From assembly GCA_017535325.1 (NCBI GenBank), contig JAFXUC010000045.1, positions 3,169-67,168 of the forward strand: 64,000 bases of DNA, written 5' to 3'. Source of the DNA: Bacteroidales bacterium. Lineage in GTDB: Bacteria; Bacteroidota; Bacteroidia; Bacteroidales; UBA3824. How positions within the stretch are numbered: position 1 is the stretch's first letter; every line of letters begins with the position of its first letter. This document shows, piece after piece, positions 1 through 64,000 of this stretch. Below the pieces are notes generated by a model, which worked only from the letters and a program-made list of their open reading frames with translations, searched no databases and was not told the DNA's origin. Both the position numbers and the translations under genes were made by a program.

Positions 1-1
1 A

Positions 2-298
2 AGACAATTGATACTCCATACACTACCCGCAAAATTCAGATTTGAGGCGGAGTCGCGTTTGAGGCTTGCAGGCATCAACTTTCTGACAAGACAGGTCTCG
101 CCCGAAAAGATTAACATTTTCTTCGGTGCAAAAGAGTGCATTGAGGTCATCAAGCACATCGGCGACAAGCCTTTCAACGAGTACACGCCCGAAGAAGATT
201 TTATACTCGGCGTGTTACTCGGTTATGACAAAATTCAGGAGTGCAACCGTTATCTTCATCTTTGCGACAAGAAACAGATGCTAAAACAATCAGCATAA
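2..298 (+). CDS. hypothetical protein, C-terminal fragment (ORF open at the 5' window edge)
   Basis: The frame stays open from nt 2 to the stop at 296-298. The tracked TTG at 8 is probably internal. No family recognised. Confidence 0.4.
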   Translation, partial: RQLILHTLPAKFRFEAESRLRLAGINFLTRQVSPEKINIFFGAKECIEVIKHIGDKPFNEYTPEEDFILGVLLGYDKIQECNRYLHLCDKKQMLKQSA

Positions 299-300
299 TT

Positions 301-918
301 TTACAACAGTTCTTCAACCGCTTTTTCAATCACTTTAATATCTTCCGTCGGTTCAAAACGCTCAACAACGTTTCCGTTACGGTCGATAAGAAATTTTGTA
401 AAATTCCACTTGATGTCTGGGGTTTTGTCGTAGTCGGGGTCGGCTTTTGAAAGCATGTCAATAAGAATTTTGCCGATTTTGTGGTTCGGGTCAAAACCCT
501 TAAAACCTTTTTGCGATTTCAGGTACGCAAATAAGGGCGATTGTCCTTCGCCGTTAACCTCTATTTTCTTGAACTGAGGAAACTTAGTGGCATAGTTCAA
601 CTGACAGAACTCATGAATTTCCTCTTCTGTGCCGGGAGCCTGTTGACCAAACTGATTGCAAGGGAAATCAAGAATTTCAAGACCTTTGGCTGAGTTTTTT
701 TCGTAAAGGGCTTCGAGTTCGGTGTATTGCGGCGTAAAACCGCAACGTGTGGCCGTGTTAACAATCAGCAAAACCTTTCCTTTGTAGTCTGCAAGGCTAA
801 CATCGTTGCCTTTGCGGTCTTTGACGCTAAATTTGTAAATTTCCATATTGTTAGAATTTTTGCAGGCGGCAACCGCCATGATGAATAAAAATGTTAATAA
901 TAAAACTTTGTTTTTCAT
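301..918 (-). CDS. glutathione peroxidase (BtuE/GPx family), exported or lipoprotein form
   Basis: GPx signatures NTATRCGFTPQY, FPCNQFGQQ(A)PG and KWNFTKFL. The N-terminus is a signal peptide with a Cys (MAVAAC). Confidence 0.9.
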   Translation of the reverse strand: MKNKVLLLTFLFIMAVAACKNSNNMEIYKFSVKDRKGNDVSLADYKGKVLLIVNTATRCGFTPQYTELEALYEKNSAKGLEILDFPCNQFGQQAPGTEEEIHEFCQLNYATKFPQFKKIEVNGEGQSPLFAYLKSQKGFKGFDPNHKIGKILIDMLSKADPDYDKTPDIKWNFTKFLIDRNGNVVERFEPTEDIKVIEKAVEELL

Positions 919-999
919 TATGTGTAAACAATTAAAGTTTTCAGCCGCAAGATATAGATTATTTTTTAAAAATTAAAACTCCCTTAATAAAAAATTCAC

Positions 1000-1007
1000 T
1001 ATCTTTG
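1000..1007 (+). promoter_or_regulatory. Bacteroidota sigma-A -7 box (TATCTTTG)
   Basis: Exact TAnnTTTG match about 19 nt upstream of the ATG at 1026. It overlaps the tracked TTG at 1005, which argues against that start. Confidence 0.5.
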
Positions 1008-1025
1008 CAGCAAAAATCATCAAAA

Positions 1026-4000
1026 ATGAGTTTGTCCGAAAACAATTACAAATTAGGAATAGACATAGGTTCTACAACCGCTAAAATTGTGGTTTTCAGC
1101 CCGGAAGGTGAAATCGTTTTTAATAAATACGGTAAACATAACACATACGTTTATCAGGCACTTATTGCGGCTTTGAAAGAGGCTTTCGGCAAACTCGGCG
1201 ACATAAAACTTTCCGCTGCAATCACCGGCACCGCCGGAATGGGCGTCAGCGAAAGAAACCGGATAAAATTCGTTCAGGAGGTTATCGCGGCTACCAACGT
1301 CGTAAACCAGAAATACCCTGACGTCAAAACCCTTATCGACATCGGCGGCGAGGATACCAAGATGATTTTCTTTCAGAAAGGCAAATCGCCCGACATCCGC
1401 ATGAACGGAAACTGCGCAGGCGGAACAGGCGCATTTATAGAGCAAATGGCGTCTCTGCTTAACGTAAAGATTGAAGACATGAACGCCCTTGCAGAAAAGT
1501 CAGAAAACCATTATCCGATTGCCTCGCGCTGCGGCGTTTTCGCTAAAACCGACATTCAAAACCTTTTGGCAAGAAAAGTTGAAAAAGCCGACATCGCATC
1601 AAGCATTTTCCACGCCGTCGGAATCCAGACATTAAACACTCTGTCAAGAGGTTACGAGGTAAAACCGAAAGTTATGTTTATCGGCGGACCGCTGACTTTT
1701 ATGCCCGAACTCCGCAAAAAAATGCTCTCGGCGATGAATCTTAACGAAGACGATATGATTCTGCCCGCGTTTTCGCAATATTTCCCTGCACAAGGCGCGG
1801 CTTTGGAGGCGGAAGGCTGTTTTTTGTTGTCTGACTTAATAGAACAATTTGAAAAATCTCAAAATATCAAAGCCGAAAGGACAGACCGTTTGCCGCAACT
1901 TTTTTCAAACAAAGAAGATTTTGACAAGTGGAAGGCGGAGAGAAACATCGTCAATCCTAAAAAAATTGCTTTGAAAGATTATCAAGGCAAAAACCTCTTT
2001 CTTGGAATCGACTCCGGCAGCACAACTTCAAAAGTTGTTATCATCGGCGAAAACAATGAACTTTTATACTCCCGTTACACAAACAACGAAGGCAACACGC
2101 TCGGAAAAATTCATCAGGCATTAAAAGACTTTTATACAGAGAATAAGGACGTTTTGTTAAACCGTAACTTTAATATCACTGCTTCGGCGGTAACGGGTTA
2201 CGGCGAAGACCTCGTAAAAGCGGCTCTCGGCATTGATTACGGAATCGTCGAGACGCTGGCTCATTTCAGCGCGGCAAAATTCTTGAACCCGAAAGTCGAT
2301 TTCATTATGGACATCGGCGGTCAGGACATGAAAGCGATTTTCATTCAGGGCGGCGTTATCAACAGAATCGAGTTGAACGAAAGTTGTTCGGCGGGCTGCG
2401 GCTCGTTTATCGAAACTTTTGCAAAAACGCTCGGAATGTCAACCCCCGACTTTGCGCTGTCAGCCTGCGAAAGCCCCGCGCCTTGCGACCTCGGAACGCG
2501 TTGCACCGTGTTTATGAACTCAAAAGTAAAACAGTCTTTGCGCGAAAATGCAACCGTCAGCGACATTTCGGCAGGTCTGGCGTACTCGGTCATAAAAAAC
2601 GCTCTGTTCAAAGTCCTGAAACTGAAAAACTTCGACGAACTCGGACAAACGATTGTGGTTCAGGGCGGTACGTTCAAGAATCCGGCGGTTTACAGGGCTT
2701 TTGAGGTTTTGACAGGTAAAAAACTTACGTCCACCGAAATTCCCGAAATGATGGGCGCGTTCGGAGCGGCGATTTACGCAAAAGAGAGATTCCTGTCAGA
2801 CGGCAAAAACACGGGAACGTTTTTAGGTCTTGAAAACATAGACAAAGCCTTGGAATACAGCAACAAACAAATTATATGTAAAGGTTGTGAAAATAATTGC
2901 CTTGTTACGGCGTTTAAATTTTCCAACAAACAAACTTATTATTCCGGCAACAAGTGTCAAAAAGTTTTCAACTCCAAAGGCGAGAAAACCGAAAAAGGCG
3001 AAAACCTTTTTGCAATCCGTTACAACCTCTTGTTTGACAGGGACAAAGACATCGAAAAGCCGCTCATGACCATCGCCATACCGAGGGTTTTGAACATGTA
3101 TTCAAACTATCCGTTTTGGCACGCGCTTTTGACGGAATGTAATATAAAGGTGCTTTTGACGCCGCCGACAACAATCAAAATGTACGAGACGGGCAGCGGA
3201 ACAATTATGAGCGACAATATTTGTTTTCCTGCGAAACTCGTTCACGGACACATTATGTGGGCGGTTAACGAAAAGCCCGACAGAATTTTTTATCCGATTG
3301 TAACGTTTGAGAAAAACGATTTTAAAAATACCGAAAACTCTTTCAACTGTCCGATAGTTTCGGGTTATGCCGACGTAATACGCAGTTCCATAGACCCTTA
3401 CGGTAAATACGGCATACCTTTTGACACGCCGACCGTTAATTTCAACGACGAGGCTCTTTTGTACAAAACCTGCAAAAAATACCTCAAAAGTATCGGTATC
3501 AGCGGCAGTGTTATTAAAAAGGCTTTCAAAGCGGCACTTTCGGCGCAAAAGGAATACCGCTCCAAGATAGCGGTCAAGGCGATGGAAATTATCGAAAACG
3601 CCAAACACGAAAACAAACTTCTTGTCGTTTTGGCGGGCAGACCCTATCATGCCGACCCGTTAATCAACCAAAAAACGCCCGACATTATCGCAGACCTTGG
3701 CGCGAGCGTTATCAGCGAGGATTCTCTGTCGGCATATTTGGACGTGATGGATTTGCAGATAATTCCGCAGTGGGCGTATCCGAACAGGATTCTTAACGCC
3801 GCGCAGTGGGTTGCCGAACAAGATCAGAACATAACGTTTGTTCAGTTAAATTCTTTCGGCTGCGGACCGGACGCCGTTTTGGTGGACGAAGTAACGGACA
3901 TTCTGCGTGCCGCAGGAAAATCCAACACTGTTATCAGAATTGACGAAATAAATTCAACAGGCTCTATATTGTTGAGAATCCGCTCGTTGATGGAGTCATT

Positions 4001-5276
4001 TAAAGTGATGGATTTGAAGAACCGTCCGATGAGGCACATTCGTCAGCAGGTAAAACCTTTCGGCATAGAAGACCGCGGAAGAACGATTCTTGCGCCGTAT
4101 TTTGCGGAAGGCTATTCTGACATTTTGCCGGCGGTTTTTGAGATGGGCGGTTATAAACTTGTCAACCTTCCAAAACCCGACAAACGCTCCGTCGAGTGGG
4201 GTTTGCGTTATGCTAACAACGAGATTTGTTATCCTGCGACGATTGTTATCGGCGACATGATAAAAGCGATAAAAGAGGGTCAGTACGACCGCGACAAAAT
4301 AGCGTTTGCGATTACGCAGACGGGCGGACAGTGCAGGGCGTCGTCGTATATGGCTTTGATGAAAAAGGCACTCGTTTCTGCCGGGTATTCTGACATTCCG
4401 ATTATAACGGTCGGAACGGCGGGCAAAACGATTAACCAGCAGCCCGGCTTTACGATGAACTGGCTGAAATTTTTGCCGGTTTTGGTGCCGGTAACAATTT
4501 ACACGGATACGCTTTTGAGGTTTTATTACATTCTTATAGTAAGAGAAAAGCACAAAGGCGAAACGTTAAGATTCAAAGATAAATACATGCGGTTACTTCA
4601 AGAAGAAGTTCCGTATCGTCAGCCGAAAAAGATTTACGAGTTGATGGCTCAAATGGTTGAGGAGGCAAACAATATTGAGATTTTTGAGGACAAAAAAATC
4701 CCGAAAATAGGCATTGTCGGCGAGATTTACGTCAAATACAACAAATTCGGACACAGGTTTATTTCCGATAAATTGGTTGAAGAGGGCGTGGAAGTGGTTT
4801 TTCCGCCGATTTTGGAGTTTTTCACGCAGGAAATCGTCAACGTCAAGAAGAATTGGGAAATGAATTTGACGCACCATAAATTTTCGTCATGGGTTTTGGT
4901 GGAATTTTTCAATATTTATATCAACAATGCGATTTCCAAGTCGGAAAAGATTTTGAAAAAGTCGAAATTTCCGTTTGTTTTTGAAAGCATAAAACAGATT
5001 GCCGAAGACGCTGAAAAAACGCTGTCGCTTGCCAATCAGTTCGGCGAAGGCTGGCTGATAAGTGCGGAGATTTCGTCGTTTGCAAAGCAGGGCATCAACA
5101 ATATAATAAGTGTCCAGCCGTTTGGCTGCATTGCCAACCAAATCATTTCCAAGGGCATAGAGAAAAATTTAAAGAAGAAATATCCGAATCTCAACCTTTT
5201 GTTTTTGGATTATGACGACGGTGCAAGCGATGTCAACATCACAAACAGGTTGTATTTTATGTTGAAAAATTTATAA
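1026..5276 (+). CDS. acyl-CoA dehydratase activase-related fusion protein (two BadF/BadG/BcrA/BcrD-type ATPase modules plus a dehydratase-like C-terminal region)
   Basis: Two actin-fold ATPase starts (LGIDIGSTTAKIV; LGIDSGSTTSKVV), each followed by a CAGGTGAF or CSAGCGSF cluster-ligand motif. A long C-terminal region typical of the ~1400-aa 'CoA-substrate-specific enzyme activase' fusions follows. Start moved to ATG 1026. Confidence 0.85.
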   Translation: MSLSENNYKLGIDIGSTTAKIVVFSPEGEIVFNKYGKHNTYVYQALIAALKEAFGKLGDIKLSAAITGTAGMGVSERNRIKFVQEVIAATNVVNQKYPDVKTLIDIGGEDTKMIFFQKGKSPDIRMNGNCAGGTGAFIEQMASLLNVKIEDMNALAEKSENHYPIASRCGVFAKTDIQNLLARKVEKADIASSIFHAVGIQTLNTLSRGYEVKPKVMFIGGPLTFMPELRKKMLSAMNLNEDDMILPAFSQYFPAQGAALEAEGCFLLSDLIEQFEKSQNIKAERTDRLPQLFSNKEDFDKWKAERNIVNPKKIALKDYQGKNLFLGIDSGSTTSKVVIIGENNELLYSRYTNNEGNTLGKIHQALKDFYTENKDVLLNRNFNITASAVTGYGEDLVKAALGIDYGIVETLAHFSAAKFLNPKVDFIMDIGGQDMKAIFIQGGVINRIELNESCSAGCGSFIETFAKTLGMSTPDFALSACESPAPCDLGTRCTVFMNSKVKQSLRENATVSDISAGLAYSVIKNALFKVLKLKNFDELGQTIVVQGGTFKNPAVYRAFEVLTGKKLTSTEIPEMMGAFGAAIYAKERFLSDGKNTGTFLGLENIDKALEYSNKQIICKGCENNCLVTAFKFSNKQTYYSGNKCQKVFNSKGEKTEKGENLFAIRYNLLFDRDKDIEKPLMTIAIPRVLNMYSNYPFWHALLTECNIKVLLTPPTTIKMYETGSGTIMSDNICFPAKLVHGHIMWAVNEKPDRIFYPIVTFEKNDFKNTENSFNCPIVSGYADVIRSSIDPYGKYGIPFDTPTVNFNDEALLYKTCKKYLKSIGISGSVIKKAFKAALSAQKEYRSKIAVKAMEIIENAKHENKLLVVLAGRPYHADPLINQKTPDIIADLGASVISEDSLSAYLDVMDLQIIPQWAYPNRILNAAQWVAEQDQNITFVQLNSFGCGPDAVLVDEVTDILRAAGKSNTVIRIDEINSTGSILLRIRSLMESFKVMDLKNRPMRHIRQQVKPFGIEDRGRTILAPYFAEGYSDILPAVFEMGGYKLVNLPKPDKRSVEWGLRYANNEICYPATIVIGDMIKAIKEGQYDRDKIAFAITQTGGQCRASSYMALMKKALVSAGYSDIPIITVGTAGKTINQQPGFTMNWLKFLPVLVPVTIYTDTLLRFYYILIVREKHKGETLRFKDKYMRLLQEEVPYRQPKKIYELMAQMVEEANNIEIFEDKKIPKIGIVGEIYVKYNKFGHRFISDKLVEEGVEVVFPPILEFFTQEIVNVKKNWEMNLTHHKFSSWVLVEFFNIYINNAISKSEKILKKSKFPFVFESIKQIAEDAEKTLSLANQFGEGWLISAEISSFAKQGINNIISVQPFGCIANQIISKGIEKNLKKKYPNLNLLFLDYDDGASDVNITNRLYFMLKNL

Positions 5277-5292
5277 AAAAGGAGATTATAAT

Positions 5293-5820
5293 ATGAAAAA
5301 GAATTTGCTTTATTTTGAAATTTTAACGGCAGTAATTGCTGTTGCAACAATTTTTTGGAAATCGGATTTGGGCATTGCGGCGGTTGTAATTCTGCTTGGC
5401 GGTGCGCTGTTGTATTATTTGCTGTCGATGGCGCAGAAGAAAAATTTTGAAGCCAAGAGATATCCGATATTGCGTTTTATGACGGCTTTGTCGTTTTTGT
5501 CGCTCAGTATACTTGCTGTCGGCATAGTGTTTACGATACAGCATTATCCCGGCGCAAGGATGATGGTATTTGTGTCAATGGTTTCGGGTGTGCCCGCGTT
5601 TATTTATTACGTAATCCGCATTCTAAAACACAGGGACGAAGAAGTTTCTTTGTCGGAAGAAAGCGAAGAGTTGGAAGAAAAACCGAACTTTCTCTCCCGG
5701 TTCAAAGGACTTAAATACAGCGATTTGGAGATGGCTGTCAGAATGGGACTTGCCGCTCTTTTGCAAATAAAATATATGTTTTTGACAAATAATATATCTG
5801 TTATCGTAAGCGGTTCTTAA
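5293..5820 (+). CDS. hypothetical integral membrane protein
   Basis: About four hydrophobic helices followed by an acidic linker (SEESEELEE). No family recognised. Confidence 0.55.
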   Translation: MKKNLLYFEILTAVIAVATIFWKSDLGIAAVVILLGGALLYYLLSMAQKKNFEAKRYPILRFMTALSFLSLSILAVGIVFTIQHYPGARMMVFVSMVSGVPAFIYYVIRILKHRDEEVSLSEESEELEEKPNFLSRFKGLKYSDLEMAVRMGLAALLQIKYMFLTNNISVIVSGS

Positions 5821-5917
5821 AAAAGCAACTTGGTTGCAAAATTTTCGTCATAAATTTTTTTTTCTCGCATAAAAAAAATAATTTTGCCTTTATAAAAATA
5901 ACAGTAAAAACATATAT

Positions 5918-6697
5918 ATGAACATTACCATTATAGGCTGCGGCAACTTAGGATTTTCAATTGCCAAAGGCCTTGCCAACAAGCAGAAAGAATTCAACCT
6001 CGACATCACGGCTACCGATCCTGATGTTGACCTCGAAAAAATCCGCGCAATAGGAATCAACGCTTCAAGAGACAACAAGGCGGCTGTCAAAAACAGCGAA
6101 ATCGTTTTCCTGTGTGTAAAACCGTGGATTGCAAAAGACGTTATCGAAGAAATTGAACCGGTTTTGAACAACTCTCAGGTTCTTGTCTCGCCGGTTGCAG
6201 GTCTTAGTATCGACCAGATTAACGCTTATTCGTCAAAAAAAGTTTCGGTTTTCAGAATCATGCCCAACATCGCCGCATCTATCAACCAGTCAGTTACATG
6301 CGTAAGTTATGACGCTGAGGACGAAGATGTTGACAAAACGCTGAAAGTCTTGAACATTCTCGGCAAGACGATTGTCGTTGACGAAAACAAAATCAACGCC
6401 GCAACAATTCTTACGGGTTCGGGCATCGCGTTTATTTTGAGATTTTTACGCGCCATGACAGAGGGCGGCATCGAAATCGGTTTCAGAAGCGACGTTGCTC
6501 AGGAAATAGCCGCTCAGACCATGAAAGGCACCGTTGAACTGCTTATGCAAGAGGGCGTTCACCCCGAACAACTCATCGACCGCGTTTGTACGCCTTCCGG
6601 CACCACAATCAGAGGCCTCAACGAAATGGAAAACAACGGCTTTTCGTCGTCTGTCATTCAGGGAATTTTGTCGTCTTACAAAGTAATTGCCAAGTAG
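5918..6697 (+). CDS. proC: pyrroline-5-carboxylate reductase
   Basis: N-terminal Rossmann motif IIGCGNLG and a C-terminal TPSGTTIRGL..E..GF motif characteristic of ProC. Confidence 0.9.
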   Translation: MNITIIGCGNLGFSIAKGLANKQKEFNLDITATDPDVDLEKIRAIGINASRDNKAAVKNSEIVFLCVKPWIAKDVIEEIEPVLNNSQVLVSPVAGLSIDQINAYSSKKVSVFRIMPNIAASINQSVTCVSYDAEDEDVDKTLKVLNILGKTIVVDENKINAATILTGSGIAFILRFLRAMTEGGIEIGFRSDVAQEIAAQTMKGTVELLMQEGVHPEQLIDRVCTPSGTTIRGLNEMENNGFSSSVIQGILSSYKVIAK

Positions 6698-6699
6698 TT

Positions 6700-7302
6700 A
6701 TGTTTTCAGGAATCGTAGAATGTACGGGCAAAATCGTCGCGATAAAAAAATACGCCCAAAACATAGATTTTACCGTTGACTGCAAATTCCGCAGCGAACT
6801 TTCAATAGACCAGAGCGTTGCGCACAACGGCGTTTGTCTTACGGTTGTGGAAATTAGCGACAACGGCTATGTCGTAACGGCTATGAAAGAGACTTTGGAA
6901 AGGTCGAATCTCGGCGTTTTGAATGTCGGCGACGAGGTAAACCTTGAACGCAGCATGCGCCCAGACTCTTTGCTCGACGGTCATATCGTTCAGGGTCATG
7001 TTGACCAGACAGGCGTTTGCACAAAAGTTGAAGATGCCGACGGAAGTACTTATTTTACAATCGAATACGACCCGTCGCAGGGAAATATCACGGTTGAAAA
7101 AGGCTCTGTTTCGGTCAACGGCGTAAGTCTTACCGTTTGTAATTCCGAAACCGGAAAATTCCGTGTCGCAATTATTCCCTACACTTTTGAAAACACGAAT
7201 TTTCACTGCCTCAAAGCGGGCGACAAGGTAAACCTCGAATTTGACATTATCGGAAAATATATTCAGAAAATCGCTTCGGCGTATCTCAAAAACATACGCT
7301 AA
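6700..7302 (+). CDS. ribE: riboflavin synthase alpha chain
   Basis: MFSGIVECTGKIV start and duplicated lumazine-binding repeats (SVAHNGVCLTV / SVSVNGVSLTV). True ATG is at 6700, directly after the proC stop. Confidence 0.9.
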   Translation: MFSGIVECTGKIVAIKKYAQNIDFTVDCKFRSELSIDQSVAHNGVCLTVVEISDNGYVVTAMKETLERSNLGVLNVGDEVNLERSMRPDSLLDGHIVQGHVDQTGVCTKVEDADGSTYFTIEYDPSQGNITVEKGSVSVNGVSLTVCNSETGKFRVAIIPYTFENTNFHCLKAGDKVNLEFDIIGKYIQKIASAYLKNIR

Positions 7303-7310
7303 ATCAAAAA

Positions 7311-7354
7311 GGCGGCAGGGTTTCTAAAAAAAACAACCCGCCGCCTTTTCTTTT
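7311..7354 (+). terminator. rho-independent terminator after ribE
   Basis: GGCGGCAGGGTT ... AACCCGCCGCC hairpin followed by a T-rich run. Confidence 0.5.
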
Positions 7355-7486
7355 ATAAACAAATCTCTAAAACCTTAAACATCATTTAACGATTATAATT
7401 ATTACAAAATCCGTGCAATTTTCAAAAAAGTGAGAAAAATAAACTATTTTTTTTGAAAATATCGTATTTATGTGCGAAAAAAAATC

Positions 7487-7494
7487 TATTTTTG
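7487..7494 (+). promoter_or_regulatory. -7 box TATTTTTG upstream of metG
   Basis: Exact TAnnTTTG match 30 nt before the ATG at 7524. Confidence 0.5.
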
Positions 7495-7523
7495 CAACGT
7501 AAAAATAAAACGTATAGAAAATT

Positions 7524-9572
7524 ATGTCAGAAGAAAATTGTAATTATAAACGTATTCTTGTTACATCGGCTTTGCCGTATGCCAACGGGCCTATACATAT
7601 CGGACATATAGCGGGAGTTTATGTCCCCTCGGATATTTACGTAAGGTTTCAGAGATTAAAACACCGGGACGTTATTCACATCTGCGGTTCGGACGAACAC
7701 GGCGTGGCTATCACAATGAAAGCACGCAAAGAAGGCGTTACGCCTCAGGACATTATCGACAAATATCACGCGCTCAACAAAAAAGCGTTTGAAGATTTCG
7801 GAATCAGTTTCGACATTTATTCGCGCACCTCGTCTGAGATTCACACCGAAACTTCGCAGGAAATTTTCAAAACCCTTTACGACAAAGGCGTTTTCGTAGA
7901 GAAAACCACTAAACAATATTACGACGAAGAGGCAAAACAGTTTCTTGCAGACCGTTACATTACCGGCACTTGCCCTCACTGCGGCAACACCGGCGCGTAC
8001 GGCGATCAGTGCGAAAAATGCGGCACGAGCCTCGACCCGACGGATTTGATTAACCCGAAATCCGCAATTTCAGGCTCGGAACTCGTCTTAAAAGAGACCA
8101 AACACTGGTATATGCCGCTTGAAAAGTATCAGGAATTTTTAGAAAAATGGATTCTTCAAGACCATAAAAACTGGAAAGTAAACGTTTACGGACAATGCAA
8201 AAGTTGGCTCGATCAGGGACTTCAACCAAGAGCCGTAAGCCGCGACCTCGACTGGGGTATTCCCGTACCCGTTGAAGGTGCTGACGGAAAGGTTCTTTAC
8301 GTTTGGTTTGACGCGCCTATCGGTTACATCTCATTCACGAAACAGTTAACGCCCGATTGGGAAAAATACTGGAAATCACCCGATTCCAAATTGGTTCACT
8401 TTATCGGAAAAGATAACATCGTTTTCCACTGCATCGTTTTCCCGTCGATTTTAAAGGCGGAAGGTTCGTATATTTTGCCGGACAACGTTCCCGCAAACGA
8501 ATTTTTGAACCTTGAAAACGATAAAATTTCAACCTCAAGAAACTGGGCGGTTTGGTTGCACGAATACAACGAAGATTTTCCGGGCAAGCAGGACGTTTTG
8601 CGTTACGTTTTGACGGCTAACGCTCCCGAAACCAAAGACAACGATTTTACGTGGAAAGATTTTCAACAGCGCAACAATTCTGAATTGGTTGCCGTTTTGG
8701 GAAATTTTGTCAACCGTACACTTTTATTGACCGAAAAGTATTTCAAGAACGTTGTTCCTCAGCCCAACAGTTTTACAGATTCGGACAAAGAAGCGTTGGC
8801 GGAAATCGCAAAAATCAAAGACGATGTTGAAAAGAGCCTTGAAAACTACCGTTTCCGCGAGGCGTTGAATTTTGCCATGGGCTTGGGACGTCTTGGCAAC
8901 AAATACATCACCGAGCAGGAGCCTTGGAAAGTTTTCAAAACCGACCCTGAAAGAGTTAAGACGGTTCTTTATGTAAACCTTCAAATAACGGCTGCTATCT
9001 CTACTGTGTTAGAGCCTTTTATTCCGTTCTCAATGAAAAAACTGCGCGGATTTTTGGGTCTTTCAGAGATTTTGGATTGGGACAATATCGACGGCAGGGA
9101 ACTTTTAAAACCCGGCTCAACACTCAACAAGTCTTCATTGCTTTTTGAACCGATAACCGACGAGGTTGTTGAGGCTCAAATCGAAAAACTCAACCGCACG
9201 AAGATTGAGAACATGAAAAACAATTTTCAGCCTGCGCCGCAAAAACCGTTAATCAGTTTTGACGATTTTCAGAAATGCGACATCCGCACGGCTACGATTC
9301 TCGAAGCGGAAAAAGTTGCCAAAACCACAAAACTTTTGAAACTGACTGTTGATACCGGTATCGACAAACGCACTTTGGTTTCGGGCATTGCCGAGCATTA
9401 CGACCCGAAAGAGATTGTCGGCAGAAAAATCCTGATGATTGTAAACCTCGAACCCCGCAAAATCAAGGGCATAGAGTCAAAAGGCATGATTCTCTGTGCG
9501 GAAGGCGGCGACAAGAGTCTGCATTTTCTTAACCCCGACGCGGAGTTGGAAAACGGCTGTCAGATAGGATAA
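7524..9572 (+). CDS. metG: methionine--tRNA ligase
   Basis: Class I HIGH motif (PIHIGH), zinc knuckle CPHCG..CEKCG, KISTS (KMSKS-like) motif and a C-terminal EMAP/tRNA-binding domain. Confidence 0.95.
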
Positions 9573-9800
9573 AAAATAATGAATACGTAAATGAACAAAA
9601 TGAATGATTCGGTTATTGAAAAATTCATTGTATATTTGCAGCGTAAAAACAAACAACAAACTAAAATTTGAACAAAATGTTTTTGCATGATGTTTTTCGT
9701 TTTTACTTTTTAACTCTAAACTCCTAAACCTTTTGTGTTTTTGTTTTTGTGTTTAATGATTACTATCGGATAGCAATCTAAAATCAACTTTTAATTTTGA

Positions 9801-9835
9801 AAGAAATTGTCTTTTGCGGCAATTTCTTTTTTTTT
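9801..9835 (+). terminator. rho-independent terminator
   Basis: Perfect 9-bp stem AAGAAATTG / CAATTTCTT with a 10-nt loop, then a T-run. Confidence 0.55.
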
Positions 9836-9842
9836 ATCTTTG
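9835..9842 (+). promoter_or_regulatory. -7 box TATCTTTG upstream of the polyprenyl synthase gene
   Basis: Exact TAnnTTTG match 20 nt before the ATG at 9862. Confidence 0.5.
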
Positions 9843-9861
9843 CGGCAAAAATATTTTGATA

Positions 9862-10830
9862 ATGAAAACATTTGAAGAACTTTTATCACTCGTTAATTCT
9901 GAAATTGAGAATTTGAATTTTCCCTCTCAGCCGGAAAATTTTTACGCTCCCGTCAGATATATTCTTTCGCTCGGCGGCAAACGCATGCGCCCGGTTTTTA
10001 CGCTTATGGCGTGCAATCTTTTTTCCGATGACGTTTCCAAAGCAGTAAAACCCGCGCTCGGATTGGAAGTCTTTCATAATTTTACGCTTTTGCACGACGA
10101 TATTATGGACAACAGCAACCTCCGCCGCAAAAAGCCGACCGTCAACGCAAAATGGGGCGACAACATCGCAATCCTCTCCGGCGACGGCATGAGTTACATA
10201 GCCTCAAAACTCGTTGCAGAAAGTCCAAAGGAAGTAAAAGACAAGGTGCTTGACATTTTCTTTCAGACGGCGTTGGAGGTTTGCGAAGGTCAGCAGTACG
10301 ATATGGATTTTGAAAGCCGCGATGATGTTTCGCTCAAAGAATATTTGGAGATGATACGCCTTAAAACAGCCGTTTTGCCTGCCGCGTGTCTTAAAACCGG
10401 CGCGTTAATCGGCGGCGCAGACGACTCCCAGGCGCAAAAAATCTACGACGCCGGCATAAAAATCGGTTTGGCTTTTCAGTTGCAGGACGATTATTTGGAC
10501 AATTATTCCACGCCCGAAATTCTCGGCAAACCCGTCGGCGGCGATGTCAACGAGTGCAAAAAAACTGTTTTTTATACTCGCATGAATGAAGTCGTAGAAA
10601 ATGACAAAAAGCAAGAATGGATAAAATTTTACGAGAATAAAACGCTGACGTTCAACGACAAACACAATCAGGCAAAACTTTGGTTTAGAAAATACGGCGT
10701 TGACCTTTATTGTAAAGATTTAGTAGACCATTATTACAACGAGGCCTACAAAATCCTTGATTCAATGGATGTTAACAATATTTCCGTATTAAAAAACTTT
10801 GTTGAAAAACTCCGCGTAAGGATTTCTTAA
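9862..10830 (+). CDS. polyprenyl diphosphate synthase (trans-isoprenyl diphosphate synthase family)
   Basis: First and second Asp-rich motifs (LLHDDIMD; FQLQDDYLD). Start set at MKTFEELL. Confidence 0.85.
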   Translation: MKTFEELLSLVNSEIENLNFPSQPENFYAPVRYILSLGGKRMRPVFTLMACNLFSDDVSKAVKPALGLEVFHNFTLLHDDIMDNSNLRRKKPTVNAKWGDNIAILSGDGMSYIASKLVAESPKEVKDKVLDIFFQTALEVCEGQQYDMDFESRDDVSLKEYLEMIRLKTAVLPAACLKTGALIGGADDSQAQKIYDAGIKIGLAFQLQDDYLDNYSTPEILGKPVGGDVNECKKTVFYTRMNEVVENDKKQEWIKFYENKTLTFNDKHNQAKLWFRKYGVDLYCKDLVDHYYNEAYKILDSMDVNNISVLKNFVEKLRVRIS

Positions 10831-10835
10831 AAAAA

Positions 10836-11378
10836 ATGGTGATACTCGGAATTGACCCCGGCACTAACGTTATGGGTTACGGTGTAATCGAAAGCGAGGG
10901 TTCAAAAATAAAATGTCTTGCTGTCGGAGTACTTGATATTCACAAAGTTGAAGATAAGTATTTGAAGTTAAAGATGATATTCGACAGACTTACCGGTTTG
11001 TGCAAAAGTTTTCAGCCCGACTGTCTTTCGATTGAGGCACAATTCTACGAAAAAAATGCGCAGTCGATGCTCAAACTCGGACGCGCCCAAGGCGTTGCGA
11101 TTGCGGCGGCGGTAAACTTCGGCGTTGAAGTTTTTGAATACGAACCCCGCAAAATAAAACTCGCCGTTACGGGTTACGGCAACGCTTCTAAGGAGCAGAT
11201 AGCCAAGATGTTAATCGGCACGTTGAATTTGACGGAAGTTCCCGACAAGTTTGACGCAACCGACGCGCTTGCCGCCGCCGTTTGTCATCACTATCAAAAA
11301 CGTCTGCCCGCAGCCGCAAAAGGCGCAAACACTTGGGCGGCTTTTATCGCAAACAATCCGAACAGAATTGTGAAATGA
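10836..11378 (+). CDS. ruvC: crossover junction endodeoxyribonuclease RuvC
   Basis: ILGIDPGTNVMGYGVIE N-terminus, about 180 aa, with catalytic acidic residues positioned as in RuvC. Confidence 0.9.
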   Translation: MVILGIDPGTNVMGYGVIESEGSKIKCLAVGVLDIHKVEDKYLKLKMIFDRLTGLCKSFQPDCLSIEAQFYEKNAQSMLKLGRAQGVAIAAAVNFGVEVFEYEPRKIKLAVTGYGNASKEQIAKMLIGTLNLTEVPDKFDATDALAAAVCHHYQKRLPAAAKGANTWAAFIANNPNRIVK

Positions 11379-13204
11379 AGTTTTTTTATACACTTGTATT
11401 AACGTTTTTGTGGTTTAATGTCAACGCACAATTTACTCAGTATCCGTCATTCAACACAGTAAAAAAAGCCTGCGGCTTCGGGGAAAAAAAATTGTGCGTT
11501 TGTAATTTTTGTGCGTTTTTGATAGACCAGGACGGCGAAATTGAATATCTGACAAAGGGAAAACCGCTCACTTCGGCTCAGGTTTCGTGCGGCGGCGCGG
11601 ACTTTGGCGGAAAGTTTTTTGCTGTCGGTTATTTAAGCGGAGATTTGGATGTTTTCTTGGGGAAAGAAAAAATTTGCTTAAAGAATATTTCATTAGATAA
11701 CAGCAAAATAAATGATATTTATTGCAGCGATACTTTAATTATTGCAGCGTGCAATTCCGGCGTTGCGGTAGTGGACGTTGAAAAAAGAGAAGTAAAAAGT
11801 TTTTGCGGATTTTTGCAGCCGGTTTTAAAAGTACAAGTAATTGACAACCAAATTTTTGCAAAAACAGAAGATGCTGTTTATGCTGCCAGTTTGTCCGATT
11901 TGAATATTGAGGATTTTTACCGCTGGGTGGGGGTCGCAGACCCATTTTTAACAGAAAATGACGATATTGATTATTATAAAACCTTGATTAAAAATACGTT
12001 GGCTAATGACAACATCACTTTTTTAAAAAACTCGCCTGACGGAAAAATCTCTGTGGGCAAAGAATTTTGGTCGGAGATTTTTAACGGCGAAATTAAAAAT
12101 TTAAAAAATCCCGGCGGCGAAAATTTTACCACGGCGTTTTATAATCCTTATAATTCGTCGCACGTTTTTCTCGGCTCTGAAAGCGGCAAACTTTATGAAT
12201 ATAAGGATTTTACAGTAAAAGCCGAATACGATTTGCATGAAAAAATCATAGACATGGACTGCAATGCGGAAGGCGACTTGTTTATATTAAAAGAAAAATC
12301 TGTTTCGGTTTTTGACCATAACGGACTTTGGCACGAGGGCATGAAAATTTCCAACGCAAAGGCAATTAAAAAGATTTCTGACAACGTGTTTTGGATTTTA
12401 CGTGAAAATCAAGGAATTACGGCGGTAAATCTGGGTGGCACGCCGCTTGACTTTTCTGACGATGTTGTAAAAACGTTTTACCCGAAAACTTCCGGCGGAC
12501 AAAATATCGGCACTTTTGTAACGGATATTTCTGTGGCAAACGACGGCAAAATCTGGGTCGGCACCAACAAGGGCGTCTGCACAATTTCCAACCCTGACGA
12601 TGTTTTCAAAGACAGTTTCTATTTTGTAAAACCCATTGTAACAGAGACTTCCGACAAAGACGGCGACTATTCGCAGTACTTGTTAAGCACAAAACATGTT
12701 ACGGCAATAGAGTGCGACGGCAAAGGGCGGAAATGGATTTCGACCTTTGGCGCGGGCGTTTTTGTGGTTTCGGACTCCGGCGGCGAAGAGGTTTTGCGTT
12801 TCAGCGCGGACAATTCTCTTCTGCCTTCCGACACTGTTTATTTTATGAAATATTGCGGTAAGACGGGCGAAGTTTTTTTTGCGACGTCCTCCGGGTTATG
12901 CTCTTATATGACTGACACTCAGGACGCTCAAAACGGTTTGGACAACGTAAAAATCTATCCTAACCCCGTCAGGGAAAATTATGACGGCGAAATTTTTATC
13001 TCCGGTCTTGAAGACAACTGCGACATCAGGATAACGGACATTTCAGGAAAACTCGTTTATAAAACCGTCAGTCAGGGCGGAAAAATATCTTGGGACGGCA
13101 AAAACTTAAATTCAAACCGTTGTGCGACAGGGGTTTATTTGGTTTTTATAACGGGTCTGGACTCCAAAAACATTGCTGTAAAAAAACTGCTTATAATAAG
13201 GTAG
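11375..13204 (+). CDS. T9SS C-terminal-sorting-domain protein with beta-propeller (Reg_prop-like) repeats, possibly PorZ-like
   Basis: Signal peptide (FLWFNVNAQ); repeats such as GKIWVGTNKGV and GRKWISTFGAGVFV; C-terminal KIYPNPV...DIRITDISGKLVY...GVYLVFI matching the Por_Secre_tail pattern. The ATG overlaps the ruvC stop (ATGA). Confidence 0.7.
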   Translation: MKFFYTLVLTFLWFNVNAQFTQYPSFNTVKKACGFGEKKLCVCNFCAFLIDQDGEIEYLTKGKPLTSAQVSCGGADFGGKFFAVGYLSGDLDVFLGKEKICLKNISLDNSKINDIYCSDTLIIAACNSGVAVVDVEKREVKSFCGFLQPVLKVQVIDNQIFAKTEDAVYAASLSDLNIEDFYRWVGVADPFLTENDDIDYYKTLIKNTLANDNITFLKNSPDGKISVGKEFWSEIFNGEIKNLKNPGGENFTTAFYNPYNSSHVFLGSESGKLYEYKDFTVKAEYDLHEKIIDMDCNAEGDLFILKEKSVSVFDHNGLWHEGMKISNAKAIKKISDNVFWILRENQGITAVNLGGTPLDFSDDVVKTFYPKTSGGQNIGTFVTDISVANDGKIWVGTNKGVCTISNPDDVFKDSFYFVKPIVTETSDKDGDYSQYLLSTKHVTAIECDGKGRKWISTFGAGVFVVSDSGGEEVLRFSADNSLLPSDTVYFMKYCGKTGEVFFATSSGLCSYMTDTQDAQNGLDNVKIYPNPVRENYDGEIFISGLEDNCDIRITDISGKLVYKTVSQGGKISWDGKNLNSNRCATGVYLVFITGLDSKNIAVKKLLIIR

Positions 13205-13268
13205 TTTTTATTTGCGGGTTTCAGAAAAAAGTTTTAACTTTCGCCTTTGTTTACAAAGGATAAAAGTT

Positions 13269-14237
13269 ATGAAAAATCTTACTGTCAGTCATAATTCTAT
13301 AAAACAGAGCCTTTTGAGCAGTTTAATCAACTCCCGCGACGAAGAAAATCAAAGGTACAACAACATCAAAGCGAGCCTTTTGAACAATGCGTCGGTTTTT
13401 CCCGTCAACGAAAAATTTGATATTGAGGCTTTTAAAAAGGATTTGAAGACTTTTTTTGACGGCACGTTGAAAATCAAAACCGAAGAAGAAACATTCGGAG
13501 ACGACATTTTTGCGTTTTCGTTTTCGCCGGTGGGTTTCGGGCTGATGAAAAAGAGCATTGTTTTTATGCTTTATGATTTTCACCTTTATATAAACGACGT
13601 TCCGCAAAAGGAAATCGAAAACGCCAATTACACCGAAAACAAAATCGCCGGACTGCTCTCCATGGGCAAGACCGAGCAGATTTATGCTTTTGCCGAAGAT
13701 TATGTTCTGGGACTTTACCCTCAGGAAATCCGCGAAACAGCCAAACCTCAGGGACGTTATTTTCTCTCCGGAAGCGACGGTATGTCGGCGGTTTTGGCAA
13801 GTCATCTGGAAGAAGGCGAGTTGGTTTTGGCAAAACTCGACATTTTCAGGGTTGAGCAGTCAAAGTCAAACGCGCAGATTTCAGAATCGGACAACGCTTT
13901 TTATGTTTTAACCACCCTCGGCGCGTATCTTTTTGTCTTGGACAGAAATTTTCAGGAAAAATACATCGAGACTCTCTCTTTTGAACAGATGAAAGTCTAT
14001 TCCAGAATCGGCAGGGACACCGTTACTGCCGGCACTACAAAATGGGTTACAAACCGCGACAACGATTTTCTCTTTGACGAAATCCAACTTCTCAACAACA
14101 AAACTCAGGAAGAAAAACTTTATGAAATATCCGTTTTGCATTTCAACAATGGCGAAAAAGACAGGGCGGCTATTTTTGCGGGAGTTTTGGCAAAACTGAC
14201 AAAATTGCCGTTGACTTTTTTGCCGCTTCGGTCTTGA
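13269..14237 (+). CDS. hypothetical protein
   Basis: Long ORF with no signal peptide and no recognised motif. Start set at the first ATG (MKNLTV). Confidence 0.5.
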   Translation: MKNLTVSHNSIKQSLLSSLINSRDEENQRYNNIKASLLNNASVFPVNEKFDIEAFKKDLKTFFDGTLKIKTEEETFGDDIFAFSFSPVGFGLMKKSIVFMLYDFHLYINDVPQKEIENANYTENKIAGLLSMGKTEQIYAFAEDYVLGLYPQEIRETAKPQGRYFLSGSDGMSAVLASHLEEGELVLAKLDIFRVEQSKSNAQISESDNAFYVLTTLGAYLFVLDRNFQEKYIETLSFEQMKVYSRIGRDTVTAGTTKWVTNRDNDFLFDEIQLLNNKTQEEKLYEISVLHFNNGEKDRAAIFAGVLAKLTKLPLTFLPLRS

Positions 14238-15739
14238 AGTTCAGCGGCGGGCTTTCGCTCGGCAAAATTGACGCTGAGGCGGCAGGCGAACTGATTGAAA
14301 AAGCAAACTCCCTGTTTTCGGAAAACAGTCTGGAAGAAAAACTTAAAACTTTTCTTTCCAAGTTTAATTTCGGGAAAAACGAGGTTTTGAGCCTTATTTA
14401 TGTTGTCTCGCGGATTAGAAACAGGATTGCCGACACGGAAAAGTTCAGGGAAATTCTCCTGATGCTGAAAGAAAAATATTTCAAAACCGACTCCTCGGAT
14501 TTGAACCGCGCTTTTGTAGAACTCGGAATCGCAAAAAAATTAGTCTGTGTTTTGGAAAAAGACTCTGCGCAGAAACTTTTGGAAAACGTTACGGAAAAGG
14601 TTTCCAAAAAGAGTTTTCCCGACATTCCAAACCTTCTGAACCTCTGCGCGTTGAAGGAAATCATCAAAACCGTTAAAACCGACAAGGAAAAACTGAAATA
14701 CACAAAACTTTGCGCTTTGGAGTTGCCCCAAGAGACTCAAAATCTGGAAGACTGGGCAAAACTTGCCGACGAAGAAACCTCAGAACGCATAAAACTTGCA
14801 CTGTCGGCTTTGTACAAGGAAAAATTTTACAGTGTTTCGTCCTTTGAGACAAGGCACGAGGAATATACGGCAAAATTTTCGGCGTTTTCCATGAAGGATT
14901 TTTCACCGTTTGTCCGTTACGGCGCAAGATATGCCGACCTGAAAAACTGGACGCAGAAAGTCTCTGTCAACAATTCTGTTTCGTCGGTTTTGAGTTATGC
15001 CGAAGAGGTCAAAGAGGAAAAATATCCGCAGTTGTACGCCATATTTGAAGAGTGCAAGAGTTTTTTTGAAATGCCGGAAGTGAAGATTTACGTGATTTTC
15101 AACCGCAACCAGGGCGTTTTTTCAAATGACGACGAAACGGGAAAATACATTGTCGTTGACGGTGAAATGCTTGACAACGAAAACGACAACTACATGAATT
15201 ATCCTCAGATGTCTTTTCTTTTGGCAAAAGAGTTTGCAAATTTGAGTTTCGGATTCTCTAAAATATTTTCTCGTCAGCAGTTCAGAAATTTTACTGTCCT
15301 GGGACTGCCCGCCCTTGACGTGGTCTCGGAGTTTGCCCCGGAGCCGAAATTTCTGTCAGAGGATTTGAAAACGTATTTCAAACTTATAAAATTCAACTCT
15401 CTTATAGAAAGTTTTCCGTCATATTTTGATTTTGACATCTCTGACACGCAACTTTGTGCCGAAATGTTGGAAAAAACTTTGGAGACAATTACCTTTGAGG
15501 GCGTGGACAAGACAGCAAATGTGAAGGAAAAAGAGTATTCGGCGGCGGTTTTTATGGCAAATTCCATCACCGATTGCGCGGCTTTGATGTTTACCGGCGA
15601 CTTGATTTTTAGCGTAAAGGCCATAATTGCCAATGACAAGCCTCAAAAAGATGATTTTTCCAAGCGTCTTGATGCTATGTTAAAATATTATCTTTCAGAA
15701 GATTATACGGACGATAAAAAATATTTGCAAAAAAAGTAA
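14234..15739 (+). CDS. hypothetical protein
   Basis: 501-codon ORF. Its TTG start overlaps the upstream stop (TTGA). No family recognised. Confidence 0.5.
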   Translation: MKFSGGLSLGKIDAEAAGELIEKANSLFSENSLEEKLKTFLSKFNFGKNEVLSLIYVVSRIRNRIADTEKFREILLMLKEKYFKTDSSDLNRAFVELGIAKKLVCVLEKDSAQKLLENVTEKVSKKSFPDIPNLLNLCALKEIIKTVKTDKEKLKYTKLCALELPQETQNLEDWAKLADEETSERIKLALSALYKEKFYSVSSFETRHEEYTAKFSAFSMKDFSPFVRYGARYADLKNWTQKVSVNNSVSSVLSYAEEVKEEKYPQLYAIFEECKSFFEMPEVKIYVIFNRNQGVFSNDDETGKYIVVDGEMLDNENDNYMNYPQMSFLLAKEFANLSFGFSKIFSRQQFRNFTVLGLPALDVVSEFAPEPKFLSEDLKTYFKLIKFNSLIESFPSYFDFDISDTQLCAEMLEKTLETITFEGVDKTANVKEKEYSAAVFMANSITDCAALMFTGDLIFSVKAIIANDKPQKDDFSKRLDAMLKYYLSEDYTDDKKYLQKK

Positions 15740-15770
15740 AAAAAAATTTTGCAGAATTAAAAATCCTGTT

Positions 15771-15778
15771 TACCTTTG
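15771..15778 (+). promoter_or_regulatory. -7 box TACCTTTG upstream of tRNA-Glu
   Basis: Exact TAnnTTTG match about 24 nt before the tRNA 5' end. Confidence 0.5.
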
Positions 15779-15801
15779 CAACGCAAAAAGCAAAAGACGA
15801 T

Positions 15802-15873
15802 GGTCCTTTCGTCTAGAGGCTAGGACGCAAGATTTTCATTCTTGTAACACGGGTTCGATTCCCGTAGGGACTA
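15802..15873 (+). tRNA. tRNA-Glu (anticodon TTC)
   Basis: Cloverleaf folded by hand: acceptor GGTCCTT/AGGGACT, D-arm GTCTAGAGGCTAGGAC, anticodon stem CAAGA/TCTTG with loop TTTTCAT, T-arm ACGGGTTCGATTCCCGT. Close to the E. coli tRNA-Glu layout. Confidence 0.9.
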
Positions 15874-15876
15874 CAA

Positions 15877-15914
15877 ACGGTCAGGGTTTATGGTGGAATC
15901 CTGACCGTTTTTTG
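15877..15914 (+). terminator. rho-independent terminator after tRNA-Glu
   Basis: ACGGTCAGG ... CCTGACCGT hairpin followed by TTTTTT. Confidence 0.7.
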
Positions 15915-15942
15915 TTTATTTAAAACATAAAAAACAGCAAAA

Positions 15943-16578
15943 ATGTTGACACTTGAAGAATATATAGAAAATCATACGACGGCGGAAGACGAGGTTTTGG
16001 TTTGGCTGAGACGGAAAACCAATCTTACCACAACCATGCCCCGGCAACTTTCAGGTCAGGTGCAGGGCAAGTTGCTGGAATTTTTTTCGCGTATGATTGC
16101 CCCTGAAAATATTCTTGAAATAGGAACTTTTACCGGCTATTCCGCGTACTGCCTTTCAAAAGGCTTGAAACCGGGCGGCAGGCTTTATACAATCGAAATC
16201 GAAGACGAACTCGAAGATCATTTAAAGGAGTTTTTTTCCATGGCTGGAATTTCCGATAAGGTCGTCCTTAAAATAGGCGACGGTGCTGAAATAGTCAACG
16301 AGTTTGGTTTTAAGTTTGATATGGCTTTTATTGACGGCGACAAGCGTCAGTATCCGCTTTATTACAAAAATGTTTTCGACAAAATAAAAATAGGCGGTTA
16401 TATGCTGATTGACAACGTTTTGTGGTACGACAAGGTTGTCTCTCAGGTTAAGGAAAACGATACTTACACCAAGGGCATAATAGAACTTAACGACATCATC
16501 CAGAACGACAAAAGGGTTGAGAATGTGCTTTTGCCGCTAAGGGACGGTCTTATGGTTGTAAGAAAAATCAGTGATTAA
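15943..16578 (+). CDS. class I SAM-dependent O-methyltransferase (caffeoyl-CoA OMT / YrrM family)
   Basis: ILEIGTFTGYSA SAM motif and the DMAFIDGDK motif, about 211 aa. Confidence 0.85.
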   Translation: MLTLEEYIENHTTAEDEVLVWLRRKTNLTTTMPRQLSGQVQGKLLEFFSRMIAPENILEIGTFTGYSAYCLSKGLKPGGRLYTIEIEDELEDHLKEFFSMAGISDKVVLKIGDGAEIVNEFGFKFDMAFIDGDKRQYPLYYKNVFDKIKIGGYMLIDNVLWYDKVVSQVKENDTYTKGIIELNDIIQNDKRVENVLLPLRDGLMVVRKISD

Positions 16579-16607
16579 AAAACTTATTTTTGAAAATTAA
16601 AAATGCT

Positions 16608-19382
16608 ATGAAACCTCTTGGAAGAACTTTATTGACGGCGGCAGCGTGTTTGATTGCCGGTGTTTCATCCGCGCAGAAAACTATGAGCGGCATAATTTAC
16701 GACAACGAGCACAATCCGCTCAGCGGTGCGGTGGTTATTGTTGAAGGTACCAAGGTTTTGACTCTTTCCAACATGGACGGTGCTTATTATATTGTCGTCC
16801 CGAAAGAATACGAAAACGGCAATGTTTTGTTTCGTTACATCGGTTTTGCAGAACACAGCGAACCGGTTGTGGAGGGTACTAAAAATATAACTCTGGAAAT
16901 CGAAAACCAGAAAGAGTTTGAAGACGTGTTCGTAAGTACGCAGAAGCGTTTGCAGTCGAGTGTCGAAGTGCCTATTGCGGTTACGGTTATCGACCAGCCC
17001 AAACTCAACGAAATCAACACCATTCAGGTTGACGATGTCAGCGGTATTGCTCCGGGTTTCAACGCCATTATTCAGGGTCAGAACAAAGGAGGTTTTTCTA
17101 TCCGGGGCGTTACTTCCGACGGTTTGGAGAGTTTTTTCCAGCCGCGAATTTCCGTGTTTATCAACGGCGTATCTTCGGCGCGTTTGCAGAGTTCCATTGT
17201 CGAGTTGTTTGACATGGAGCGTATAGAGGTCGTAAAAGGTCCTCAGGGAACGCTTTTCGGACGAAGTGCTGAAATCGGCGCGGTGCATTACATCACAAAA
17301 CGTCCTCAAAGAGACACTTCGGCTATGCTGAGCCTTAATTACGGCGGTTACAACCAGAGAGGCGCACAGGGCATGGTTAATTTTATTGCGGGAGAAAAAT
17401 TCGCAAACCGTTTTGCCTTTTCATACGACTATCATGACGGTTACATAAAAAATTACGCCGGCGGCACTTTGAACGGCAAAAGCGCAATCGCCCTTAGAAA
17501 CTCTCTGAGTTATTTTCAGAACGACAAATCCAAGTTCAATCTTATTCTTGACTACGAATACGACGACACGCCGGGTATCTGTTTTAAATCGAAACAAGTA
17601 GCCCCTGAGGGCGGCGACGGTTCGCCTTTTTCGGCGGCTTATCTTAACGGCGGCGAAGAGTTGGGCGTTAAGCGTCATTTGTTCGGTCTGACTTTGGAGT
17701 ATGACAAGGAACTTAACTCACAGTTTAATATTTCCAACACTTTCGGAATAAGGGGCGCGTATGCCGACGAGTATTTTGACGGCGACGGCTGCTATCTTCA
17801 ACTTCTTTATGCGAAGGAGGTGGCTGACGTGCTGCAATTCAGCGAGGAGTTCCGTCTCAACTGGACAAACGGCAGCAATCTCAACGGTTTTGTGGGCGTA
17901 GGCGCGATGTATGAAAACTGCAAACACTCGCTTAATATCGCATCAGCCCAAAGCTCTTTGTTTCCGGTCTGTGTGGCACCGTCGTTGAAAGCAAAAATGT
18001 CGGGACTTCCCGCCACGGTTGCAACCAACATAACTGAAACTATCAGACAGGCTTTGCCGATGTTGCAGTCTATGGGGCTTAATCTCAGCGAGGAGATGCT
18101 CGGAATGATTTCGGCGGAACTTGAAAGCCAGTTAAATTCAAGACTTGACACATGGTTTGAGAATACTACCAAATGGGAGAAAACTCCTGATTTTGCCGGC
18201 GACACAAAGGCTACGGTAGTAAACGTTTTGGTCAACTCTCTTGCGCAGATGATTGGCAGCAAAGAGGCGGCTCAGCAGATGGTCGGAGGATTTTCTTCAC
18301 AACTTGACGGCGCGTTATCGGAGATAGAACAACTTTCCAATATTAAAATGGACGACAATTATTCCGAAGACCAGACCAATTACGCGCGGAATTTCGAGTC
18401 GGATATTTTTGCCGATTTCAACTGGAATGTCATAGGCGGTTTGTATTTTACGCTTGGTCTGCGCAGTACGTATGAAATACAGAAATCGGGTTATCTTTCA
18501 ACTGCGATGACCGCGCCGATAGTCGGAACAATGATTTACAAGTCCACCAACGGCGAAACGGTTTGGACAGACGGCAATTATTTCTCGTGGGTAGGCCGTT
18601 TTATCACCAACTATATGATTGACAAAACCAACAACGTATACCTCTCTTTTTCAAAAGGCAGACGTCCGGGCGTGGTTTACTTTGATTATTCAGCCGACGA
18701 CATCGTAAAACTCCGTGCCGAGGAAATTTACAACGCCGAGTTGGGATTGAAAGGAAGTATTTTCAAAAACTCTCTTTCGTATTCTTTGGCGGCATATCTT
18801 TACAACTGGAAACATTTTCAGAGTACAACCTCTTACGTAACAGCCGACGGCGCATACGCTTACGACAACAACGACAAAGGTAAGGCAAACGGTGCCGGAG
18901 TGGAGGCTTCCATGAAATATTATTTCAAACGTTATGTAACGCTTTTTGCCGATTACAACTATTTCAACGGCAAGTTTGCCGACGAAGACGAAGACGGCAA
19001 TCCCCAGAAACTGGCTGGCAACCGTTTCCGTTTGTCTCCTGATTACAGTTTTGACATGGGACTTGACGTGAACATTCCTGTAAGGAACAAATTCAACGTT
19101 TATTTCCGTCCGAATTATATCGCAAAAGGAAAGATGTTTTTTGAGGACTCCAATTTGCCGGGACTTTTTCAGGACGAATACGGTGTTATGAACGCGACAC
19201 TCGGCATTCAGTTCAAAAAGAACCGCATGAGTTATGATTTTGCGCTCTGGGGCAAAAACATTACGAACACCGAATATATAATAGACGCAGGAAACGCCGG
19301 ACAGACAATCGGTTTTCCGACATTCGTTGCCGGTGCGCCCGCAAATTTCGGCGTAAAATTAACGGTAGGATTCAATAATTAG
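16608..19382 (+). CDS. TonB-dependent receptor with N-terminal CarboxypepD_reg-like domain
   Basis: Signal peptide, SGIIYD..PLSGAVVIVEGT (carboxypeptidase-regulatory-like), a plug region (IERIEVVKGPQGTLFG) and a long beta-barrel. No SusD-like gene follows. Confidence 0.85.
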   Translation: MKPLGRTLLTAAACLIAGVSSAQKTMSGIIYDNEHNPLSGAVVIVEGTKVLTLSNMDGAYYIVVPKEYENGNVLFRYIGFAEHSEPVVEGTKNITLEIENQKEFEDVFVSTQKRLQSSVEVPIAVTVIDQPKLNEINTIQVDDVSGIAPGFNAIIQGQNKGGFSIRGVTSDGLESFFQPRISVFINGVSSARLQSSIVELFDMERIEVVKGPQGTLFGRSAEIGAVHYITKRPQRDTSAMLSLNYGGYNQRGAQGMVNFIAGEKFANRFAFSYDYHDGYIKNYAGGTLNGKSAIALRNSLSYFQNDKSKFNLILDYEYDDTPGICFKSKQVAPEGGDGSPFSAAYLNGGEELGVKRHLFGLTLEYDKELNSQFNISNTFGIRGAYADEYFDGDGCYLQLLYAKEVADVLQFSEEFRLNWTNGSNLNGFVGVGAMYENCKHSLNIASAQSSLFPVCVAPSLKAKMSGLPATVATNITETIRQALPMLQSMGLNLSEEMLGMISAELESQLNSRLDTWFENTTKWEKTPDFAGDTKATVVNVLVNSLAQMIGSKEAAQQMVGGFSSQLDGALSEIEQLSNIKMDDNYSEDQTNYARNFESDIFADFNWNVIGGLYFTLGLRSTYEIQKSGYLSTAMTAPIVGTMIYKSTNGETVWTDGNYFSWVGRFITNYMIDKTNNVYLSFSKGRRPGVVYFDYSADDIVKLRAEEIYNAELGLKGSIFKNSLSYSLAAYLYNWKHFQSTTSYVTADGAYAYDNNDKGKANGAGVEASMKYYFKRYVTLFADYNYFNGKFADEDEDGNPQKLAGNRFRLSPDYSFDMGLDVNIPVRNKFNVYFRPNYIAKGKMFFEDSNLPGLFQDEYGVMNATLGIQFKKNRMSYDFALWGKNITNTEYIIDAGNAGQTIGFPTFVAGAPANFGVKLTVGFNN

Positions 19383-19404
19383 GATTAGAAAAACAAAAAT
19401 AAAT

Positions 19405-19452
19405 GCGGTTTGGATAAGTGTTAAAAACAGTCCAAACCGCTTATTTTTTTTT
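19405..19452 (+). terminator. rho-independent terminator after the TonB-dependent receptor gene
   Basis: Perfect 10-bp stem GCGGTTTGGA / TCCAAACCGC followed by a long T-run. Confidence 0.75.
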
Positions 19453-19811
19453 AAGCATTCTATAAAATAGTAAGGTCGGTTTTGATTTCTAAGTAGTTTT
19501 TCATCTTTGTTTCATTTTAACTGAAAGCGATGCCTAATGCGATAAAAAAGATAAAAAACAATGTTGCTTGATGTCTGCTCATTTTCATTTATTTTTAATG
19601 GTTTAACAAATATTCTTTTGCTTATTACTATTACCAAAGTCGTACCAAAAAATAATTTCAAATCAAAAAAATATTAAATTTTTTTATTGGTTAGCGTATG
19701 ATGTGCGGGGTAAAAAAGAGAATAATATTTAACAGATTTTAACAGTATTTTTCTGCAATTTTACTAAAAAAGTTAATACATTTATAATTTGAAATTTAAT
19801 TAGTGATTACT

Positions 19812-22114
19812 ATGTCAGAAGAAACAAAAAATTATAAAGCAGAAAGATACAACCGGCGGACTTTGAACCGCATTTTAGCCGATGTTTTTAAGGAAAATCC
19901 TTTGAAAGAATATGGGTTTGAGGATTTGATTTCCCTTCTTAATATTGAAGACAACGCTTCAAAAGAAATGTTGCAACTCGTTTTGAATGAACTTGTTGAG
20001 GGAAATAAAATTCAGAAAAACGAGGCGGGTAATTTTCAGACGGTGATAAAGACCGGGGTTGTTATCGGTATTCTGGACCTGTCGAGAAAGGGTCAGGCTT
20101 TTGTCCGCGAGGAGCAGAGCGGCGCGGAAATTTCCGTTCCTAACGAAAACCTTCACAACGCGCTTCACGGCGACAGAGTGGAGATTGCTTTGTCTGCCTC
20201 AAAGAGCGGAAAGCAGGAAGGCGAGGTTATCAAAATCATAAAACGCGCAAGAACTTCTTTTATCGGAACGATTGAAAAGGACAAAAATTTCGCGTTTTTG
20301 GTAACAAATCACAAAACCATGCCTTACGACATTTTTATTCCGTTCGACAAGTTGATGAAAGCCAAAAACAACGACAAGGCTGTCGCTGTTATCACCGAAT
20401 GGCCTGAGGGCGCAAAAAATCCTATCGGCGAGGTTATCGAAATTCTCGGCGCAACCGGTAACAACGAAACCGAAATTCATGCTATTTTGGCAGAATATGG
20501 TCTTCCTTATCAGTTTCCTGAAAACGTTGAAAAGGCCGCCGAAGCCCTTAGCACCGAAATCACCGAAGAAGAAATCGCTTCAAGGCGCGATATGAGGGAC
20601 GTTACGACGTTTACAATCGACCCCGCAGATGCGAAAGACTTTGACGATGCCATCTCGTACAGAAAACTCAAAAACGGAAACCATGAAATCGGCGTTCATA
20701 TTGCCGACGTTTCACACTATATCGAAGAAGGCTCGGTAATCGATCAGGAGGCTTTCAACCGCGGCACAAGCGTTTATCTTGTTGACAGGGTTGTGCCGAT
20801 GCTGCCCGAAAAACTCTGCAACGAGGTCTGCTCTCTGCGTCAGGACGAGGACAAACTTACGTTTTCTGCCGTTTTTGAACTCAACGACAAAGCCGAAATC
20901 CAAAGCGAATGGTTCGGCAAAACCGTTATCCGCAGCAACCGCCGTTTCTGTTACGACGAGGCTCAGCAGATAATCGAGACCGGCGAAGGCGACCTCAAAG
21001 ACGAAATTCTCAAATGCTGGGATTTGGCAAAAATCCTGAGGGAAGAGCGTTTCAAAAACGGCTCTATCTCCTTTGAGAGAAACGAAATAAAATTCGACAT
21101 TGACGAAAACGTAAACCGCTCAGGGTTTATTTCAGGGAGTCGAAAGAGGCTAACTTTTTGGTTGAGGAGTTTATGCTGCTTGCCAACAAGAGGGTTGCCT
21201 CGTTTGTCGGCGAGAAAAAAGACAAAAAGCATCCGGCGAAGACTTTCGTCTACCGTATCCACGACGAGCCGGATTTGGAAAAACTTTACAGTTTCCAAAA
21301 ATTCATCGGCAAGTTCGGATATTCAATCAACATGAAGAGCGACGATATGATTGCCAAAACTCTCAACGAACTTCTTTTCAAACTCAAAGGTCAGAGAGAG
21401 CAGGAGGTAATCTCGACGCTTGCTGTCAGAAGTATGGCAAAGGCAATTTATTCAACCGACAACATCGGACATTACGGTTTGGGATTTCCTTTCTACACGC
21501 ATTTTACTTCGCCGATTAGACGCTATCCCGACTTGATGGTTCATAGACTGCTTTTTAGTTATCTTAACGGTGGCAAGTCGGCTTCAAAACCCTATTACGA
21601 AGACCTTTGCAAGCATTGCTCTGAAAGGGAAAATTTGGCTGTTCAAGCAGAAAGGGCTTCCGACAAATACAAGGAAGTTGAATTTATGCGCGATCATTTG
21701 GGCGAAACCTACGACGCTTTGGTTTCGGGTATAACCGAATGGGGCGTTTACTGCGAATTGGAGGAAAACGGTATCGAAGGCATGATTCCGATGAGGGATT
21801 TGGACGACGATTTTTATATGTTTGACGAGGAGAATTACTGTCTTGTCGGACATTACACCAAGAAAAAATACCAACTCGGCGACAAAATCCAAATCAAAAT
21901 CGCCCGCGCAAACATCGAGCGCAAACAGTTGGACTTTGTGCTTTCGACTTCGGAAAAACACATCGAAACCGACCCCGAAAAAGCGGACGCCTTGGACCGC
22001 AAAAAAGCCGTCCGCGCCGTAATTCCCGGTGTAAAAAGTAAAAAGCCGAAAAAGAAACAGCCGAAAGGCAAAAAGCCGGCTAAAAAGAAATCCGGACACA
22101 AACACAAAAAATAA
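19812..22114 (+). pseudogene. rnr: ribonuclease R, interrupted by a -1 frameshift near 21104-21113
   Basis: Two ORFs (19803-21335 and 21158-22114) together cover OB/cold-shock, RNB (FTIDPADAKDFDDA) and S1 domains plus a Lys-rich tail. The RNase R-like reading continues in the other frame as ...KPLRVYFRESKEANFLVEEFMLLANK after the stop at 21101-21103. Confidence 0.85.
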
Positions 22115-23319
22115 TGCCGTACGAAACAAAACAGGAAACAGAAAAAGCCGTCGTAATCGGTTTGCTGACAAAGGATTGCGACGGCGATAAACTTCAAGAA
22201 TATTTTTCGGAACTCGAATTTCTTGCCCAGACCGCAGGCGTGGAATGCGTCAAAAGGTTTTCGCAGAGGGCGGAATATCCTAATCCGCGCATTTATGTCG
22301 GTCAGGGAAAACTTCAAGAAATAGCGGATTTCGTAGAAAACAACGAAATCGACTGCGCTATTTTTGACGACGAGTTGAGCCCGTCGCAATACAGAAATAT
22401 TTCCGATGTTCTCAAATGCAAGATTATCGACCGCAGTGCGCTTATTCTTGATATTTTTGCGAAAAGGGCTCAGACCGCACATTCCAAAACGCAAGTGGAA
22501 CTGGCTCAATACCAGTATCTTCTGCCGCGTTTGGCTGGTATGTGGACACATCTTGAACGACAGAAAGGCGGTATCGGCATGCGCGGTCCGGGTGAAAAGG
22601 AAATCGAGACCGACCGCCGTATTGTCCGCGACAGAATAGCGCGTCTGAAAGAGGAACTTCAAAAAATCGACAACCAGAAGAACGTTCAGCGGCAAAACCG
22701 CGGAAAACTTGTCCGCGTCGCGCTTATCGGCTATACCAACGTCGGAAAGTCAACGCTGATGAATCTCTGGTCAAAATCGGAGGTCTTTGCCGAAAACAAA
22801 CTTTTCGCAACCCTTGACACAACCGTCAGAAAAGTCGTTGTCAAAAATCTTCCGTTTCTGCTTTCCGATACCGTAGGCTTTATCAGAAAACTTCCCAAAA
22901 ACCTTTTTGAAAGTTTCAAGTCAACCTTGGACGAGGTCAGAGAGGCTGACATTCTGCTTTACGTAACGGACATTTCGCATCCCAACTTTTTGGAGCAGAT
23001 GCAGGTGGTTGAGGAGACAATCAGCGAAATCACAAAGGATAAAAAGTCGAAGTTTTATGTTTTCAACAAAATAGACAATTACTCTTTTGACAAGAAAGAC
23101 GATGACGATTTGACGGAAAGGACGTTGGAGAATTATCCGTTGCAGGAGATGGAGGATTATCTCAGAATGAAATTTTCGTCTTCTGCGCCGTGCATTTTTA
23201 TCTCCGCCAAAAACAAGACCAACATCGATGAACTTAAAGAGGCGGTTTACAGGGAAGCGAAACGCATTCACACCGAAAGGTATCCATACGACGATTTGCT
23301 TTATGAGGAGGTTGAATAG
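22114..23319 (+). CDS. hflX: GTPase HflX
   Basis: HflX N-domain, then G1 GYTNVGKST, G3 DTVGF and G4 NKID. The start overlaps the rnr stop (TAATG). Confidence 0.9.
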   Translation: MPYETKQETEKAVVIGLLTKDCDGDKLQEYFSELEFLAQTAGVECVKRFSQRAEYPNPRIYVGQGKLQEIADFVENNEIDCAIFDDELSPSQYRNISDVLKCKIIDRSALILDIFAKRAQTAHSKTQVELAQYQYLLPRLAGMWTHLERQKGGIGMRGPGEKEIETDRRIVRDRIARLKEELQKIDNQKNVQRQNRGKLVRVALIGYTNVGKSTLMNLWSKSEVFAENKLFATLDTTVRKVVVKNLPFLLSDTVGFIRKLPKNLFESFKSTLDEVREADILLYVTDISHPNFLEQMQVVEETISEITKDKKSKFYVFNKIDNYSFDKKDDDDLTERTLENYPLQEMEDYLRMKFSSSAPCIFISAKNKTNIDELKEAVYREAKRIHTERYPYDDLLYEEVE

Positions 23320-24059
23320 TGTTTAAACTTTTTTACCACACGGGAAGATATTTTCTGCTGATGCGGCGGGTGTTTTCGCGGCCTGAAAGGTGGCGTGTAT
23401 TTTTCCGCGAAACCTTGCGCGAAATAGAAACTATCGGCATAAGTTCAATAACAATCGTCCTGATAATTTCGATGTTTATGGGTGCGGTCTGCGCTATTCA
23501 GATGGCGTACAACCTTCAGAACCCGATTGTCCCGCGGTATTTAATCGGTCTCGGAACCCGTGAAACTATGCTTTTGGAATTTTCTTCAACCATTGTCGCG
23601 CTGATTCTCGCCGGAAAAGTCGGCTCAAACATAGCCTCCGAACTCGGAACAATGCGCGTTACCGAACAAATAGACGCTCTCGAAATGATGGGCGTAAATT
23701 CGGCGTGCTACCTTATTCTGCCAAAAATAGCCGCTTTTGTGTTCTTTATTCCCGTTCTGACGGTTTTCAGCATGGCGATAGGACTGCTTGGCGGTTATGT
23801 TGCCTCGTTCAGCACGGCGGGACTCACGCCGCATGATTACGTGGTGGGAATAACGTCGTTTTTCAGGCCTTTTTATGTAACCTACGCGCTGATTAAATCG
23901 CTGGTTTTCGCCTTTATAATCGCCTCTGTGTCGTCGTATCACGGCTACTACGCTTTTGGCGGTGCGCTCGAAGTCGGAAAGTCAAGTACGCACGCCGTAG
24001 TATACAGTTCGATTGTCGTCCTGATGTTCAACCTTATTTTAACTAAGTTACTGTTATGA
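23319..24059 (+). CDS. MlaE-family ABC transporter permease
   Basis: About 246 aa, multi-pass, with the typical REIETIGISS and EQIDALEMMG motifs of MlaE/Ttg2B permeases. GTG start overlaps the hflX stop. Confidence 0.8.
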   Translation: MFKLFYHTGRYFLLMRRVFSRPERWRVFFRETLREIETIGISSITIVLIISMFMGAVCAIQMAYNLQNPIVPRYLIGLGTRETMLLEFSSTIVALILAGKVGSNIASELGTMRVTEQIDALEMMGVNSACYLILPKIAAFVFFIPVLTVFSMAIGLLGGYVASFSTAGLTPHDYVVGITSFFRPFYVTYALIKSLVFAFIIASVSSYHGYYAFGGALEVGKSSTHAVVYSSIVVLMFNLILTKLLL

Positions 24060-24811
24060 TAGAAGTTAAGAACGTTTGCAAAGAGTTTTCTGATGTAAAA
24101 GTCTTGTATGACATCTGCGCTGAATTTCTGCCCGGAAAAACCAACCTTACAATCGGACAGTCGGGCAGCGGAAAAACCGTCCTTTTGAAATGTATCGCGG
24201 GTCTTCATTCCGTTACGAGTGGCGACATTCTTTATGACGGACGCTCTTTTTGCGCCATGAACGAAAAGCAGCGGAAAGAAATCCGTAAGGAAATGGGCAT
24301 GGTTTTTCAAGGCGGGGCGTTGTTTGACTCTAATACAGTAGAGGAAAACGTTATGTTTCCGCTCGAAATGTTTACCCGTATGACTTTTGAAGAGCGCAGA
24401 GAAAGGGCTAACGAGTGCTTAAAACGGGTCAACATCATAAATGCCAACAAAAAATATCCGTCAGAAATTTCAGGTGGAATGCAAAAACGAGTTGCCATAG
24501 CCCGTGCTATCGCCCTTAATCCCAAGTATTTGTATTGCGACGAGCCTAATTCAGGACTTGACCCCGTAACGAGCATCGTAATCGACAACCTCATAAAAGA
24601 CATCACCGTAGAATACAATATCACGACGATAGTTAACACTCACGATATGAACTCGGTTATGGAAATCGGCGACAAAATAATTTTTATTTACAAAGGTCGT
24701 AAAAAATGGGAAGGCACAAGTGCGGAAATTTTTTCGTCGGGAGTCAAAGAATTGGACGATTTTGTCTTCGCTTCCGAAAGAATGAAGAAAATCAGGGAAA
24801 TGAGCAAATAA
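24056..24811 (+). CDS. ABC transporter ATP-binding protein (MlaF-like)
   Basis: Walker A GQSGSGKT, signature ISGGMQKR and Walker B YLYCDEP. ATGA overlap with the permease gene. Confidence 0.85.
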   Translation: MIEVKNVCKEFSDVKVLYDICAEFLPGKTNLTIGQSGSGKTVLLKCIAGLHSVTSGDILYDGRSFCAMNEKQRKEIRKEMGMVFQGGALFDSNTVEENVMFPLEMFTRMTFEERRERANECLKRVNIINANKKYPSEISGGMQKRVAIARAIALNPKYLYCDEPNSGLDPVTSIVIDNLIKDITVEYNITTIVNTHDMNSVMEIGDKIIFIYKGRKKWEGTSAEIFSSGVKELDDFVFASERMKKIREMSK

Positions 24812-24815
24812 AAAA

Positions 24816-24873
24816 AGTTATCAACACTGTGTTGATAACTTTTGTAAAATATTGAAAATAAGTGTATTAAAAA
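24816..24873. repeat. palindrome-containing ~60-bp repeat, copy 1
   Basis: AGTTATCAACACTGTGTTGATAACT (11-bp arms, 3-nt spacer) followed by TTTGTAAAATATTGAAAATAAGT. Lies between the convergent ABC ATPase and Rpn-like genes. Confidence 0.85.
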
Positions 24874-24877
24874 TAAT

Positions 24878-25843
24878 TTAATGCGTATTAACGTATTCTT
24901 TCAGTTCTTCAATGTCAAGATTGAGAGCCTTTGCAATTTGTTCAAGTGGCATAAGTCCTGTTTTGTAAATTGTTAAAGCGGATTGAAGACTGGCTTTGTG
25001 AGCCTTGGCACGTTCTTCTGCGATGCCTTCCATGCGACCCTCTGCGATGCCTTCGTCGTGTCCTTTTTTGTATTTATAATCTAACTGACCGTGGTAACAC
25101 ATATAATTATGAAAACTCTCATCGTAAAGCCTTTGTTGCTTTTTGTCAAGAGCCGAATATTCTGCCATTTTTTCCAACCGGGCAAATAGCGGTATTTCTT
25201 GCGTAAATGCTAATTGTGTTTCCATACTCTCCATGTTTGATAAATTAAATATCCATTTGTCTATATCCGTTTTGCAATCCGACTCTTCCATTTCTCTGTA
25301 AAACGGCATTTGTATTTTCCAATATTGGATCACGTCAGAATCTATTTCGTGGTCTTCCGTGTCTGAAAGAGTGCAGTGAGAAAACGCTTTCGGACGTTTC
25401 TCATCCTTGAAGTTCATAAAGAAAACGCCGTAGATGTTGGCTAAATGATAGTCCCACGGTTTTCTGTCTTCTTCGCCTTTCGCGTTGATGAAGTTTATAT
25501 AACCCTTTTTTTGCTGACGGGATACCGCCCGCGACAAATACATAACTATTCTGTCTGAAAAATATTCCTGCTGGTCGTTCTGCATTTCAATGACGAACTC
25601 TTCTCCCGAATCCGTTTCGCAGTATACGTCGTAAACCACGCGGCGTGTTTCTTTGTTTGTGTCGTCGGCTTCTCCGTCAACAATCTTTACCTTGGCGATA
25701 TTTGTTTCCGGATTTTGTTTTTGCAACAAGGCGTTAAGAAAGCCCCTTGTTATTTCTTCGTCTTTGAAGATGAATTTAAAACCGAAATCCGTCGCCGGGT
25801 TAATGTATTTCGGATGCCGATATTGTGTTTTAACGTATTCCAT
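24878..25843 (-). CDS. Rpn-family recombination-promoting nuclease / PD-(D/E)XK putative transposase
   Basis: N-terminus YINPATDFGFKFIF..., VVYDVYCETDSGEEFVIEMQ core and about 320 aa. Typical of the TIGR01784-type proteins abundant in Bacteroidales. Confidence 0.7.
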   Translation of the reverse strand: MEYVKTQYRHPKYINPATDFGFKFIFKDEEITRGFLNALLQKQNPETNIAKVKIVDGEADDTNKETRRVVYDVYCETDSGEEFVIEMQNDQQEYFSDRIVMYLSRAVSRQQKKGYINFINAKGEEDRKPWDYHLANIYGVFFMNFKDEKRPKAFSHCTLSDTEDHEIDSDVIQYWKIQMPFYREMEESDCKTDIDKWIFNLSNMESMETQLAFTQEIPLFARLEKMAEYSALDKKQQRLYDESFHNYMCYHGQLDYKYKKGHDEGIAEGRMEGIAEERAKAHKASLQSALTIYKTGLMPLEQIAKALNLDIEELKEYVNTH

Positions 25844-25931
25844 TTTGCCGGATTTTATTTTGCGCTAAAATAAAGATTATTCCTGGAAATGCAAAGGAAT
25901 AACTGAAAATTATTTTAATCTTACGAAAAAA

Positions 25932-25990
25932 AGTTATCAACACTGTGTTGATAACTTTTGTAATGTTTTGAAAATAAATTTATTAGATAA
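25932..25990. repeat. palindrome-containing repeat, copy 2
   Basis: The same 25-bp palindrome followed by TTTGTAATGTTTTGAAAATAAAT. Confidence 0.85.
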
Positions 25991-26114
25991 ACGGTGTAAG
26001 CAAGGCGGTTTTTCCGTTTTTTGTCTTTTTCTAGTCCGACATGACAGCGTATAATTTGCGTTTGAAAATCATAATGCTTAACTGTTTGATTTATTGCGCA
26101 AAAATAGCGTTTAT

Positions 26115-26168
26115 GTCGAAAATCCACAAATGTTTTTGCCCGTTTTTGTCGAAAATCCACAAATGTTT
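26115..26168. repeat. 21-bp direct repeat x2 (GTCGAAAATCCACAAATGTTT); the 26128-26152 part recurs at 30100-30124
   Basis: Read directly. AAATGTTTTTGCCCGTTTTTGTCGA is identical at both loci. Confidence 0.8.
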
Positions 26169-26180
26169 GCTTGTTGTCAT

Positions 26181-26232
26181 TTGGATTGCAGGCGGCTCGC
26201 CTGCTCTTTTCTTTATTGGTTTTGAGCCGCAA
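26181..26232. repeat. hairpin repeat (TTGGATTGCAGGCGGCTCGCCTGCTCTTT...), copy A
   Basis: Contains the 7-bp stem GCAGGCG/CGCCTGC. A near-identical 52-bp copy lies at 31191-31242. Confidence 0.85.
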
Positions 26233-26233
26233 A

Positions 26234-26295
26234 AGTTATCAACACTGTGTTGATAACTTTTGTAAAATTTTGAAAATAAGTATATTAAAAAATAT
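26234..26295. repeat. palindrome-containing repeat, copy 3
   Basis: The same palindrome followed by TTTGTAAAATTTTGAAAATAAGT. Confidence 0.85.
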
Positions 26296-26481
26296 ATCCG
26301 AGATTTACGGAGATGCAATGATTAGGCGCGTCTGTCATTATGAAAGTTGTTTCCAACTCGTATGAGGCCCCTAAATAATAATGTTCGTAATTTACGCCCA
26401 ATCCGGCATTTCCGCCTAAGTCAAAACGCTTGAAAACACCATTCCAAGCAAAATTGCAAATAAAAATGTAAATTTTTTCAT
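26285..26481 (-). pseudogene. decayed outer-membrane beta-barrel gene (signal peptide plus C-terminal strands only)
   Basis: MKKFTFLFAILLGMVFSSVLT then a stop. In another frame the sequence continues ...GLGVNYEHYYLGASYELETTF...SVNLGYIF*, resembling the C-terminus of the 203-aa barrel protein (..SLNFGYKF). Confidence 0.55.
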
Positions 26482-26534
26482 TTCTGTTATATGTTTAATT
26501 TTTCAAGTCGCAAATTACAAAATTAAAAAAACAA

Positions 26535-27170
26535 CTAAAAACTTGTAGTCAGAGTTAAAACGAATCCTTGCATATTTTTATTTGACAGTGTTTTTTCATT
26601 AGCATAAAAATTTGCTTTTTTGGAATATTCCAGTGTTGAAAACACATAACCCCCACTTATACTACATTTGTCCTGAAATTTGAAATTCACTCCAAATGTA
26701 AAATAATATGAAAGGACTCCGCTTGTAAACGTAAAATCCTGACTTTCTGTGAAATCATTGTTATATTCCGTTATTGTTCTTGAAAATTTGCGGTTAATCA
26801 TAACGCCGTTTTCTGTTGAAAAATTCACTTTCAACTTTTCTGTCTTTATGATATTCGGTGAACATATTTTTGCTGACGGCATTACAAACAGTCTGAAAAG
26901 TCCGTCATCATCTTCGCTGAAAGACGAAAAAATGCCGTTTTCAGGTATTTCCTTCCAAAAGCCAACACTTCCGCCACAACCTAAATAATCACAAAACATA
27001 TAATGATAGCCGCAATGCAGCATAAAAACATCGTCAGAAAAAAAACTCCAACTACAACTTACGTTATGGCTTTGCGGTAAAAAATCGTCTGTGTCCGTAT
27101 CTGTTTGAGCATTTACAGAAAAAAACACCATTCCAAGCAAAATTACAAATAAAAATGTAAATTTTTTCAT
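26535..27170 (-). CDS. hypothetical secreted / outer-membrane protein
   Basis: Signal peptide MKKFTFLFVILLGMVFFSVNAQ, beta-rich with alternating hydrophobic residues, C-terminal ...LTLTTSF. Confidence 0.55.
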   Translation of the reverse strand: MKKFTFLFVILLGMVFFSVNAQTDTDTDDFLPQSHNVSCSWSFFSDDVFMLHCGYHYMFCDYLGCGGSVGFWKEIPENGIFSSFSEDDDGLFRLFVMPSAKICSPNIIKTEKLKVNFSTENGVMINRKFSRTITEYNNDFTESQDFTFTSGVLSYYFTFGVNFKFQDKCSISGGYVFSTLEYSKKANFYANEKTLSNKNMQGFVLTLTTSF

Positions 27171-27304
27171 TTTGTTATGTGTTTAATTATTTTCAGGCTG
27201 CAAAATTACAAAACCTTTTTCGAGAAAAATTCCGAAAAGGTGTTGTTTTTAATTAAAAATTGTGTCCATGATTTACAGAAAACTAATTTTATGAAAGAAT
27301 TAAT

Positions 27305-28000
27305 TTAGTTAAAATCAAATTTCACAACAATCGGTTCTAAATCAACAGTTTCACCTGTTATGGGGTCGGCACCGAATTTCATAGAAATAGTTAAATTATA
27401 TGTTCCGTAAATGTCAGGTAATTTTTTGAAATGAAGCCTGAACCATTCGTTCAACATATAGAGAGGCTCTTCTTCTGATATTGAATCCAAACTGCGTTGA
27501 AGTTCAATATAGTACTTTCCCTCTTTTGGTAAATTATTCTTCTTTACATAAATTTCTGTTTTCAAATCTCTAAATTCATATAAATACACCAAATCGTTAA
27601 TCGAACTATTTGCTGGATGTTTTTCATCAAACTGCTTGTCGGTTTTCACATTAATTGATATTAACGGCATTACCGATGCATAGTTTAATGCGCTAATCGT
27701 ATGAATATTAGAGAATATTGTATCTCCATAGAAACTTGCATATTGTTTAAAAGCAGGGAGATTTACTTCTGGATCAAACTTAAACGGTTTTTCATCAGGC
27801 ATACAATCCAATACGATATAATTTCCTATATCCGAATCGGAATCAACACCACAACTTTTGACATTTATTCCATTTGGAATGTAATAAACATCAACCAATG
27901 ACGGAAAACCGTATTCGATTAGGTCTTCGCATTCTTTTTCTTGATTACAACTCACCAAGGTAGCCGCAATCATTGCAAATAAAAATGTAAATTTTTTCAT
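27305..28000 (-). CDS. hypothetical lipoprotein
   Basis: Lipobox MKKFTFLFAMIAATLVSC. No family recognised. Confidence 0.55.
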   Translation of the reverse strand: MKKFTFLFAMIAATLVSCNQEKECEDLIEYGFPSLVDVYYIPNGINVKSCGVDSDSDIGNYIVLDCMPDEKPFKFDPEVNLPAFKQYASFYGDTIFSNIHTISALNYASVMPLISINVKTDKQFDEKHPANSSINDLVYLYEFRDLKTEIYVKKNNLPKEGKYYIELQRSLDSISEEEPLYMLNEWFRLHFKKLPDIYGTYNLTISMKFGADPITGETVDLEPIVVKFDFN

Positions 28001-28053
28001 TTTGTTATCTGTTTAGTTATTTAATTAATATGTTTTAAAAATTTAACTTTCAA

Positions 28054-28434
28054 TTATTTGCTTATAACAACATTTTTTGTGTACACCACAGTTTTTTTGT
28101 CGCTGACTATAATATTATAGTTTCCTAAACCATAATCTTGTAGCGTACAACTAAACATTGTGCCGCCGCCGGTGGTTATACCTGCCACTTTTGAACCGTC
28201 GCAGAAAACTTCTACCGTACCGCCTTCCGTATTAAACGGAAAATCAACCGTTAACAACGTTGACGAATCCTCGTATGAAACGTTTACAAGCATTTGCCTT
28301 CTGTGAGAAGTATGCTGATTTTTATCTCCACCATCTTCCTGCCCTTTAAAATTTTTACTTATTTGTGCCGATGTTTTCGTCATCGCACCTGAGGCTGCAA
28401 TTACAGCAGCAAGTAATAATATAACTTTTTTCAT
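28054..28434 (-). CDS. small secreted Ig-like protein (tentatively DUF3244-like), paralog 1
   Basis: Signal peptide MKKVILLLAAVIAASGA. Conserved core VSYEDSSTLLTVDF..GTVEVFCDGSKVAGI..TMFSCTLQDYGLGNYNIIVS shared with the genes at 31994 and 62846. An alternative upstream ATG lies at 28455. Confidence 0.65.
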   Translation of the reverse strand: MKKVILLLAAVIAASGAMTKTSAQISKNFKGQEDGGDKNQHTSHRRQMLVNVSYEDSSTLLTVDFPFNTEGGTVEVFCDGSKVAGITTGGGTMFSCTLQDYGLGNYNIIVSDKKTVVYTKNVVISK

Positions 28435-28619
28435 CTCCGCTGTTTTTTTTATCACACAGCAAAATTACAACATCAAAAACGTTTTGTCAAGGTGATGTTC
28501 CCTTTACAACTGATATAATCAACTGATTTTCAAACTTGTTCCTAAATGGGAACAACTTTTTACCCCCGAAAAAGGAACAAAAAAATATAGAGAAATACTA
28601 CATAAATCACATTTTTTTG

Positions 28620-28627
28620 TATTTTTG
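28620..28627 (+). promoter_or_regulatory. -7 box TATTTTTG upstream of TPR-TM-HTH regulator 1
   Basis: Exact TAnnTTTG match 25 nt before the ATG at 28652. Confidence 0.5.
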
Positions 28628-28651
28628 CACAACAATAAACTTTAAAACAAA

Positions 28652-30097
28652 ATGAAAAAAATAAGCATAATTCTATTAATTATTCTTTTTATTCTCGGAT
28701 GCAGAGAAACAAGCGAAGTCCGCCAAGAACTCGTAAAAGCAGATTCTTTGCTCTACAAAAATCTTGTTGATTCAGCAAACAATGTTTTAAAGGAAATCGA
28801 ACCAAAAACGCAAGGGGATTCAGCATATTTTTTTGTTTTAAAAGCGGAAACTGCTTACAGAGAAGGTGAAAAACCTAATTTTAACGAAATAAATTTCAGC
28901 ATAAAATATTATGAAAAACATTCTAATGACAGAAACTTGGCAAACGCTTATTATTATAAAGTATGCGCCTTTATTATTAGAGATACTATGCCGCAAGAAA
29001 TTTTTACGTTACTGAAAAAAGCCGAACAAGCAGCGGAAAATACTTCTGACAATAGTTTGAAAGGCAAGATTTGTTCAGCATTGTCGTATACTAATGCCAT
29101 TTCCGGCGAACTTGAAACTGCATTATGTTACGCAAAAAAAGAATATCTCAATGCAAAAAAATTAAATTGCCGCCGTGATATTGCATACGCATTAACAAGG
29201 CTGTCGTCTATTTACAATGAATTAGGTCATAAAGATAGTTCAGAATATTATATTTTGCAGTGCAAGACACTTATAAACGAAGTTGATAACAAAGATAAAG
29301 CCTTTATTTATAATCTTTTAGGAGAGTGTTTTGTTTACGAAAATACAGAGGCTGCCAAAAATTATTTTATAACAGCATTAGAATACGCCAAAATTCCAAT
29401 GGCTTATCGAAATCTCTCCAAAATATACTATGCAAACAACGATATTCAAAACTGGAAAGTCTATTGCGATTCTGCCTTGATAAATACAGGATACAAAGAC
29501 AAAATTTATATTCTTTCCGACATTGCACAAACATATTATGCCGATGAAAATTTGATTGCCTATAAACAAACAAATGACGAGATTTTAAAAACTATGCAAG
29601 ATTTGTATAACAGTGAAAAAGAAAACTATTCGCTTGAAATACAACGTAAATTTGATTATGAAAGGCAGAAATCCAAATATGAAAAAAAGATATTGTTATT
29701 AATCATCATATTAATACTTTTATCGTTTGGAATTGTCAGCGCAATCTACGTATACAAACGCACCAAACGCAAAAATCTTGACAAAATGGCGGAATTAAGC
29801 AATATAAAATTAGATTTTTTGGAAAGGGGGCGTGATGTTTACGAAAAAATCAAGAAAAGTCAGTCAATATCAGATAATAAACGGGATTGGATTAATTGTC
29901 TGTATTACTTTTCTGTAAAAAATGCAGGGAAAGATAAAATATTTAATCAATACAATGACCTTAATATTTCTGACCAACTTTTTATAATTGCAGATGATTT
30001 TTTTCAAAAAACGGACGATGAAATAGCAAATGTTTTTGATATTGAACCTGTTACCGTCCGCACACGCCGTTCAAAACTGAAAAAGAAACTGAAATAA
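28652..30097 (+). CDS. membrane-spanning one-component regulator: lipoprotein signal, TPR region, TM helix, C-terminal LuxR/sigma-r4-like HTH (paralog 1)
   Basis: Lipobox LFILGC; TPR-like repeats (NLANAYYYK, ALCYAKKEY, AYALTRLSSIYNELG); TM helix ILLLIIILILLSFGIVSAIYVY followed by KRTKRK; C-terminus DDEIANVFDIEPVTVRTRRSKLKKKL. Confidence 0.65.
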   Translation: MKKISIILLIILFILGCRETSEVRQELVKADSLLYKNLVDSANNVLKEIEPKTQGDSAYFFVLKAETAYREGEKPNFNEINFSIKYYEKHSNDRNLANAYYYKVCAFIIRDTMPQEIFTLLKKAEQAAENTSDNSLKGKICSALSYTNAISGELETALCYAKKEYLNAKKLNCRRDIAYALTRLSSIYNELGHKDSSEYYILQCKTLINEVDNKDKAFIYNLLGECFVYENTEAAKNYFITALEYAKIPMAYRNLSKIYYANNDIQNWKVYCDSALINTGYKDKIYILSDIAQTYYADENLIAYKQTNDEILKTMQDLYNSEKENYSLEIQRKFDYERQKSKYEKKILLLIIILILLSFGIVSAIYVYKRTKRKNLDKMAELSNIKLDFLERGRDVYEKIKKSQSISDNKRDWINCLYYFSVKNAGKDKIFNQYNDLNISDQLFIIADDFFQKTDDEIANVFDIEPVTVRTRRSKLKKKLK

Positions 30098-30099
30098 AG

Positions 30100-30124
30100 A
30101 AATGTTTTTGCCCGTTTTTGTCGA
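30100..30124. repeat. copy of AAATGTTTTTGCCCGTTTTTGTCGA (also at 26128-26152)
   Basis: Identical 25-mer read directly. Confidence 0.8.
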
Positions 30125-30162
30125 TTTAAGGATGAATTATTTGCAATTTGACTAAATGTTTG

Positions 30163-30170
30163 TATTTTTG
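30163..30170 (+). promoter_or_regulatory. -7 box TATTTTTG upstream of the Panacea-like gene
   Basis: Exact TAnnTTTG match 16 nt before the ATG at 30186. Confidence 0.45.
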
Positions 30171-30185
30171 CGGCAACGAAACTAA

Positions 30186-30776
30186 ATGAATCAGATTATG
30201 GGCATCGGCATTAAGGCAAATAGAAAGAAAATCGGCGCATTGTTGGCGTACCTGAGTTTCAGGATGCCAAATGTTGAACTGCGCAAACTTCTTAAAATCA
30301 CATATTTGATAGATGAAAAGGCAGTAATGGAACGTGCGTTTCCTATTACTTGGCTTGATTATTATGCGTGGGCGAAAGGCCCCGTTGCCCCCGATGTTTA
30401 CGACATCAAAAATGGTTCGCTGAACGATTTTGTAAGTTGCAAAAAAAATGCGGCCGACAAATGGACTGTATCGCCTGTAAAAAATGCCGAGTTCCCAATT
30501 CTTCAAGGCATGAAGGCGTTCAGTAATTATGAAAAATCAATAATCGACAGTGTAATTTCGCAATACGGCGACAAATCCTCCGACGAACTCACCGACGTTA
30601 CACACGAATGTAATTCGTTGTGGTTCAAAGTTGTGGAAGAAAACAAAATTGATTTTAGCAAACAGCCAAAAACAGTTTTTCCGATAGACCTCAACCGTCT
30701 CAACGACGACAGCAAAAAAGAAATTTACGAAGAAGCGTTTGATTCCGTCCAAATTCAGGCGGCAATAAATTCATAA
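30186..30776 (+). CDS. Panacea (DUF4065 / SocA-like) domain protein, putative antitoxin
   Basis: Pattern KLRKLLKITYLIDEKAVMERAFPITWLDYYAWAKGPVAPDVY resembles the DUF4065/SocA antitoxin N-domain (K..KLLY..D...G.P......A...GPV....Y). Confidence 0.6.
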   Translation: MNQIMGIGIKANRKKIGALLAYLSFRMPNVELRKLLKITYLIDEKAVMERAFPITWLDYYAWAKGPVAPDVYDIKNGSLNDFVSCKKNAADKWTVSPVKNAEFPILQGMKAFSNYEKSIIDSVISQYGDKSSDELTDVTHECNSLWFKVVEENKIDFSKQPKTVFPIDLNRLNDDSKKEIYEEAFDSVQIQAAINS

Positions 30777-30779
30777 AAA

Positions 30780-31187
30780 ATGTTTGCACCCGGAGACATA
30801 ATATATGGTTTTGCCAAAGGTCTATATCGCCCGAAATTCAAATATGTAGTTTCAATTTTCAAAGATGCCGACCTCAACATTCTTGCTCAGTTTACTACAA
30901 GTCAAGACAGGCGCGGCTATGTTATTGAAGCCGGCAAAGAATTGGGCTTGCATCCTCAGACGGGTGTCGCGTTCAGTTTTCCCAAACGTACAGTGATGGC
31001 ATACGATTACGGTTTCTTGTATGGTACAGAAAACCAATTAATTTCGCAATTTGACAACCCCGAAGTAGTATGCCGTATGTACGACGATGTATATATCAAT
31101 TTGGTCTATGCATTATACAAAAGCGATTTCTCCCCTGCGGAATACAAACCGATTTTAGAGAAGATTTTGACGGAATTTTACAAATAA
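30780..31187 (+). CDS. hypothetical protein, candidate toxin partner of the Panacea-like gene
   Basis: 135-aa ORF 3 nt downstream of the Panacea-like gene. PGDIIYGF...YRPKFKYVVSIF is only weakly reminiscent of MazF/PemK-fold N-termini. Confidence 0.4.
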   Translation: MFAPGDIIYGFAKGLYRPKFKYVVSIFKDADLNILAQFTTSQDRRGYVIEAGKELGLHPQTGVAFSFPKRTVMAYDYGFLYGTENQLISQFDNPEVVCRMYDDVYINLVYALYKSDFSPAEYKPILEKILTEFYK

Positions 31188-31190
31188 ATG

Positions 31191-31242
31191 TTGGATTGCA
31201 GGCGGCTCGCCTGCTCTTTCCTTTATTGGTTTTGAACCGCAA
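31191..31242. repeat. hairpin repeat, copy B
   Basis: TTGGATTGCAGGCGGCTCGCCTGCTCTTTCCTTTATTGGTTTTGAACCGCAA, near-identical to 26181-26232. Confidence 0.85.
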
Positions 31243-31272
31243 GCATTGCGGCTCTACATACTTACAAAAAAA

Positions 31273-31325
31273 AGTTATCAACATTGTGTTGATAACTTTT
31301 GTAAAATTTTGAAAATAAATTAATT
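31273..31325. repeat. palindrome-containing repeat, copy 4
   Basis: AGTTATCAACATTGTGTTGATAACT (one substitution in the spacer) followed by TTTGTAAAATTTTGAAAATAAAT. Confidence 0.85.
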
Positions 31326-31935
31326 AAAATTTATATCCGAAATTCAAAGACAAATTATGCGTAAAACTTTTGTCGTATGAAACCTTTGAAAGATTTCTTA
31401 TTCCGTTTTCGTAACTCAAACCGATATAGTATTTTTCTGAAAGGTGATAGCCGAAACCGCCTTTGAAACCCACATCAAATCTATCGCTACCGTATTCCGC
31501 TGAAATTTTCTTTCCAGCCAAAGAAAATCTTGATGCAAATTCATAAGAAACGTAAGGTCCAATTTCTAAATCAAATTTTCCTATTTTCCATGCTGCCATA
31601 AAAGGAATTTCCAAAAAGTGAAAGCAGTTGCGAATACGACTGTTTTTCTGAACGTTGATCTCAGGGTATAGGGTCTCCCATAAAAAATAATTCTCACCGA
31701 GTTTTTCCGTACGCCATTGAAAATAATATGACAATCCCGGACGGAAAGAAAATTTTTCTGAAATTTTAAAATCTTTGCTCAGTCCGATTTCAAATCCGTG
31801 TACATTTGGATAATTCGATTTTCCAAAAGTCTCTGTCGGGATTTTATAACCAAAACGAAGATTCAAATTTTGCTGTGCAACGCTTGAAAATGAAACTCCA
31901 AGCAAAATTGCAAATAAAAATGTAATTTTTTTCAT
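31324..31935 (-). CDS. outer-membrane beta-barrel protein (porin/PorT-like small barrel)
   Basis: Signal peptide MKKITFLFAILLGVSFSSVAQ, alternating beta-strand pattern, C-terminal ...LSLNFGYKF beta-signal. Confidence 0.7.
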   Translation of the reverse strand: MKKITFLFAILLGVSFSSVAQQNLNLRFGYKIPTETFGKSNYPNVHGFEIGLSKDFKISEKFSFRPGLSYYFQWRTEKLGENYFLWETLYPEINVQKNSRIRNCFHFLEIPFMAAWKIGKFDLEIGPYVSYEFASRFSLAGKKISAEYGSDRFDVGFKGGFGYHLSEKYYIGLSYENGIRNLSKVSYDKSFTHNLSLNFGYKF

Positions 31936-31993
31936 TTCTTTTATGTGTTTAATTATTTAATTAATATGTTTTAAAATTCTAACTTTAAATTAT

Positions 31994-32404
31994 TTATCTA
32001 ATACTAACATTTCTTGAATACACTACTGTATTACCACTGCTCACGATTATATCATAATCGCCTTCGCCGTAATCTTTAAGTATACAACTAAATGTTGTAC
32101 CACCACCAGCAGTAATGCCGGTTACTTTTGCACCATTACAAAACACTTCTACTGTACTGTCCTCAGAGTATTGAGAAAAATACACTGTCAAAATAGTTGA
32201 CGATTCATCGTAGGACACGTGTACTGTCTCTTGGTGTTTATATTTACGACAACCATGCGGACGTCCTATTCTCCAATGACCACCATCTTGTGAGTTCGAT
32301 CCTGCTGTATTACAACAAACATTGCGTTGTCCATAACTTTCTGTTGATAAAACTGAGATTGCCGTAATAACCATCGGCAAAACATAATACTTTTTTATAT
32401 TCAT
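31994..32404 (-). CDS. small secreted Ig-like protein (DUF3244-like), paralog 2
   Basis: Signal peptide, then VSYDESSTILTVYF..STVEVFCNGAKVTGI..TTFSCILKDYGEGDYDIIVS. Confidence 0.65.
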   Translation of the reverse strand: MNIKKYYVLPMVITAISVLSTESYGQRNVCCNTAGSNSQDGGHWRIGRPHGCRKYKHQETVHVSYDESSTILTVYFSQYSEDSTVEVFCNGAKVTGITAGGGTTFSCILKDYGEGDYDIIVSSGNTVVYSRNVSIR

Positions 32405-32606
32405 TTTATTATATTTTTTTGTTTTTCACGCTGCAAAATTATAAACACAAACACCTACAAACCAAATTTTCCCCGTGTTAACTTCCCTTTACTGATATAA
32501 TTAAAATCTTGATAATTAATATTTTCCGCTCAGCGGAAGGTATATCTTCCGTGTAAAAAGGAAGATTTTTGTATTTTTTTATTTGCATTTCTTCATAGAT
32601 TTTTTT

Positions 32607-32614
32607 TATATTTG
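32607..32614 (+). promoter_or_regulatory. -7 box TATATTTG upstream of TPR-TM-HTH regulator 2
   Basis: Exact TAnnTTTG match 26 nt before the ATG at 32640. It lies inside the tracked TTG-extended ORF, which argues for the 32640 start. Confidence 0.5.
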
Positions 32615-32639
32615 CATAAACTTTTACATTGAAATAAAT

Positions 32640-34208
32640 ATGAAAATAATCCAACTTTTTATAATAATTGTAATCGTTTTTTTATCCGTTTCATGCAACC
32701 GACAAAGTGAAGTTTACACAAAACTTGTTCATATTGATAGTTTGCTGTCAAAAAATGACAATGATTCTGCAAGAAATATTTTAGAACAAATCAATGAAAA
32801 AAATATAACGGATAAAGAAAAAGCATACTTTTACATTTTGAAATATGCAATTTATTACCGTCTTGAAAAAGATATTTATACAGATGAAGATATAAATTAC
32901 AGCATTGAATATTACACACAAACAAATGACGCACAAAAACTTTCCAACGCTTATTTATATAAAGCGTTGACACATTTTTATTCTGTACAAAAACGTGAGG
33001 AAGTTTTATTAAATCTAAAAAAAGCAGAAAGTTTCGCAAAAAAAACAAAGGATTATGAGTTAGCAAACAAAATATATTCAGCCTTATCTATTTATAATTT
33101 AAATGAAGGCTTGTACAATGAAGCCTTGAAATTCGCTAAAAAAGAATATTACTGTGCCAAGCGGATTAACAATCAAAGATATGAAGTTTATGCTTTGTTG
33201 GATCTTTGTGTCGCATATCGTGAACTTGGAATGTCCGACAGCGCAAATGTTTTTATAATACAATGCATAAACAGAACAAAATCAATAAATTATAAGGATA
33301 ATTCGTTTATTTACAATGCGATTGGAGAATATTATTTGAGTGAGGACAATGAAATTGCTGAAAAATATTTTTTAAAGGCTCTTAGTTATTGTGATATACC
33401 AATATCGTATTATAATCTTGCTAATATATATTACAAAATTAAAAATTATAACAAGGCGACAGATTATTGTGATTCTGCGCTTAGTCATGATTTAGGTAAA
33501 TTTGAAATAGAAGTTTTGGACTTGAAATCAAAAATTAAATATGATATGGGAAATATCGCGGAATATACGGTGTATCACAACAGAATAAACTTTTTGAAAG
33601 ATTCAATTCTCAATGCTTATAAGAATAATAAGTCGCTTGAAATTCAAAAAAAATATGACACTTCGGAACATGAGGGCAAATATAAAAAGACTTTGTTGTT
33701 GTTATGTTCTATATTAATTGTATGTTTGATATTGTTTTTAGTGTTTATGAGACGGGGGAAAAAACTGCGAAAAGAAAACTCGACGTTAAAAAAGGAAAGT
33801 TCGATAATGGAAAAGCAAACTTTGAAACTTTTGAAAGTAAAAACGGCATCCGATGAACAAATTAAAGAACTCCAAGATTCTGTCGAAGAGCAACAAAAGA
33901 GCGAAAGTAAAAACAAAGATATTTTGTCGCACGGGGAGTCTGTTCTCAGCAGTATTCAAAATAACGAAAAAAAAGCATGGCTGCCGTATGATTTTGAATG
34001 TTGTATTTCATATTTTGAGTTTATTCATCCGAATTTCGCCCAAAAATTCAAAAGCGGGTACAAAGAAAAACTCACGATAACAGACAAAATTTTCATAATA
34101 TTAGAAAAATTTTTGAGCAAAAGCGATGAAGAAATATGCAATATTTTGTCTGTATCAATAAATACAGTTTATTCCCGCCGCTCAAAAATCAAAAAAAAGC
34201 AGATTTAA
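32640..34208 (+). CDS. membrane-spanning TPR / TM / C-terminal HTH regulator (paralog 2)
   Basis: Lipobox FLSVSC; TPR-like repeats; TM helix TLLLLCSILIVCLILFLVFM followed by RRGKK; coiled segment; C-terminus SDEEICNILSVSINTVYSRRSKIKKK. Confidence 0.65.
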   Translation: MKIIQLFIIIVIVFLSVSCNRQSEVYTKLVHIDSLLSKNDNDSARNILEQINEKNITDKEKAYFYILKYAIYYRLEKDIYTDEDINYSIEYYTQTNDAQKLSNAYLYKALTHFYSVQKREEVLLNLKKAESFAKKTKDYELANKIYSALSIYNLNEGLYNEALKFAKKEYYCAKRINNQRYEVYALLDLCVAYRELGMSDSANVFIIQCINRTKSINYKDNSFIYNAIGEYYLSEDNEIAEKYFLKALSYCDIPISYYNLANIYYKIKNYNKATDYCDSALSHDLGKFEIEVLDLKSKIKYDMGNIAEYTVYHNRINFLKDSILNAYKNNKSLEIQKKYDTSEHEGKYKKTLLLLCSILIVCLILFLVFMRRGKKLRKENSTLKKESSIMEKQTLKLLKVKTASDEQIKELQDSVEEQQKSESKNKDILSHGESVLSSIQNNEKKAWLPYDFECCISYFEFIHPNFAQKFKSGYKEKLTITDKIFIILEKFLSKSDEEICNILSVSINTVYSRRSKIKKKQI

Positions 34209-34326
34209 AATAATTCTCCAAAAAACAATTAAGGGAATCTAACCCCGGCTTGTAAAAAAAATCCGATGTTAAACTCCCTTTTCGATATAGTTTGTTACAA
34301 AATTTCACTGCCAATAACGTGCCAAA

Positions 34327-37098
34327 TTAGTGCGCCTCTGCCCAATTTTTACCAAAATTGCCTTCAACTTTTAATTTTACCTTCAAATCCGCCGCGTTTT
34401 CCATCTCAGTTTCAACCAATTGCCTCAACTCTTCTTTTTCGTCGGGAAAGACTTCAAACACTAATTCGTCGTGAACCTGAATGAGCATTTTGGACTTGAA
34501 ATTCTTCTCTTTGAGTCTCTTGAAAATCCTGATCATCGCTATTTTGATAATTTCTGCCGCCGTGCCTTGAATCGGTGTGTTGACGGCGTTTCGCTCCGCT
34601 GCCGCTGCAACGTTGCTGTTTCTTGAATTAATGTCGGGAAGATAGCGTTTGTGTCCGTACATCGTGGTAACAAAGCCGTTTTGTTTGCAGTCGGCAACGG
34701 TCTTTTCAATGTATTTTTTTACGCCCGGAAATTTTACAAAATAGTAGTCAATCAACTGTTTAGCCTCCGAGCGTGAAAGACCGGTATTTTGAGCAAGACC
34801 GTACGACGAAATTCCGTAGATGATTCCAAAATTTGCCGATTTTGCGATTGAACGCTGCTCTTTTGTAACCTCGTCGGGGTTTTTGCCGTAAATCAGAGCC
34901 GCCGTGCTGCGGTGAATGTCCTCGTCGTGCTTAAAGGCGTTCAGCATGTTTTCGTCGTCGGAAAAATGTGCCATCACACGGAGTTCTACCTGCGAATAGT
35001 CAGCCGAATAGATAAAATTATCCGGCGAAGACGGTACAAACGCACTGCGGATTTTTCGACCTTCCTCCGTTCTGTTTGGAATGTTTTGAAGATTGGGATT
35101 ATTGGAACTCAAACGCCCTGTTACCGTAACGGCTTGGTTGAATTTAGCATGAATCCTGCCAGTCTTCGGGTTGATAAGCAGCGGCAAAGCCTCAGTATAC
35201 GTTGAAACGAGTTTTTTCAGACCTCTGTAATCCAAAATTGCAGATATAATTGGGTGCTTGTCTGCAATTTTCTGCAATTCTTCTTCACCCGTTGCATATT
35301 GTCCCGTTTTGGTGGTTCTGGGTTTTTCGTCAACTTTCATCTCGTTGAAAAGTACTTCTCCGAGTTGTTTCGACGACGAAATGTTGAACTCTTTGCCTGC
35401 AAAAGCGTAAATTTCTTTTTCCTTCTTTTGAATCTTTTCGTTAAGTTCTTTCGTGTAATCCTTTAACAATGAGGTGTCTATACAAACGCCGTTAAATTCC
35501 ATGTCTGCCAAAACGTAAACAAGCGGCATTTCTATTTCTTTTGCCGTTTTTAAGAGATTGTTTTGTTCGAGTTCTCCGTAGAGTTTTTCTTTTAATTGAT
35601 AAGTAACATCGGCATCTTCCGCAGCATATTCTTTAACGGATTGTATGTCAACCATATCCATACTTATTTGTGCGGATTTTTTCTCGCCGATTAACTCCTC
35701 GATATGCACAGGAGTATAGTTTAAAAGGATTTGCGACAGATAGTCCATATTGTGTTTTCTGTCGGGATATAGCATATAATCGGCTATCATCGTGTCAAAA
35801 ATCTCGCCTTTGACTTCGATGTCATAATTGCGCAAAACGAGTATGTCAAACTTTATGTTCTGACCGATTTTTATAATGCTTTCAGCCATAAACGCCGGAC
35901 GGAAAAATTCAAGTCTGCGTTTTGTGTCTTCTTCGTCTTCTGTGTTGAAAGGTATGTAAAAAGCCTCGTGAGCCTTCATGCAAAACGACATGCCGACTAT
36001 TTTAAGGTTTCTTGTCTCTAAGCCCGTGGTTTCGGTGTCAAAACAAAACTCTTTGACTTCTAAGAGTCTGTGCCGCAAGTCAACGAGGTCTTCATCGGTT
36101 TCTACGAGTTTGTAATTATGTTGAACGGTTTTTATAGTTTCGTAGTTTTGAACGGGTTTTTCTTCCGCCTTTTTTTCGGGCTCTGACGACGGAGTAAAAA
36201 ACAGCGAACCGGGTTCGGCTTCAAGAGTTTTTTTCTTGCCTAAGACTCTGTCTGCCATGGTTTTCATTTCCAATTCGGCGAAAATTTTTCTAAGACTATC
36301 TTCATTGGTTTCTTTTACCAAAAAGTCGTTTTCTGAAAAATCCGTTGGCGCGTCGGTTACGATTGTAACGAGTTTTTTAGCAAGCAGAAAATCTTCTTTG
36401 TGTGTTGAAAAGTTCTCTTTCTGCTTGCCTTTCAATAAGTTAAGTTGTTGATAAATATTTTCTGCGCTTTTGAATTGCGAAATAAGTTTGTAAGCGGTTT
36501 TTTCGCCGATTCCGGGAATGCCTTTTACGTTGTCGGCGGCATCGCCCCAAAGAGCCAAGATGTCAATAAACTGCAACGGGTCTTCCAAACCTGTTGCCTC
36601 GCAAAAACTCTCTTTTGTAACGATTTCAGCGTCAGAGCCTTTCTTGGGTTTGTAAATTGTGATTCCGTCTTCAAGCAACTGATTATAATCTTTGTCGGGG
36701 GTTACCATAACGACTTCAAAACCCTCTTTTCGTGCTTTTTTTGCTAATGTTCCGATAATATCGTCGGCCTCGTATTCCGGGACTTCAACACGTTTTATGC
36801 CCATTGCGTCAAGAATTTCTTTTATGCGTGGCACGCCTGTTTTGATACCTTCGGGTGTAAGCGGACGCTGAGCCTTGTATTCAGGATAAATTTTGTTTCT
36901 GAAAGTAGGGTAGGGCGGGTCGAAAACTACTGCGATATGAGTGAAATTTTCTTTTTTCTTTAAGTCAAGAAGAAAATTCATAAAGCCGTATACAGCGGAG
37001 GTACTTTCGCCTTTGCTGTTGACCATCGGAGAGTTCAAAAGCGAATAAAACGCCCTGTAAATCATAGCGTAAGCGTCTATCAAAAAGAGTTTTTTCAT
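34327..37098 (-). CDS. polA: DNA polymerase I
   Basis: 5'-3' exonuclease N-terminus (LIDAYAMIYRAFY), 3'-5' exonuclease domain (FCFDTETTGL) and polymerase motifs (SADYSQVELRV, QVHDELVFE). Confidence 0.95.
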   Translation of the reverse strand: MKKLFLIDAYAMIYRAFYSLLNSPMVNSKGESTSAVYGFMNFLLDLKKKENFTHIAVVFDPPYPTFRNKIYPEYKAQRPLTPEGIKTGVPRIKEILDAMGIKRVEVPEYEADDIIGTLAKKARKEGFEVVMVTPDKDYNQLLEDGITIYKPKKGSDAEIVTKESFCEATGLEDPLQFIDILALWGDAADNVKGIPGIGEKTAYKLISQFKSAENIYQQLNLLKGKQKENFSTHKEDFLLAKKLVTIVTDAPTDFSENDFLVKETNEDSLRKIFAELEMKTMADRVLGKKKTLEAEPGSLFFTPSSEPEKKAEEKPVQNYETIKTVQHNYKLVETDEDLVDLRHRLLEVKEFCFDTETTGLETRNLKIVGMSFCMKAHEAFYIPFNTEDEEDTKRRLEFFRPAFMAESIIKIGQNIKFDILVLRNYDIEVKGEIFDTMIADYMLYPDRKHNMDYLSQILLNYTPVHIEELIGEKKSAQISMDMVDIQSVKEYAAEDADVTYQLKEKLYGELEQNNLLKTAKEIEMPLVYVLADMEFNGVCIDTSLLKDYTKELNEKIQKKEKEIYAFAGKEFNISSSKQLGEVLFNEMKVDEKPRTTKTGQYATGEEELQKIADKHPIISAILDYRGLKKLVSTYTEALPLLINPKTGRIHAKFNQAVTVTGRLSSNNPNLQNIPNRTEEGRKIRSAFVPSSPDNFIYSADYSQVELRVMAHFSDDENMLNAFKHDEDIHRSTAALIYGKNPDEVTKEQRSIAKSANFGIIYGISSYGLAQNTGLSRSEAKQLIDYYFVKFPGVKKYIEKTVADCKQNGFVTTMYGHKRYLPDINSRNSNVAAAAERNAVNTPIQGTAAEIIKIAMIRIFKRLKEKNFKSKMLIQVHDELVFEVFPDEKEELRQLVETEMENAADLKVKLKVEGNFGKNWAEAH

Positions 37099-37123
37099 CG
37101 TGTCAGAGTTTTTTTCTTTCGGG

Positions 37124-37131
37124 CAAAGTTA
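37124..37131 (-). promoter_or_regulatory. -7 box TAACTTTG (minus strand) upstream of polA
   Basis: Plus-strand CAAAGTTA, 25 nt upstream of the polA ATG. Confidence 0.4.
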
Positions 37132-37164
37132 GAAAAAAAATGCAGTTTGTCAAAAAAAAACTTA

Positions 37165-38328
37165 TTACTTGATTCTGTATCCGCCGATTAATACATCGTC
37201 AATTTGTGGAAAATTCCCGCGCCACTGAGTTAAAAAATCGTCCAATTTTTGCGACTGTTCTTCTCCTGAAAATTCTGAAAACGAACTTAGCAACTCTTTG
37301 AAACGCTTGTATGTTACCTTGCGCATTGTAGAGCCGCTGAACTGGTCTGCAAAACCGTCTGAAAACATATACAACCAATCACCGCTTTCAACCTCTATTT
37401 CTTCTGTTTCAAAACTTTTTGGTTTCGGGTGATAGCCTATTGGATTTTTAACGGCTTTATATTCCGTTAATTCGCCTTTTCTTACAAGGTACAAAGGATT
37501 GTTGCCGCCGGAAAACCGCAGTTTTTTGGTTCTTAAATTCAGAATGCAAAGAGCCATATCCATACCGTCCTGAGGTTCTTTTTCGTTAACGTCTTGACTG
37601 AGTGCGCCGGTAATGCAGGTTCTGAGTTTTTCCAAAACCTCTGACGGCAAAGTGTTTTCGTCTAAGTCTATGCAAATGTCGTTCAAAAAAGTGATTCCTA
37701 AAAGACTCATAAATGCACCCGGAACACCGTGTCCTGTACAGTCTGCAACTGTAAACACCAAATTTTCGCCCGAAAGTTTCATCCAATAAAAATCGCCCGA
37801 AACGATTTCTTTCGGCCTCCAAAACAAAAAGTAGTCAGCAAAATTATGTTTTAGAATCTCTTTCGAGGCTAAAACCGCCAACTGAATCCGCCGCGCATAT
37901 CGTATGCTGTCGGTTACGGAGCGGTGTTTTTTTTCGATGTCGGCTTTTAAGGCGGAAATATGTTCTTTTTCTTTTTGAATCAGCAGCGACATATCCCAAA
38001 GCCGCTTGTTTTTCTCGGAAAATTCTTCTTTTTCCTGAGCCAACTTTTTTTGCTCCATCAAGAGGGTATTGGCATCAACGGAAAAAGTCTGAATGTCTGC
38101 TTTAACGGTTTTTACGGGTTCGGCTTTTGAGGTTTTGAGGTTTTCGTAAAGTGTTTTTTCGCGTTCAAGTGCATCTTTATAAATGCGTATTTCTTCTTTG
38201 AAGCGGTTTTCGACGCGTTTTGCGGCTTTTGCTTTGGCGATATGAATCCTGCGGCGGATTACTACGGCGTAAAAAAACGCGCAAATCGCCAAAATTATCA
38301 AAATAATATGTAAATAATCGAGTCTCAA
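37165..38328 (-). CDS. membrane-anchored PP2C/SpoIIE-family protein phosphatase (cassette copy 2)
   Basis: N-terminal TM helix (HIILIILAICAFFYAVVI then RRR), coiled coil, then YARRIQLAVL, SGDFYW, VADCTGHGVPGAFMS, DGMDMA and MFSDGFADQF. TTG start overlaps the upstream TGA (TTGA). Confidence 0.85.
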   Translation of the reverse strand: MRLDYLHIILIILAICAFFYAVVIRRRIHIAKAKAAKRVENRFKEEIRIYKDALEREKTLYENLKTSKAEPVKTVKADIQTFSVDANTLLMEQKKLAQEKEEFSEKNKRLWDMSLLIQKEKEHISALKADIEKKHRSVTDSIRYARRIQLAVLASKEILKHNFADYFLFWRPKEIVSGDFYWMKLSGENLVFTVADCTGHGVPGAFMSLLGITFLNDICIDLDENTLPSEVLEKLRTCITGALSQDVNEKEPQDGMDMALCILNLRTKKLRFSGGNNPLYLVRKGELTEYKAVKNPIGYHPKPKSFETEEIEVESGDWLYMFSDGFADQFSGSTMRKVTYKRFKELLSSFSEFSGEEQSQKLDDFLTQWRGNFPQIDDVLIGGYRIK

Positions 38329-39650
38329 TTTATTTGCAGTTTTTCTAACGATGAAACATTATAAACGTAAATTCTGTTGCCCAAACCGATGTTGTTGATG
38401 TTCATATTTACCGCCGATTCGGAAGAAATTCTTGACATGAAGACATCGTAGCCGCCGTTGCCGTCTTTGAAACAAGCGTAACATGCTATTCCGTCATCAT
38501 AGTCAAGGCGCACATATTTTTGTATTGTGCCGTCAAGTGATACCACCGACAAAACGCCCGTCATGCTGCCCACCATTTTTAGGAGTGCCGACATTGTGGT
38601 GATTGACGACGCGCCGCTGACTTCGATACCGGCAAAATAGATTTCGTTGTCTATTTTCATGGCGTTTGAAAAAAAGGCGTCGGTCGTGGGGACGCGGATA
38701 TATTCGCTGCCGTTTTCGTCCAAAACCAAAGCGCATGTGCCGGTGTTGTCAACGGCTGAGATGTAGGCGTATTTGCTGTCAGGCGCAAAAATGTACGGGG
38801 AATAGTCTATCGCCGAACTGTTGATTTGCTGTCCGTCAAGCGAGAAAATTTTCAAAAAATAATATCCGTCGGCGTTGGTGTAGTAGATAAAAATATTGTT
38901 GTTTATCGAGCAGGTTTCTACGATGCTGATAGTTTCATCAAACGCCAAATCCGTTTCGTGTTCTGTTTTGCCTTCATTGTTTATGTATCTTAACCTCAAA
39001 TCGTAAGAGGTGTTTTGCTGCATCATTCCTTGGTTCGGCACTTGAAATATCATAGCGTAACCGCCGTTGTCCAAGGGAGTTCCGTTGACGGGGATTTTGC
39101 TGACGGAATTGTTTGCTCCGCCGCCCATTCCGCCTCCTCCGCCGTTCATCATATTGACGGTGCTGTCGAGTTGAAAAAGTTTTTGTCCGTCTTTGTCAAA
39201 TTTTACGACAGCGTAATATGTGCGTCCGAAATTGTTTGAGGAGTAAAATTCAAAATAAAACTCGTCGTTGGCGTTTTTGCGGACTGTACCGGCAGAGACG
39301 TCAACTTTTGTCTGCATTTCTGCGGCAGACTGTTTTGAGATGTCTTCTCGGTTTTTGTCTCCGGGGTTGTCTCCGTTATTGTTTACGGGGTTGCGCACAG
39401 ACTCGTTCCAAGAAAGCGCAAAAGTTGTTTTGGTGATTTCGGCGTTGCGGTCTATTTTTACGAAATTGTAGTTCAGCGTGTCGTGTTCGGAGGTGATGGT
39501 GATTATCGAACCGTCAGAGCACGCAACGGGAAAAAACATCGGCGAAACCTCAACCGATTTTACCGGCGAAGCCTCGTAATCCGAAAAAACTGTTTCGTTT
39601 TCGCACGAAAACAAAAACAGAAGTACTGATATGAATAATGCCTTTTTCAT
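38325..39650 (-). CDS. hypothetical lipoprotein (cassette copy 2)
   Basis: Lipobox LLFLFSC, beta-rich, internal Gly run (NGGGGGMGGG). C-terminus YVYNVSSLEKLQIN resembles that of the 45156 paralog. Confidence 0.6.
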   Translation of the reverse strand: MKKALFISVLLFLFSCENETVFSDYEASPVKSVEVSPMFFPVACSDGSIITITSEHDTLNYNFVKIDRNAEITKTTFALSWNESVRNPVNNNGDNPGDKNREDISKQSAAEMQTKVDVSAGTVRKNANDEFYFEFYSSNNFGRTYYAVVKFDKDGQKLFQLDSTVNMMNGGGGGMGGGANNSVSKIPVNGTPLDNGGYAMIFQVPNQGMMQQNTSYDLRLRYINNEGKTEHETDLAFDETISIVETCSINNNIFIYYTNADGYYFLKIFSLDGQQINSSAIDYSPYIFAPDSKYAYISAVDNTGTCALVLDENGSEYIRVPTTDAFFSNAMKIDNEIYFAGIEVSGASSITTMSALLKMVGSMTGVLSVVSLDGTIQKYVRLDYDDGIACYACFKDGNGGYDVFMSRISSESAVNMNINNIGLGNRIYVYNVSSLEKLQIN

Positions 39651-39664
39651 AATTTTCTTTTTTG

Positions 39665-40735
39665 TTAATAACCGTAACCGTATTTGGCTATTATGCCGTA
39701 GCCAAAATTTATTTTAACGCCCACACAGATATTTGTAAAACTGAAACTTATCGCATCCGGTACAAACAACTTGTTGTAAACCAGATTGTTGTCAGAATAA
39801 TTGTATTCAGGATTGTTGTGCGGTTTCAGCATTGCGGTTTTGGTAAAATCCGCGAAAACGGATATGCGGTTGTAATTTCTGCTGATTCTAATCCGCGAAC
39901 TTATTGCGCCGTTTATGCGGTTTTTGGTTTTTAAGTCAATGCTGCTTTTTATGAAGTTGTTTTGCTGCGTGTTGATTGCGTTGTATGCCTCGTAGTCCGC
40001 TTTCATGATAAAGTTGAGTTCGCCGCCCAAGAAAATTTCGGGAGTCCATTTGCCGAGGTCGAAAGCGTAACCGACATAGAGCGGAATTGCGCCAAAATGC
40101 ACCGATTCTTTGTAAACAAAATTGTAGTCGACATTCATGAGCCCTGTTTCCCCGTTTTTTGACAGCGTCCTTGAATATTGCGCAAAACGGTATTTTATGC
40201 CGGTTAACACGGAAAGCGTTTTTATCGGACGGTATTGCAGCGAAAAGTCAAACGTATAGCCGATAATATCCTCGTAGGAGGGTTCGTTTTCTTTGTTTTC
40301 GCCGACAACATGGACGGTGTCAACTGAGATTTTCGGAGCGCAGATTCCCGCCGAAAAGCCGACAGAAAACTTCGGGTATGCATGATAATTCAAAAATATT
40401 TCCTTAAAAGGCAGCGGGTCTTCTGTTACGGTTTCGTAAAACGGATTTTTTGTGACAAACGTTCTTACAAGCGAATCCGCTTCTGACTCAAATCCCGACT
40501 CCCTTAAAACCGACGAATAATATTTCAGATATTCAGAATAGTTTTCAGAACTGAGTTTGCCGTTTTGACGGATTTGTTCGGCGGTTTTGCGCGCGTCGAA
40601 GTATTTGCCGGCATTGTAAAATCTTTTTAAGTCAAAAAGCAACATTCCGGCAGTGTCGGTTTGTGCCTTTGCGTTTAAAGCACAAACCGAAGTAACAACA
40701 GTCAAGATTAATATTTTCAATGTTTTATATCCCAT
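39665..40735 (-). CDS. secreted protein with helical N-domain and beta-barrel-like C-domain ending KYGYGY (cassette copy 2)
   Basis: Signal peptide ...SVCALNAKAQ, an N-terminal region of about 100 aa that looks helical or TPR-like, then alternating beta pattern and an aromatic C-terminus. An alternative ATG at 40750 would overlap the NTPase stop. Confidence 0.55.
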   Translation of the reverse strand: MGYKTLKILILTVVTSVCALNAKAQTDTAGMLLFDLKRFYNAGKYFDARKTAEQIRQNGKLSSENYSEYLKYYSSVLRESGFESEADSLVRTFVTKNPFYETVTEDPLPFKEIFLNYHAYPKFSVGFSAGICAPKISVDTVHVVGENKENEPSYEDIIGYTFDFSLQYRPIKTLSVLTGIKYRFAQYSRTLSKNGETGLMNVDYNFVYKESVHFGAIPLYVGYAFDLGKWTPEIFLGGELNFIMKADYEAYNAINTQQNNFIKSSIDLKTKNRINGAISSRIRISRNYNRISVFADFTKTAMLKPHNNPEYNYSDNNLVYNKLFVPDAISFSFTNICVGVKINFGYGIIAKYGYGY

Positions 40736-40736
40736 A

Positions 40737-43700
40737 TCAAAAATCATCAATATTAGAAAACTCTTTGCCTAAAATCAGTTCTTTTTCTGCCGGTGTCAGC
40801 GGCTTAGGATGCATTTCTGAAAGTATTGCGGCATATTTGTTAATGTCGGTATACCAAAAGCGCACCTGATTGTCTTCTGTCAGAGCGAAAACCGTGCCTA
40901 AGGAATTGAAAGCCGCCGATTTTACCTTGCCTTTGAGACTGTGCTCTTCTATGCTGACGATTTTGCCGTTTTTGATGTCGGCGGTGTTGATAAGCGCAAT
41001 TCTCTTGTCCGCGCTTGCCACGGCAAGAAAACCCGTTTTGGAATCGTAGCACATTTTTTCTATTTGGACGTGTCCTCCGGTGCGGCTTGCCACAACAAGG
41101 TCGGTTGTCATATTCAAAAATTTTACGTTGCCGTCGGCAAAAGAGACCGCCAAAAGGTTTTTGTCGGGAATTGCCTCCAACGCAAAACCGAAATTCTGAC
41201 CTTCTTTTTCAATGAGGATTTTTTTCTCGCCGGTTTTATAATTCCATTTCAAAAGTCTGCCGTTGTGCTGCAAAATGTAGATGCCGTTGTTTGTGGGATA
41301 AATTCCGGTTATTTTGTTTCCGAAATTCGCCTCGGTTATCGGTTTGTCCTTTGGTCTGGTCGGTATGGTGATGATAATCCGTCCGTCCGTAAAACCCAAA
41401 ATAAGAAGCAAATTGTCAGGCAGCATTACCGCCTGAGACAGATAGCCTTTTTGCTTTTCAAGATTGAATACGGTTCCCGATTCTATGTCAACAAAAAACA
41501 AATTTCGGTCTTTTGTTGACAAGACCGCCGTAAACCCGGAAGTAAACAGTGCGCGTTCAACAAGCGTTTTCCCTTCAAAGGCTTTTATGGATTTTGTGTT
41601 TTTTGCCTTGTTTTCCTTTAAGTCGTAAACATTTACAGTGCCGTCTTCGCTTACGATTTCTATTTTGTCGGAAGCGTTTATGCGGAAGGCGGACATTCTT
41701 TCGGGAAGTTTGCTGAGGGTATTTTTAAAAGGTGTCTGCTCAACGGCGTAAAGCATTGCGTCATAAAGGATTGCGTCGTTTTGCTTGTCCTTGTTGGTTT
41801 CGTTCATTTTATATGCCGCCCACGCGAGTTTGATATTGAGGTCCTTGTCCTCGTACTGGTTTTTGGCGTTCATGGCAAGCATGTTGCAAAGAGTTATGTT
41901 ATAAAGCCGTGCGGCTGAATCGCTCGCAATTTTTGCTTTCATTTCCTCCTCTTTGGCTTTTTGCTCTTCCTCCTGGGCTTTTTTGCGCTGTTCTTCGGCG
42001 ATGGTAAGATTTTTTTCCGCCTCCAAACGGCTGGCATTTGCAAAGGCAAAGGCAGTGTTGGCGCGGTTCAAAGCCTCCTGCGCGGCAAGTTTGGCTTTAC
42101 GGGCTTCTTCCGCCTCGCGCTGTGCGTTGCTTTTTTCCACCTGCGCCTGAATGTTGGCCTGGTCGGCAATGCCGCGCTGCTGTTCGGCGAGTTCTCTTTG
42201 ACGCTCGGTCGCGATTTTCTGCTTTTCGGCACGGTCTCTTTCTTCGTTTGCAGAGGATTTTTCCATCAACGCCCACGAGGTAAAACCTGCCATTGTCAGC
42301 AGGAAAAATGCGATTGCGACAAAAATAACTTTCATGCGGCGTTTTCTTGCCTGTTCTTTTTCCAAAAGCGCGTTGTGGCTTTCCTCCAAATAGTCGGTAC
42401 AGTCTTCAAAATGCGCAACAGCCTTTTTGCGTTTTTCCTGTTCCGAAATTTTGCTTGTATCATAACGCGCTATCCAATAAGGATTTGGACGTGATTTGTT
42501 GTACCAGTCATTGAAGTAGTTGTAAGAGCCGCTTGTCAGAAGAAACTCCGGACTTTTATCTTGGGAGAGCCAGCGCGAGACTTGCGAGTTGAAGTCGTGA
42601 TAATCCTTTGCGTTGCTTTCCATTTGTGCTCCCCACTGAGCGAACATTTTCCAGTTACGGATAAGAGCCTCATGCGTGATGTCCAACACCGTGTCGCCGC
42701 TGAGATATTGCGTTTCAAGTTCTCCGTCCTCGATAAAGGGCCGCAAAAGCGTGTTGTCAGGACTGCGGAAAATATTCAAAACGCCGCAGACCGTGGCGTT
42801 TGTGATGTTTTCTTTTCCGATGATGCCCGTGATTTCGTCTACGGTGCAGCGGTTTCTTACCGGACGGTTGTTGTCTATTTTGACGAGCGACTTAAATGCC
42901 GCCTCGATGATTTCCTTGCTTTCCTCATTCGTGATTGATTTTTCAGCCCAAGGAGCGTTTTTTTGAAAATAATCGAAAGCCGATTCGTAGAGAATACCGG
43001 CATGGGCGTTCAAAACGTTGTTCAAATCGGGCTTTTCAAAATATTTTTTTTCGTAGTCGGGGCGCATGGCAAACCACTTGTCGAACTCTTTTCTTTCGCC
43101 GCCCGACAAAACCTCTTTTGAAATGCCGGCAATTTTTGCCAAATGTATCAAATCCAACTCTTTCTGACCGTTGTCAGCCATTTTCCAAAGAAGATGGAGC
43201 GCGTGCTGCAAAACCGGCAACTGGTCAAAACCGTTGTTAAGGTTGTTGACAATCACTTCTCTCAGACGGTCGGAAACTTTTCCGCCGGCAAGCGCGGCAG
43301 GCTCTTCGATAACCTGGCAGATTTCGGTGCGTTTTAACTGCGGCACAAAAAACTGCGAATATGCGATAAATTCGGGAAGGTTTTTAAAAACCGTACATTG
43401 CGAAATAAAGTCGCTGCGCATCGTAAAGATGACGTAGACGGGAAGGTTTTCCGTTACGGCAATTCTGACGGTTTCAAGCAAAAGATTTATAGCCGTGTAA
43501 CTTTCTTCGCTCGGCTCTCCGTCATTAAAATTGTCAGAATTTGTAAAAACTTCCTCAAACTGGTCGGCGATTATCAGCAGGTTTTTGCCCTGATTGGCAT
43601 CTTCGGCATAAAATCCGTGTCTTTTATAAAGGTCAACGACCGACGAAAAACCGTTGTCAAGTTCTGATAAAAAGTCAGAATAATCAGCATTCATTTGCGT

Positions 43701-43988
43701 TGCCAACGCTTCTGCGAGTGATGCTAACGGGTTTCGTTGCGGCTTGAAGTCGGCAATAATCCAAGAATTGAAATCGGCTTTGAAAAATCCGGCACGTATA
43801 TACGGCACAACTCCGGCATAAACCATTGACGACTTTCCGTCGCCGGACGCGCCGGTTATAAACGCCATTTTGTTTTCTTCCAAGAGTTTTACAATCTGGC
43901 GTATATGCAAATCCCGCCCTTTGAAGAAGATTGACTCTTCCTCAGTAAAAGGTCTTAAACCGGGATATGGACAAATGCCTCGTTTCAT
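40737..43988 (-). CDS. STAND-like P-loop NTPase with TM helix, coiled coil and C-terminal WD40-like beta-propeller (cassette copy 2)
   Basis: CPYPGLRPFTEEESIFFKGRD...AFITGASGDGKSSMVYAGVVPYI (Walker A), LLIIADQFEEVFT (Walker B). TM helix VIFVAIAFFLLTMAGFTSWAL preceded by RKRRMK. About 130 aa rich in A/E/K/Q. Blades such as LAVSFADGNVKFLN, LAVASADKRIALIN and FALTEDNQVRFW. Confidence 0.8.
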   Translation of the reverse strand: MKRGICPYPGLRPFTEEESIFFKGRDLHIRQIVKLLEENKMAFITGASGDGKSSMVYAGVVPYIRAGFFKADFNSWIIADFKPQRNPLASLAEALATQMNADYSDFLSELDNGFSSVVDLYKRHGFYAEDANQGKNLLIIADQFEEVFTNSDNFNDGEPSEESYTAINLLLETVRIAVTENLPVYVIFTMRSDFISQCTVFKNLPEFIAYSQFFVPQLKRTEICQVIEEPAALAGGKVSDRLREVIVNNLNNGFDQLPVLQHALHLLWKMADNGQKELDLIHLAKIAGISKEVLSGGERKEFDKWFAMRPDYEKKYFEKPDLNNVLNAHAGILYESAFDYFQKNAPWAEKSITNEESKEIIEAAFKSLVKIDNNRPVRNRCTVDEITGIIGKENITNATVCGVLNIFRSPDNTLLRPFIEDGELETQYLSGDTVLDITHEALIRNWKMFAQWGAQMESNAKDYHDFNSQVSRWLSQDKSPEFLLTSGSYNYFNDWYNKSRPNPYWIARYDTSKISEQEKRKKAVAHFEDCTDYLEESHNALLEKEQARKRRMKVIFVAIAFFLLTMAGFTSWALMEKSSANEERDRAEKQKIATERQRELAEQQRGIADQANIQAQVEKSNAQREAEEARKAKLAAQEALNRANTAFAFANASRLEAEKNLTIAEEQRKKAQEEEQKAKEEEMKAKIASDSAARLYNITLCNMLAMNAKNQYEDKDLNIKLAWAAYKMNETNKDKQNDAILYDAMLYAVEQTPFKNTLSKLPERMSAFRINASDKIEIVSEDGTVNVYDLKENKAKNTKSIKAFEGKTLVERALFTSGFTAVLSTKDRNLFFVDIESGTVFNLEKQKGYLSQAVMLPDNLLLILGFTDGRIIITIPTRPKDKPITEANFGNKITGIYPTNNGIYILQHNGRLLKWNYKTGEKKILIEKEGQNFGFALEAIPDKNLLAVSFADGNVKFLNMTTDLVVASRTGGHVQIEKMCYDSKTGFLAVASADKRIALINTADIKNGKIVSIEEHSLKGKVKSAAFNSLGTVFALTEDNQVRFWYTDINKYAAILSEMHPKPLTPAEKELILGKEFSNIDDF

Positions 43989-43992
43989 TTTT

Positions 43993-45159
43993 TTATTTTA
44001 TCTGATACCCGCCGACAAGTACGTCATCGAGTTGCGGCATTGTACCGCGCCACTTAGTTAAAAAACTGCTTAACCTTTCGGATTGCAACTTGCCCGGAAG
44101 TGCTGAAACCGATGTCAGCAACTCCCTGAATTTTTTGTACGTTAATTTGCGGTTTCCGCCGCCGAACTGGTCTGAATAGCCGTCAGAGAACATATAAATC
44201 CAGTCGCCGGACTGGACATCTGCTTCCGCAGTTTCAAACGGACGCACAAAAACATACGAACCTATCGGATTTTTTACAGGTTTATATTCCGTTAATTCGC
44301 CGTTGCGGATTAAGTACATGGGATTGTTGGCACCCGCAAAGCGCAGTTTGTTGGTTTCTAAATTCAGAACGCAAAACGCCATGTCCATACCGTCGTCCTG
44401 CTTGCCGAAAGTGTTGTCCTGACTCAGTGCCCGTATAATGTCAGCCCGCAACTTTTCCAAAACTTCGCTCGGCTGGGTGTTTTCGTCCAAGTCTTTGCAA
44501 ATCTCGTTCAAAAACGTTATGCCCAAAAGACTCATAAACGCGCCCGGAACACCGTGTCCCGTACAGTCGGCAACCGTAAACGCCACTATGTCGCCCTGAC
44601 GTTTCATCCAGTAAAAGTCGCCCGAAACTATGTCCCTCGGACGCCAAAAAAGAAAGAAATCCGCAAAACTGAGTTTCAAAATCATTTTCGGAGGCAAAAC
44701 CGCCAACTGAATCCGGCGTGCATAACTTATACTGTCTGTTACCGAATGGTGCTTTTCCTCAATGTCGTTTTTCAAAATTTCGATATGCTCCTTCTCTTTT
44801 TGAACCGCCAACGACATTTCCCAAAGTTTTTTGTTGCGCTCGGTGATTTCGCTTTTTTCTATTTCAAGTTTTTGCTGTTCGAGAATGATTCTTTCTGCGG
44901 TTTTAAAGACCTCGTCCGCCGAAATATTGTCGTTGTCAGGCAGAATTTTGGGCTGATTAGCCGGCTCGTTTTTAAGATTTTCGTAAAGCGTTTTATAACG
45001 CAGAACCTCGTCCGAGGAAAAACGGATCTGACGTTTCAAATCCTTGTTTGCCTCGAATACAGCCGTTCTTGCCGCTCTGCGCCGCGTTAAAAAGAAATAA
45101 ACCGCCGCCAAAACCGCCAAAACAAGCAAAATTATAAGTATATAGTCTAATGTTGTCAA
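43993..45159 (-). CDS. membrane-anchored PP2C/SpoIIE-family protein phosphatase (cassette copy 1)
   Basis: Same architecture and motifs as 37165-38328, and the same TTGA start/stop overlap with the upstream lipoprotein gene. Confidence 0.85.
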   Translation of the reverse strand: MTTLDYILIILLVLAVLAAVYFFLTRRRAARTAVFEANKDLKRQIRFSSDEVLRYKTLYENLKNEPANQPKILPDNDNISADEVFKTAERIILEQQKLEIEKSEITERNKKLWEMSLAVQKEKEHIEILKNDIEEKHHSVTDSISYARRIQLAVLPPKMILKLSFADFFLFWRPRDIVSGDFYWMKRQGDIVAFTVADCTGHGVPGAFMSLLGITFLNEICKDLDENTQPSEVLEKLRADIIRALSQDNTFGKQDDGMDMAFCVLNLETNKLRFAGANNPMYLIRNGELTEYKPVKNPIGSYVFVRPFETAEADVQSGDWIYMFSDGYSDQFGGGNRKLTYKKFRELLTSVSALPGKLQSERLSSFLTKWRGTMPQLDDVLVGGYQIK

Positions 45160-46496
45160 AGTTCAAGTTTTTTTAAGTCGTCGGTCTGATAAATGTGAAA
45201 TTTATTAGACCAGACATCAGAAGCCGTGTTTCCGGTTACGTCCTCGGGACGCAACTCCTTATAATAAACAGTATAAATGCCGTTTTCGTACCAAACACCG
45301 TGTATTGCAGTTGAGTTCTGTCCGCGCATATTAAACAACTCGCCGTCCTTGATTATAAAACCGTCGCACTGTTCGGCGGTGTATATGTATTCAGCAGAGT
45401 ATGACCCTGTATATTTTTTCTTGCAATAACCGTACAAAAATTCACTGCCGCCACATTCAGTTCCGCCAAGGATGTAATAAGTAGAATCCGTGCCTTGAAT
45501 CGGTTTTATTTCACTCTCAGGGTAGACAAGTCTCTCGTAACTGTATGTTCCCGTAACAGAAACTACCGAAGAGCCGTTCTCGTTGACTTCTATTGTGTCT
45601 GTATTGGTTTTCAGATGCAGCATTACGGTTGCGAGACCGGTATATACCGCCTTTGAACTAACGTAGTCGTCAGCCTCGGTGCCATACTGCTCTGTTTTGC
45701 CCTCTGTAGAAACTGCTATCGTACTGCGTGTTCCTTTGTCGTTGTTGAAGTCGATAAAAACCATATTGCCGCTCGAATATGCACGGAAAACGTAGCCTTC
45801 GTTGTTGATTTCTGCCGGACATTTGTTTTCAATACTGCCGTCAGGGGCAAGAGTCATGATTTCCCATTCGTCGGGTGTCACTTCGCCTGTGTACCAGTCA
45901 TTCTTACCCTCTTTGAAAAACAAAACCGCAAAACGTCCGCCGCTGAGAGGCGCACCGAATTTAGGAGCGAGAGACCCGTTTCCGCTGTAATAGTCACCCG
46001 TGTTGTATGCCGCGCAGTGTTTGTAGATGACGTTGCAGTCTTTGTCGAACCTTATGACGCAGAGTTCCGAGATTCCGGCGTGATTGCGCGACGACCCTAT
46101 TCCGAAACTGAAAAAACCGCCGTCGTCGGATTTGTAAATGTCCTGTACGCTTATATAATGGCGGAGGTCGCCTTTTACCTCGTCAAAATTGTCTATGTTG
46201 CCGTTAATCCATTCGGGTTCTATGTGGACGAGTTCCTTTGTACCGTTTTGATTTATTATCACAAGGCGGGAATCCGAGGATTCTTCATGCCAGCCCGTTT
46301 GTCCGTATTCAAAGCCGATTAGACGTCCGTTTATGACCACCGGGTATACGTTGTTGTCAAGTTGGACGGTTTTTACAGGCTGAGTATTGCTGAGCGTGTC
46401 AACAAACACTCCGCCGTCCATAAGTATGCCGCCGTCCTTGCAGCCGGAAATCAAAATCAAAGCCGATAATATGACAATCAATTTTCTCATAATCAA
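45156..46496 (-). CDS. hypothetical lipoprotein (cassette copy 1)
   Basis: Lipobox ALILISGC, beta-rich, C-terminus HIYQTDDLKKLEL. A distant paralog of 38325-39650. Confidence 0.6.
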   Translation of the reverse strand: MIMRKLIVILSALILISGCKDGGILMDGGVFVDTLSNTQPVKTVQLDNNVYPVVINGRLIGFEYGQTGWHEESSDSRLVIINQNGTKELVHIEPEWINGNIDNFDEVKGDLRHYISVQDIYKSDDGGFFSFGIGSSRNHAGISELCVIRFDKDCNVIYKHCAAYNTGDYYSGNGSLAPKFGAPLSGGRFAVLFFKEGKNDWYTGEVTPDEWEIMTLAPDGSIENKCPAEINNEGYVFRAYSSGNMVFIDFNNDKGTRSTIAVSTEGKTEQYGTEADDYVSSKAVYTGLATVMLHLKTNTDTIEVNENGSSVVSVTGTYSYERLVYPESEIKPIQGTDSTYYILGGTECGGSEFLYGYCKKKYTGSYSAEYIYTAEQCDGFIIKDGELFNMRGQNSTAIHGVWYENGIYTVYYKELRPEDVTGNTASDVWSNKFHIYQTDDLKKLEL

Positions 46497-46503
46497 TTCC
46501 TTT

Positions 46504-47679
46504 TTAATATCCGTACCCGTATTTCGGAAGTGTCCGGTAAAACATATTTATTTTTACCCCGAAACTCAGCGAAATCTGGTTGAGCCGCATAGCGTCGGGT
46601 ACAAACAAGTGGTTTACAGCGAGTTCGGGATTTTTGTATTTGTCTTCTGGTTTTCTGAGTTCCTTGGTTGCAAAACCGTAAGACAGCCCCGCAAAAGCGC
46701 AGAATCTGTGGTACTCGTAGTTGAGTCGTATGCCGCCGTAAACTGTCATAAAACGTGATTTCTGATCTTTGAACCTTCCCTCGCAATAAACAGAGTCAAG
46801 ACGTTTGTTCTCAACGACTTCAGACCGCTTTAAATCTTTTATGCTGTAAGTGCTTTCATAAAAGACAGAGTATTTTATTCCGGCAAAAATCTCCGGTCTT
46901 ACAACGCCGTAAACCGCGGGCGCAATATAGGAGACCTCTGCCGGAATACTGAAAAACTTGTCTTTTTCAGTATAAGAGAAATGTACGTTTTCTCCGGCTT
47001 CAAGTCTTGTGTAAGAAAATTTTGAAAAGGCGAATCCGCCGGAGAGCGACACATTTTCAAACGGGTAAAACACCGCCTGAATTTCAGAAGACGAGGCTTT
47101 GAAATTCGAGTATATGTATTTTCCGTCCTTTGCCCTTACCGTATAGACAGTGTCAAGTACAACTATCGGGTAAACTTTTGATATTGTAACCTTTACGCCG
47201 AAAACAGGACGTGATATAAAATTCTTTTTGAGGCTGACAAAAGCCACAGGGTCGTCGTCTTTAATTTTGTAAAACGGAGCCTGACGGCAAAAAATTTTCA
47301 TCAGAGAGTCGGAGGTTTTTCCGTAGCCCATTTCTTTTAACGAGGCGATAGCGTATTTGTGAAAATCCTCTTTCTGCTGTTTCGATAGTTTTTCCTCATA
47401 TTGTCTTCCCTTGATGACAAAAGCCTTTTCGAGCGATTCCCTGAAACGTCCTGAATTGTAAAGCGTTTTTAAGTTTTCGATTACGATATCGATGTTTTTT
47501 GTGGAGTCGTCGGCGGAAACTGTCTTGAATTTTCCGTTGAAATTCTCCGGCAGAGCCTCCTCCGGCGTTGTCAGATTGTCGAAAAGGGGAATGTAGCCGT
47601 CCGGTTTTGAAGTGTCTTTCTGTGCAAAAACTTCTAAACAGACGGTCAGAAAAAATGCTATGAGAATTGTCTTTTTCAT
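46504..47679 (-). CDS. secreted protein with helical N-domain and beta-barrel-like C-domain ending KYGYGY (cassette copy 1)
   Basis: Signal peptide MKKTILIAFFLTVCLEVFAQ (start set at ATG 47679; the tracked start is 47733). Same C-terminal PKYGYGY as the copy-2 paralog. Confidence 0.55.
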   Translation of the reverse strand: MKKTILIAFFLTVCLEVFAQKDTSKPDGYIPLFDNLTTPEEALPENFNGKFKTVSADDSTKNIDIVIENLKTLYNSGRFRESLEKAFVIKGRQYEEKLSKQQKEDFHKYAIASLKEMGYGKTSDSLMKIFCRQAPFYKIKDDDPVAFVSLKKNFISRPVFGVKVTISKVYPIVVLDTVYTVRAKDGKYIYSNFKASSSEIQAVFYPFENVSLSGGFAFSKFSYTRLEAGENVHFSYTEKDKFFSIPAEVSYIAPAVYGVVRPEIFAGIKYSVFYESTYSIKDLKRSEVVENKRLDSVYCEGRFKDQKSRFMTVYGGIRLNYEYHRFCAFAGLSYGFATKELRKPEDKYKNPELAVNHLFVPDAMRLNQISLSFGVKINMFYRTLPKYGYGY

Positions 47680-47767
47680 AAAGGACAAAAGTATAAAAAA
47701 AATGACAGCCGTGAAAATATATTGCAAAAACAAGGCAAAATTTCACTTTTTTTAAAAAAAAGTTTTA

Positions 47768-47775
47768 TAATTTTG
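47768..47775 (+). promoter_or_regulatory. -7 box TAATTTTG upstream of the DUF3990-like gene
   Basis: Exact TAnnTTTG match 32 nt before the ATG at 47807. Confidence 0.4.
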
Positions 47776-47806
47776 TTAGATTTATTAATTTTGGTAAATT
47801 TGCGTT

Positions 47807-48268
47807 ATGGAAACGATTTTGATATATCACGGCAGTAATATAGCCGTTCAGAAACCGAAAATTCTGGTCAGTGGTTTTTATAAAGATTTTGGATTCGGAT
47901 TCTATTGCACCCGTTATGAAAAACAGGCGCAACGCTGGGCTCTCAGTAAGAATGGCGGCGGTATAGTTTCAGTTTATGAATATACCGGAGGGGCTGAGTT
48001 GAATATTCTGAGGTTTGATTCCATGACCGATGAATGGCTGGATTTTGTGGCAGACTGCCGGCGAGGTCTTGAACATTCATACGATATTGTAGAAGGTCCG
48101 ATGGCTGACGACCAAATTTGGGATTATGTTGAGGATTTTGCCTCCGGCAGTATTTCCCGTGAGGCGTTTTGGGCTTTGGCAAAATTCAAATATCCTACCA
48201 ACCAAATTGTCTTTACCACAGAAACTGCTTTAAAATCAATAATTTTTAAAAAATCTTACTCGTTATGA
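47807..48268 (+). CDS. DUF3990-like protein
   Basis: ILIYHGSN...P......KDFGFGFYCT...QAQRWA and DIVEGPMADDQI patterns recalled from the DUF3990 family. From memory, not searched. Confidence 0.55.
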   Translation: METILIYHGSNIAVQKPKILVSGFYKDFGFGFYCTRYEKQAQRWALSKNGGGIVSVYEYTGGAELNILRFDSMTDEWLDFVADCRRGLEHSYDIVEGPMADDQIWDYVEDFASGSISREAFWALAKFKYPTNQIVFTTETALKSIIFKKSYSL

Positions 48269-48735
48269 AAAATGTTTTCTTTCCCGATGAGGACATCACG
48301 GAAAATGACTTGTATTTTGTCTGTTACATGATAGAAAAAGTTTCCCGGCAGATTAAGCAGCCGAATAAATACGCTGTCAACCAAATGGGGTATGACGAAT
48401 TGTCGAAAAAACTCTCTTCGGCAAGTGTTCTTCATTGTCAGAACCCGCTGCAAACCGCCGCAGAATGGATTGAGGAATTTTCATTGGAAAAAGGAACTTT
48501 CGACGTTTCTGCCGTCAATCCTTATTACTGTGAAAAAATTCCGACTGAAACTCAAATGGGAAAAGTTTATAAACGCTTGGTTTTGGATACAATGCCGTTT
48601 GAAGAGGATTATGCTCAGGCTATAATCCGCGTTTACAACAACGAAATTTGCAAAACCATTGACAACTATAATTGCAGTGCGTATTACGAACCCTCACCGT
48701 ATATCGCAAGAAGTTATTTTGCGGGAGGTTTTTGA
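48265..48735 (+). CDS. DUF3791-like protein
   Basis: ATGA-overlapped partner of the DUF3990-like gene. The LYFVCYMIEKVSRQ...VLHCQNP pattern resembles DUF3791, the usual neighbour of DUF3990. Confidence 0.5.
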   Translation: MKNVFFPDEDITENDLYFVCYMIEKVSRQIKQPNKYAVNQMGYDELSKKLSSASVLHCQNPLQTAAEWIEEFSLEKGTFDVSAVNPYYCEKIPTETQMGKVYKRLVLDTMPFEEDYAQAIIRVYNNEICKTIDNYNCSAYYEPSPYIARSYFAGGF

Positions 48736-48747
48736 TTTTTGGGGAGG

Positions 48748-51700
48748 TTACAGTCCTCCTGCGAACTCCCGTCCCAAAACCATTTTCTTTTCATCGCTTG
48801 TAAGAGGTTGCAGGTTAAGAGTCTGCAAGGATTTGGCGTATTGTTTTATGTCGGTGTCCCAATAAAGAATTGAGTTGCGGCCGGTCAGCGCGAAAACCAT
48901 GCCTTTGGAATTGAATCTCAAAGTGTTGGCTCTGCCGCCGCGCAAATTCTGCTCCTCAATAAAATAAGGCTGCGAAACATAGTTGTTGACATCAACAACC
49001 GCAATTCTTTTGTCGCTGCCAGAAAGTGCCAAAAGTCCCGTCCCTGAATCGTAGACCGCATGCTCAAACTTTGAAGGTCCGTAAGTAAACTCGCCAGTAA
49101 GAGTCCCCGTCAGAGTGCTGACAAGGCAGACTAAGCCGTTGCCGTAACAAACCGCCAAAAGATTCTTGTCCCTTAAATCCGCAAGCGCGAAAGCGTTGGG
49201 ATAGCGGTAAGTCTTTTTGAAAACTGTCGTGGTGTCGCCCGTTGCGGAGTTCCATTTAACAAGTGCGCCAGAATGTAACAGAACGTAATAGACATCGGGG
49301 TCGGAAGATGTACACACACCGATGATTTTACGGTTGAAGTTGTAGCCTGTAAACGCGCCTTTTTCAGGAAGTTGCGCATCGTAGACAAAAACGTTTCCGT
49401 TGTCAAAGCCTGTGATAATGCGCCGTCCGTCGTCAGAAAGCGCGCTTGCGTTTATGTATCCAGAGGGTTTCAACTGCGAAACACTGCGGTCTTGAATGTC
49501 CGTCACAAAATTTCTTCCGTCAAGACAACTGCAAAGAAAATATTTGTCGTTTAGAAAATACGCAGAAAGAACCGGTATGGAGTTTTCCGAGGCTTTTATG
49601 CGCATAAATTCCTGCGGACGGTCGCCGGAAATTTTGTAACCCGCAATCTCGCCTTTGTCAGTTGCCGTAAAGAGGCGGTTTTGAGAGTCAACGTAAAAGT
49701 CCGAAATGTCGGCGTCGTTGATTTTCAGTGAGTTGTCGAATCCGTTTTCGTGCATTGCGCAGACCATTGCCGCGTAAATTTCGGGCGTGTTTTCTGTTAT
49801 CTCAAACTCCTTGTTGATAAGCCATGCCGACCACGCAAGACGGAGGTTCATGGACTTGTCTTCGTAACGGTTTTTTGCTTTCATGGCAAGGGCATTTGAG
49901 ACGGCGATATTGTAGAGCCGTGCCGCGCTGTCTGAGGCTTTGTCGGCTTTCAATGTCTGCTCCTCCGCCAAAAGACGGGCTGTTTCCGCCTCTTGACGCG
50001 CTTTTTCCGCAATGTCAAGATTGTGCAGAGCCTGGTCTTTCATGTCGTCGGCAAGGATACGGGCAGCGTTTGCCGATTCGTAGGCGGAGAGAGCCTCAGC
50101 CTTCGCTTCCTGCGCTTTCAGAGCCTCAGCAACCGCTTTTTGACGCTCTGTCTCGGCTCTTTTTTCGGCATCAACGGCACGCTCTTTTTCTTTCTTGTTG
50201 AGAGCAGCCTGATTTTCAGCCTCCAATGTTTTTTCTGCGGCAAGTTTGGATTGTGCCTGCGCCGTGTTTCTTTCTTCTAACGCCCAAATAGCAAAACCCG
50301 TCAGGAAAATTAATGAAACCGTGATTAACGTACCGATTATACGGTTTTTACGTTTCTTTGCTTTTTGTGCCGCTTCAACTGCGCTGCGGCTTTCGGTGAT
50401 AAAATCTTTGCAGTTTTTCGCCAAAACGTCCGCTTTTTTCAGTTTGTCGTTGAGAGGCAGTTTGCTGGTGTCTGATTTTGAAAGCCAAAACGCATTCGGT
50501 CTGACACGCGTGTACCACGTTTCAAAGTATTTAAGGTTGCCCGCCGGAAGAAGGAATCCCTGTTTTCTGCCGTTAGACTCCCAACGTGTCATCTGTATTT
50601 TAAAATCGTGAAAATCCCTCGTATCGTTAGCCTCTTCGGTGTTCCAATGTTCGAGTTTTTTCCAGTTACGGATAAGAGCCTCGTGCGTGATGTCAAGCAC
50701 CGTGTTGCCGCTAAGATATTGGGTTTCAATATCTTCCGTTTCGATGAACGGGCGCAAAAGCGTGTTGTCGGGACTGCGGAAAATATTCAAAACGCCGCAG
50801 ACCGCAGCCGTTGAGACATTCTCCTTGTTGATAATTCCGGTGATTTCGTTGAGCGTGCAACGGTTTCTTACCGGGCGGTTGTTGTCAATTTTGACCAGAG
50901 ATTTAAAAGCCGCCTCAATGATTTCCTTGCTTTCCTCGCTCGTGATTGATTTCTCTGCCCACGGAGCGTTTTTTTGAAAATAATCGTATGCAGATTCGTA
51001 GAGAATACCGGCATGGGCATTCAGAACGTTGTTCAAATCGGGCTTTTCAAAATATTTTTTCTCGTATTCAGGACGCTTGGAAAACCACTCGTCAAAGTCT
51101 TTCCTTTCTTCAACAGAAAGAACGTTCCTTGAAATTCCCGCAATCTTTGCCAAGTGGATAAGATCTAACTCTTTTTGTCCGTTGTCAGCCATTTTCCAGA
51201 GCAAGTTGAGCGCGTGCTGCAAAACCGGCAACTGGTCAAAACCGTTGTTTAAGTTATTGACAATTACTTCCCTGAGACGGTCTGAAACTTTTCCGCCTGC
51301 AAGAGTAGCCGGTTCTTCGATGACCTGACAGATTTCGTTTCGTTTTAGTTGCGGAACAAAAAACTGCGAATAAGCGATAAATTCAGGCAGGTTTTTAAAA
51401 ACTGTACACTGCGAAATAAAGTCGCTTCGCATCGTGAAAATGACGTAGACGGGAAGGTTTTCTGTTACGGAGATTCTGACGGTTTCAAGCAGAAGATTTA
51501 TAGCCGTGTAACTTTCCTCGCTCGGCTGTCCGTCGTTGAAATTGTCAGAATTTGTAAAAACTTCCTCAAACTGGTCGGCAATGATAAGAAGATTTTTTCC
51601 GTTGTTAGGGTCTTTGGCATAAAAGCCGAGTTTTTTATAAAGGTCAACAACCGACGAAAAACCGTTGTCAAGTTCTGCTAAACATTCCTCATAATCGGCA

Positions 51701-52002
51701 TTCATTTGTGTTGCTAACGCTTCTGCGAGTGAGGCTAACGGGTTTCGTTGCGGCTTAAAGTCGGCAATAATCCAAGAATTGAAATCTGCTTTGAAGAATC
51801 CCGCGCGGATATAAGGCACAACACCTGCGTAAACCATTGAAGACTTTCCGTCGCCGGACGCGCCGGTTATGAAAGCCATCTTGTTTTCTTCCAAGAGTTT
51901 AACTATCTGACGTATATGCACGTCCCTTCCCTTGAAGAAGATAGACTCTTCCTCAGAGAACGGTCTCAGACCCGGATATGGACAAATGCCTGACTGCTTC
52001 AT
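48748..52002 (-). CDS. STAND-like P-loop NTPase with TM helix, coiled coil and C-terminal WD40-like beta-propeller (cassette copy 1)
   Basis: Same N-terminal motifs as 40737-43988. TM helix IIGTLITVSLIFLTGFAIWAL preceded by KAKKRKNR, an A/E/K-rich coiled coil and a WD40-like C-terminus (LAVCYGNGLVCLVS, LALSGSDKRIAVVD, FALTGRNSILYW). Confidence 0.8.
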   Translation of the reverse strand: MKQSGICPYPGLRPFSEEESIFFKGRDVHIRQIVKLLEENKMAFITGASGDGKSSMVYAGVVPYIRAGFFKADFNSWIIADFKPQRNPLASLAEALATQMNADYEECLAELDNGFSSVVDLYKKLGFYAKDPNNGKNLLIIADQFEEVFTNSDNFNDGQPSEESYTAINLLLETVRISVTENLPVYVIFTMRSDFISQCTVFKNLPEFIAYSQFFVPQLKRNEICQVIEEPATLAGGKVSDRLREVIVNNLNNGFDQLPVLQHALNLLWKMADNGQKELDLIHLAKIAGISRNVLSVEERKDFDEWFSKRPEYEKKYFEKPDLNNVLNAHAGILYESAYDYFQKNAPWAEKSITSEESKEIIEAAFKSLVKIDNNRPVRNRCTLNEITGIINKENVSTAAVCGVLNIFRSPDNTLLRPFIETEDIETQYLSGNTVLDITHEALIRNWKKLEHWNTEEANDTRDFHDFKIQMTRWESNGRKQGFLLPAGNLKYFETWYTRVRPNAFWLSKSDTSKLPLNDKLKKADVLAKNCKDFITESRSAVEAAQKAKKRKNRIIGTLITVSLIFLTGFAIWALEERNTAQAQSKLAAEKTLEAENQAALNKKEKERAVDAEKRAETERQKAVAEALKAQEAKAEALSAYESANAARILADDMKDQALHNLDIAEKARQEAETARLLAEEQTLKADKASDSAARLYNIAVSNALAMKAKNRYEDKSMNLRLAWSAWLINKEFEITENTPEIYAAMVCAMHENGFDNSLKINDADISDFYVDSQNRLFTATDKGEIAGYKISGDRPQEFMRIKASENSIPVLSAYFLNDKYFLCSCLDGRNFVTDIQDRSVSQLKPSGYINASALSDDGRRIITGFDNGNVFVYDAQLPEKGAFTGYNFNRKIIGVCTSSDPDVYYVLLHSGALVKWNSATGDTTTVFKKTYRYPNAFALADLRDKNLLAVCYGNGLVCLVSTLTGTLTGEFTYGPSKFEHAVYDSGTGLLALSGSDKRIAVVDVNNYVSQPYFIEEQNLRGGRANTLRFNSKGMVFALTGRNSILYWDTDIKQYAKSLQTLNLQPLTSDEKKMVLGREFAGGL

Positions 52003-52021
52003 GAAAATTTTCCTTAATACG

Positions 52022-52029
52022 TCAAATAT
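52022..52029 (-). promoter_or_regulatory. -7 box TATATTTG (minus strand) upstream of cassette copy 1
   Basis: Plus-strand CAAATATA, 19 nt upstream of the NTPase ATG at 52002 and downstream of the gpmI terminator. Confidence 0.4.
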
Positions 52030-52048
52030 AGTTTACCCCAAAATATAT

Positions 52049-52080
52049 GCCAAAAAGGCTGCCGGATATAAAGGCAGCCT
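52049..52080 (-). terminator. rho-independent terminator after gpmI (minus strand)
   Basis: 9-bp stem AAGGCTGCC / GGCAGCCTT. On the minus strand it is followed by TTTTTGG. Confidence 0.6.
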
Positions 52081-52102
52081 TAATTGTTCTAAAAATTCAC
52101 TT

Positions 52103-53638
52103 TTAATCCGTAATCAAATCATGTCCAGTCATCTCTTTGGGCTGTGCAAGTCCCATGATGTGGAGAATTGACGGAGCAACGTCTGCCAAAACGCCGTCTT
52201 TTACCTTTGCGTTCTTGTTTTCGGTAACGTAGATAAAAGGTACGGGGTTCAAAGAGTGTGCCGTGTTAGGCGTGCCGTCAGCATTGATTGCATTGTCGGC
52301 GTTGCCGTGGTCAGCAATGATAATGGTCTCGTAGTCAGCGGCTTTGGCTGCCTCAACTACTTCTTTAACGCACTGGTCAACGGCTTTTACCGCTTTTTCA
52401 ATTGCTGAATATACGCCGGTGTGTCCTACCATGTCGCCGTTTGCAAAGTTTACGACGATCCAGTCATATTTCTTTGTGCCGATAGCCTCAACGAGTTTGT
52501 CTTTTACTTCAAAAGCCGACATTTCGGGTTTGAGGTCGTAGGTCGCAACTTTCGGAGAGTTGACAAGAATTCTGTCTTCGCCCTCGTAAGGAGCCTCCCT
52601 TCCGCCGTTGAAAAAGAACGTAACGTGTGCGTATTTCTCTGTTTCAGCGGTGTGAAGTTGTTTCAAGCCTTTTGACGAAATGTATTCGCCGAGAGTGTTC
52701 TCTACGTTTTCTTTCGGGAAAAGAATGTGTACGCCTTTGAAAGAAGCATCGTAAGGAGTCATGCAGTAATACTGCAAATCCTTGATTGTCTTCATTCCCT
52801 GCTCGGTCATATCCTGCTGCGTCAAAACAACGGTAAGTTCTTTTGCGCGGTCGTTGCGGTAGTTGAAGAAAATTACGACGTCGCCTTCCTTGATTCTGCC
52901 GTCAACGGTGGAGTTAACGAGCGGCTCCATAAATTCGTCGGTGTTTTTATGCTCTTCGGTGTGAGAGTCGTAGCAAGACTGAACGCCCTGAACCATGTCA
53001 GCAACCTGACGGCCTTTGCCTTCAACGAGTTGGTCGTAAGCAACTTTGATTCTGTCCCAGCGTTTGTCGCGGTCCATTGCGTAAAAACGTCCGATAATAG
53101 AGGCGATGTGTCCGCAGCCAATTGTGTCAATGTGTTTTTGAAGGTCGGCGATAAAACCTTTGCCGGATTTCGGGTCGGTGTCGCGGCCGTCCATGAAACA
53201 GTGAACGAAAGTATTTTTTATACCGTAAACTTTTGCAATATCAATGAGTTTGAAAAGATGATCCAAAGAAGAATGTACGCCGCCGGTAGAGGTCAAGCCC
53301 ATCAAGTGAACGCTTTTGCCGTTTTTTTGAGCGTAACCGTAAGCCGATTTTATTTCGGGGTTTTCGAGAATCGAGTTGTCTTTGCAGGCGCGGTTGATTT
53401 TTACAAGGTCCTGATAAACGATTCTTCCGCCGCCGATGTTAAGGTGTCCTACTTCCGAGTTTCCCATCTGACCGTCGGGCAAACCAACGTTTTCGCCCGA
53501 AGCTAAAAGTTGTGAATGAGGATAATTTGCGTTAAGATAATCCATATAAGGGGTGGGCGTCTGATAAATAACGTCGCCTTTGCCCTTGTCGCCGATACCC
53601 CAGCCGTCGAGTATCATCAAAAGTGCTTTTTTTGCCAT
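52103..53638 (-). CDS. gpmI: 2,3-bisphosphoglycerate-independent phosphoglycerate mutase
   Basis: [27 protein letters not shown] motifs, about 511 aa. Confidence 0.95.
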
Positions 53639-53710
53639 TTCAAATTTCGTTTTAAATAAAATTTTTACGCTGCAAAGTTAATATTTTTTTTGAAAAAAAA
53701 CGATTTTTTT

Positions 53711-55492
53711 TTAGAACGACTCGAAATCGCTGTCAGTGTCGTCTTTTTTTGACATGTCAATGAACGTGCCGCCGGTGTTTTTCTCTATCGCATTCTTTCG
53801 TCTCGGCGCAGTCTTCTTCACGGGCTTGTTGTCAGGCATCATAAAATCTTCGTTGCGCGGAGCCGCAGGTTTTGCGGTGTTGTCCGGTTTCGGTTTGCTG
53901 CTGATTGTTACCCGCTGTTGAGAGCCTGATTGTTGTGCGCCTGATTGTTGCGGTCTGTTTCTGTCGCGGCCGTTATTGTTTTTATCAATTTTGAAGAACG
54001 AAACGGCTTGTTTCAATTCTTCGCTCTGAACGGCAAGGCTTGCACTTGTGGACGCCATTTCTTCCGCTGAGGCGGCGTTACTCTGCGTTACGTTGTTAAG
54101 GCTTTGCATTGACGAGTTGATTTGGTCAATACCTGCCGACTGCTGGTTGCTTGCTGCGGCAACCTCGCGGACGAGCGTAGAGGTACGTTCGATGTCAGGA
54201 ATAATGTTCCTTAAAAGTGCGCTTGCGTTTTCGCTGACAGCAACTGCGTTGTGGCTTACTTGGTCAATTTCAGAGGCGGCTTTGGCACTTCTTTCGGCAA
54301 GTTTGCGGACTTCCGAGGCTACTACGGCAAAGCCTTTTCCTTGCTCGCCGGCTCGGGCTGCCTCTACTGCGGCGTTGAGTGCAAGTAAGTTGGTCTGAAA
54401 CGCAATTTCGTCGATGATTGATATTTTTTGAGCAATATTTTTCATTGCCTCCATACTCTTTTGACTTGCTTCGTTGGTCTTACGAATATTTAAAAGTGCT
54501 TTGTCAGCAATCTGCTCGGTTTGTTGAGCATTTGCGGTGTTTTGCGCAATCCTTGCCGACATCTGCTCTATCGCAGTTGAAATTTCTTCCGTCGAGGACG
54601 ACTGCGCACTTGCTCCATCGTTCATCTGCTGAGCCGTGCGCGACATTTCGTTGCCGCTCGTGTTGACGTCTTCCGCTCCGATGGTAATCCTTGCAACGAT
54701 TTCCCTTAATTTTGCCGACATTTGATTGAGTTTTTCGGACATGTGTCCGATTTCGTCATTGGAATCCACTTCTACGTTTTGAGTAAGGTCGCCGTCGCTG
54801 AGTTTTGTTATCACGTCCTCTATTTTTATAATCGGCTTTATGGTGAAATTAGAGAACCACTGGAACAGCAGAAACGCCACTACAATCATAACACCAATAG
54901 TCGTATAAGCGATAAAGAAAATATTGTGAACGCTTTCGTCTGCGCCGTCAAGCCTTTGAGAGGCACGTCCTATAGCCTCGCCGCCGATTTTTTCGTTAAT
55001 GGCAGAAAGGGCGTTTATATCTCCAATCATCTTTTTGAACAATTCGGTGAATTGTTTGCTTTCCGTCAATTCTTCGCCTGAGGCTAATTTTTGCTTATAC
55101 AGCGTATTGAACTGACCGACCAAATTTTCATAGTCGGAGAGATAAAACGCAATTTTGTCGAGGGCTTGTTCGTTGTTTTCGTTCCTCGATTTTTGCAACT
55201 CCGTATGACGCTGCTTTGCAAGGTTCAACGATATATATGCGGAGTCCATATACGATATTGTTTTGGTGGAGATACTCCTGTTGATGAGCAATGCCGTTTG
55301 TAACATTTTGAGGTTTAGTTCGTTACCGTAGACCGACTGCGGCATTTCTTTATATTTGACTTGCGCTAAATATTCGCTGGTTTGATAAGCGGAGGACAGC
55401 GGAATACAAAACGATATTACGAACAAGATTATAAAAGCGAGAAGACCGCCTGCAATCTTTTGCTTTATTGACAGGTTCTTAAATGTAAACAT
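53711..55492 (-). CDS. methyl-accepting chemotaxis protein (two TM helices, HAMP, MA domain, long low-complexity C-terminal tail)
   Basis: Highly conserved MCP hairpin [48 protein letters not shown] after TM2, and a tail of about 100 aa ending ...[10 protein letters not shown]. Confidence 0.85.
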
Positions 55493-55703
55493 AATATTTG
55501 AGTTTTTATTTGTTATTTTGTTTAATAGTTGTAAATATCTTGCAAAAACTATGCAAATATCAATTTTTTAATGTATAAATATAAAAATCTCACCCCGGTA
55601 CGCTGTTTTTTTTCATAATACACGCGGTGAGATTGTTCGCTGCAAATATATAACAAAATTATTATTTACAAAATATTTGGATAGATTTTTTTGAAAAAAA
55701 GTA

Positions 55704-58163
55704 TTACATTCCTTTTACCTCGTAAATTTTCCCTTTAACAGTCTGTAAATCATATTCGTACACTTTTTTTAGTGCAGGAACGAGACTTTCCTTGTTTTCG
55801 GGAGAAATTTCGGGCTTTTTGATTTCCGGGGCTTGAAGAAACGGATTTTTTACTTCGCCTTTTGCAGGTTTCAAACCTTTGCCTTTGAGCGGAAAATAAC
55901 TTCTGAGCCTTATAACGCCGCCGTTTTCAGAAGTGATTTTTGCCGACGAAAGTTTGCCGTCTGCCCACTTGATGTCTACTACAAAGCCTCCGCGTGCTTT
56001 CAAGCCCGACACTTCGCCCTCGTTCCAAACCTTCGGCAAGGCGGGCAGAAGATGTACCGCTCCGTCATGACTCTGCAAAAGCATTTCCATAATGCCTGCC
56101 GACGAGCCGAAATTGCCGTCAATCTGAAAAGGCGGGTGAGCGTCAAAAAGGTTCGGATACGTTCTGCCGTCAGCGAACTCCCTCGGAGCACCAAAGCCTG
56201 AAAATTCTGCGGGAAGAAGTTTCAACATATTGGAAATGATTTTAAAAGCATGGTCGCCGTCCAACATTCTCGCCCAAAAGTTTATTTTCCAGCCGAGAGA
56301 CCAGCCCGTCGCCATGTCGCCCCTCTGTTTCAAAGTGTTGGCGGCGGCGCAGAAAAGTTCCGGATTGGTGTACGGCGAAATCTGATTCGAGGGGAACAAA
56401 CCGTAAAGATGCGAGATGTGTCTGTGCTCGTCTTTCGGGTCGTCGGAGTCTGAAAGCCATTCTTGAAGTTGACCGTAACGCCCTATTCTCATTGCAGGAA
56501 GTTTTTTGATCATGTTTTGAAGTTTTTCAACGTACTGACTGTCAGAAATTTTCAAAATCTCCATTGCCTTTAACGTTGAAGTCAAAACATCAAAAACTAT
56601 TTGATTGTCCATAGTTGTGCCTGCCGTAACGGGTGTTGACTTGCCGAGAGGTCCGTGTTCCGGCGAAACTGACGGCACAATAACAAGACAGTTGTAACGA
56701 GGGTCGTTTTGCAAGAAATCCGCAAGAAAATCCGCAGAGCCTTTAAGAACGGGAAAATTCTTTCTTAAAAATTCAACGTCGCCCGTAAACAAAAAGTGCT
56801 GCCAGATATGCGTCGCAAGCCAAGGTCCTCCCGTCGGGAAAAGTCCCCAGAAAACGCCGTCCACAGGCCCTGAAATTCTCCACAAATCGGTGTTGTGATG
56901 GGCAGTCCAGCCGCTGCAACCGTAAAGTGAAGTGGCAGCCTCTTTTCCGCTTATGCTCAAATCGTTAACCATGTCGATTAAAGGCATTTCACATTCCGAA
57001 AGGTTGCCGAGGTTTGCAGGCCAGTAATTCATTTCTGCGTTGATGTTGATGGTGTATTTTGAATCCCATGCGGGGGTTGTGCTGTTGTTCCAGATACCTT
57101 GCAAGTTGGCAGGCTGACCGCCCGGCTGCGACGACGAAATCAAAAGATAACGTCCGTATTGCATCATCAGCGAAACCATGTCGTAATCCTTTGATTTTGA
57201 AAAGTTTGCAAGACGTTTATCAGTTTCGTTTTCAGAATTGCCGTCTTTGGGGAGAACAAGTTTTACTCTGTTGTACTGCTCCTGATATTTTTTGATATGC
57301 TGCGCTAAAACTTCGTCGTAAGTTTTTGATTTTACGGAATTTAACGCCGCCTCGTTGAGCGCAGACGGATTTTCTGAAATATCATGGTAATTTTTGAAAT
57401 TTGTCGCCGCCGTAATGTAAACAACGGCTTCTGTGGCGTTTTTGACAGTCAGAGTACTGTCGGAGTCTGCAAGGACTTCGCCGTCAGAATTTATGACAAC
57501 TTTCATTTCGGCGGTGAGTTTGCCGTCTACGCCCTCCTGACTTTTATTTTTTATCGTGGCGGTCAAAACGTTCTGATTTGCAGTATGTTTTGACGGCAAA
57601 ACAGAGGTGTGCGAAAGTCTGAATCCAAGTGCGCCTTTTTTGTCAGCCTTGATTTTCATTGCGATGACTTTTTCACTCTGAGACGCAAAAACCGTCCGCT
57701 CAAAATTAACGCCGTTAAACGTATAAGCCGTTGTGTTTAACGCTGTTGACAAGTCCAATTCGCGGCGGTAGTTTTTTGGGGCTGAATGTCCGAAGTCAAG
57801 AAAAACGCTGCCGAGAGTCAGGTAACTCATGCCGTGCGGTCCTGTGATAAAATGTCTTTCCAAAAGTTGGTGCGCCTCCTGCTCCTTGCCTTCAAAAATA
57901 AGTTTACGCGCCTCTTCAAGACAGCCGAGAGCGTGTTTTGAAACGTTCTGATGCGGCGAACCCGCCCAAAATGTCTCCTCGTTGAGTTGGATTTCCTCTT
58001 TCGGTGCGCCGCCGTAAACCATTGCGCCGAGTTTTGAATTGCCGAGAGGAAGTGCTTCAAGCCACTTTTCGGCGGGCTTGGAATACCAAAGTTTGTGCTC
58101 TTGGGCGTTAACCGTCAAAAACACACAAATCGAAAAAAGTAAAGCAATTGTTTTTTTCATCAT
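55704..58163 (-). CDS. glycoside hydrolase family 95 (alpha-L-fucosidase-like)
   Basis: Signal peptide, then [24 protein letters not shown]...[12 protein letters not shown], the typical GH95 N-terminus, about 819 aa. Confidence 0.8.
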
Positions 58164-58218
58164 TATAAAGGTGTAAAAAAGTTTTGTGCAAAAGTAATTA
58201 AATTTCGGGAATTTTATT

Positions 58219-58226
58219 TACCTTTG
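58219..58226 (+). promoter_or_regulatory. -7 box TACCTTTG upstream of rseP
   Basis: Exact TAnnTTTG match 41 nt before the ATG at 58267. Confidence 0.5.
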
Positions 58227-58266
58227 CAGTTTGAAAAAATACATTTTAAACGAAATTTTATAAAAA

Positions 58267-59589
58267 ATGGAAATAGCCGTAAGGATAGCGCAACTTTTGG
58301 TAAGCCTTTCATTGTTGATTGTCTGCCACGAGTTAGGACACTTTATAGCAGCAAAATTATTTAAAACAAGGGTAGAAAAATTTTATTTGTTTTTTGACCC
58401 GTGGTTTTCGCTCTTTAAATTTAAAAAAGGCGAAACCGAATACGGAATCGGCTGGCTGCCATTAGGCGGTTACGTAAAAATAGCCGGTATGGTTGACGAA
58501 AGTCTTGACACTCAAAATCTTAAAAGCGACCCCGAACCGTGGGAGTTTCGTGCAAAACCTGCTTGGCAAAGGCTCATTGTAATGTTAGCGGGCGTTTTTG
58601 TGAACTTTGTTTTAGCAATGTTTATCTATGCGATGGTTGCTTTCAGTTGGGGTTCGCAGTATCTTCCGACCGAAAATATCAAATACGGAATTGCGGTTGA
58701 CAGTCTTGGCGAAAAAATCGGTCTCAGAAACGGCGATATGATAAAACTCGTTAACGGCGAAAAATGCGAAGACTACAACAAAGTTCTTATGACGCTTCTT
58801 CTCAACGATCCTAAAACGTTGACAATCAATCGTCAAGGCAAAGACACCACGATTGAGTTCTCTGACGAAAAAATTGCCTTGATTTTGAATGCAGAATCGG
58901 CTTTTATGTCGCCGAGATTTCCTTTTCAAGTGGAGGGCTTTGCTGAAAATTCACCGGCTCAACTTGCTGGTTTTCAAAAAGATGACAAGGTTATTGCTTT
59001 TAACGGCGAAAAATGTCAGTTTTTTGACGAAGTGAAAAAGCAACTCAAAGCAAACGCCGGCAAAAAAGCAGTGTTTACGGTTTTAAGAGGTTCTCAAACA
59101 GAGTCAATCTCGATGACTATTCCCGACGACGGACTTATAAAAGTGATGACCAAAGGTCCGGCAGAGTTCTTTGAGTTTCAGACTATTGAGTACGGTTTTT
59201 TTGAATCGTTCCCAATTGGAATCAAGCGTGGCTTTGAAAAAACGGGCGAATACTTAAAACAATTCAAACTGATTTTCAACCCTGACACTCAGGCCTATAA
59301 AAGCGTCGGAAGTTTTATTTCGATGACGAAGATTTTTCCGGGCGTATGGGATTGGTATGCGTTTTGGAATTTGACGGCATTGTTTTCGATAATGTTAGGC
59401 GTTTTGAACGTTTTTCCGATTCCGGGTCTTGACGGCGGACACGCTTTGTTCACGCTCGTAGAAATGATTACAGGCAAACAGCCTTCGTTGAAATTTCAGG
59501 AGACGGCTCAAAAAATCGGCATGATTATCTTGCTTGCAATTATGGTTTTCGCCATCGGAAACGATTTTATAAGACACGTGTTTAATTAA
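58267..59589 (+). CDS. rseP: RIP metalloprotease RseP (site-2 protease)
   Basis: HELGHF zinc motif in TM1, PDZ-like middle region, C-terminal NVFPIPGLDGGH motif. Confidence 0.85.
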   Translation: MEIAVRIAQLLVSLSLLIVCHELGHFIAAKLFKTRVEKFYLFFDPWFSLFKFKKGETEYGIGWLPLGGYVKIAGMVDESLDTQNLKSDPEPWEFRAKPAWQRLIVMLAGVFVNFVLAMFIYAMVAFSWGSQYLPTENIKYGIAVDSLGEKIGLRNGDMIKLVNGEKCEDYNKVLMTLLLNDPKTLTINRQGKDTTIEFSDEKIALILNAESAFMSPRFPFQVEGFAENSPAQLAGFQKDDKVIAFNGEKCQFFDEVKKQLKANAGKKAVFTVLRGSQTESISMTIPDDGLIKVMTKGPAEFFEFQTIEYGFFESFPIGIKRGFEKTGEYLKQFKLIFNPDTQAYKSVGSFISMTKIFPGVWDWYAFWNLTALFSIMLGVLNVFPIPGLDGGHALFTLVEMITGKQPSLKFQETAQKIGMIILLAIMVFAIGNDFIRHVFN

Positions 59590-59607
59590 TTAGAAAAAGG
59601 AAAGACT

Positions 59608-60612
59608 ATGAATACAAATACGTTAAAACTTTTTTCGATATTATTTCTTATATTTTTTGTTTTGTCATCGTGCAAAGACAGCGGAATGTTGTCCATTATG
59701 CCGCAAAGCACAGGCAAATGTGGCGAAGTTGTCGTTGTTATGAAAGAAAATTCTTGGAAAGGTGAAATCGGCGATACCGTATCTTCTTGGCTAAGACAAG
59801 AAGTTCTGATTCTGCCGCAATATGAACCCACACTTAAAGTAATCTACGTTAAGCCTCAGGCTTACAAGAAGATATTTCAAACAACAAGGAACGTAATATT
59901 TACCGACATAAATCCCGAAAACAAAAAAACGGAAATAAAAATCGAAACCGACAGATACGCCGCTCCGCAACTCTACGTTACAATAAAAGCGGCATCGGAC
60001 AGCGCGTTTCTTAACACTTGGTACAAAATCGAACAATACATACTCGATACTATCGTAAAAGCGGAGCAGGCGCGGCTACTCGGCAGTTTCAGCCGCACGC
60101 ATAACATTTATGTAGAAGAAGACCTCAATAAAAAGCATGGTGTTAATATGTTGATTCCATCAGCGGGTTTCAACAAGGACGTTGACTCAACGCATTTTGT
60201 CTGGATTAGCAAAGAAACCTCTGAAACAAGTCAAGGGCTGCTGCTTTTTGATTTTGAGTACAACGGACCGAAAGATTTTGATTTGCAAAACATGATTCGC
60301 CGTATGGACAGCGTTTTGTGCCTTAACGTCCCCGGACCGGCGCAAGGCTCGTATATGGCTGTCGAAAAAAGAGTGCCGCCGATGAAAAAAGAATTTTCAA
60401 GAGACGGAAATTACGTTTGCGAGTTGCGCGGACTTTGGGAAACCGAAGGAGATTTTATGGGAGGGCCTTTTGTGTCACAGTCTGTCGTTGACACTATCAA
60501 CAACAGGCTCGTAACGGTTTTTGCATACGTCTATGGCGGTAAAAAAGACAAAAAAATAATGTTATGGCAATTAGAAGCCTTATTGTCAACTTTCAACGTA
60601 AAAAATGAGTAA
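59608..60612 (+). CDS. hypothetical lipoprotein (possibly DUF4837-like)
   Basis: Lipobox FFVLSSC, about 334 aa. The family assignment is from memory only. Confidence 0.5.
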   Translation: MNTNTLKLFSILFLIFFVLSSCKDSGMLSIMPQSTGKCGEVVVVMKENSWKGEIGDTVSSWLRQEVLILPQYEPTLKVIYVKPQAYKKIFQTTRNVIFTDINPENKKTEIKIETDRYAAPQLYVTIKAASDSAFLNTWYKIEQYILDTIVKAEQARLLGSFSRTHNIYVEEDLNKKHGVNMLIPSAGFNKDVDSTHFVWISKETSETSQGLLLFDFEYNGPKDFDLQNMIRRMDSVLCLNVPGPAQGSYMAVEKRVPPMKKEFSRDGNYVCELRGLWETEGDFMGGPFVSQSVVDTINNRLVTVFAYVYGGKKDKKIMLWQLEALLSTFNVKNE

Positions 60613-61051
60613 AATCCGGCTAACAAAAAAATTTTCTTTCGAGGCGGCGCACTGCCTTGAAAACTACGACGGCAAATGTAGCCGTCTTCACGGGCATAGT
60701 TACAAGTTTTTTGTAACGGTTATCGGCGAGCCTGAAACAGACTTTTTGTCCCCGAAACTCGGAATGGTGATGGATTTCGGACTTTTAAAACGGATTGTAA
60801 ACGAAGAAATTGTCGAAAAGTTTGACCATTCGGTTGTCGTCAGCGAAAAGTCAGAATATGTTTTTGACGAAAAACAGCCGATGTTTTCCAACGTCATAAG
60901 GTTTCCTTATCAGCCGACGTGCGAGAATATGCTTATATATTTCGCAGAAAAAATAAAAAAACGCCTGCCCGAAAACGTTGAACTTGCCGAACTCAAACTC
61001 TACGAAACGGAAGATTCTTTCGCACAATGGCTGGCAGAGGATAATGTTTAA
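60605..61051 (+). CDS. queD: 6-carboxy-5,6,7,8-tetrahydropterin synthase
   Basis: FSFEAAHCL....KCSRLHGHSY motif of the QueD/PTPS family, about 148 aa. Confidence 0.9.
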   Translation: MSKIRLTKKFSFEAAHCLENYDGKCSRLHGHSYKFFVTVIGEPETDFLSPKLGMVMDFGLLKRIVNEEIVEKFDHSVVVSEKSEYVFDEKQPMFSNVIRFPYQPTCENMLIYFAEKIKKRLPENVELAELKLYETEDSFAQWLAEDNV

Positions 61052-62592
61052 TTGTTTTTCTTGCGTTTTTTGTCAATTCTGGTGCGGTAAGTCGCAAGAG
61101 AATTTACGTTGACAACAAGACGGTCGGCAATAAGTCTGTCGGGAATGTTCATATTCTTTTGCAGCATATAAATAATTTGAAGCGGAGACAATTCTTCGTA
61201 TTCCTCATTGAGTTGCGCTAAAAAAGGACCGTATTCCAACCGGCAGTAATTTATATATTCTATTAAATCAGCGTTTTTCCATGTACCGAAATTTCCGCCG
61301 TTTTCTATCCGCTCATACAATTCTTTGCCGCGCTTGAAAGGCTGCATATATTTTTCAAGCAGTTTTTGAAGTTCCAAATCGTTGCCGTTTTCTTTTATTT
61401 TGATTCGCAAATCCTCAATAATCATTCTGTGTTCTGCAAGTTTTTTGTCTTTCCTGATTTTTTGTAACTGCATATAAATCCAAGCAATAACAGGCAAAAA
61501 CAAAATCACAATACCTGTTACCGAAATTATAAAAATCTTCAAATGCCAAATTTCGTTCTCTTTTTGTACTTCTGCAAGATGCTGTAATTCAATGGTTTTG
61601 TCATTTAAGAAATCATTATTCAAAGAATCTTTTGCCGTAACCAAGTCTGACATAAATTTATAAACCGATTTTGCATCGTTGTTTCTTAAAGCGATTTTTG
61701 AGAGTTTTTCAAAAAGACTGATTTTGACATCGGGAACATCACTTTCTGAAACGATGTCAACCATTTTTGCCGCATTTAAAGTGTCGCCTTGATTTAGATA
61801 TATTTCCGCCAACGCCGCGCAAGTCTGAGGAAGTGTAGAACATTCCAACGCCTTTTTGTAATAAGCAAACGATTTATTGATGTCGCTGTCAAAATAAACA
61901 TCGCCCAAACAATTATAAAAGTACGATTTATGCTCGTCTACATCTATCTTGTCCAATAAGGGGATTAATTTTGAAGCAAAAATACGCATACTGTCTTTAT
62001 TGTTTAATTCTTTATAGACGAGAGCAATATTTAAATAACTATATGCCAAATATTTATCAGAATTTATAAGTTTAGCGTATTCATTTTCTTTTTTTGCGTA
62101 TAAAAGAGCCATTTTGTGTTCCCGTGCCTCTGCGTTGTAATAAAAAAGTTTCATATAAACTTTATGAAGTAAAAAATTATCTTTCAACTTCTTAGCAAGA
62201 TATTCCGCTTCTTTCATAAAAAATATCGCATTTTCATAATCTTCAAGGTCATACAAAATATCCGCTTTATAAAAATAAGAATCGGCGAGTTTGTAATCGT
62301 CGCCGTTTTTCTTGAAATAATTAACGGCTATATCTATCAGGGAACAATTTTCGATTTCTTTGTACTGACTATAAACTATTCTTGTTTTTATCAAAGCATA
62401 ATAAGCGTTTTCATAATCAGTTTTTTGTTTGCTTTCTATGCTCGAAATCACCGTTTCAGCCGCATCAATCTGCTCGTTACGCAAAAGAGTGTCTGCTATT
62501 ATCAACTTACTTGTAACATCAGAATAATTTTCTCTGCATGACAACAATGCGCAAGACAAACAAAAAAATAATATAATAGTAATAAGTTTCAT
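61048..62592 (-). CDS. membrane-spanning TPR / TM / C-terminal HTH regulator (paralog 3)
   Basis: Lipobox-like CALLSC, TPR-like repeats, TM helix IFIISVTGIVILFLPVIAWIYM, C-terminus PDRLIADRLVVNVNSLATYRTRIDKKRKK. Start set at MKLITII. Confidence 0.65.
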   Translation of the reverse strand: MKLITIILFFCLSCALLSCRENYSDVTSKLIIADTLLRNEQIDAAETVISSIESKQKTDYENAYYALIKTRIVYSQYKEIENCSLIDIAVNYFKKNGDDYKLADSYFYKADILYDLEDYENAIFFMKEAEYLAKKLKDNFLLHKVYMKLFYYNAEAREHKMALLYAKKENEYAKLINSDKYLAYSYLNIALVYKELNNKDSMRIFASKLIPLLDKIDVDEHKSYFYNCLGDVYFDSDINKSFAYYKKALECSTLPQTCAALAEIYLNQGDTLNAAKMVDIVSESDVPDVKISLFEKLSKIALRNNDAKSVYKFMSDLVTAKDSLNNDFLNDKTIELQHLAEVQKENEIWHLKIFIISVTGIVILFLPVIAWIYMQLQKIRKDKKLAEHRMIIEDLRIKIKENGNDLELQKLLEKYMQPFKRGKELYERIENGGNFGTWKNADLIEYINYCRLEYGPFLAQLNEEYEELSPLQIIYMLQKNMNIPDRLIADRLVVNVNSLATYRTRIDKKRKKNN

Positions 62593-62803
62593 AGTTTTTT
62601 TAATTTTTCTACAAAAATAACAAATAACAGACAAAAATACAAATGATAAACAGATGAAGAATTAATACTAAACAATACATTTTTACAAGTATGACAGCAG
62701 TGTAATTGTAGTTTACAGATATGTAAAATATTTTATTCAATTAATTACAGCAGACGTAAAGTTTACATATAATTTTTCCATTGCACAGACAAAAAAAGCC
62801 CAA

Positions 62804-62811
62804 TAATTTTG
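62804..62811 (+). promoter_or_regulatory. -7 box TAATTTTG upstream of small secreted protein paralog 3
   Basis: Exact TAnnTTTG match 35 nt before the ATG at 62846. Confidence 0.45.
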
Positions 62812-62845
62812 CACCAACAAATTTAATTTATAATAAAGGCAGAAA

Positions 62846-63235
62846 ATGAGATTAAACAAAATTGCAGCCGTATTAACGGCAACGGTATTTATTGGATGCG
62901 GATTTTCCGCACAGGCACAGACACATGGTATTAGGAGAAAGCATCATCAAAATTGGCCAAATATAAAACCGTCACATTGTATTAGACCAGTTAAAAATAC
63001 TACTTACAGTGTCTCATATAACAGTGCTACAACTAATTTAACGGTGGATTTTAGAGAAAATTCATCAACTTATCAAGTTGAGGTGTTCCGTAATGGCTCC
63101 AAAGTGGCGGGCATGAGCGCGAGCGGCAACACGACATTCAGTTGCACACTCAAAAACTATGGCATAGGAAATTATGATGTGATAATTTCAAGCGGCGGCA
63201 CGGTAATTAGTTCAAAAAACTATATAGTTAAGTAA
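62846..63235 (+). CDS. small secreted Ig-like protein (DUF3244-like), paralog 3
   Basis: Signal peptide, then VSYNSATTNLTVDF..YQVEVFRNGSKVAGM..TTFSCTLKNYGIGNYDVIIS. Confidence 0.65.
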   Translation: MRLNKIAAVLTATVFIGCGFSAQAQTHGIRRKHHQNWPNIKPSHCIRPVKNTTYSVSYNSATTNLTVDFRENSSTYQVEVFRNGSKVAGMSASGNTTFSCTLKNYGIGNYDVIISSGGTVISSKNYIVK

Positions 63236-63289
63236 AATATTTATAATCAATTATTTTATAATAAAAATTTAAAGCAAATATTCAATAAA

Positions 63290-64000
63290 ATGACGAAAAA
63301 AATCATGAGTATTGCAGCAGCGGCATTGATGTTTGCCGCCTGCAATGAACCGCTTAACGAAGCGGCAGAAGTAGAGATGGATTCACTTAATAGTGAAGTA
63401 TCTGTAAAACAAACAGAAGATGAAGTTTCAGAAAAAGATGTACAATTTAGAAAATTCTCTGAAATTTTATCAAAGGCGGTTTCACAAAACAAGTCAGTAA
63501 GAGAGTTCTTAAAAGAAAAAGCACTTGAAAAAATTGACAATGACTATAACGTTTTTTATCCTATCGTAAGAAACGAAATGATTGACGGAAAAAGTTTTGA
63601 GTCAATTTTGTCGGAGTATGCCGGTAATGAGGAAGAAATGAAAAAAGTTTTTGATGTTCTTCCTTTGTTAAACATTCATATTCCTGAATTGGTAAAAAAG
63701 GTTGCCGATTTTGATACGGAAGATGACGAAATTCCCGTTCTTTACAATTATGAGATGTATTGTAATGGTCAAGTTGTAGATACATTGGGTACTGATGAAG
63801 TTCCGGGATTTGATGTATTGGTTGTAACTGAAAGTACCAATATTCGTAAAAAAACAAATCTTTCAAAAATCGCGGAAAATTCTTTGTTTCACGGCGAGTA
63901 TGAATATGTAAGTAAAATTTATAATCCAGTTTATACGAAGAAAAAATTATCAAAAAATACGGAAGGTCATGAAAGTCATTATAAACCGTACCATGACAAT
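63290..64000 (+). CDS. hypothetical lipoprotein, 3'-truncated by the window edge
   Basis: ATG at 63290. MTKKIMSIAAAALMFAAC lipobox. The frame stays open for 237 codons to nt 64000. It is absent from the ORF track because no stop is reached. Confidence 0.6.
   Translation, partial: MTKKIMSIAAAALMFAACNEPLNEAAEVEMDSLNSEVSVKQTEDEVSEKDVQFRKFSEILSKAVSQNKSVREFLKEKALEKIDNDYNVFYPIVRNEMIDGKSFESILSEYAGNEEEMKKVFDVLPLLNIHIPELVKKVADFDTEDDEIPVLYNYEMYCNGQVVDTLGTDEVPGFDVLVVTESTNIRKKTNLSKIAENSLFHGEYEYVSKIYNPVYTKKKLSKNTEGHESHYKPYHDN

What the first reader, a model, noticed from the sequence alone, without database searches (positions are those of the whole stretch)
48748..52002. STAND NTPase predicted to place its repeat (sensor) domain outside the cytoplasm
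Seen: in both paralogs the single hydrophobic helix is preceded by a basic cluster (KAKKRKNR / ARKRRMK). It is followed by ~130 aa of A/E/K/Q-rich heptad-like sequence and then the WD40-like region. By the positive-inside rule the NTPase is cytoplasmic, and the coiled coil plus propeller are periplasmic. Established knowledge: in characterised STAND proteins (Apaf-1, NLRs, Avs, MalT) the repeat domain senses ligands in the same compartment as the NTPase. Inference: transmembrane coupling between an extracytoplasmic propeller on a long stalk and a STAND switch would be an unusual signalling mechanism. The protein also has no N-terminal effector domain, because the P-loop domain starts at residue ~5.
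Basis: partly seen in the sequence, partly recalled or inferred. Interest (0 to 1): 0.7.

Follow-up and report, generated by a model that had tools for sequence, protein, structure and literature searches.

The report
Membrane-spanning STAND NTPase with periplasmic propeller
This uncultured rumen Bacteroidales genome carries two copies of an Apaf-1/NLR-like ATPase switch that almost certainly crosses the inner membrane, holding a WD40 propeller on a rigid ~19 nm stalk in the periplasm; it belongs to a large uncharacterised gene cassette that looks like a new way of signalling across the bacterial envelope.

Summary
ORF 48748-52002(-) encodes an nSTAND1 NTPase (aa 1-446), one hydrophobic segment (aa 555-573) after a basic cluster, a 126-aa coiled coil and a 7-bladed WD40 propeller. 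The N-in/C-out reading is well supported by computation:
- The segment keeps its position and charge bias in 117/117 homologs and about 110 more distant representatives.
- The stalk has Ala at every 7th residue for ~19 heptads, and its length varies only by whole heptads.
- Two relatives end in a peptidoglycan-binding LysM domain.
- The operon encodes an outer-membrane beta-barrel and a lipoprotein.

The missing effector sits in trans. A membrane-anchored SpoIIE/SiaA-type PP2C follows 52/56 family genes. A DUF4062/TIR-like protein precedes 59/76 of them, or is fused to the N-terminus, but is absent from this window.

The two window cassettes share ~91% identical NTPase modules and only ~35% identical sensor halves.

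Periplasmic sensing by TM-bearing STAND proteins has been predicted in print, but I found no description of this family or cassette. No topology experiment or dedicated predictor was available here. Verdict: a new variant of a known kind; interest 0.65.

The parts
50665..52002 (-). Cassette A STAND protein, aa 1-446: cytoplasmic nSTAND1 NTPase module (P-loop NOD, helical domain and winged helix). Walker A is GASGDGKSS (aa 47-55), Walker B is ADQFEE (aa 142-147), and R192, P231 and H263 are invariant.
   Evidence: Pfam PF20703 at E 6e-67. Invariant columns in the 75-sequence alignment. AF2 pLDDT mostly 80-93. Apaf-1 is the top full-length Foldseek hit.
50344..50664 (-). STAND A aa 447-553: cytoplasmic juxtamembrane helical region. 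It diverges between paralogs (34-38% identical), and the conserved/variable boundary lies at about aa 450.
   Evidence: AF2 helices 447-476, 487-500, 504-510 and 517-578. Sliding identity. Family pairwise identity is 44.7% here against 71.7% for aa 1-446.
50281..50343 (-). STAND A aa 554-574: single transmembrane helix. It is preceded by KAKKRKNR and followed by W573-A574.
   Evidence: KD 2.15, dGapp -1.3, and 6 K/R against 1 K/R in the 10-aa flanks. Conserved in 117/117 homologs and in the representatives.
49903..50280 (-). STAND A aa 575-700: periplasmic alanine-zipper coiled-coil stalk of 18 heptads (126 aa, about 18.7 nm).
   Evidence: Power at period 3.50 is 52 against a median of 1.6. 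Ala occupies the 'a' position at 85-100% in most of 19 heptads. Length is 126 aa in 68/75 homologs, and otherwise 119 or 133. There is no Gly or Pro in 53/75. AF2 gives a single helix 582-709.
49723..49902 (-). STAND A aa 701-760: helical cap between stalk and propeller (LAMKAKNxYEDKxLNLRLA). This is the best-conserved periplasmic segment.
   Evidence: Family pairwise identity is 49.5% here against 32-34% for the stalk and propeller. Nearly invariant A706, K708, A709, Y713, D715, N719, L720 and A726. AF2 helices 717-732 and 740-752, pLDDT 75-91.
48853..49722 (-). STAND A aa 761-1050: 7-bladed WD40-type beta-propeller, the predicted periplasmic sensor or docking head.
   Evidence: AF2 gives 27 strands at pLDDT >90. 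Foldseek matches Gbeta, RACK1 and WDR61 at TMt 0.7-0.79. PkwA WD40 (5yzv) at E 2.8e-4. Pfam propeller hits are weak.
48748..48852 (-). STAND A aa 1051-1084 plus stop: conserved helical C-terminal tail (PLTxxEKxxILGREF).
   Evidence: Alignment consensus with Y1055, L1067, E1071 and G1077 nearly invariant. AF2 helices 1052-1061 and 1069-1081.
46504..47679 (-). Cassette A outer-membrane protein (391 aa from the internal ATG). It has a signal peptide, a disordered linker, a TPR-like 4-helix periplasmic domain (aa 63-133), a beta-barrel (aa 154-385) and a C-terminal YGYGY.
   Evidence: No Pfam hit. AF2 pLDDT 75. Foldseek matches OmpA, NspA, Ail, OmpW, Pla/OmpT and BcsC. A homolog has a weak PF13568 OMP_b-brl_2 hit. 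Detectable downstream of 39/56 family STAND genes.
45156..46490 (-). Cassette A lipoprotein (about 444 aa, lipobox LISGC). Its fold is unknown and it evolves very fast.
   Evidence: N-terminal sequence, and 24% identity to the cassette B copy. No Pfam hit and no PDB hit. Lipobox ORFs occupy the same slot in other loci.
43993..45159 (-). Cassette A membrane-anchored PP2C phosphatase (388 aa). It has an N-terminal TM (aa 7-25) followed by RRR, which places the body in the cytoplasm, then a coiled coil of about 120 aa and a SpoIIE-type PP2C domain with intact metal-binding motifs (ADCTGHG, DDGMD, FSDG, LDDV).
   Evidence: PF07228 at E 1e-18. KD 3.05 for the TM. SiaA PP2C 6k4e at E 1e-30. Found on the same strand downstream of 52/56 family STAND genes.
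40737..43988 (-). Cassette B STAND-TM-stalk-WD40 paralog (1083 aa). Its NTPase module is 91% identical to A, and the region after aa 446 is about 35% identical.
39665..40735 (-). Cassette B outer-membrane barrel protein (about 356 aa, signal peptide, C-terminal YGYGY). It is 30% identical to the A copy, and its start overlaps the STAND B stop.
38325..39650 (-). Cassette B lipoprotein (441 aa, lipobox LFSC).
37165..38328 (-). Cassette B TM, coiled coil and SpoIIE PP2C phosphatase (387 aa). It is 62% identical to A overall: 70-82% in the catalytic domain and 38% in the first 100 aa.
   Evidence: PF07228 at E 3e-19. Sliding identity.

Best explanation
The protein is a bitopic (N-in/C-out) inner-membrane receptor built on a STAND ATPase switch, and it belongs to a trans-envelope signalling cassette.

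Shown:
- The nSTAND1 NTPase (aa 1-446) has intact Walker A, Walker B, sensor and winged-helix residues.
- The stalk is an unbroken 18-heptad alanine-zipper rod. Its length changes only in whole heptads.
- The head is a canonical 7-bladed WD40 propeller.
- The gene is linked to a membrane-anchored SpoIIE/SiaA-class PP2C. It is also linked to an outer-membrane beta-barrel carrying a periplasmic TPR-like domain, and to a lipoprotein.

Inferred:
- The rod of about 19 nm places the cap and propeller just under the outer membrane. There they dock on, or monitor, the cognate barrel and lipoprotein, or a ligand those proteins present.
- A change at the propeller travels along the register-locked coiled coil and the TM helix to the cytoplasmic juxtamembrane helices. 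The most likely means is a change in the association or rotation of neighbouring stalks.
- That change licenses nucleotide-dependent oligomerisation of the NTPase modules beneath the membrane.
- The oligomer then switches the co-anchored PP2C, a dimeric phosphatase class controlled through its N-terminal helices. The PP2C dephosphorylates a phospho-Ser/Thr substrate that is not encoded in the cassette.
- In most family members, but not in this window, the oligomer would also engage a DUF4062/TIR-like partner.

The two window cassettes keep a near-identical cytoplasmic core and have strongly diverged sensor, barrel and lipoprotein modules. This suggests paralogous receptors with different envelope inputs feeding the same kind of output. 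The physiological input is not determined; candidates are envelope damage, a surface ligand such as a glycan, or phage attack.
For: - Domain identity.
- TM and charge bias, and their conservation.
- Extracytoplasmic marker: a LysM domain (PF01476, E 2e-13) follows the propeller in P0227 and P0197, and NCBI names a member of the P0197 cluster a LysM peptidoglycan-binding protein.
- Stalk: exact 3.5 periodicity, Ala at 'a', length 126 aa in 68/75 homologs and otherwise +/-7, and almost no Gly or Pro.
- Partners: the barrel is shown by AF2 and Foldseek. The PP2C is PF07228, has intact motifs and matches SiaA at E 1e-30.
- Linkage: the PP2C follows 52/56 family STAND genes and the barrel 39/56.
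- Modular divergence between cassettes: the NTPase module is 91% identical and the PP2C catalytic domain 70-82%. The stalk and propeller are about 35% identical, the barrel 30% and the lipoprotein 24%.
- Within the family, pairwise identity is 72% for the NTPase module and 32-34% for the stalk and propeller.
Against: - No topology predictor or experiment was available, and 9/117 homologs show no N>C charge excess in 12-aa flanks.
- Canonical WD40 propellers are classically cytoplasmic.
- In known STAND proteins the sensor autoinhibits the NOD by direct contact, which a membrane would prevent. The coupling mechanism is therefore speculative.
- The stalk core is Ala plus Gln/Ala/Glu, which is weakly hydrophobic. 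AF2 gives it low confidence as a monomer, so its oligomeric state is unknown.
- 15/56 loci have the PP2C but no detectable barrel gene, so an outer-membrane partner is not obligatory.
- No kinase or phospho-substrate lies in the window or in the neighbourhoods I inspected.
- No physical interaction between any two components has been shown.
Confidence: 0.6

Rival explanations
1. The topology is the same, but the system is an anti-phage or conflict system rather than a physiological signalling pathway. The periplasmic propeller, with the variable outer-membrane barrel and lipoprotein acting as decoys or guardees, detects phage adsorption or injection. STAND oligomerisation then fires effectors (the DUF4062/TIR-like partner and the PP2C) that arrest or kill the cell.
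For: - nSTAND1 was defined in counter-invader systems (PMC8195603).
- A DUF4062/TIR-like protein is encoded upstream of 59/76 family genes or fused N-terminally.
- Many paralogs occur per genome, at least 5 in one MAG, with conserved cores and fast-diverging sensors, as in immune-receptor repertoires.
- A PADLOC candidate defence pair, PDC-M10, is inserted inside cassette A.
Against: - No cassette protein matches any PADLOC model.
- The cassettes lie among housekeeping genes, and some have conserved synteny with efp or the S12-S7-EF-G operon.
- The window cassettes lack the TIR-like component altogether.
- SpoIIE/SiaA-class PP2Cs are regulatory enzymes, not known toxins.
- The TIR assignment is weak for the stand-alone proteins (E 0.001-0.1).
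Confidence: 0.3
2. The topology is the same, but the periplasmic part is structural rather than sensory. The rod and propeller would act as a fixed-length tether or ruler joining the inner membrane to an outer-membrane barrel-lipoprotein complex. The NTPase would act as an assembly or remodelling ATPase rather than a ligand-gated switch.
For: - The stalk length is quantised and conserved, 126 aa +/- one heptad.
- A dedicated outer-membrane barrel with a periplasmic TPR-like domain is co-encoded.
- The cap region is the best-conserved periplasmic segment, as expected for a docking surface.
Against: - STAND NTPases are switches, not motors (established knowledge: Leipe et al. 2004).
- The near-universal partner is a signalling phosphatase, not an envelope-biogenesis factor.
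- 15/56 loci lack a detectable barrel gene.
- Relatives replace the stalk and propeller with an unrelated helical domain of about 750 aa. That fits exchangeable sensors better than a ruler.
Confidence: 0.12
3. The hydrophobic segment is not a membrane-spanning helix, so the NTPase and the propeller share the cytoplasm as in Apaf-1 and Avs. The segment would be a buried helix, a peripheral helix or an oligomerisation helix.
For: All characterised STAND proteins are soluble. The best full-length structural match is Apaf-1. No experimental topology data exist.
Against: - The segment varies in sequence but is always hydrophobic. Median KD is 2.49 and median dGapp is -2.2 in 117 homologs.
- It has a conserved basic N-flank and an aromatic C-flank.
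- AF2 gives one continuous helix (aa 517-578) through it, with pLDDT below 50 just after it, which suggests it is not packed into a domain (coordinates not inspected).
- LysM tails occur in relatives.
- The co-encoded partners are secreted proteins.
- The partner PP2C is itself membrane-anchored.
Confidence: 0.05

Closest known systems
Apaf-1 and prokaryotic STAND/NLR-like sensors (Avs, bNACHT, MalT)
   Same: An N-terminal P-loop NOD with helical and winged-helix domains is followed by a C-terminal repeat sensor. Apaf-1 is the top full-length structural match and also uses WD40 propellers. The presumed logic is nucleotide-dependent oligomerisation.
   Different: - Here a TM helix and a 126-aa coiled coil separate the NOD from the propeller, so sensor and switch lie in different compartments. 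Direct sensor-NOD autoinhibition is therefore impossible.
- There is no fused effector. The output is a separate membrane-anchored PP2C.
- There is no PADLOC match.
TM-containing bacterial NACHT proteins (Kibby et al., bioRxiv 10.1101/2022.07.19.500537; Kaur et al. 2020/2021) and the DGR-diversified NACHT-TM-CLec target of Thiohalocapsa (PMC10907252)
   Same: These are STAND NTPases predicted, computationally only, to sense membrane or periplasmic signals.
   Different: - They belong to the NACHT clade, not nSTAND1.
- Kibby et al. describe their TM-bearing class as typified by multiple TM regions; the Thiohalocapsa target carries a C-terminal CLec/FGS domain.
- Neither paper, in the passages I read, describes a rigid heptad stalk, a periplasmic WD40, or PP2C, barrel and lipoprotein partners.
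Receptor Ser/Thr kinases with an extracytoplasmic beta-propeller, e.g. M. tuberculosis PknD (own knowledge: Good et al. 2004 J Mol Biol)
   Same: Both are bitopic N-in/C-out proteins with a cytoplasmic signalling enzyme, a single TM helix and an extracytoplasmic beta-propeller sensor. This shows the topology is feasible.
   Different: The cytoplasmic module there is a Hanks kinase, not a STAND NTPase. The propeller is a 6-bladed NHL type, and there is no long coiled-coil stalk.
SiaA / RsbU / SpoIIE PP2C phosphatases of partner-switching pathways
   Same: The cassette's phosphatase matches SiaA-PP2C (6k4e) at E 1e-30 and keeps the metal-binding aspartates. SiaA-PP2C crystallises and elutes as a homodimer formed through its N-terminal helices.
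   Different: The input module is not an N-terminal sensor domain in the same polypeptide. It is presumably the neighbouring STAND receptor. No SiaB/SiaC-like or RsbW/STAS partner is encoded nearby.
Periplasm-spanning helical rods: the Lpp alanine zipper and TolA domain II (own knowledge)
   Same: These are Ala-rich, Gly/Pro-free helical rods whose length matches envelope dimensions.
   Different: Lpp is a 56-residue trimeric outer-membrane lipoprotein, and TolA couples to a proton-motive-force motor. Neither carries a propeller or a cytoplasmic NTPase.

Membership tests
STAND NTPase, nSTAND1 clade (PF20703) | Match to the family profile above the curated threshold | tested here: met
   227.3 bits against a cut-off of 27.1, E 6e-67, aa 8-293 plus a second stretch. 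The paralog scores 221 bits.
STAND NTPase, nSTAND1 clade (PF20703) | Intact Walker A (GxxGxGKS/T) and Walker B (hhhhD[DEQ]) motifs, a sensor-1 Arg, the GxP motif and a conserved winged-helix His | tested here: met
   GASGDGKSS and ADQFEE are invariant, as are R192, P231 and H263, in 75 aligned homologs. Assigning R192, P231 and H263 to the sensor-1, GxP and WHD motifs is by position and inference.
STAND NTPase, nSTAND1 clade (PF20703) | NOD-HD-WHD fold similar to solved STAND proteins | tested here: met
   Foldseek top full-length hits are Apaf-1 (3j2t, 3sfz, 3shf, 5juy) at E about 1e-14 to 1e-13. The global TM-score is low (0.23) because the domain arrangement differs.
STAND NTPase, nSTAND1 clade (PF20703) | Nucleotide-dependent oligomerisation switch | not testable with these tools
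   This needs biochemistry, for example SEC-MALS or cryo-EM with and without ATP and an ATPase assay.
WD40 beta-propeller | Pfam WD40 repeat or propeller model above the gathering score | tested here: not met
   In protein A, PF00400 scores 16.7 bits against 27 and every propeller model is far below its cut-off. In paralog B only ANAPC4_WD40 passes (23.9 against 22.9).
WD40 beta-propeller | Seven four-stranded blades that superpose on solved WD40 propellers | tested here: met
   AF2 gives 27 strands at aa 766-1049 with pLDDT >90. TMt is 0.70-0.79 to Gbeta, RACK1, WDR61 and TLE1.
Bitopic type II (N-in/C-out) inner-membrane protein | Exactly one TM-competent hydrophobic segment and no N-terminal signal peptide | tested here: met
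   There is one window with KD >1.7 and dGapp <0. The N-terminus, MKQSGICPYPGLRPF, is polar. The same holds in 117/117 homologs.
Bitopic type II (N-in/C-out) inner-membrane protein | Positive-inside charge bias | tested here: met
   6 against 1 K/R in 10-aa flanks in both paralogs. The family median is 5 against 2, with N>C in 108/117.
Bitopic type II (N-in/C-out) inner-membrane protein | Experimental or dedicated-predictor topology (PhoA/LacZ, DeepTMHMM) | not testable with these tools
Known anti-phage defence systems (PADLOC-DB v2: Avs, bNACHT and others) | Profile match of any cassette protein to a defence-system model | tested here: not met
   There were no hits for the STAND protein, barrel or lipoprotein. 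The PP2C gave only a spurious coiled-coil hit (E 0.009).
SpoIIE/RsbU/SiaA-type PP2C phosphatase (partner protein 43993-45159) | PF07228 above threshold, with metal-binding Asp motifs present | tested here: met
   68.5 bits against a cut-off of 25. The motifs ADCTGHG, DDGMD, FSDG and LDDV are visible in the translation. SiaA 6k4e matches at E 1e-30.
Outer-membrane beta-barrel protein (partner protein 46504-47679) | Signal peptide, antiparallel barrel fold and C-terminal aromatic residue | tested here: met
   The signal peptide is MKKTILIAFFLTVCLEVFA|Q. AF2 gives a barrel at aa 154-385. All top Foldseek hits are OM barrels, with TMt 0.5-0.59 to OmpA, NspA, OmpW and Ail. The protein ends in ...KYGYGY. 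No Pfam model passes threshold, and one homolog has a weak PF13568 hit.
TonB-dependent transducer / anti-sigma / ECF-sigma trans-envelope signalling (FecA-FecR-FecI type) | 22-strand TonB-dependent receptor with an N-terminal signalling domain, a FecR-like anti-sigma factor and an ECF sigma factor | tested here: not met
   The barrel is small, about 9-10 strands, with no Plug or TonB_dep_Rec hit. No anti-sigma or sigma gene is in the cassette. The resemblance is functional analogy only.

The most novel reading that the evidence does not exclude
This would be the first NLR/Apaf-1-type switch that reads the cell surface instead of the cytoplasm. A register-locked coiled coil of about 19 nm would carry information from a WD40 head, docked on a dedicated outer-membrane barrel-lipoprotein co-receptor, across the periplasm and inner membrane. 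That signal would drive STAND oligomerisation and a PP2C (plus or minus TIR-like) output. Gut and rumen Bacteroidales would hold expanded, modularly diversifying repertoires of such receptors as an envelope-surveillance system against phage, or for surface ligands.
Probability: 0.35. Interest if true: 0.85.

Novelty: new variant of a known kind. Interest (0 to 1): 0.65.

Why it matters
STAND/NLR switches are the paradigm of intracellular pattern recognition. In every solved example (Apaf-1, NLRC4, plant resistosomes, Avs, MalT) the sensor repeats touch the NTPase and release it when ligand binds.

A family of thousands of proteins in which a membrane separates sensor and switch would need a different activation principle. 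Clustering, or rotation transmitted by a rigid coiled coil, are the obvious candidates. Such a family would also extend NLR-like logic to surveillance of the cell surface and periplasm.

The family gives a concrete, genetically compact model of three to five genes. Several features are directly testable: heptad-quantised stalk length, exchangeable sensor halves on a near-invariant core, and a dedicated outer-membrane partner.

It also assigns a context to a large set of 'hypothetical proteins' in gut and rumen Bacteroidales. Signal transduction across the envelope in these organisms is otherwise known mainly from SusC-like transducers with anti-sigma factors and from hybrid two-component systems.

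Tried and rejected
- NCBIfam gave only a sub-threshold GltJ hit (E 0.15, 11 bits against 450) over the TM and coiled-coil region. I rejected it as compositional.
- PADLOC gave no hit for any cassette protein.
- A PDB sequence search with the whole protein found only the PkwA WD40. The lipoprotein and the upstream protein have no PDB sequence relatives.
- Pfam finds nothing for the barrel, the lipoprotein or the 156-aa partner of DUF3990.
- I looked for partner-switching components (STAS, RsbW-like kinase, SiaB/C) in the window and in two annotated neighbourhoods and found none.
- I made four literature searches for this architecture or cassette: STAND+TM+WD40+periplasmic, SpoIIE+Bacteroides, bacterial NLR+TM, and STAND+PP2C+OM. 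They returned only the general statements cited above.
- I considered a helical-hairpin stalk and rejected it. The heptad phase is coherent over all 126 residues, there is no conserved Gly or Pro, and AF2 gives one helix.
- I considered a re-entrant hairpin or a reversed orientation. The hydrophobic stretch is only about 21 aa, there is no N-terminal signal peptide, and an ATPase needs cytoplasmic ATP.
- I tested whether the ~91% identity of the A and B NTPase modules is simple recent duplication. It is not. The sensor halves have clear orthologs in another genome, while the N-modules are 85-93% identical in all pairings. This suggests strong constraint plus some concerted evolution.
- One Pfam call failed on the residue limit and was repeated with fewer proteins.

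Full report
**1. Observation.**
The finding's coordinates are an intact 1084-aa ORF on the minus strand (48748..52002). A 1083-aa paralog lies at 40737..43988 and is 58% identical. Both begin directly with the nSTAND1 NTPase domain (PF20703, E 6e-67 and 5e-65, from aa 8 and 7).

Each has exactly one strongly hydrophobic 19-aa window. In A it is aa 555-573, with Kyte-Doolittle 2.15 and Hessa dGapp -1.3 kcal/mol. The 10 residues before it hold six K/R and the 10 after it hold one.

**2. Is the hydrophobic segment a real membrane anchor?**
- In 117 full-length homologs (42-100% identical) the segment is always present at aa 519-599.
- Its sequence varies but it stays hydrophobic (median KD 2.49, median dGapp -2.2).
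- It keeps a basic N-flank (median 5 K/R against 2 in 12-aa flanks; N>C in 108/117), and in the homologs listed it is usually followed by W or WW.
- A full scan of 1.84 billion representative proteins with the cytoplasmic part (aa 1-545) found 33,764 relatives, 3,786 of them at E<=1e-30.
- Among the best 150, down to about 40% identity, nearly every full-length protein has one such segment about 515-525 aa after Walker A. It lies at the expected place in 115 representatives.
- AlphaFold2 (75-sequence alignment, mean pLDDT 81) runs one continuous helix (aa 517-578) through the segment and gives pLDDT below 50 for residues 573-595. I did not inspect coordinates, so 'not buried' is inferred from this pattern.
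- The stretch is about 21 residues, too short for a re-entrant hairpin.

**3. Independent evidence for C-out.**
- (a) Two relatives from Bacteroidia MAGs (P0227, P0197) have the architecture N-extension, nSTAND1, TM, WD40 and then a C-terminal LysM domain (PF01476, E 2e-13). NCBI names a member of the P0197 cluster a 'LysM peptidoglycan-binding domain-containing protein'. By established knowledge LysM binds peptidoglycan and is extracytoplasmic in bacteria.
- (b) The downstream genes encode exported proteins. One has a signal peptide and models as a TPR-like helical domain plus a beta-barrel. All its fold matches are outer-membrane barrels: OmpA, NspA, Ail, OmpW, Pla/OmpT, and BcsC, which is also TPR plus barrel. 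A homolog carries a weak OMP_b-brl_2 hit. The other is a lipoprotein with lipobox LISGC or LFSC.
- (c) The stalk behaves like an envelope-spanning rod, as described next.

**4. The stalk.**
- Across 75 homologs the region aa 574-700 is an unbroken heptad repeat. Ala occupies the 'a' position at 85-100% in most of 19 consecutive heptads, and A/Q/E/N occupy the 'd' position.
- Fourier power at period 3.50 is 52 against a median of 1.6, and about 0 at period 3.6. This is a true coiled-coil register, coherent over the whole length, which also excludes a hairpin.
- The stalk is 126 aa in 68/75 homologs. The only variants are 119 aa (2) and 133 aa (5), exactly one heptad either way.
- 53/75 stalks contain no Gly or Pro.
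- At about 0.148 nm per residue the rod is about 18.7 nm long. The helical cap and propeller add a few nm. From my own knowledge the inner-to-outer-membrane distance in Gram-negative bacteria is roughly 20-30 nm.
- Quantisation in whole heptads implies that the angular register between the TM helix and the head matters. That is what one expects of a signal-transmitting or precisely docking rod.

**5. The head.**
AF2 predicts 27 strands between aa 766 and 1049 at pLDDT >90, which is 7 blades. Foldseek superposes them on Gbeta, RACK1, WDR61 and TLE1 at TMt 0.70-0.79. Sequence profiles are below threshold for protein A, so WD40 membership rests on structure. The helical cap (aa 701-760) is the best-conserved periplasmic part, at 49.5% mean pairwise identity against 32-34% for the stalk and propeller.

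**6. The cytoplasmic switch.**
Walker A (GASGDGKSS), Walker B (ADQFEE), R192, P231 and H263 are invariant. The best full-length structural match is Apaf-1. The NTPase module is the slowest-evolving part, at 71.7% mean pairwise identity.

**7. The cassette.**
Both window paralogs head the same gene string on the minus strand: STAND, OM barrel, lipoprotein, and then a protein with an N-terminal TM, a coiled coil and a SpoIIE-type PP2C (PF07228, E about 1e-19). The PP2C's TM is followed by RRR, so the enzyme faces the cytoplasm. Its metal-binding motifs are intact. Its closest solved relative is the PP2C domain of P. aeruginosa SiaA (6k4e, E 1e-30). SiaA is a dimeric phosphatase that dephosphorylates pThr68 of the partner-switch protein SiaC.

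In 77 loci from reference genomes, all Bacteroidales or Bacteroidota and mostly rumen or gut MAGs, 52/56 STAND genes with enough downstream sequence are followed by the PP2C. A barrel protein is detectable in 39/56. Gene order varies: barrel first in 26, PP2C first in 11, and PP2C only in 15. Genomes carry several copies, at least 5 loci in one MAG.

**8. A component the window lacks.**
- In 59/76 family genes a gene of about 290-305 aa lies immediately upstream. In the two loci with called genes it overlaps the STAND start codon by 4 nt.
- It is homologous over its full length (BLASTP 2e-37) to the N-terminal extension of about 300 aa fused to the STAND protein in relatives such as P0197.
- That extension matches DUF4062 (E 3e-8).
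- 10/25 stand-alone or fused copies hit DUF4062, and a few hit TIR models weakly. A profile search of the PDB gives 'KpSwz TIR/DUF4062' as top hit, but only at E 0.17.
- So the family does have a TIR-like N-terminal module, encoded separately or fused.
- Neither window cassette has it, there is no tblastn hit anywhere in the 64 kb, and the orthologous tandem array L010 also lacks it. In other tandem arrays only the first cassette has it.

**9. Modular evolution.**

| Component (cassette A vs B) | Amino-acid identity |
|---|---|
| NTPase module | 91% |
| PP2C catalytic domain | 70-82% |
| STAND juxtamembrane region, TM, stalk and propeller | 28-48% |
| First 100 aa of the PP2C | 38% |
| OM barrel | 30% |
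| Lipoprotein | 24% |

Third-codon-position identity in conserved residues is 62-79% in the N-module, against roughly 30-65% elsewhere.

Compared with the orthologous pair in L010, the sensor halves show clean orthology (71% and 82%, against about 35% for cross-pairs). The N-modules are 85-93% identical in every pairing, and A is closer to B than to its own ortholog. This points to strong constraint plus some concerted evolution of the switch, set against diverging and presumably co-evolving envelope-facing modules.

**10. Mechanism (inferred).**
The protein is a bitopic receptor. The rod places the propeller beneath the outer membrane, where it docks on or monitors the cognate barrel and lipoprotein, or a ligand. 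A change at the head propagates through the register-locked coiled coil and the TM helix to the juxtamembrane helices. This allows NTPase oligomerisation, which in turn regulates the co-anchored PP2C and, where present, the TIR-like partner.

Because a membrane intervenes, the classical autoinhibition of the NOD by direct sensor contact cannot operate. Lateral association or rotation of the stalks is the most economical alternative.

The substrate of the PP2C and the physiological input are unknown. No STAS, RsbW or SiaBC-like genes are nearby.

**11. Signalling or defence?**
- For a conflict role: the nSTAND1 pedigree (PMC8195603), the TIR-like partner, multi-copy repertoires with variable sensors, and a PADLOC candidate defence pair (PDC-M10) inserted inside cassette A.
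- Against it: there is no PADLOC match for the cassette. The neighbourhoods are housekeeping and syntenic. The window cassettes lack the TIR-like gene, and the universal partner is a regulatory class of phosphatase.
- I leave this open, at roughly 0.3 for defence.

**12. Comparison with the literature.**
nSTAND1 was named by Kaur et al. 2021 (PMC8195603). [quoted passage not shown] Dore et al. predict a periplasmic CLec on one DGR-targeted NACHT protein.

None of these, and none of four further full-text searches, describes a single-pass nSTAND1 with a heptad rod and periplasmic WD40, or its PP2C, barrel, lipoprotein and DUF4062 cassette. Every database name seen for a protein of this architecture is 'hypothetical' or generic: 'WD40 repeat domain-containing protein' for P0058, and 'LysM ...' for the LysM-tailed relative.

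I therefore rate it a new variant of a known kind. The compartment-crossing idea exists as a prediction, but this architecture, its size as a family and its partners appear undescribed. Nothing about it has been tested experimentally.

**13. Limits.**
- Topology is inferred, not measured.
- Oligomeric state, protein-protein contacts, the lipoprotein fold, the PP2C substrate and the input signal are all unknown.
- The survey of the wider nSTAND1 family is limited to the 150 best representatives.

Noticed in passing
window 47807-48735 (+): A two-gene pair on the opposite strand splits cassette A between the STAND gene and the barrel gene. It consists of a DUF3990 gene (PF13151, E 9e-48) and a 156-aa partner that overlaps it by 4 nt. 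The pair matches the PADLOC candidate defence system PDC-M10 (A at E 4e-73, B at E 1e-76). Cassette B has no such insertion.
   Followed up: partly
related loci, e.g. L078:8129-9004 and L080:7444-8361; absent from the window: A conserved gene of about 290-305 aa for a DUF4062/TIR-like two-domain protein lies immediately upstream of most family STAND genes (59/76) and is fused N-terminally in some relatives (P0197, P0201, P0227). Both window cassettes and the orthologous array L010 lack it. In tandem arrays only the first cassette has it.
   Followed up: yes
related loci L026, L029, L031, L035, L045, L047, L056 (e.g. L026:13330-16347): A 'minimal' cassette subtype has the STAND gene and PP2C only. 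It sits in conserved synteny with an EF-P-like gene and a further protein of about 403-415 aa whose C-terminus (DDITLLGIDF) resembles a second PP2C. Neither the EF-P-like gene nor the second PP2C-like protein was checked with profiles.
   Followed up: no
representatives P0143, P0151 and about 30 others: A sister architecture of about 1330 aa keeps the NTPase and the TM helix. It replaces the coiled coil and propeller with an all-helical domain of about 750 aa that has no Pfam match and no A/E/K/Q-rich stalk.
   Followed up: partly
window ~26000-34000 and 24878-25843 (-): A low-GC stretch (30-36% against about 42-46% elsewhere) lies next to a PD-(D/E)XK transposase-like gene (PF12784, E 2e-33). 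It contains ORFs with no Pfam hit and a TPR protein, and may be a horizontally acquired island.
   Followed up: no
window 53711-55492 (-): A methyl-accepting chemotaxis protein (HAMP plus MCPsignal, E 3e-35) lies in what is otherwise a Bacteroidales-type region with a T9SS cargo, GH95 and a TonB-dependent receptor. From my own knowledge, chemotaxis receptors are unusual in this order.
   Followed up: no
window 19803-22114 (+): An RNase R-like gene appears split into two overlapping ORFs: 19803-21335 (RNB, CSD2 and OB domains, 510 aa) and 21158-22114 (318 aa). This may be a frameshift, a pseudogene or an assembly error.
   Followed up: no
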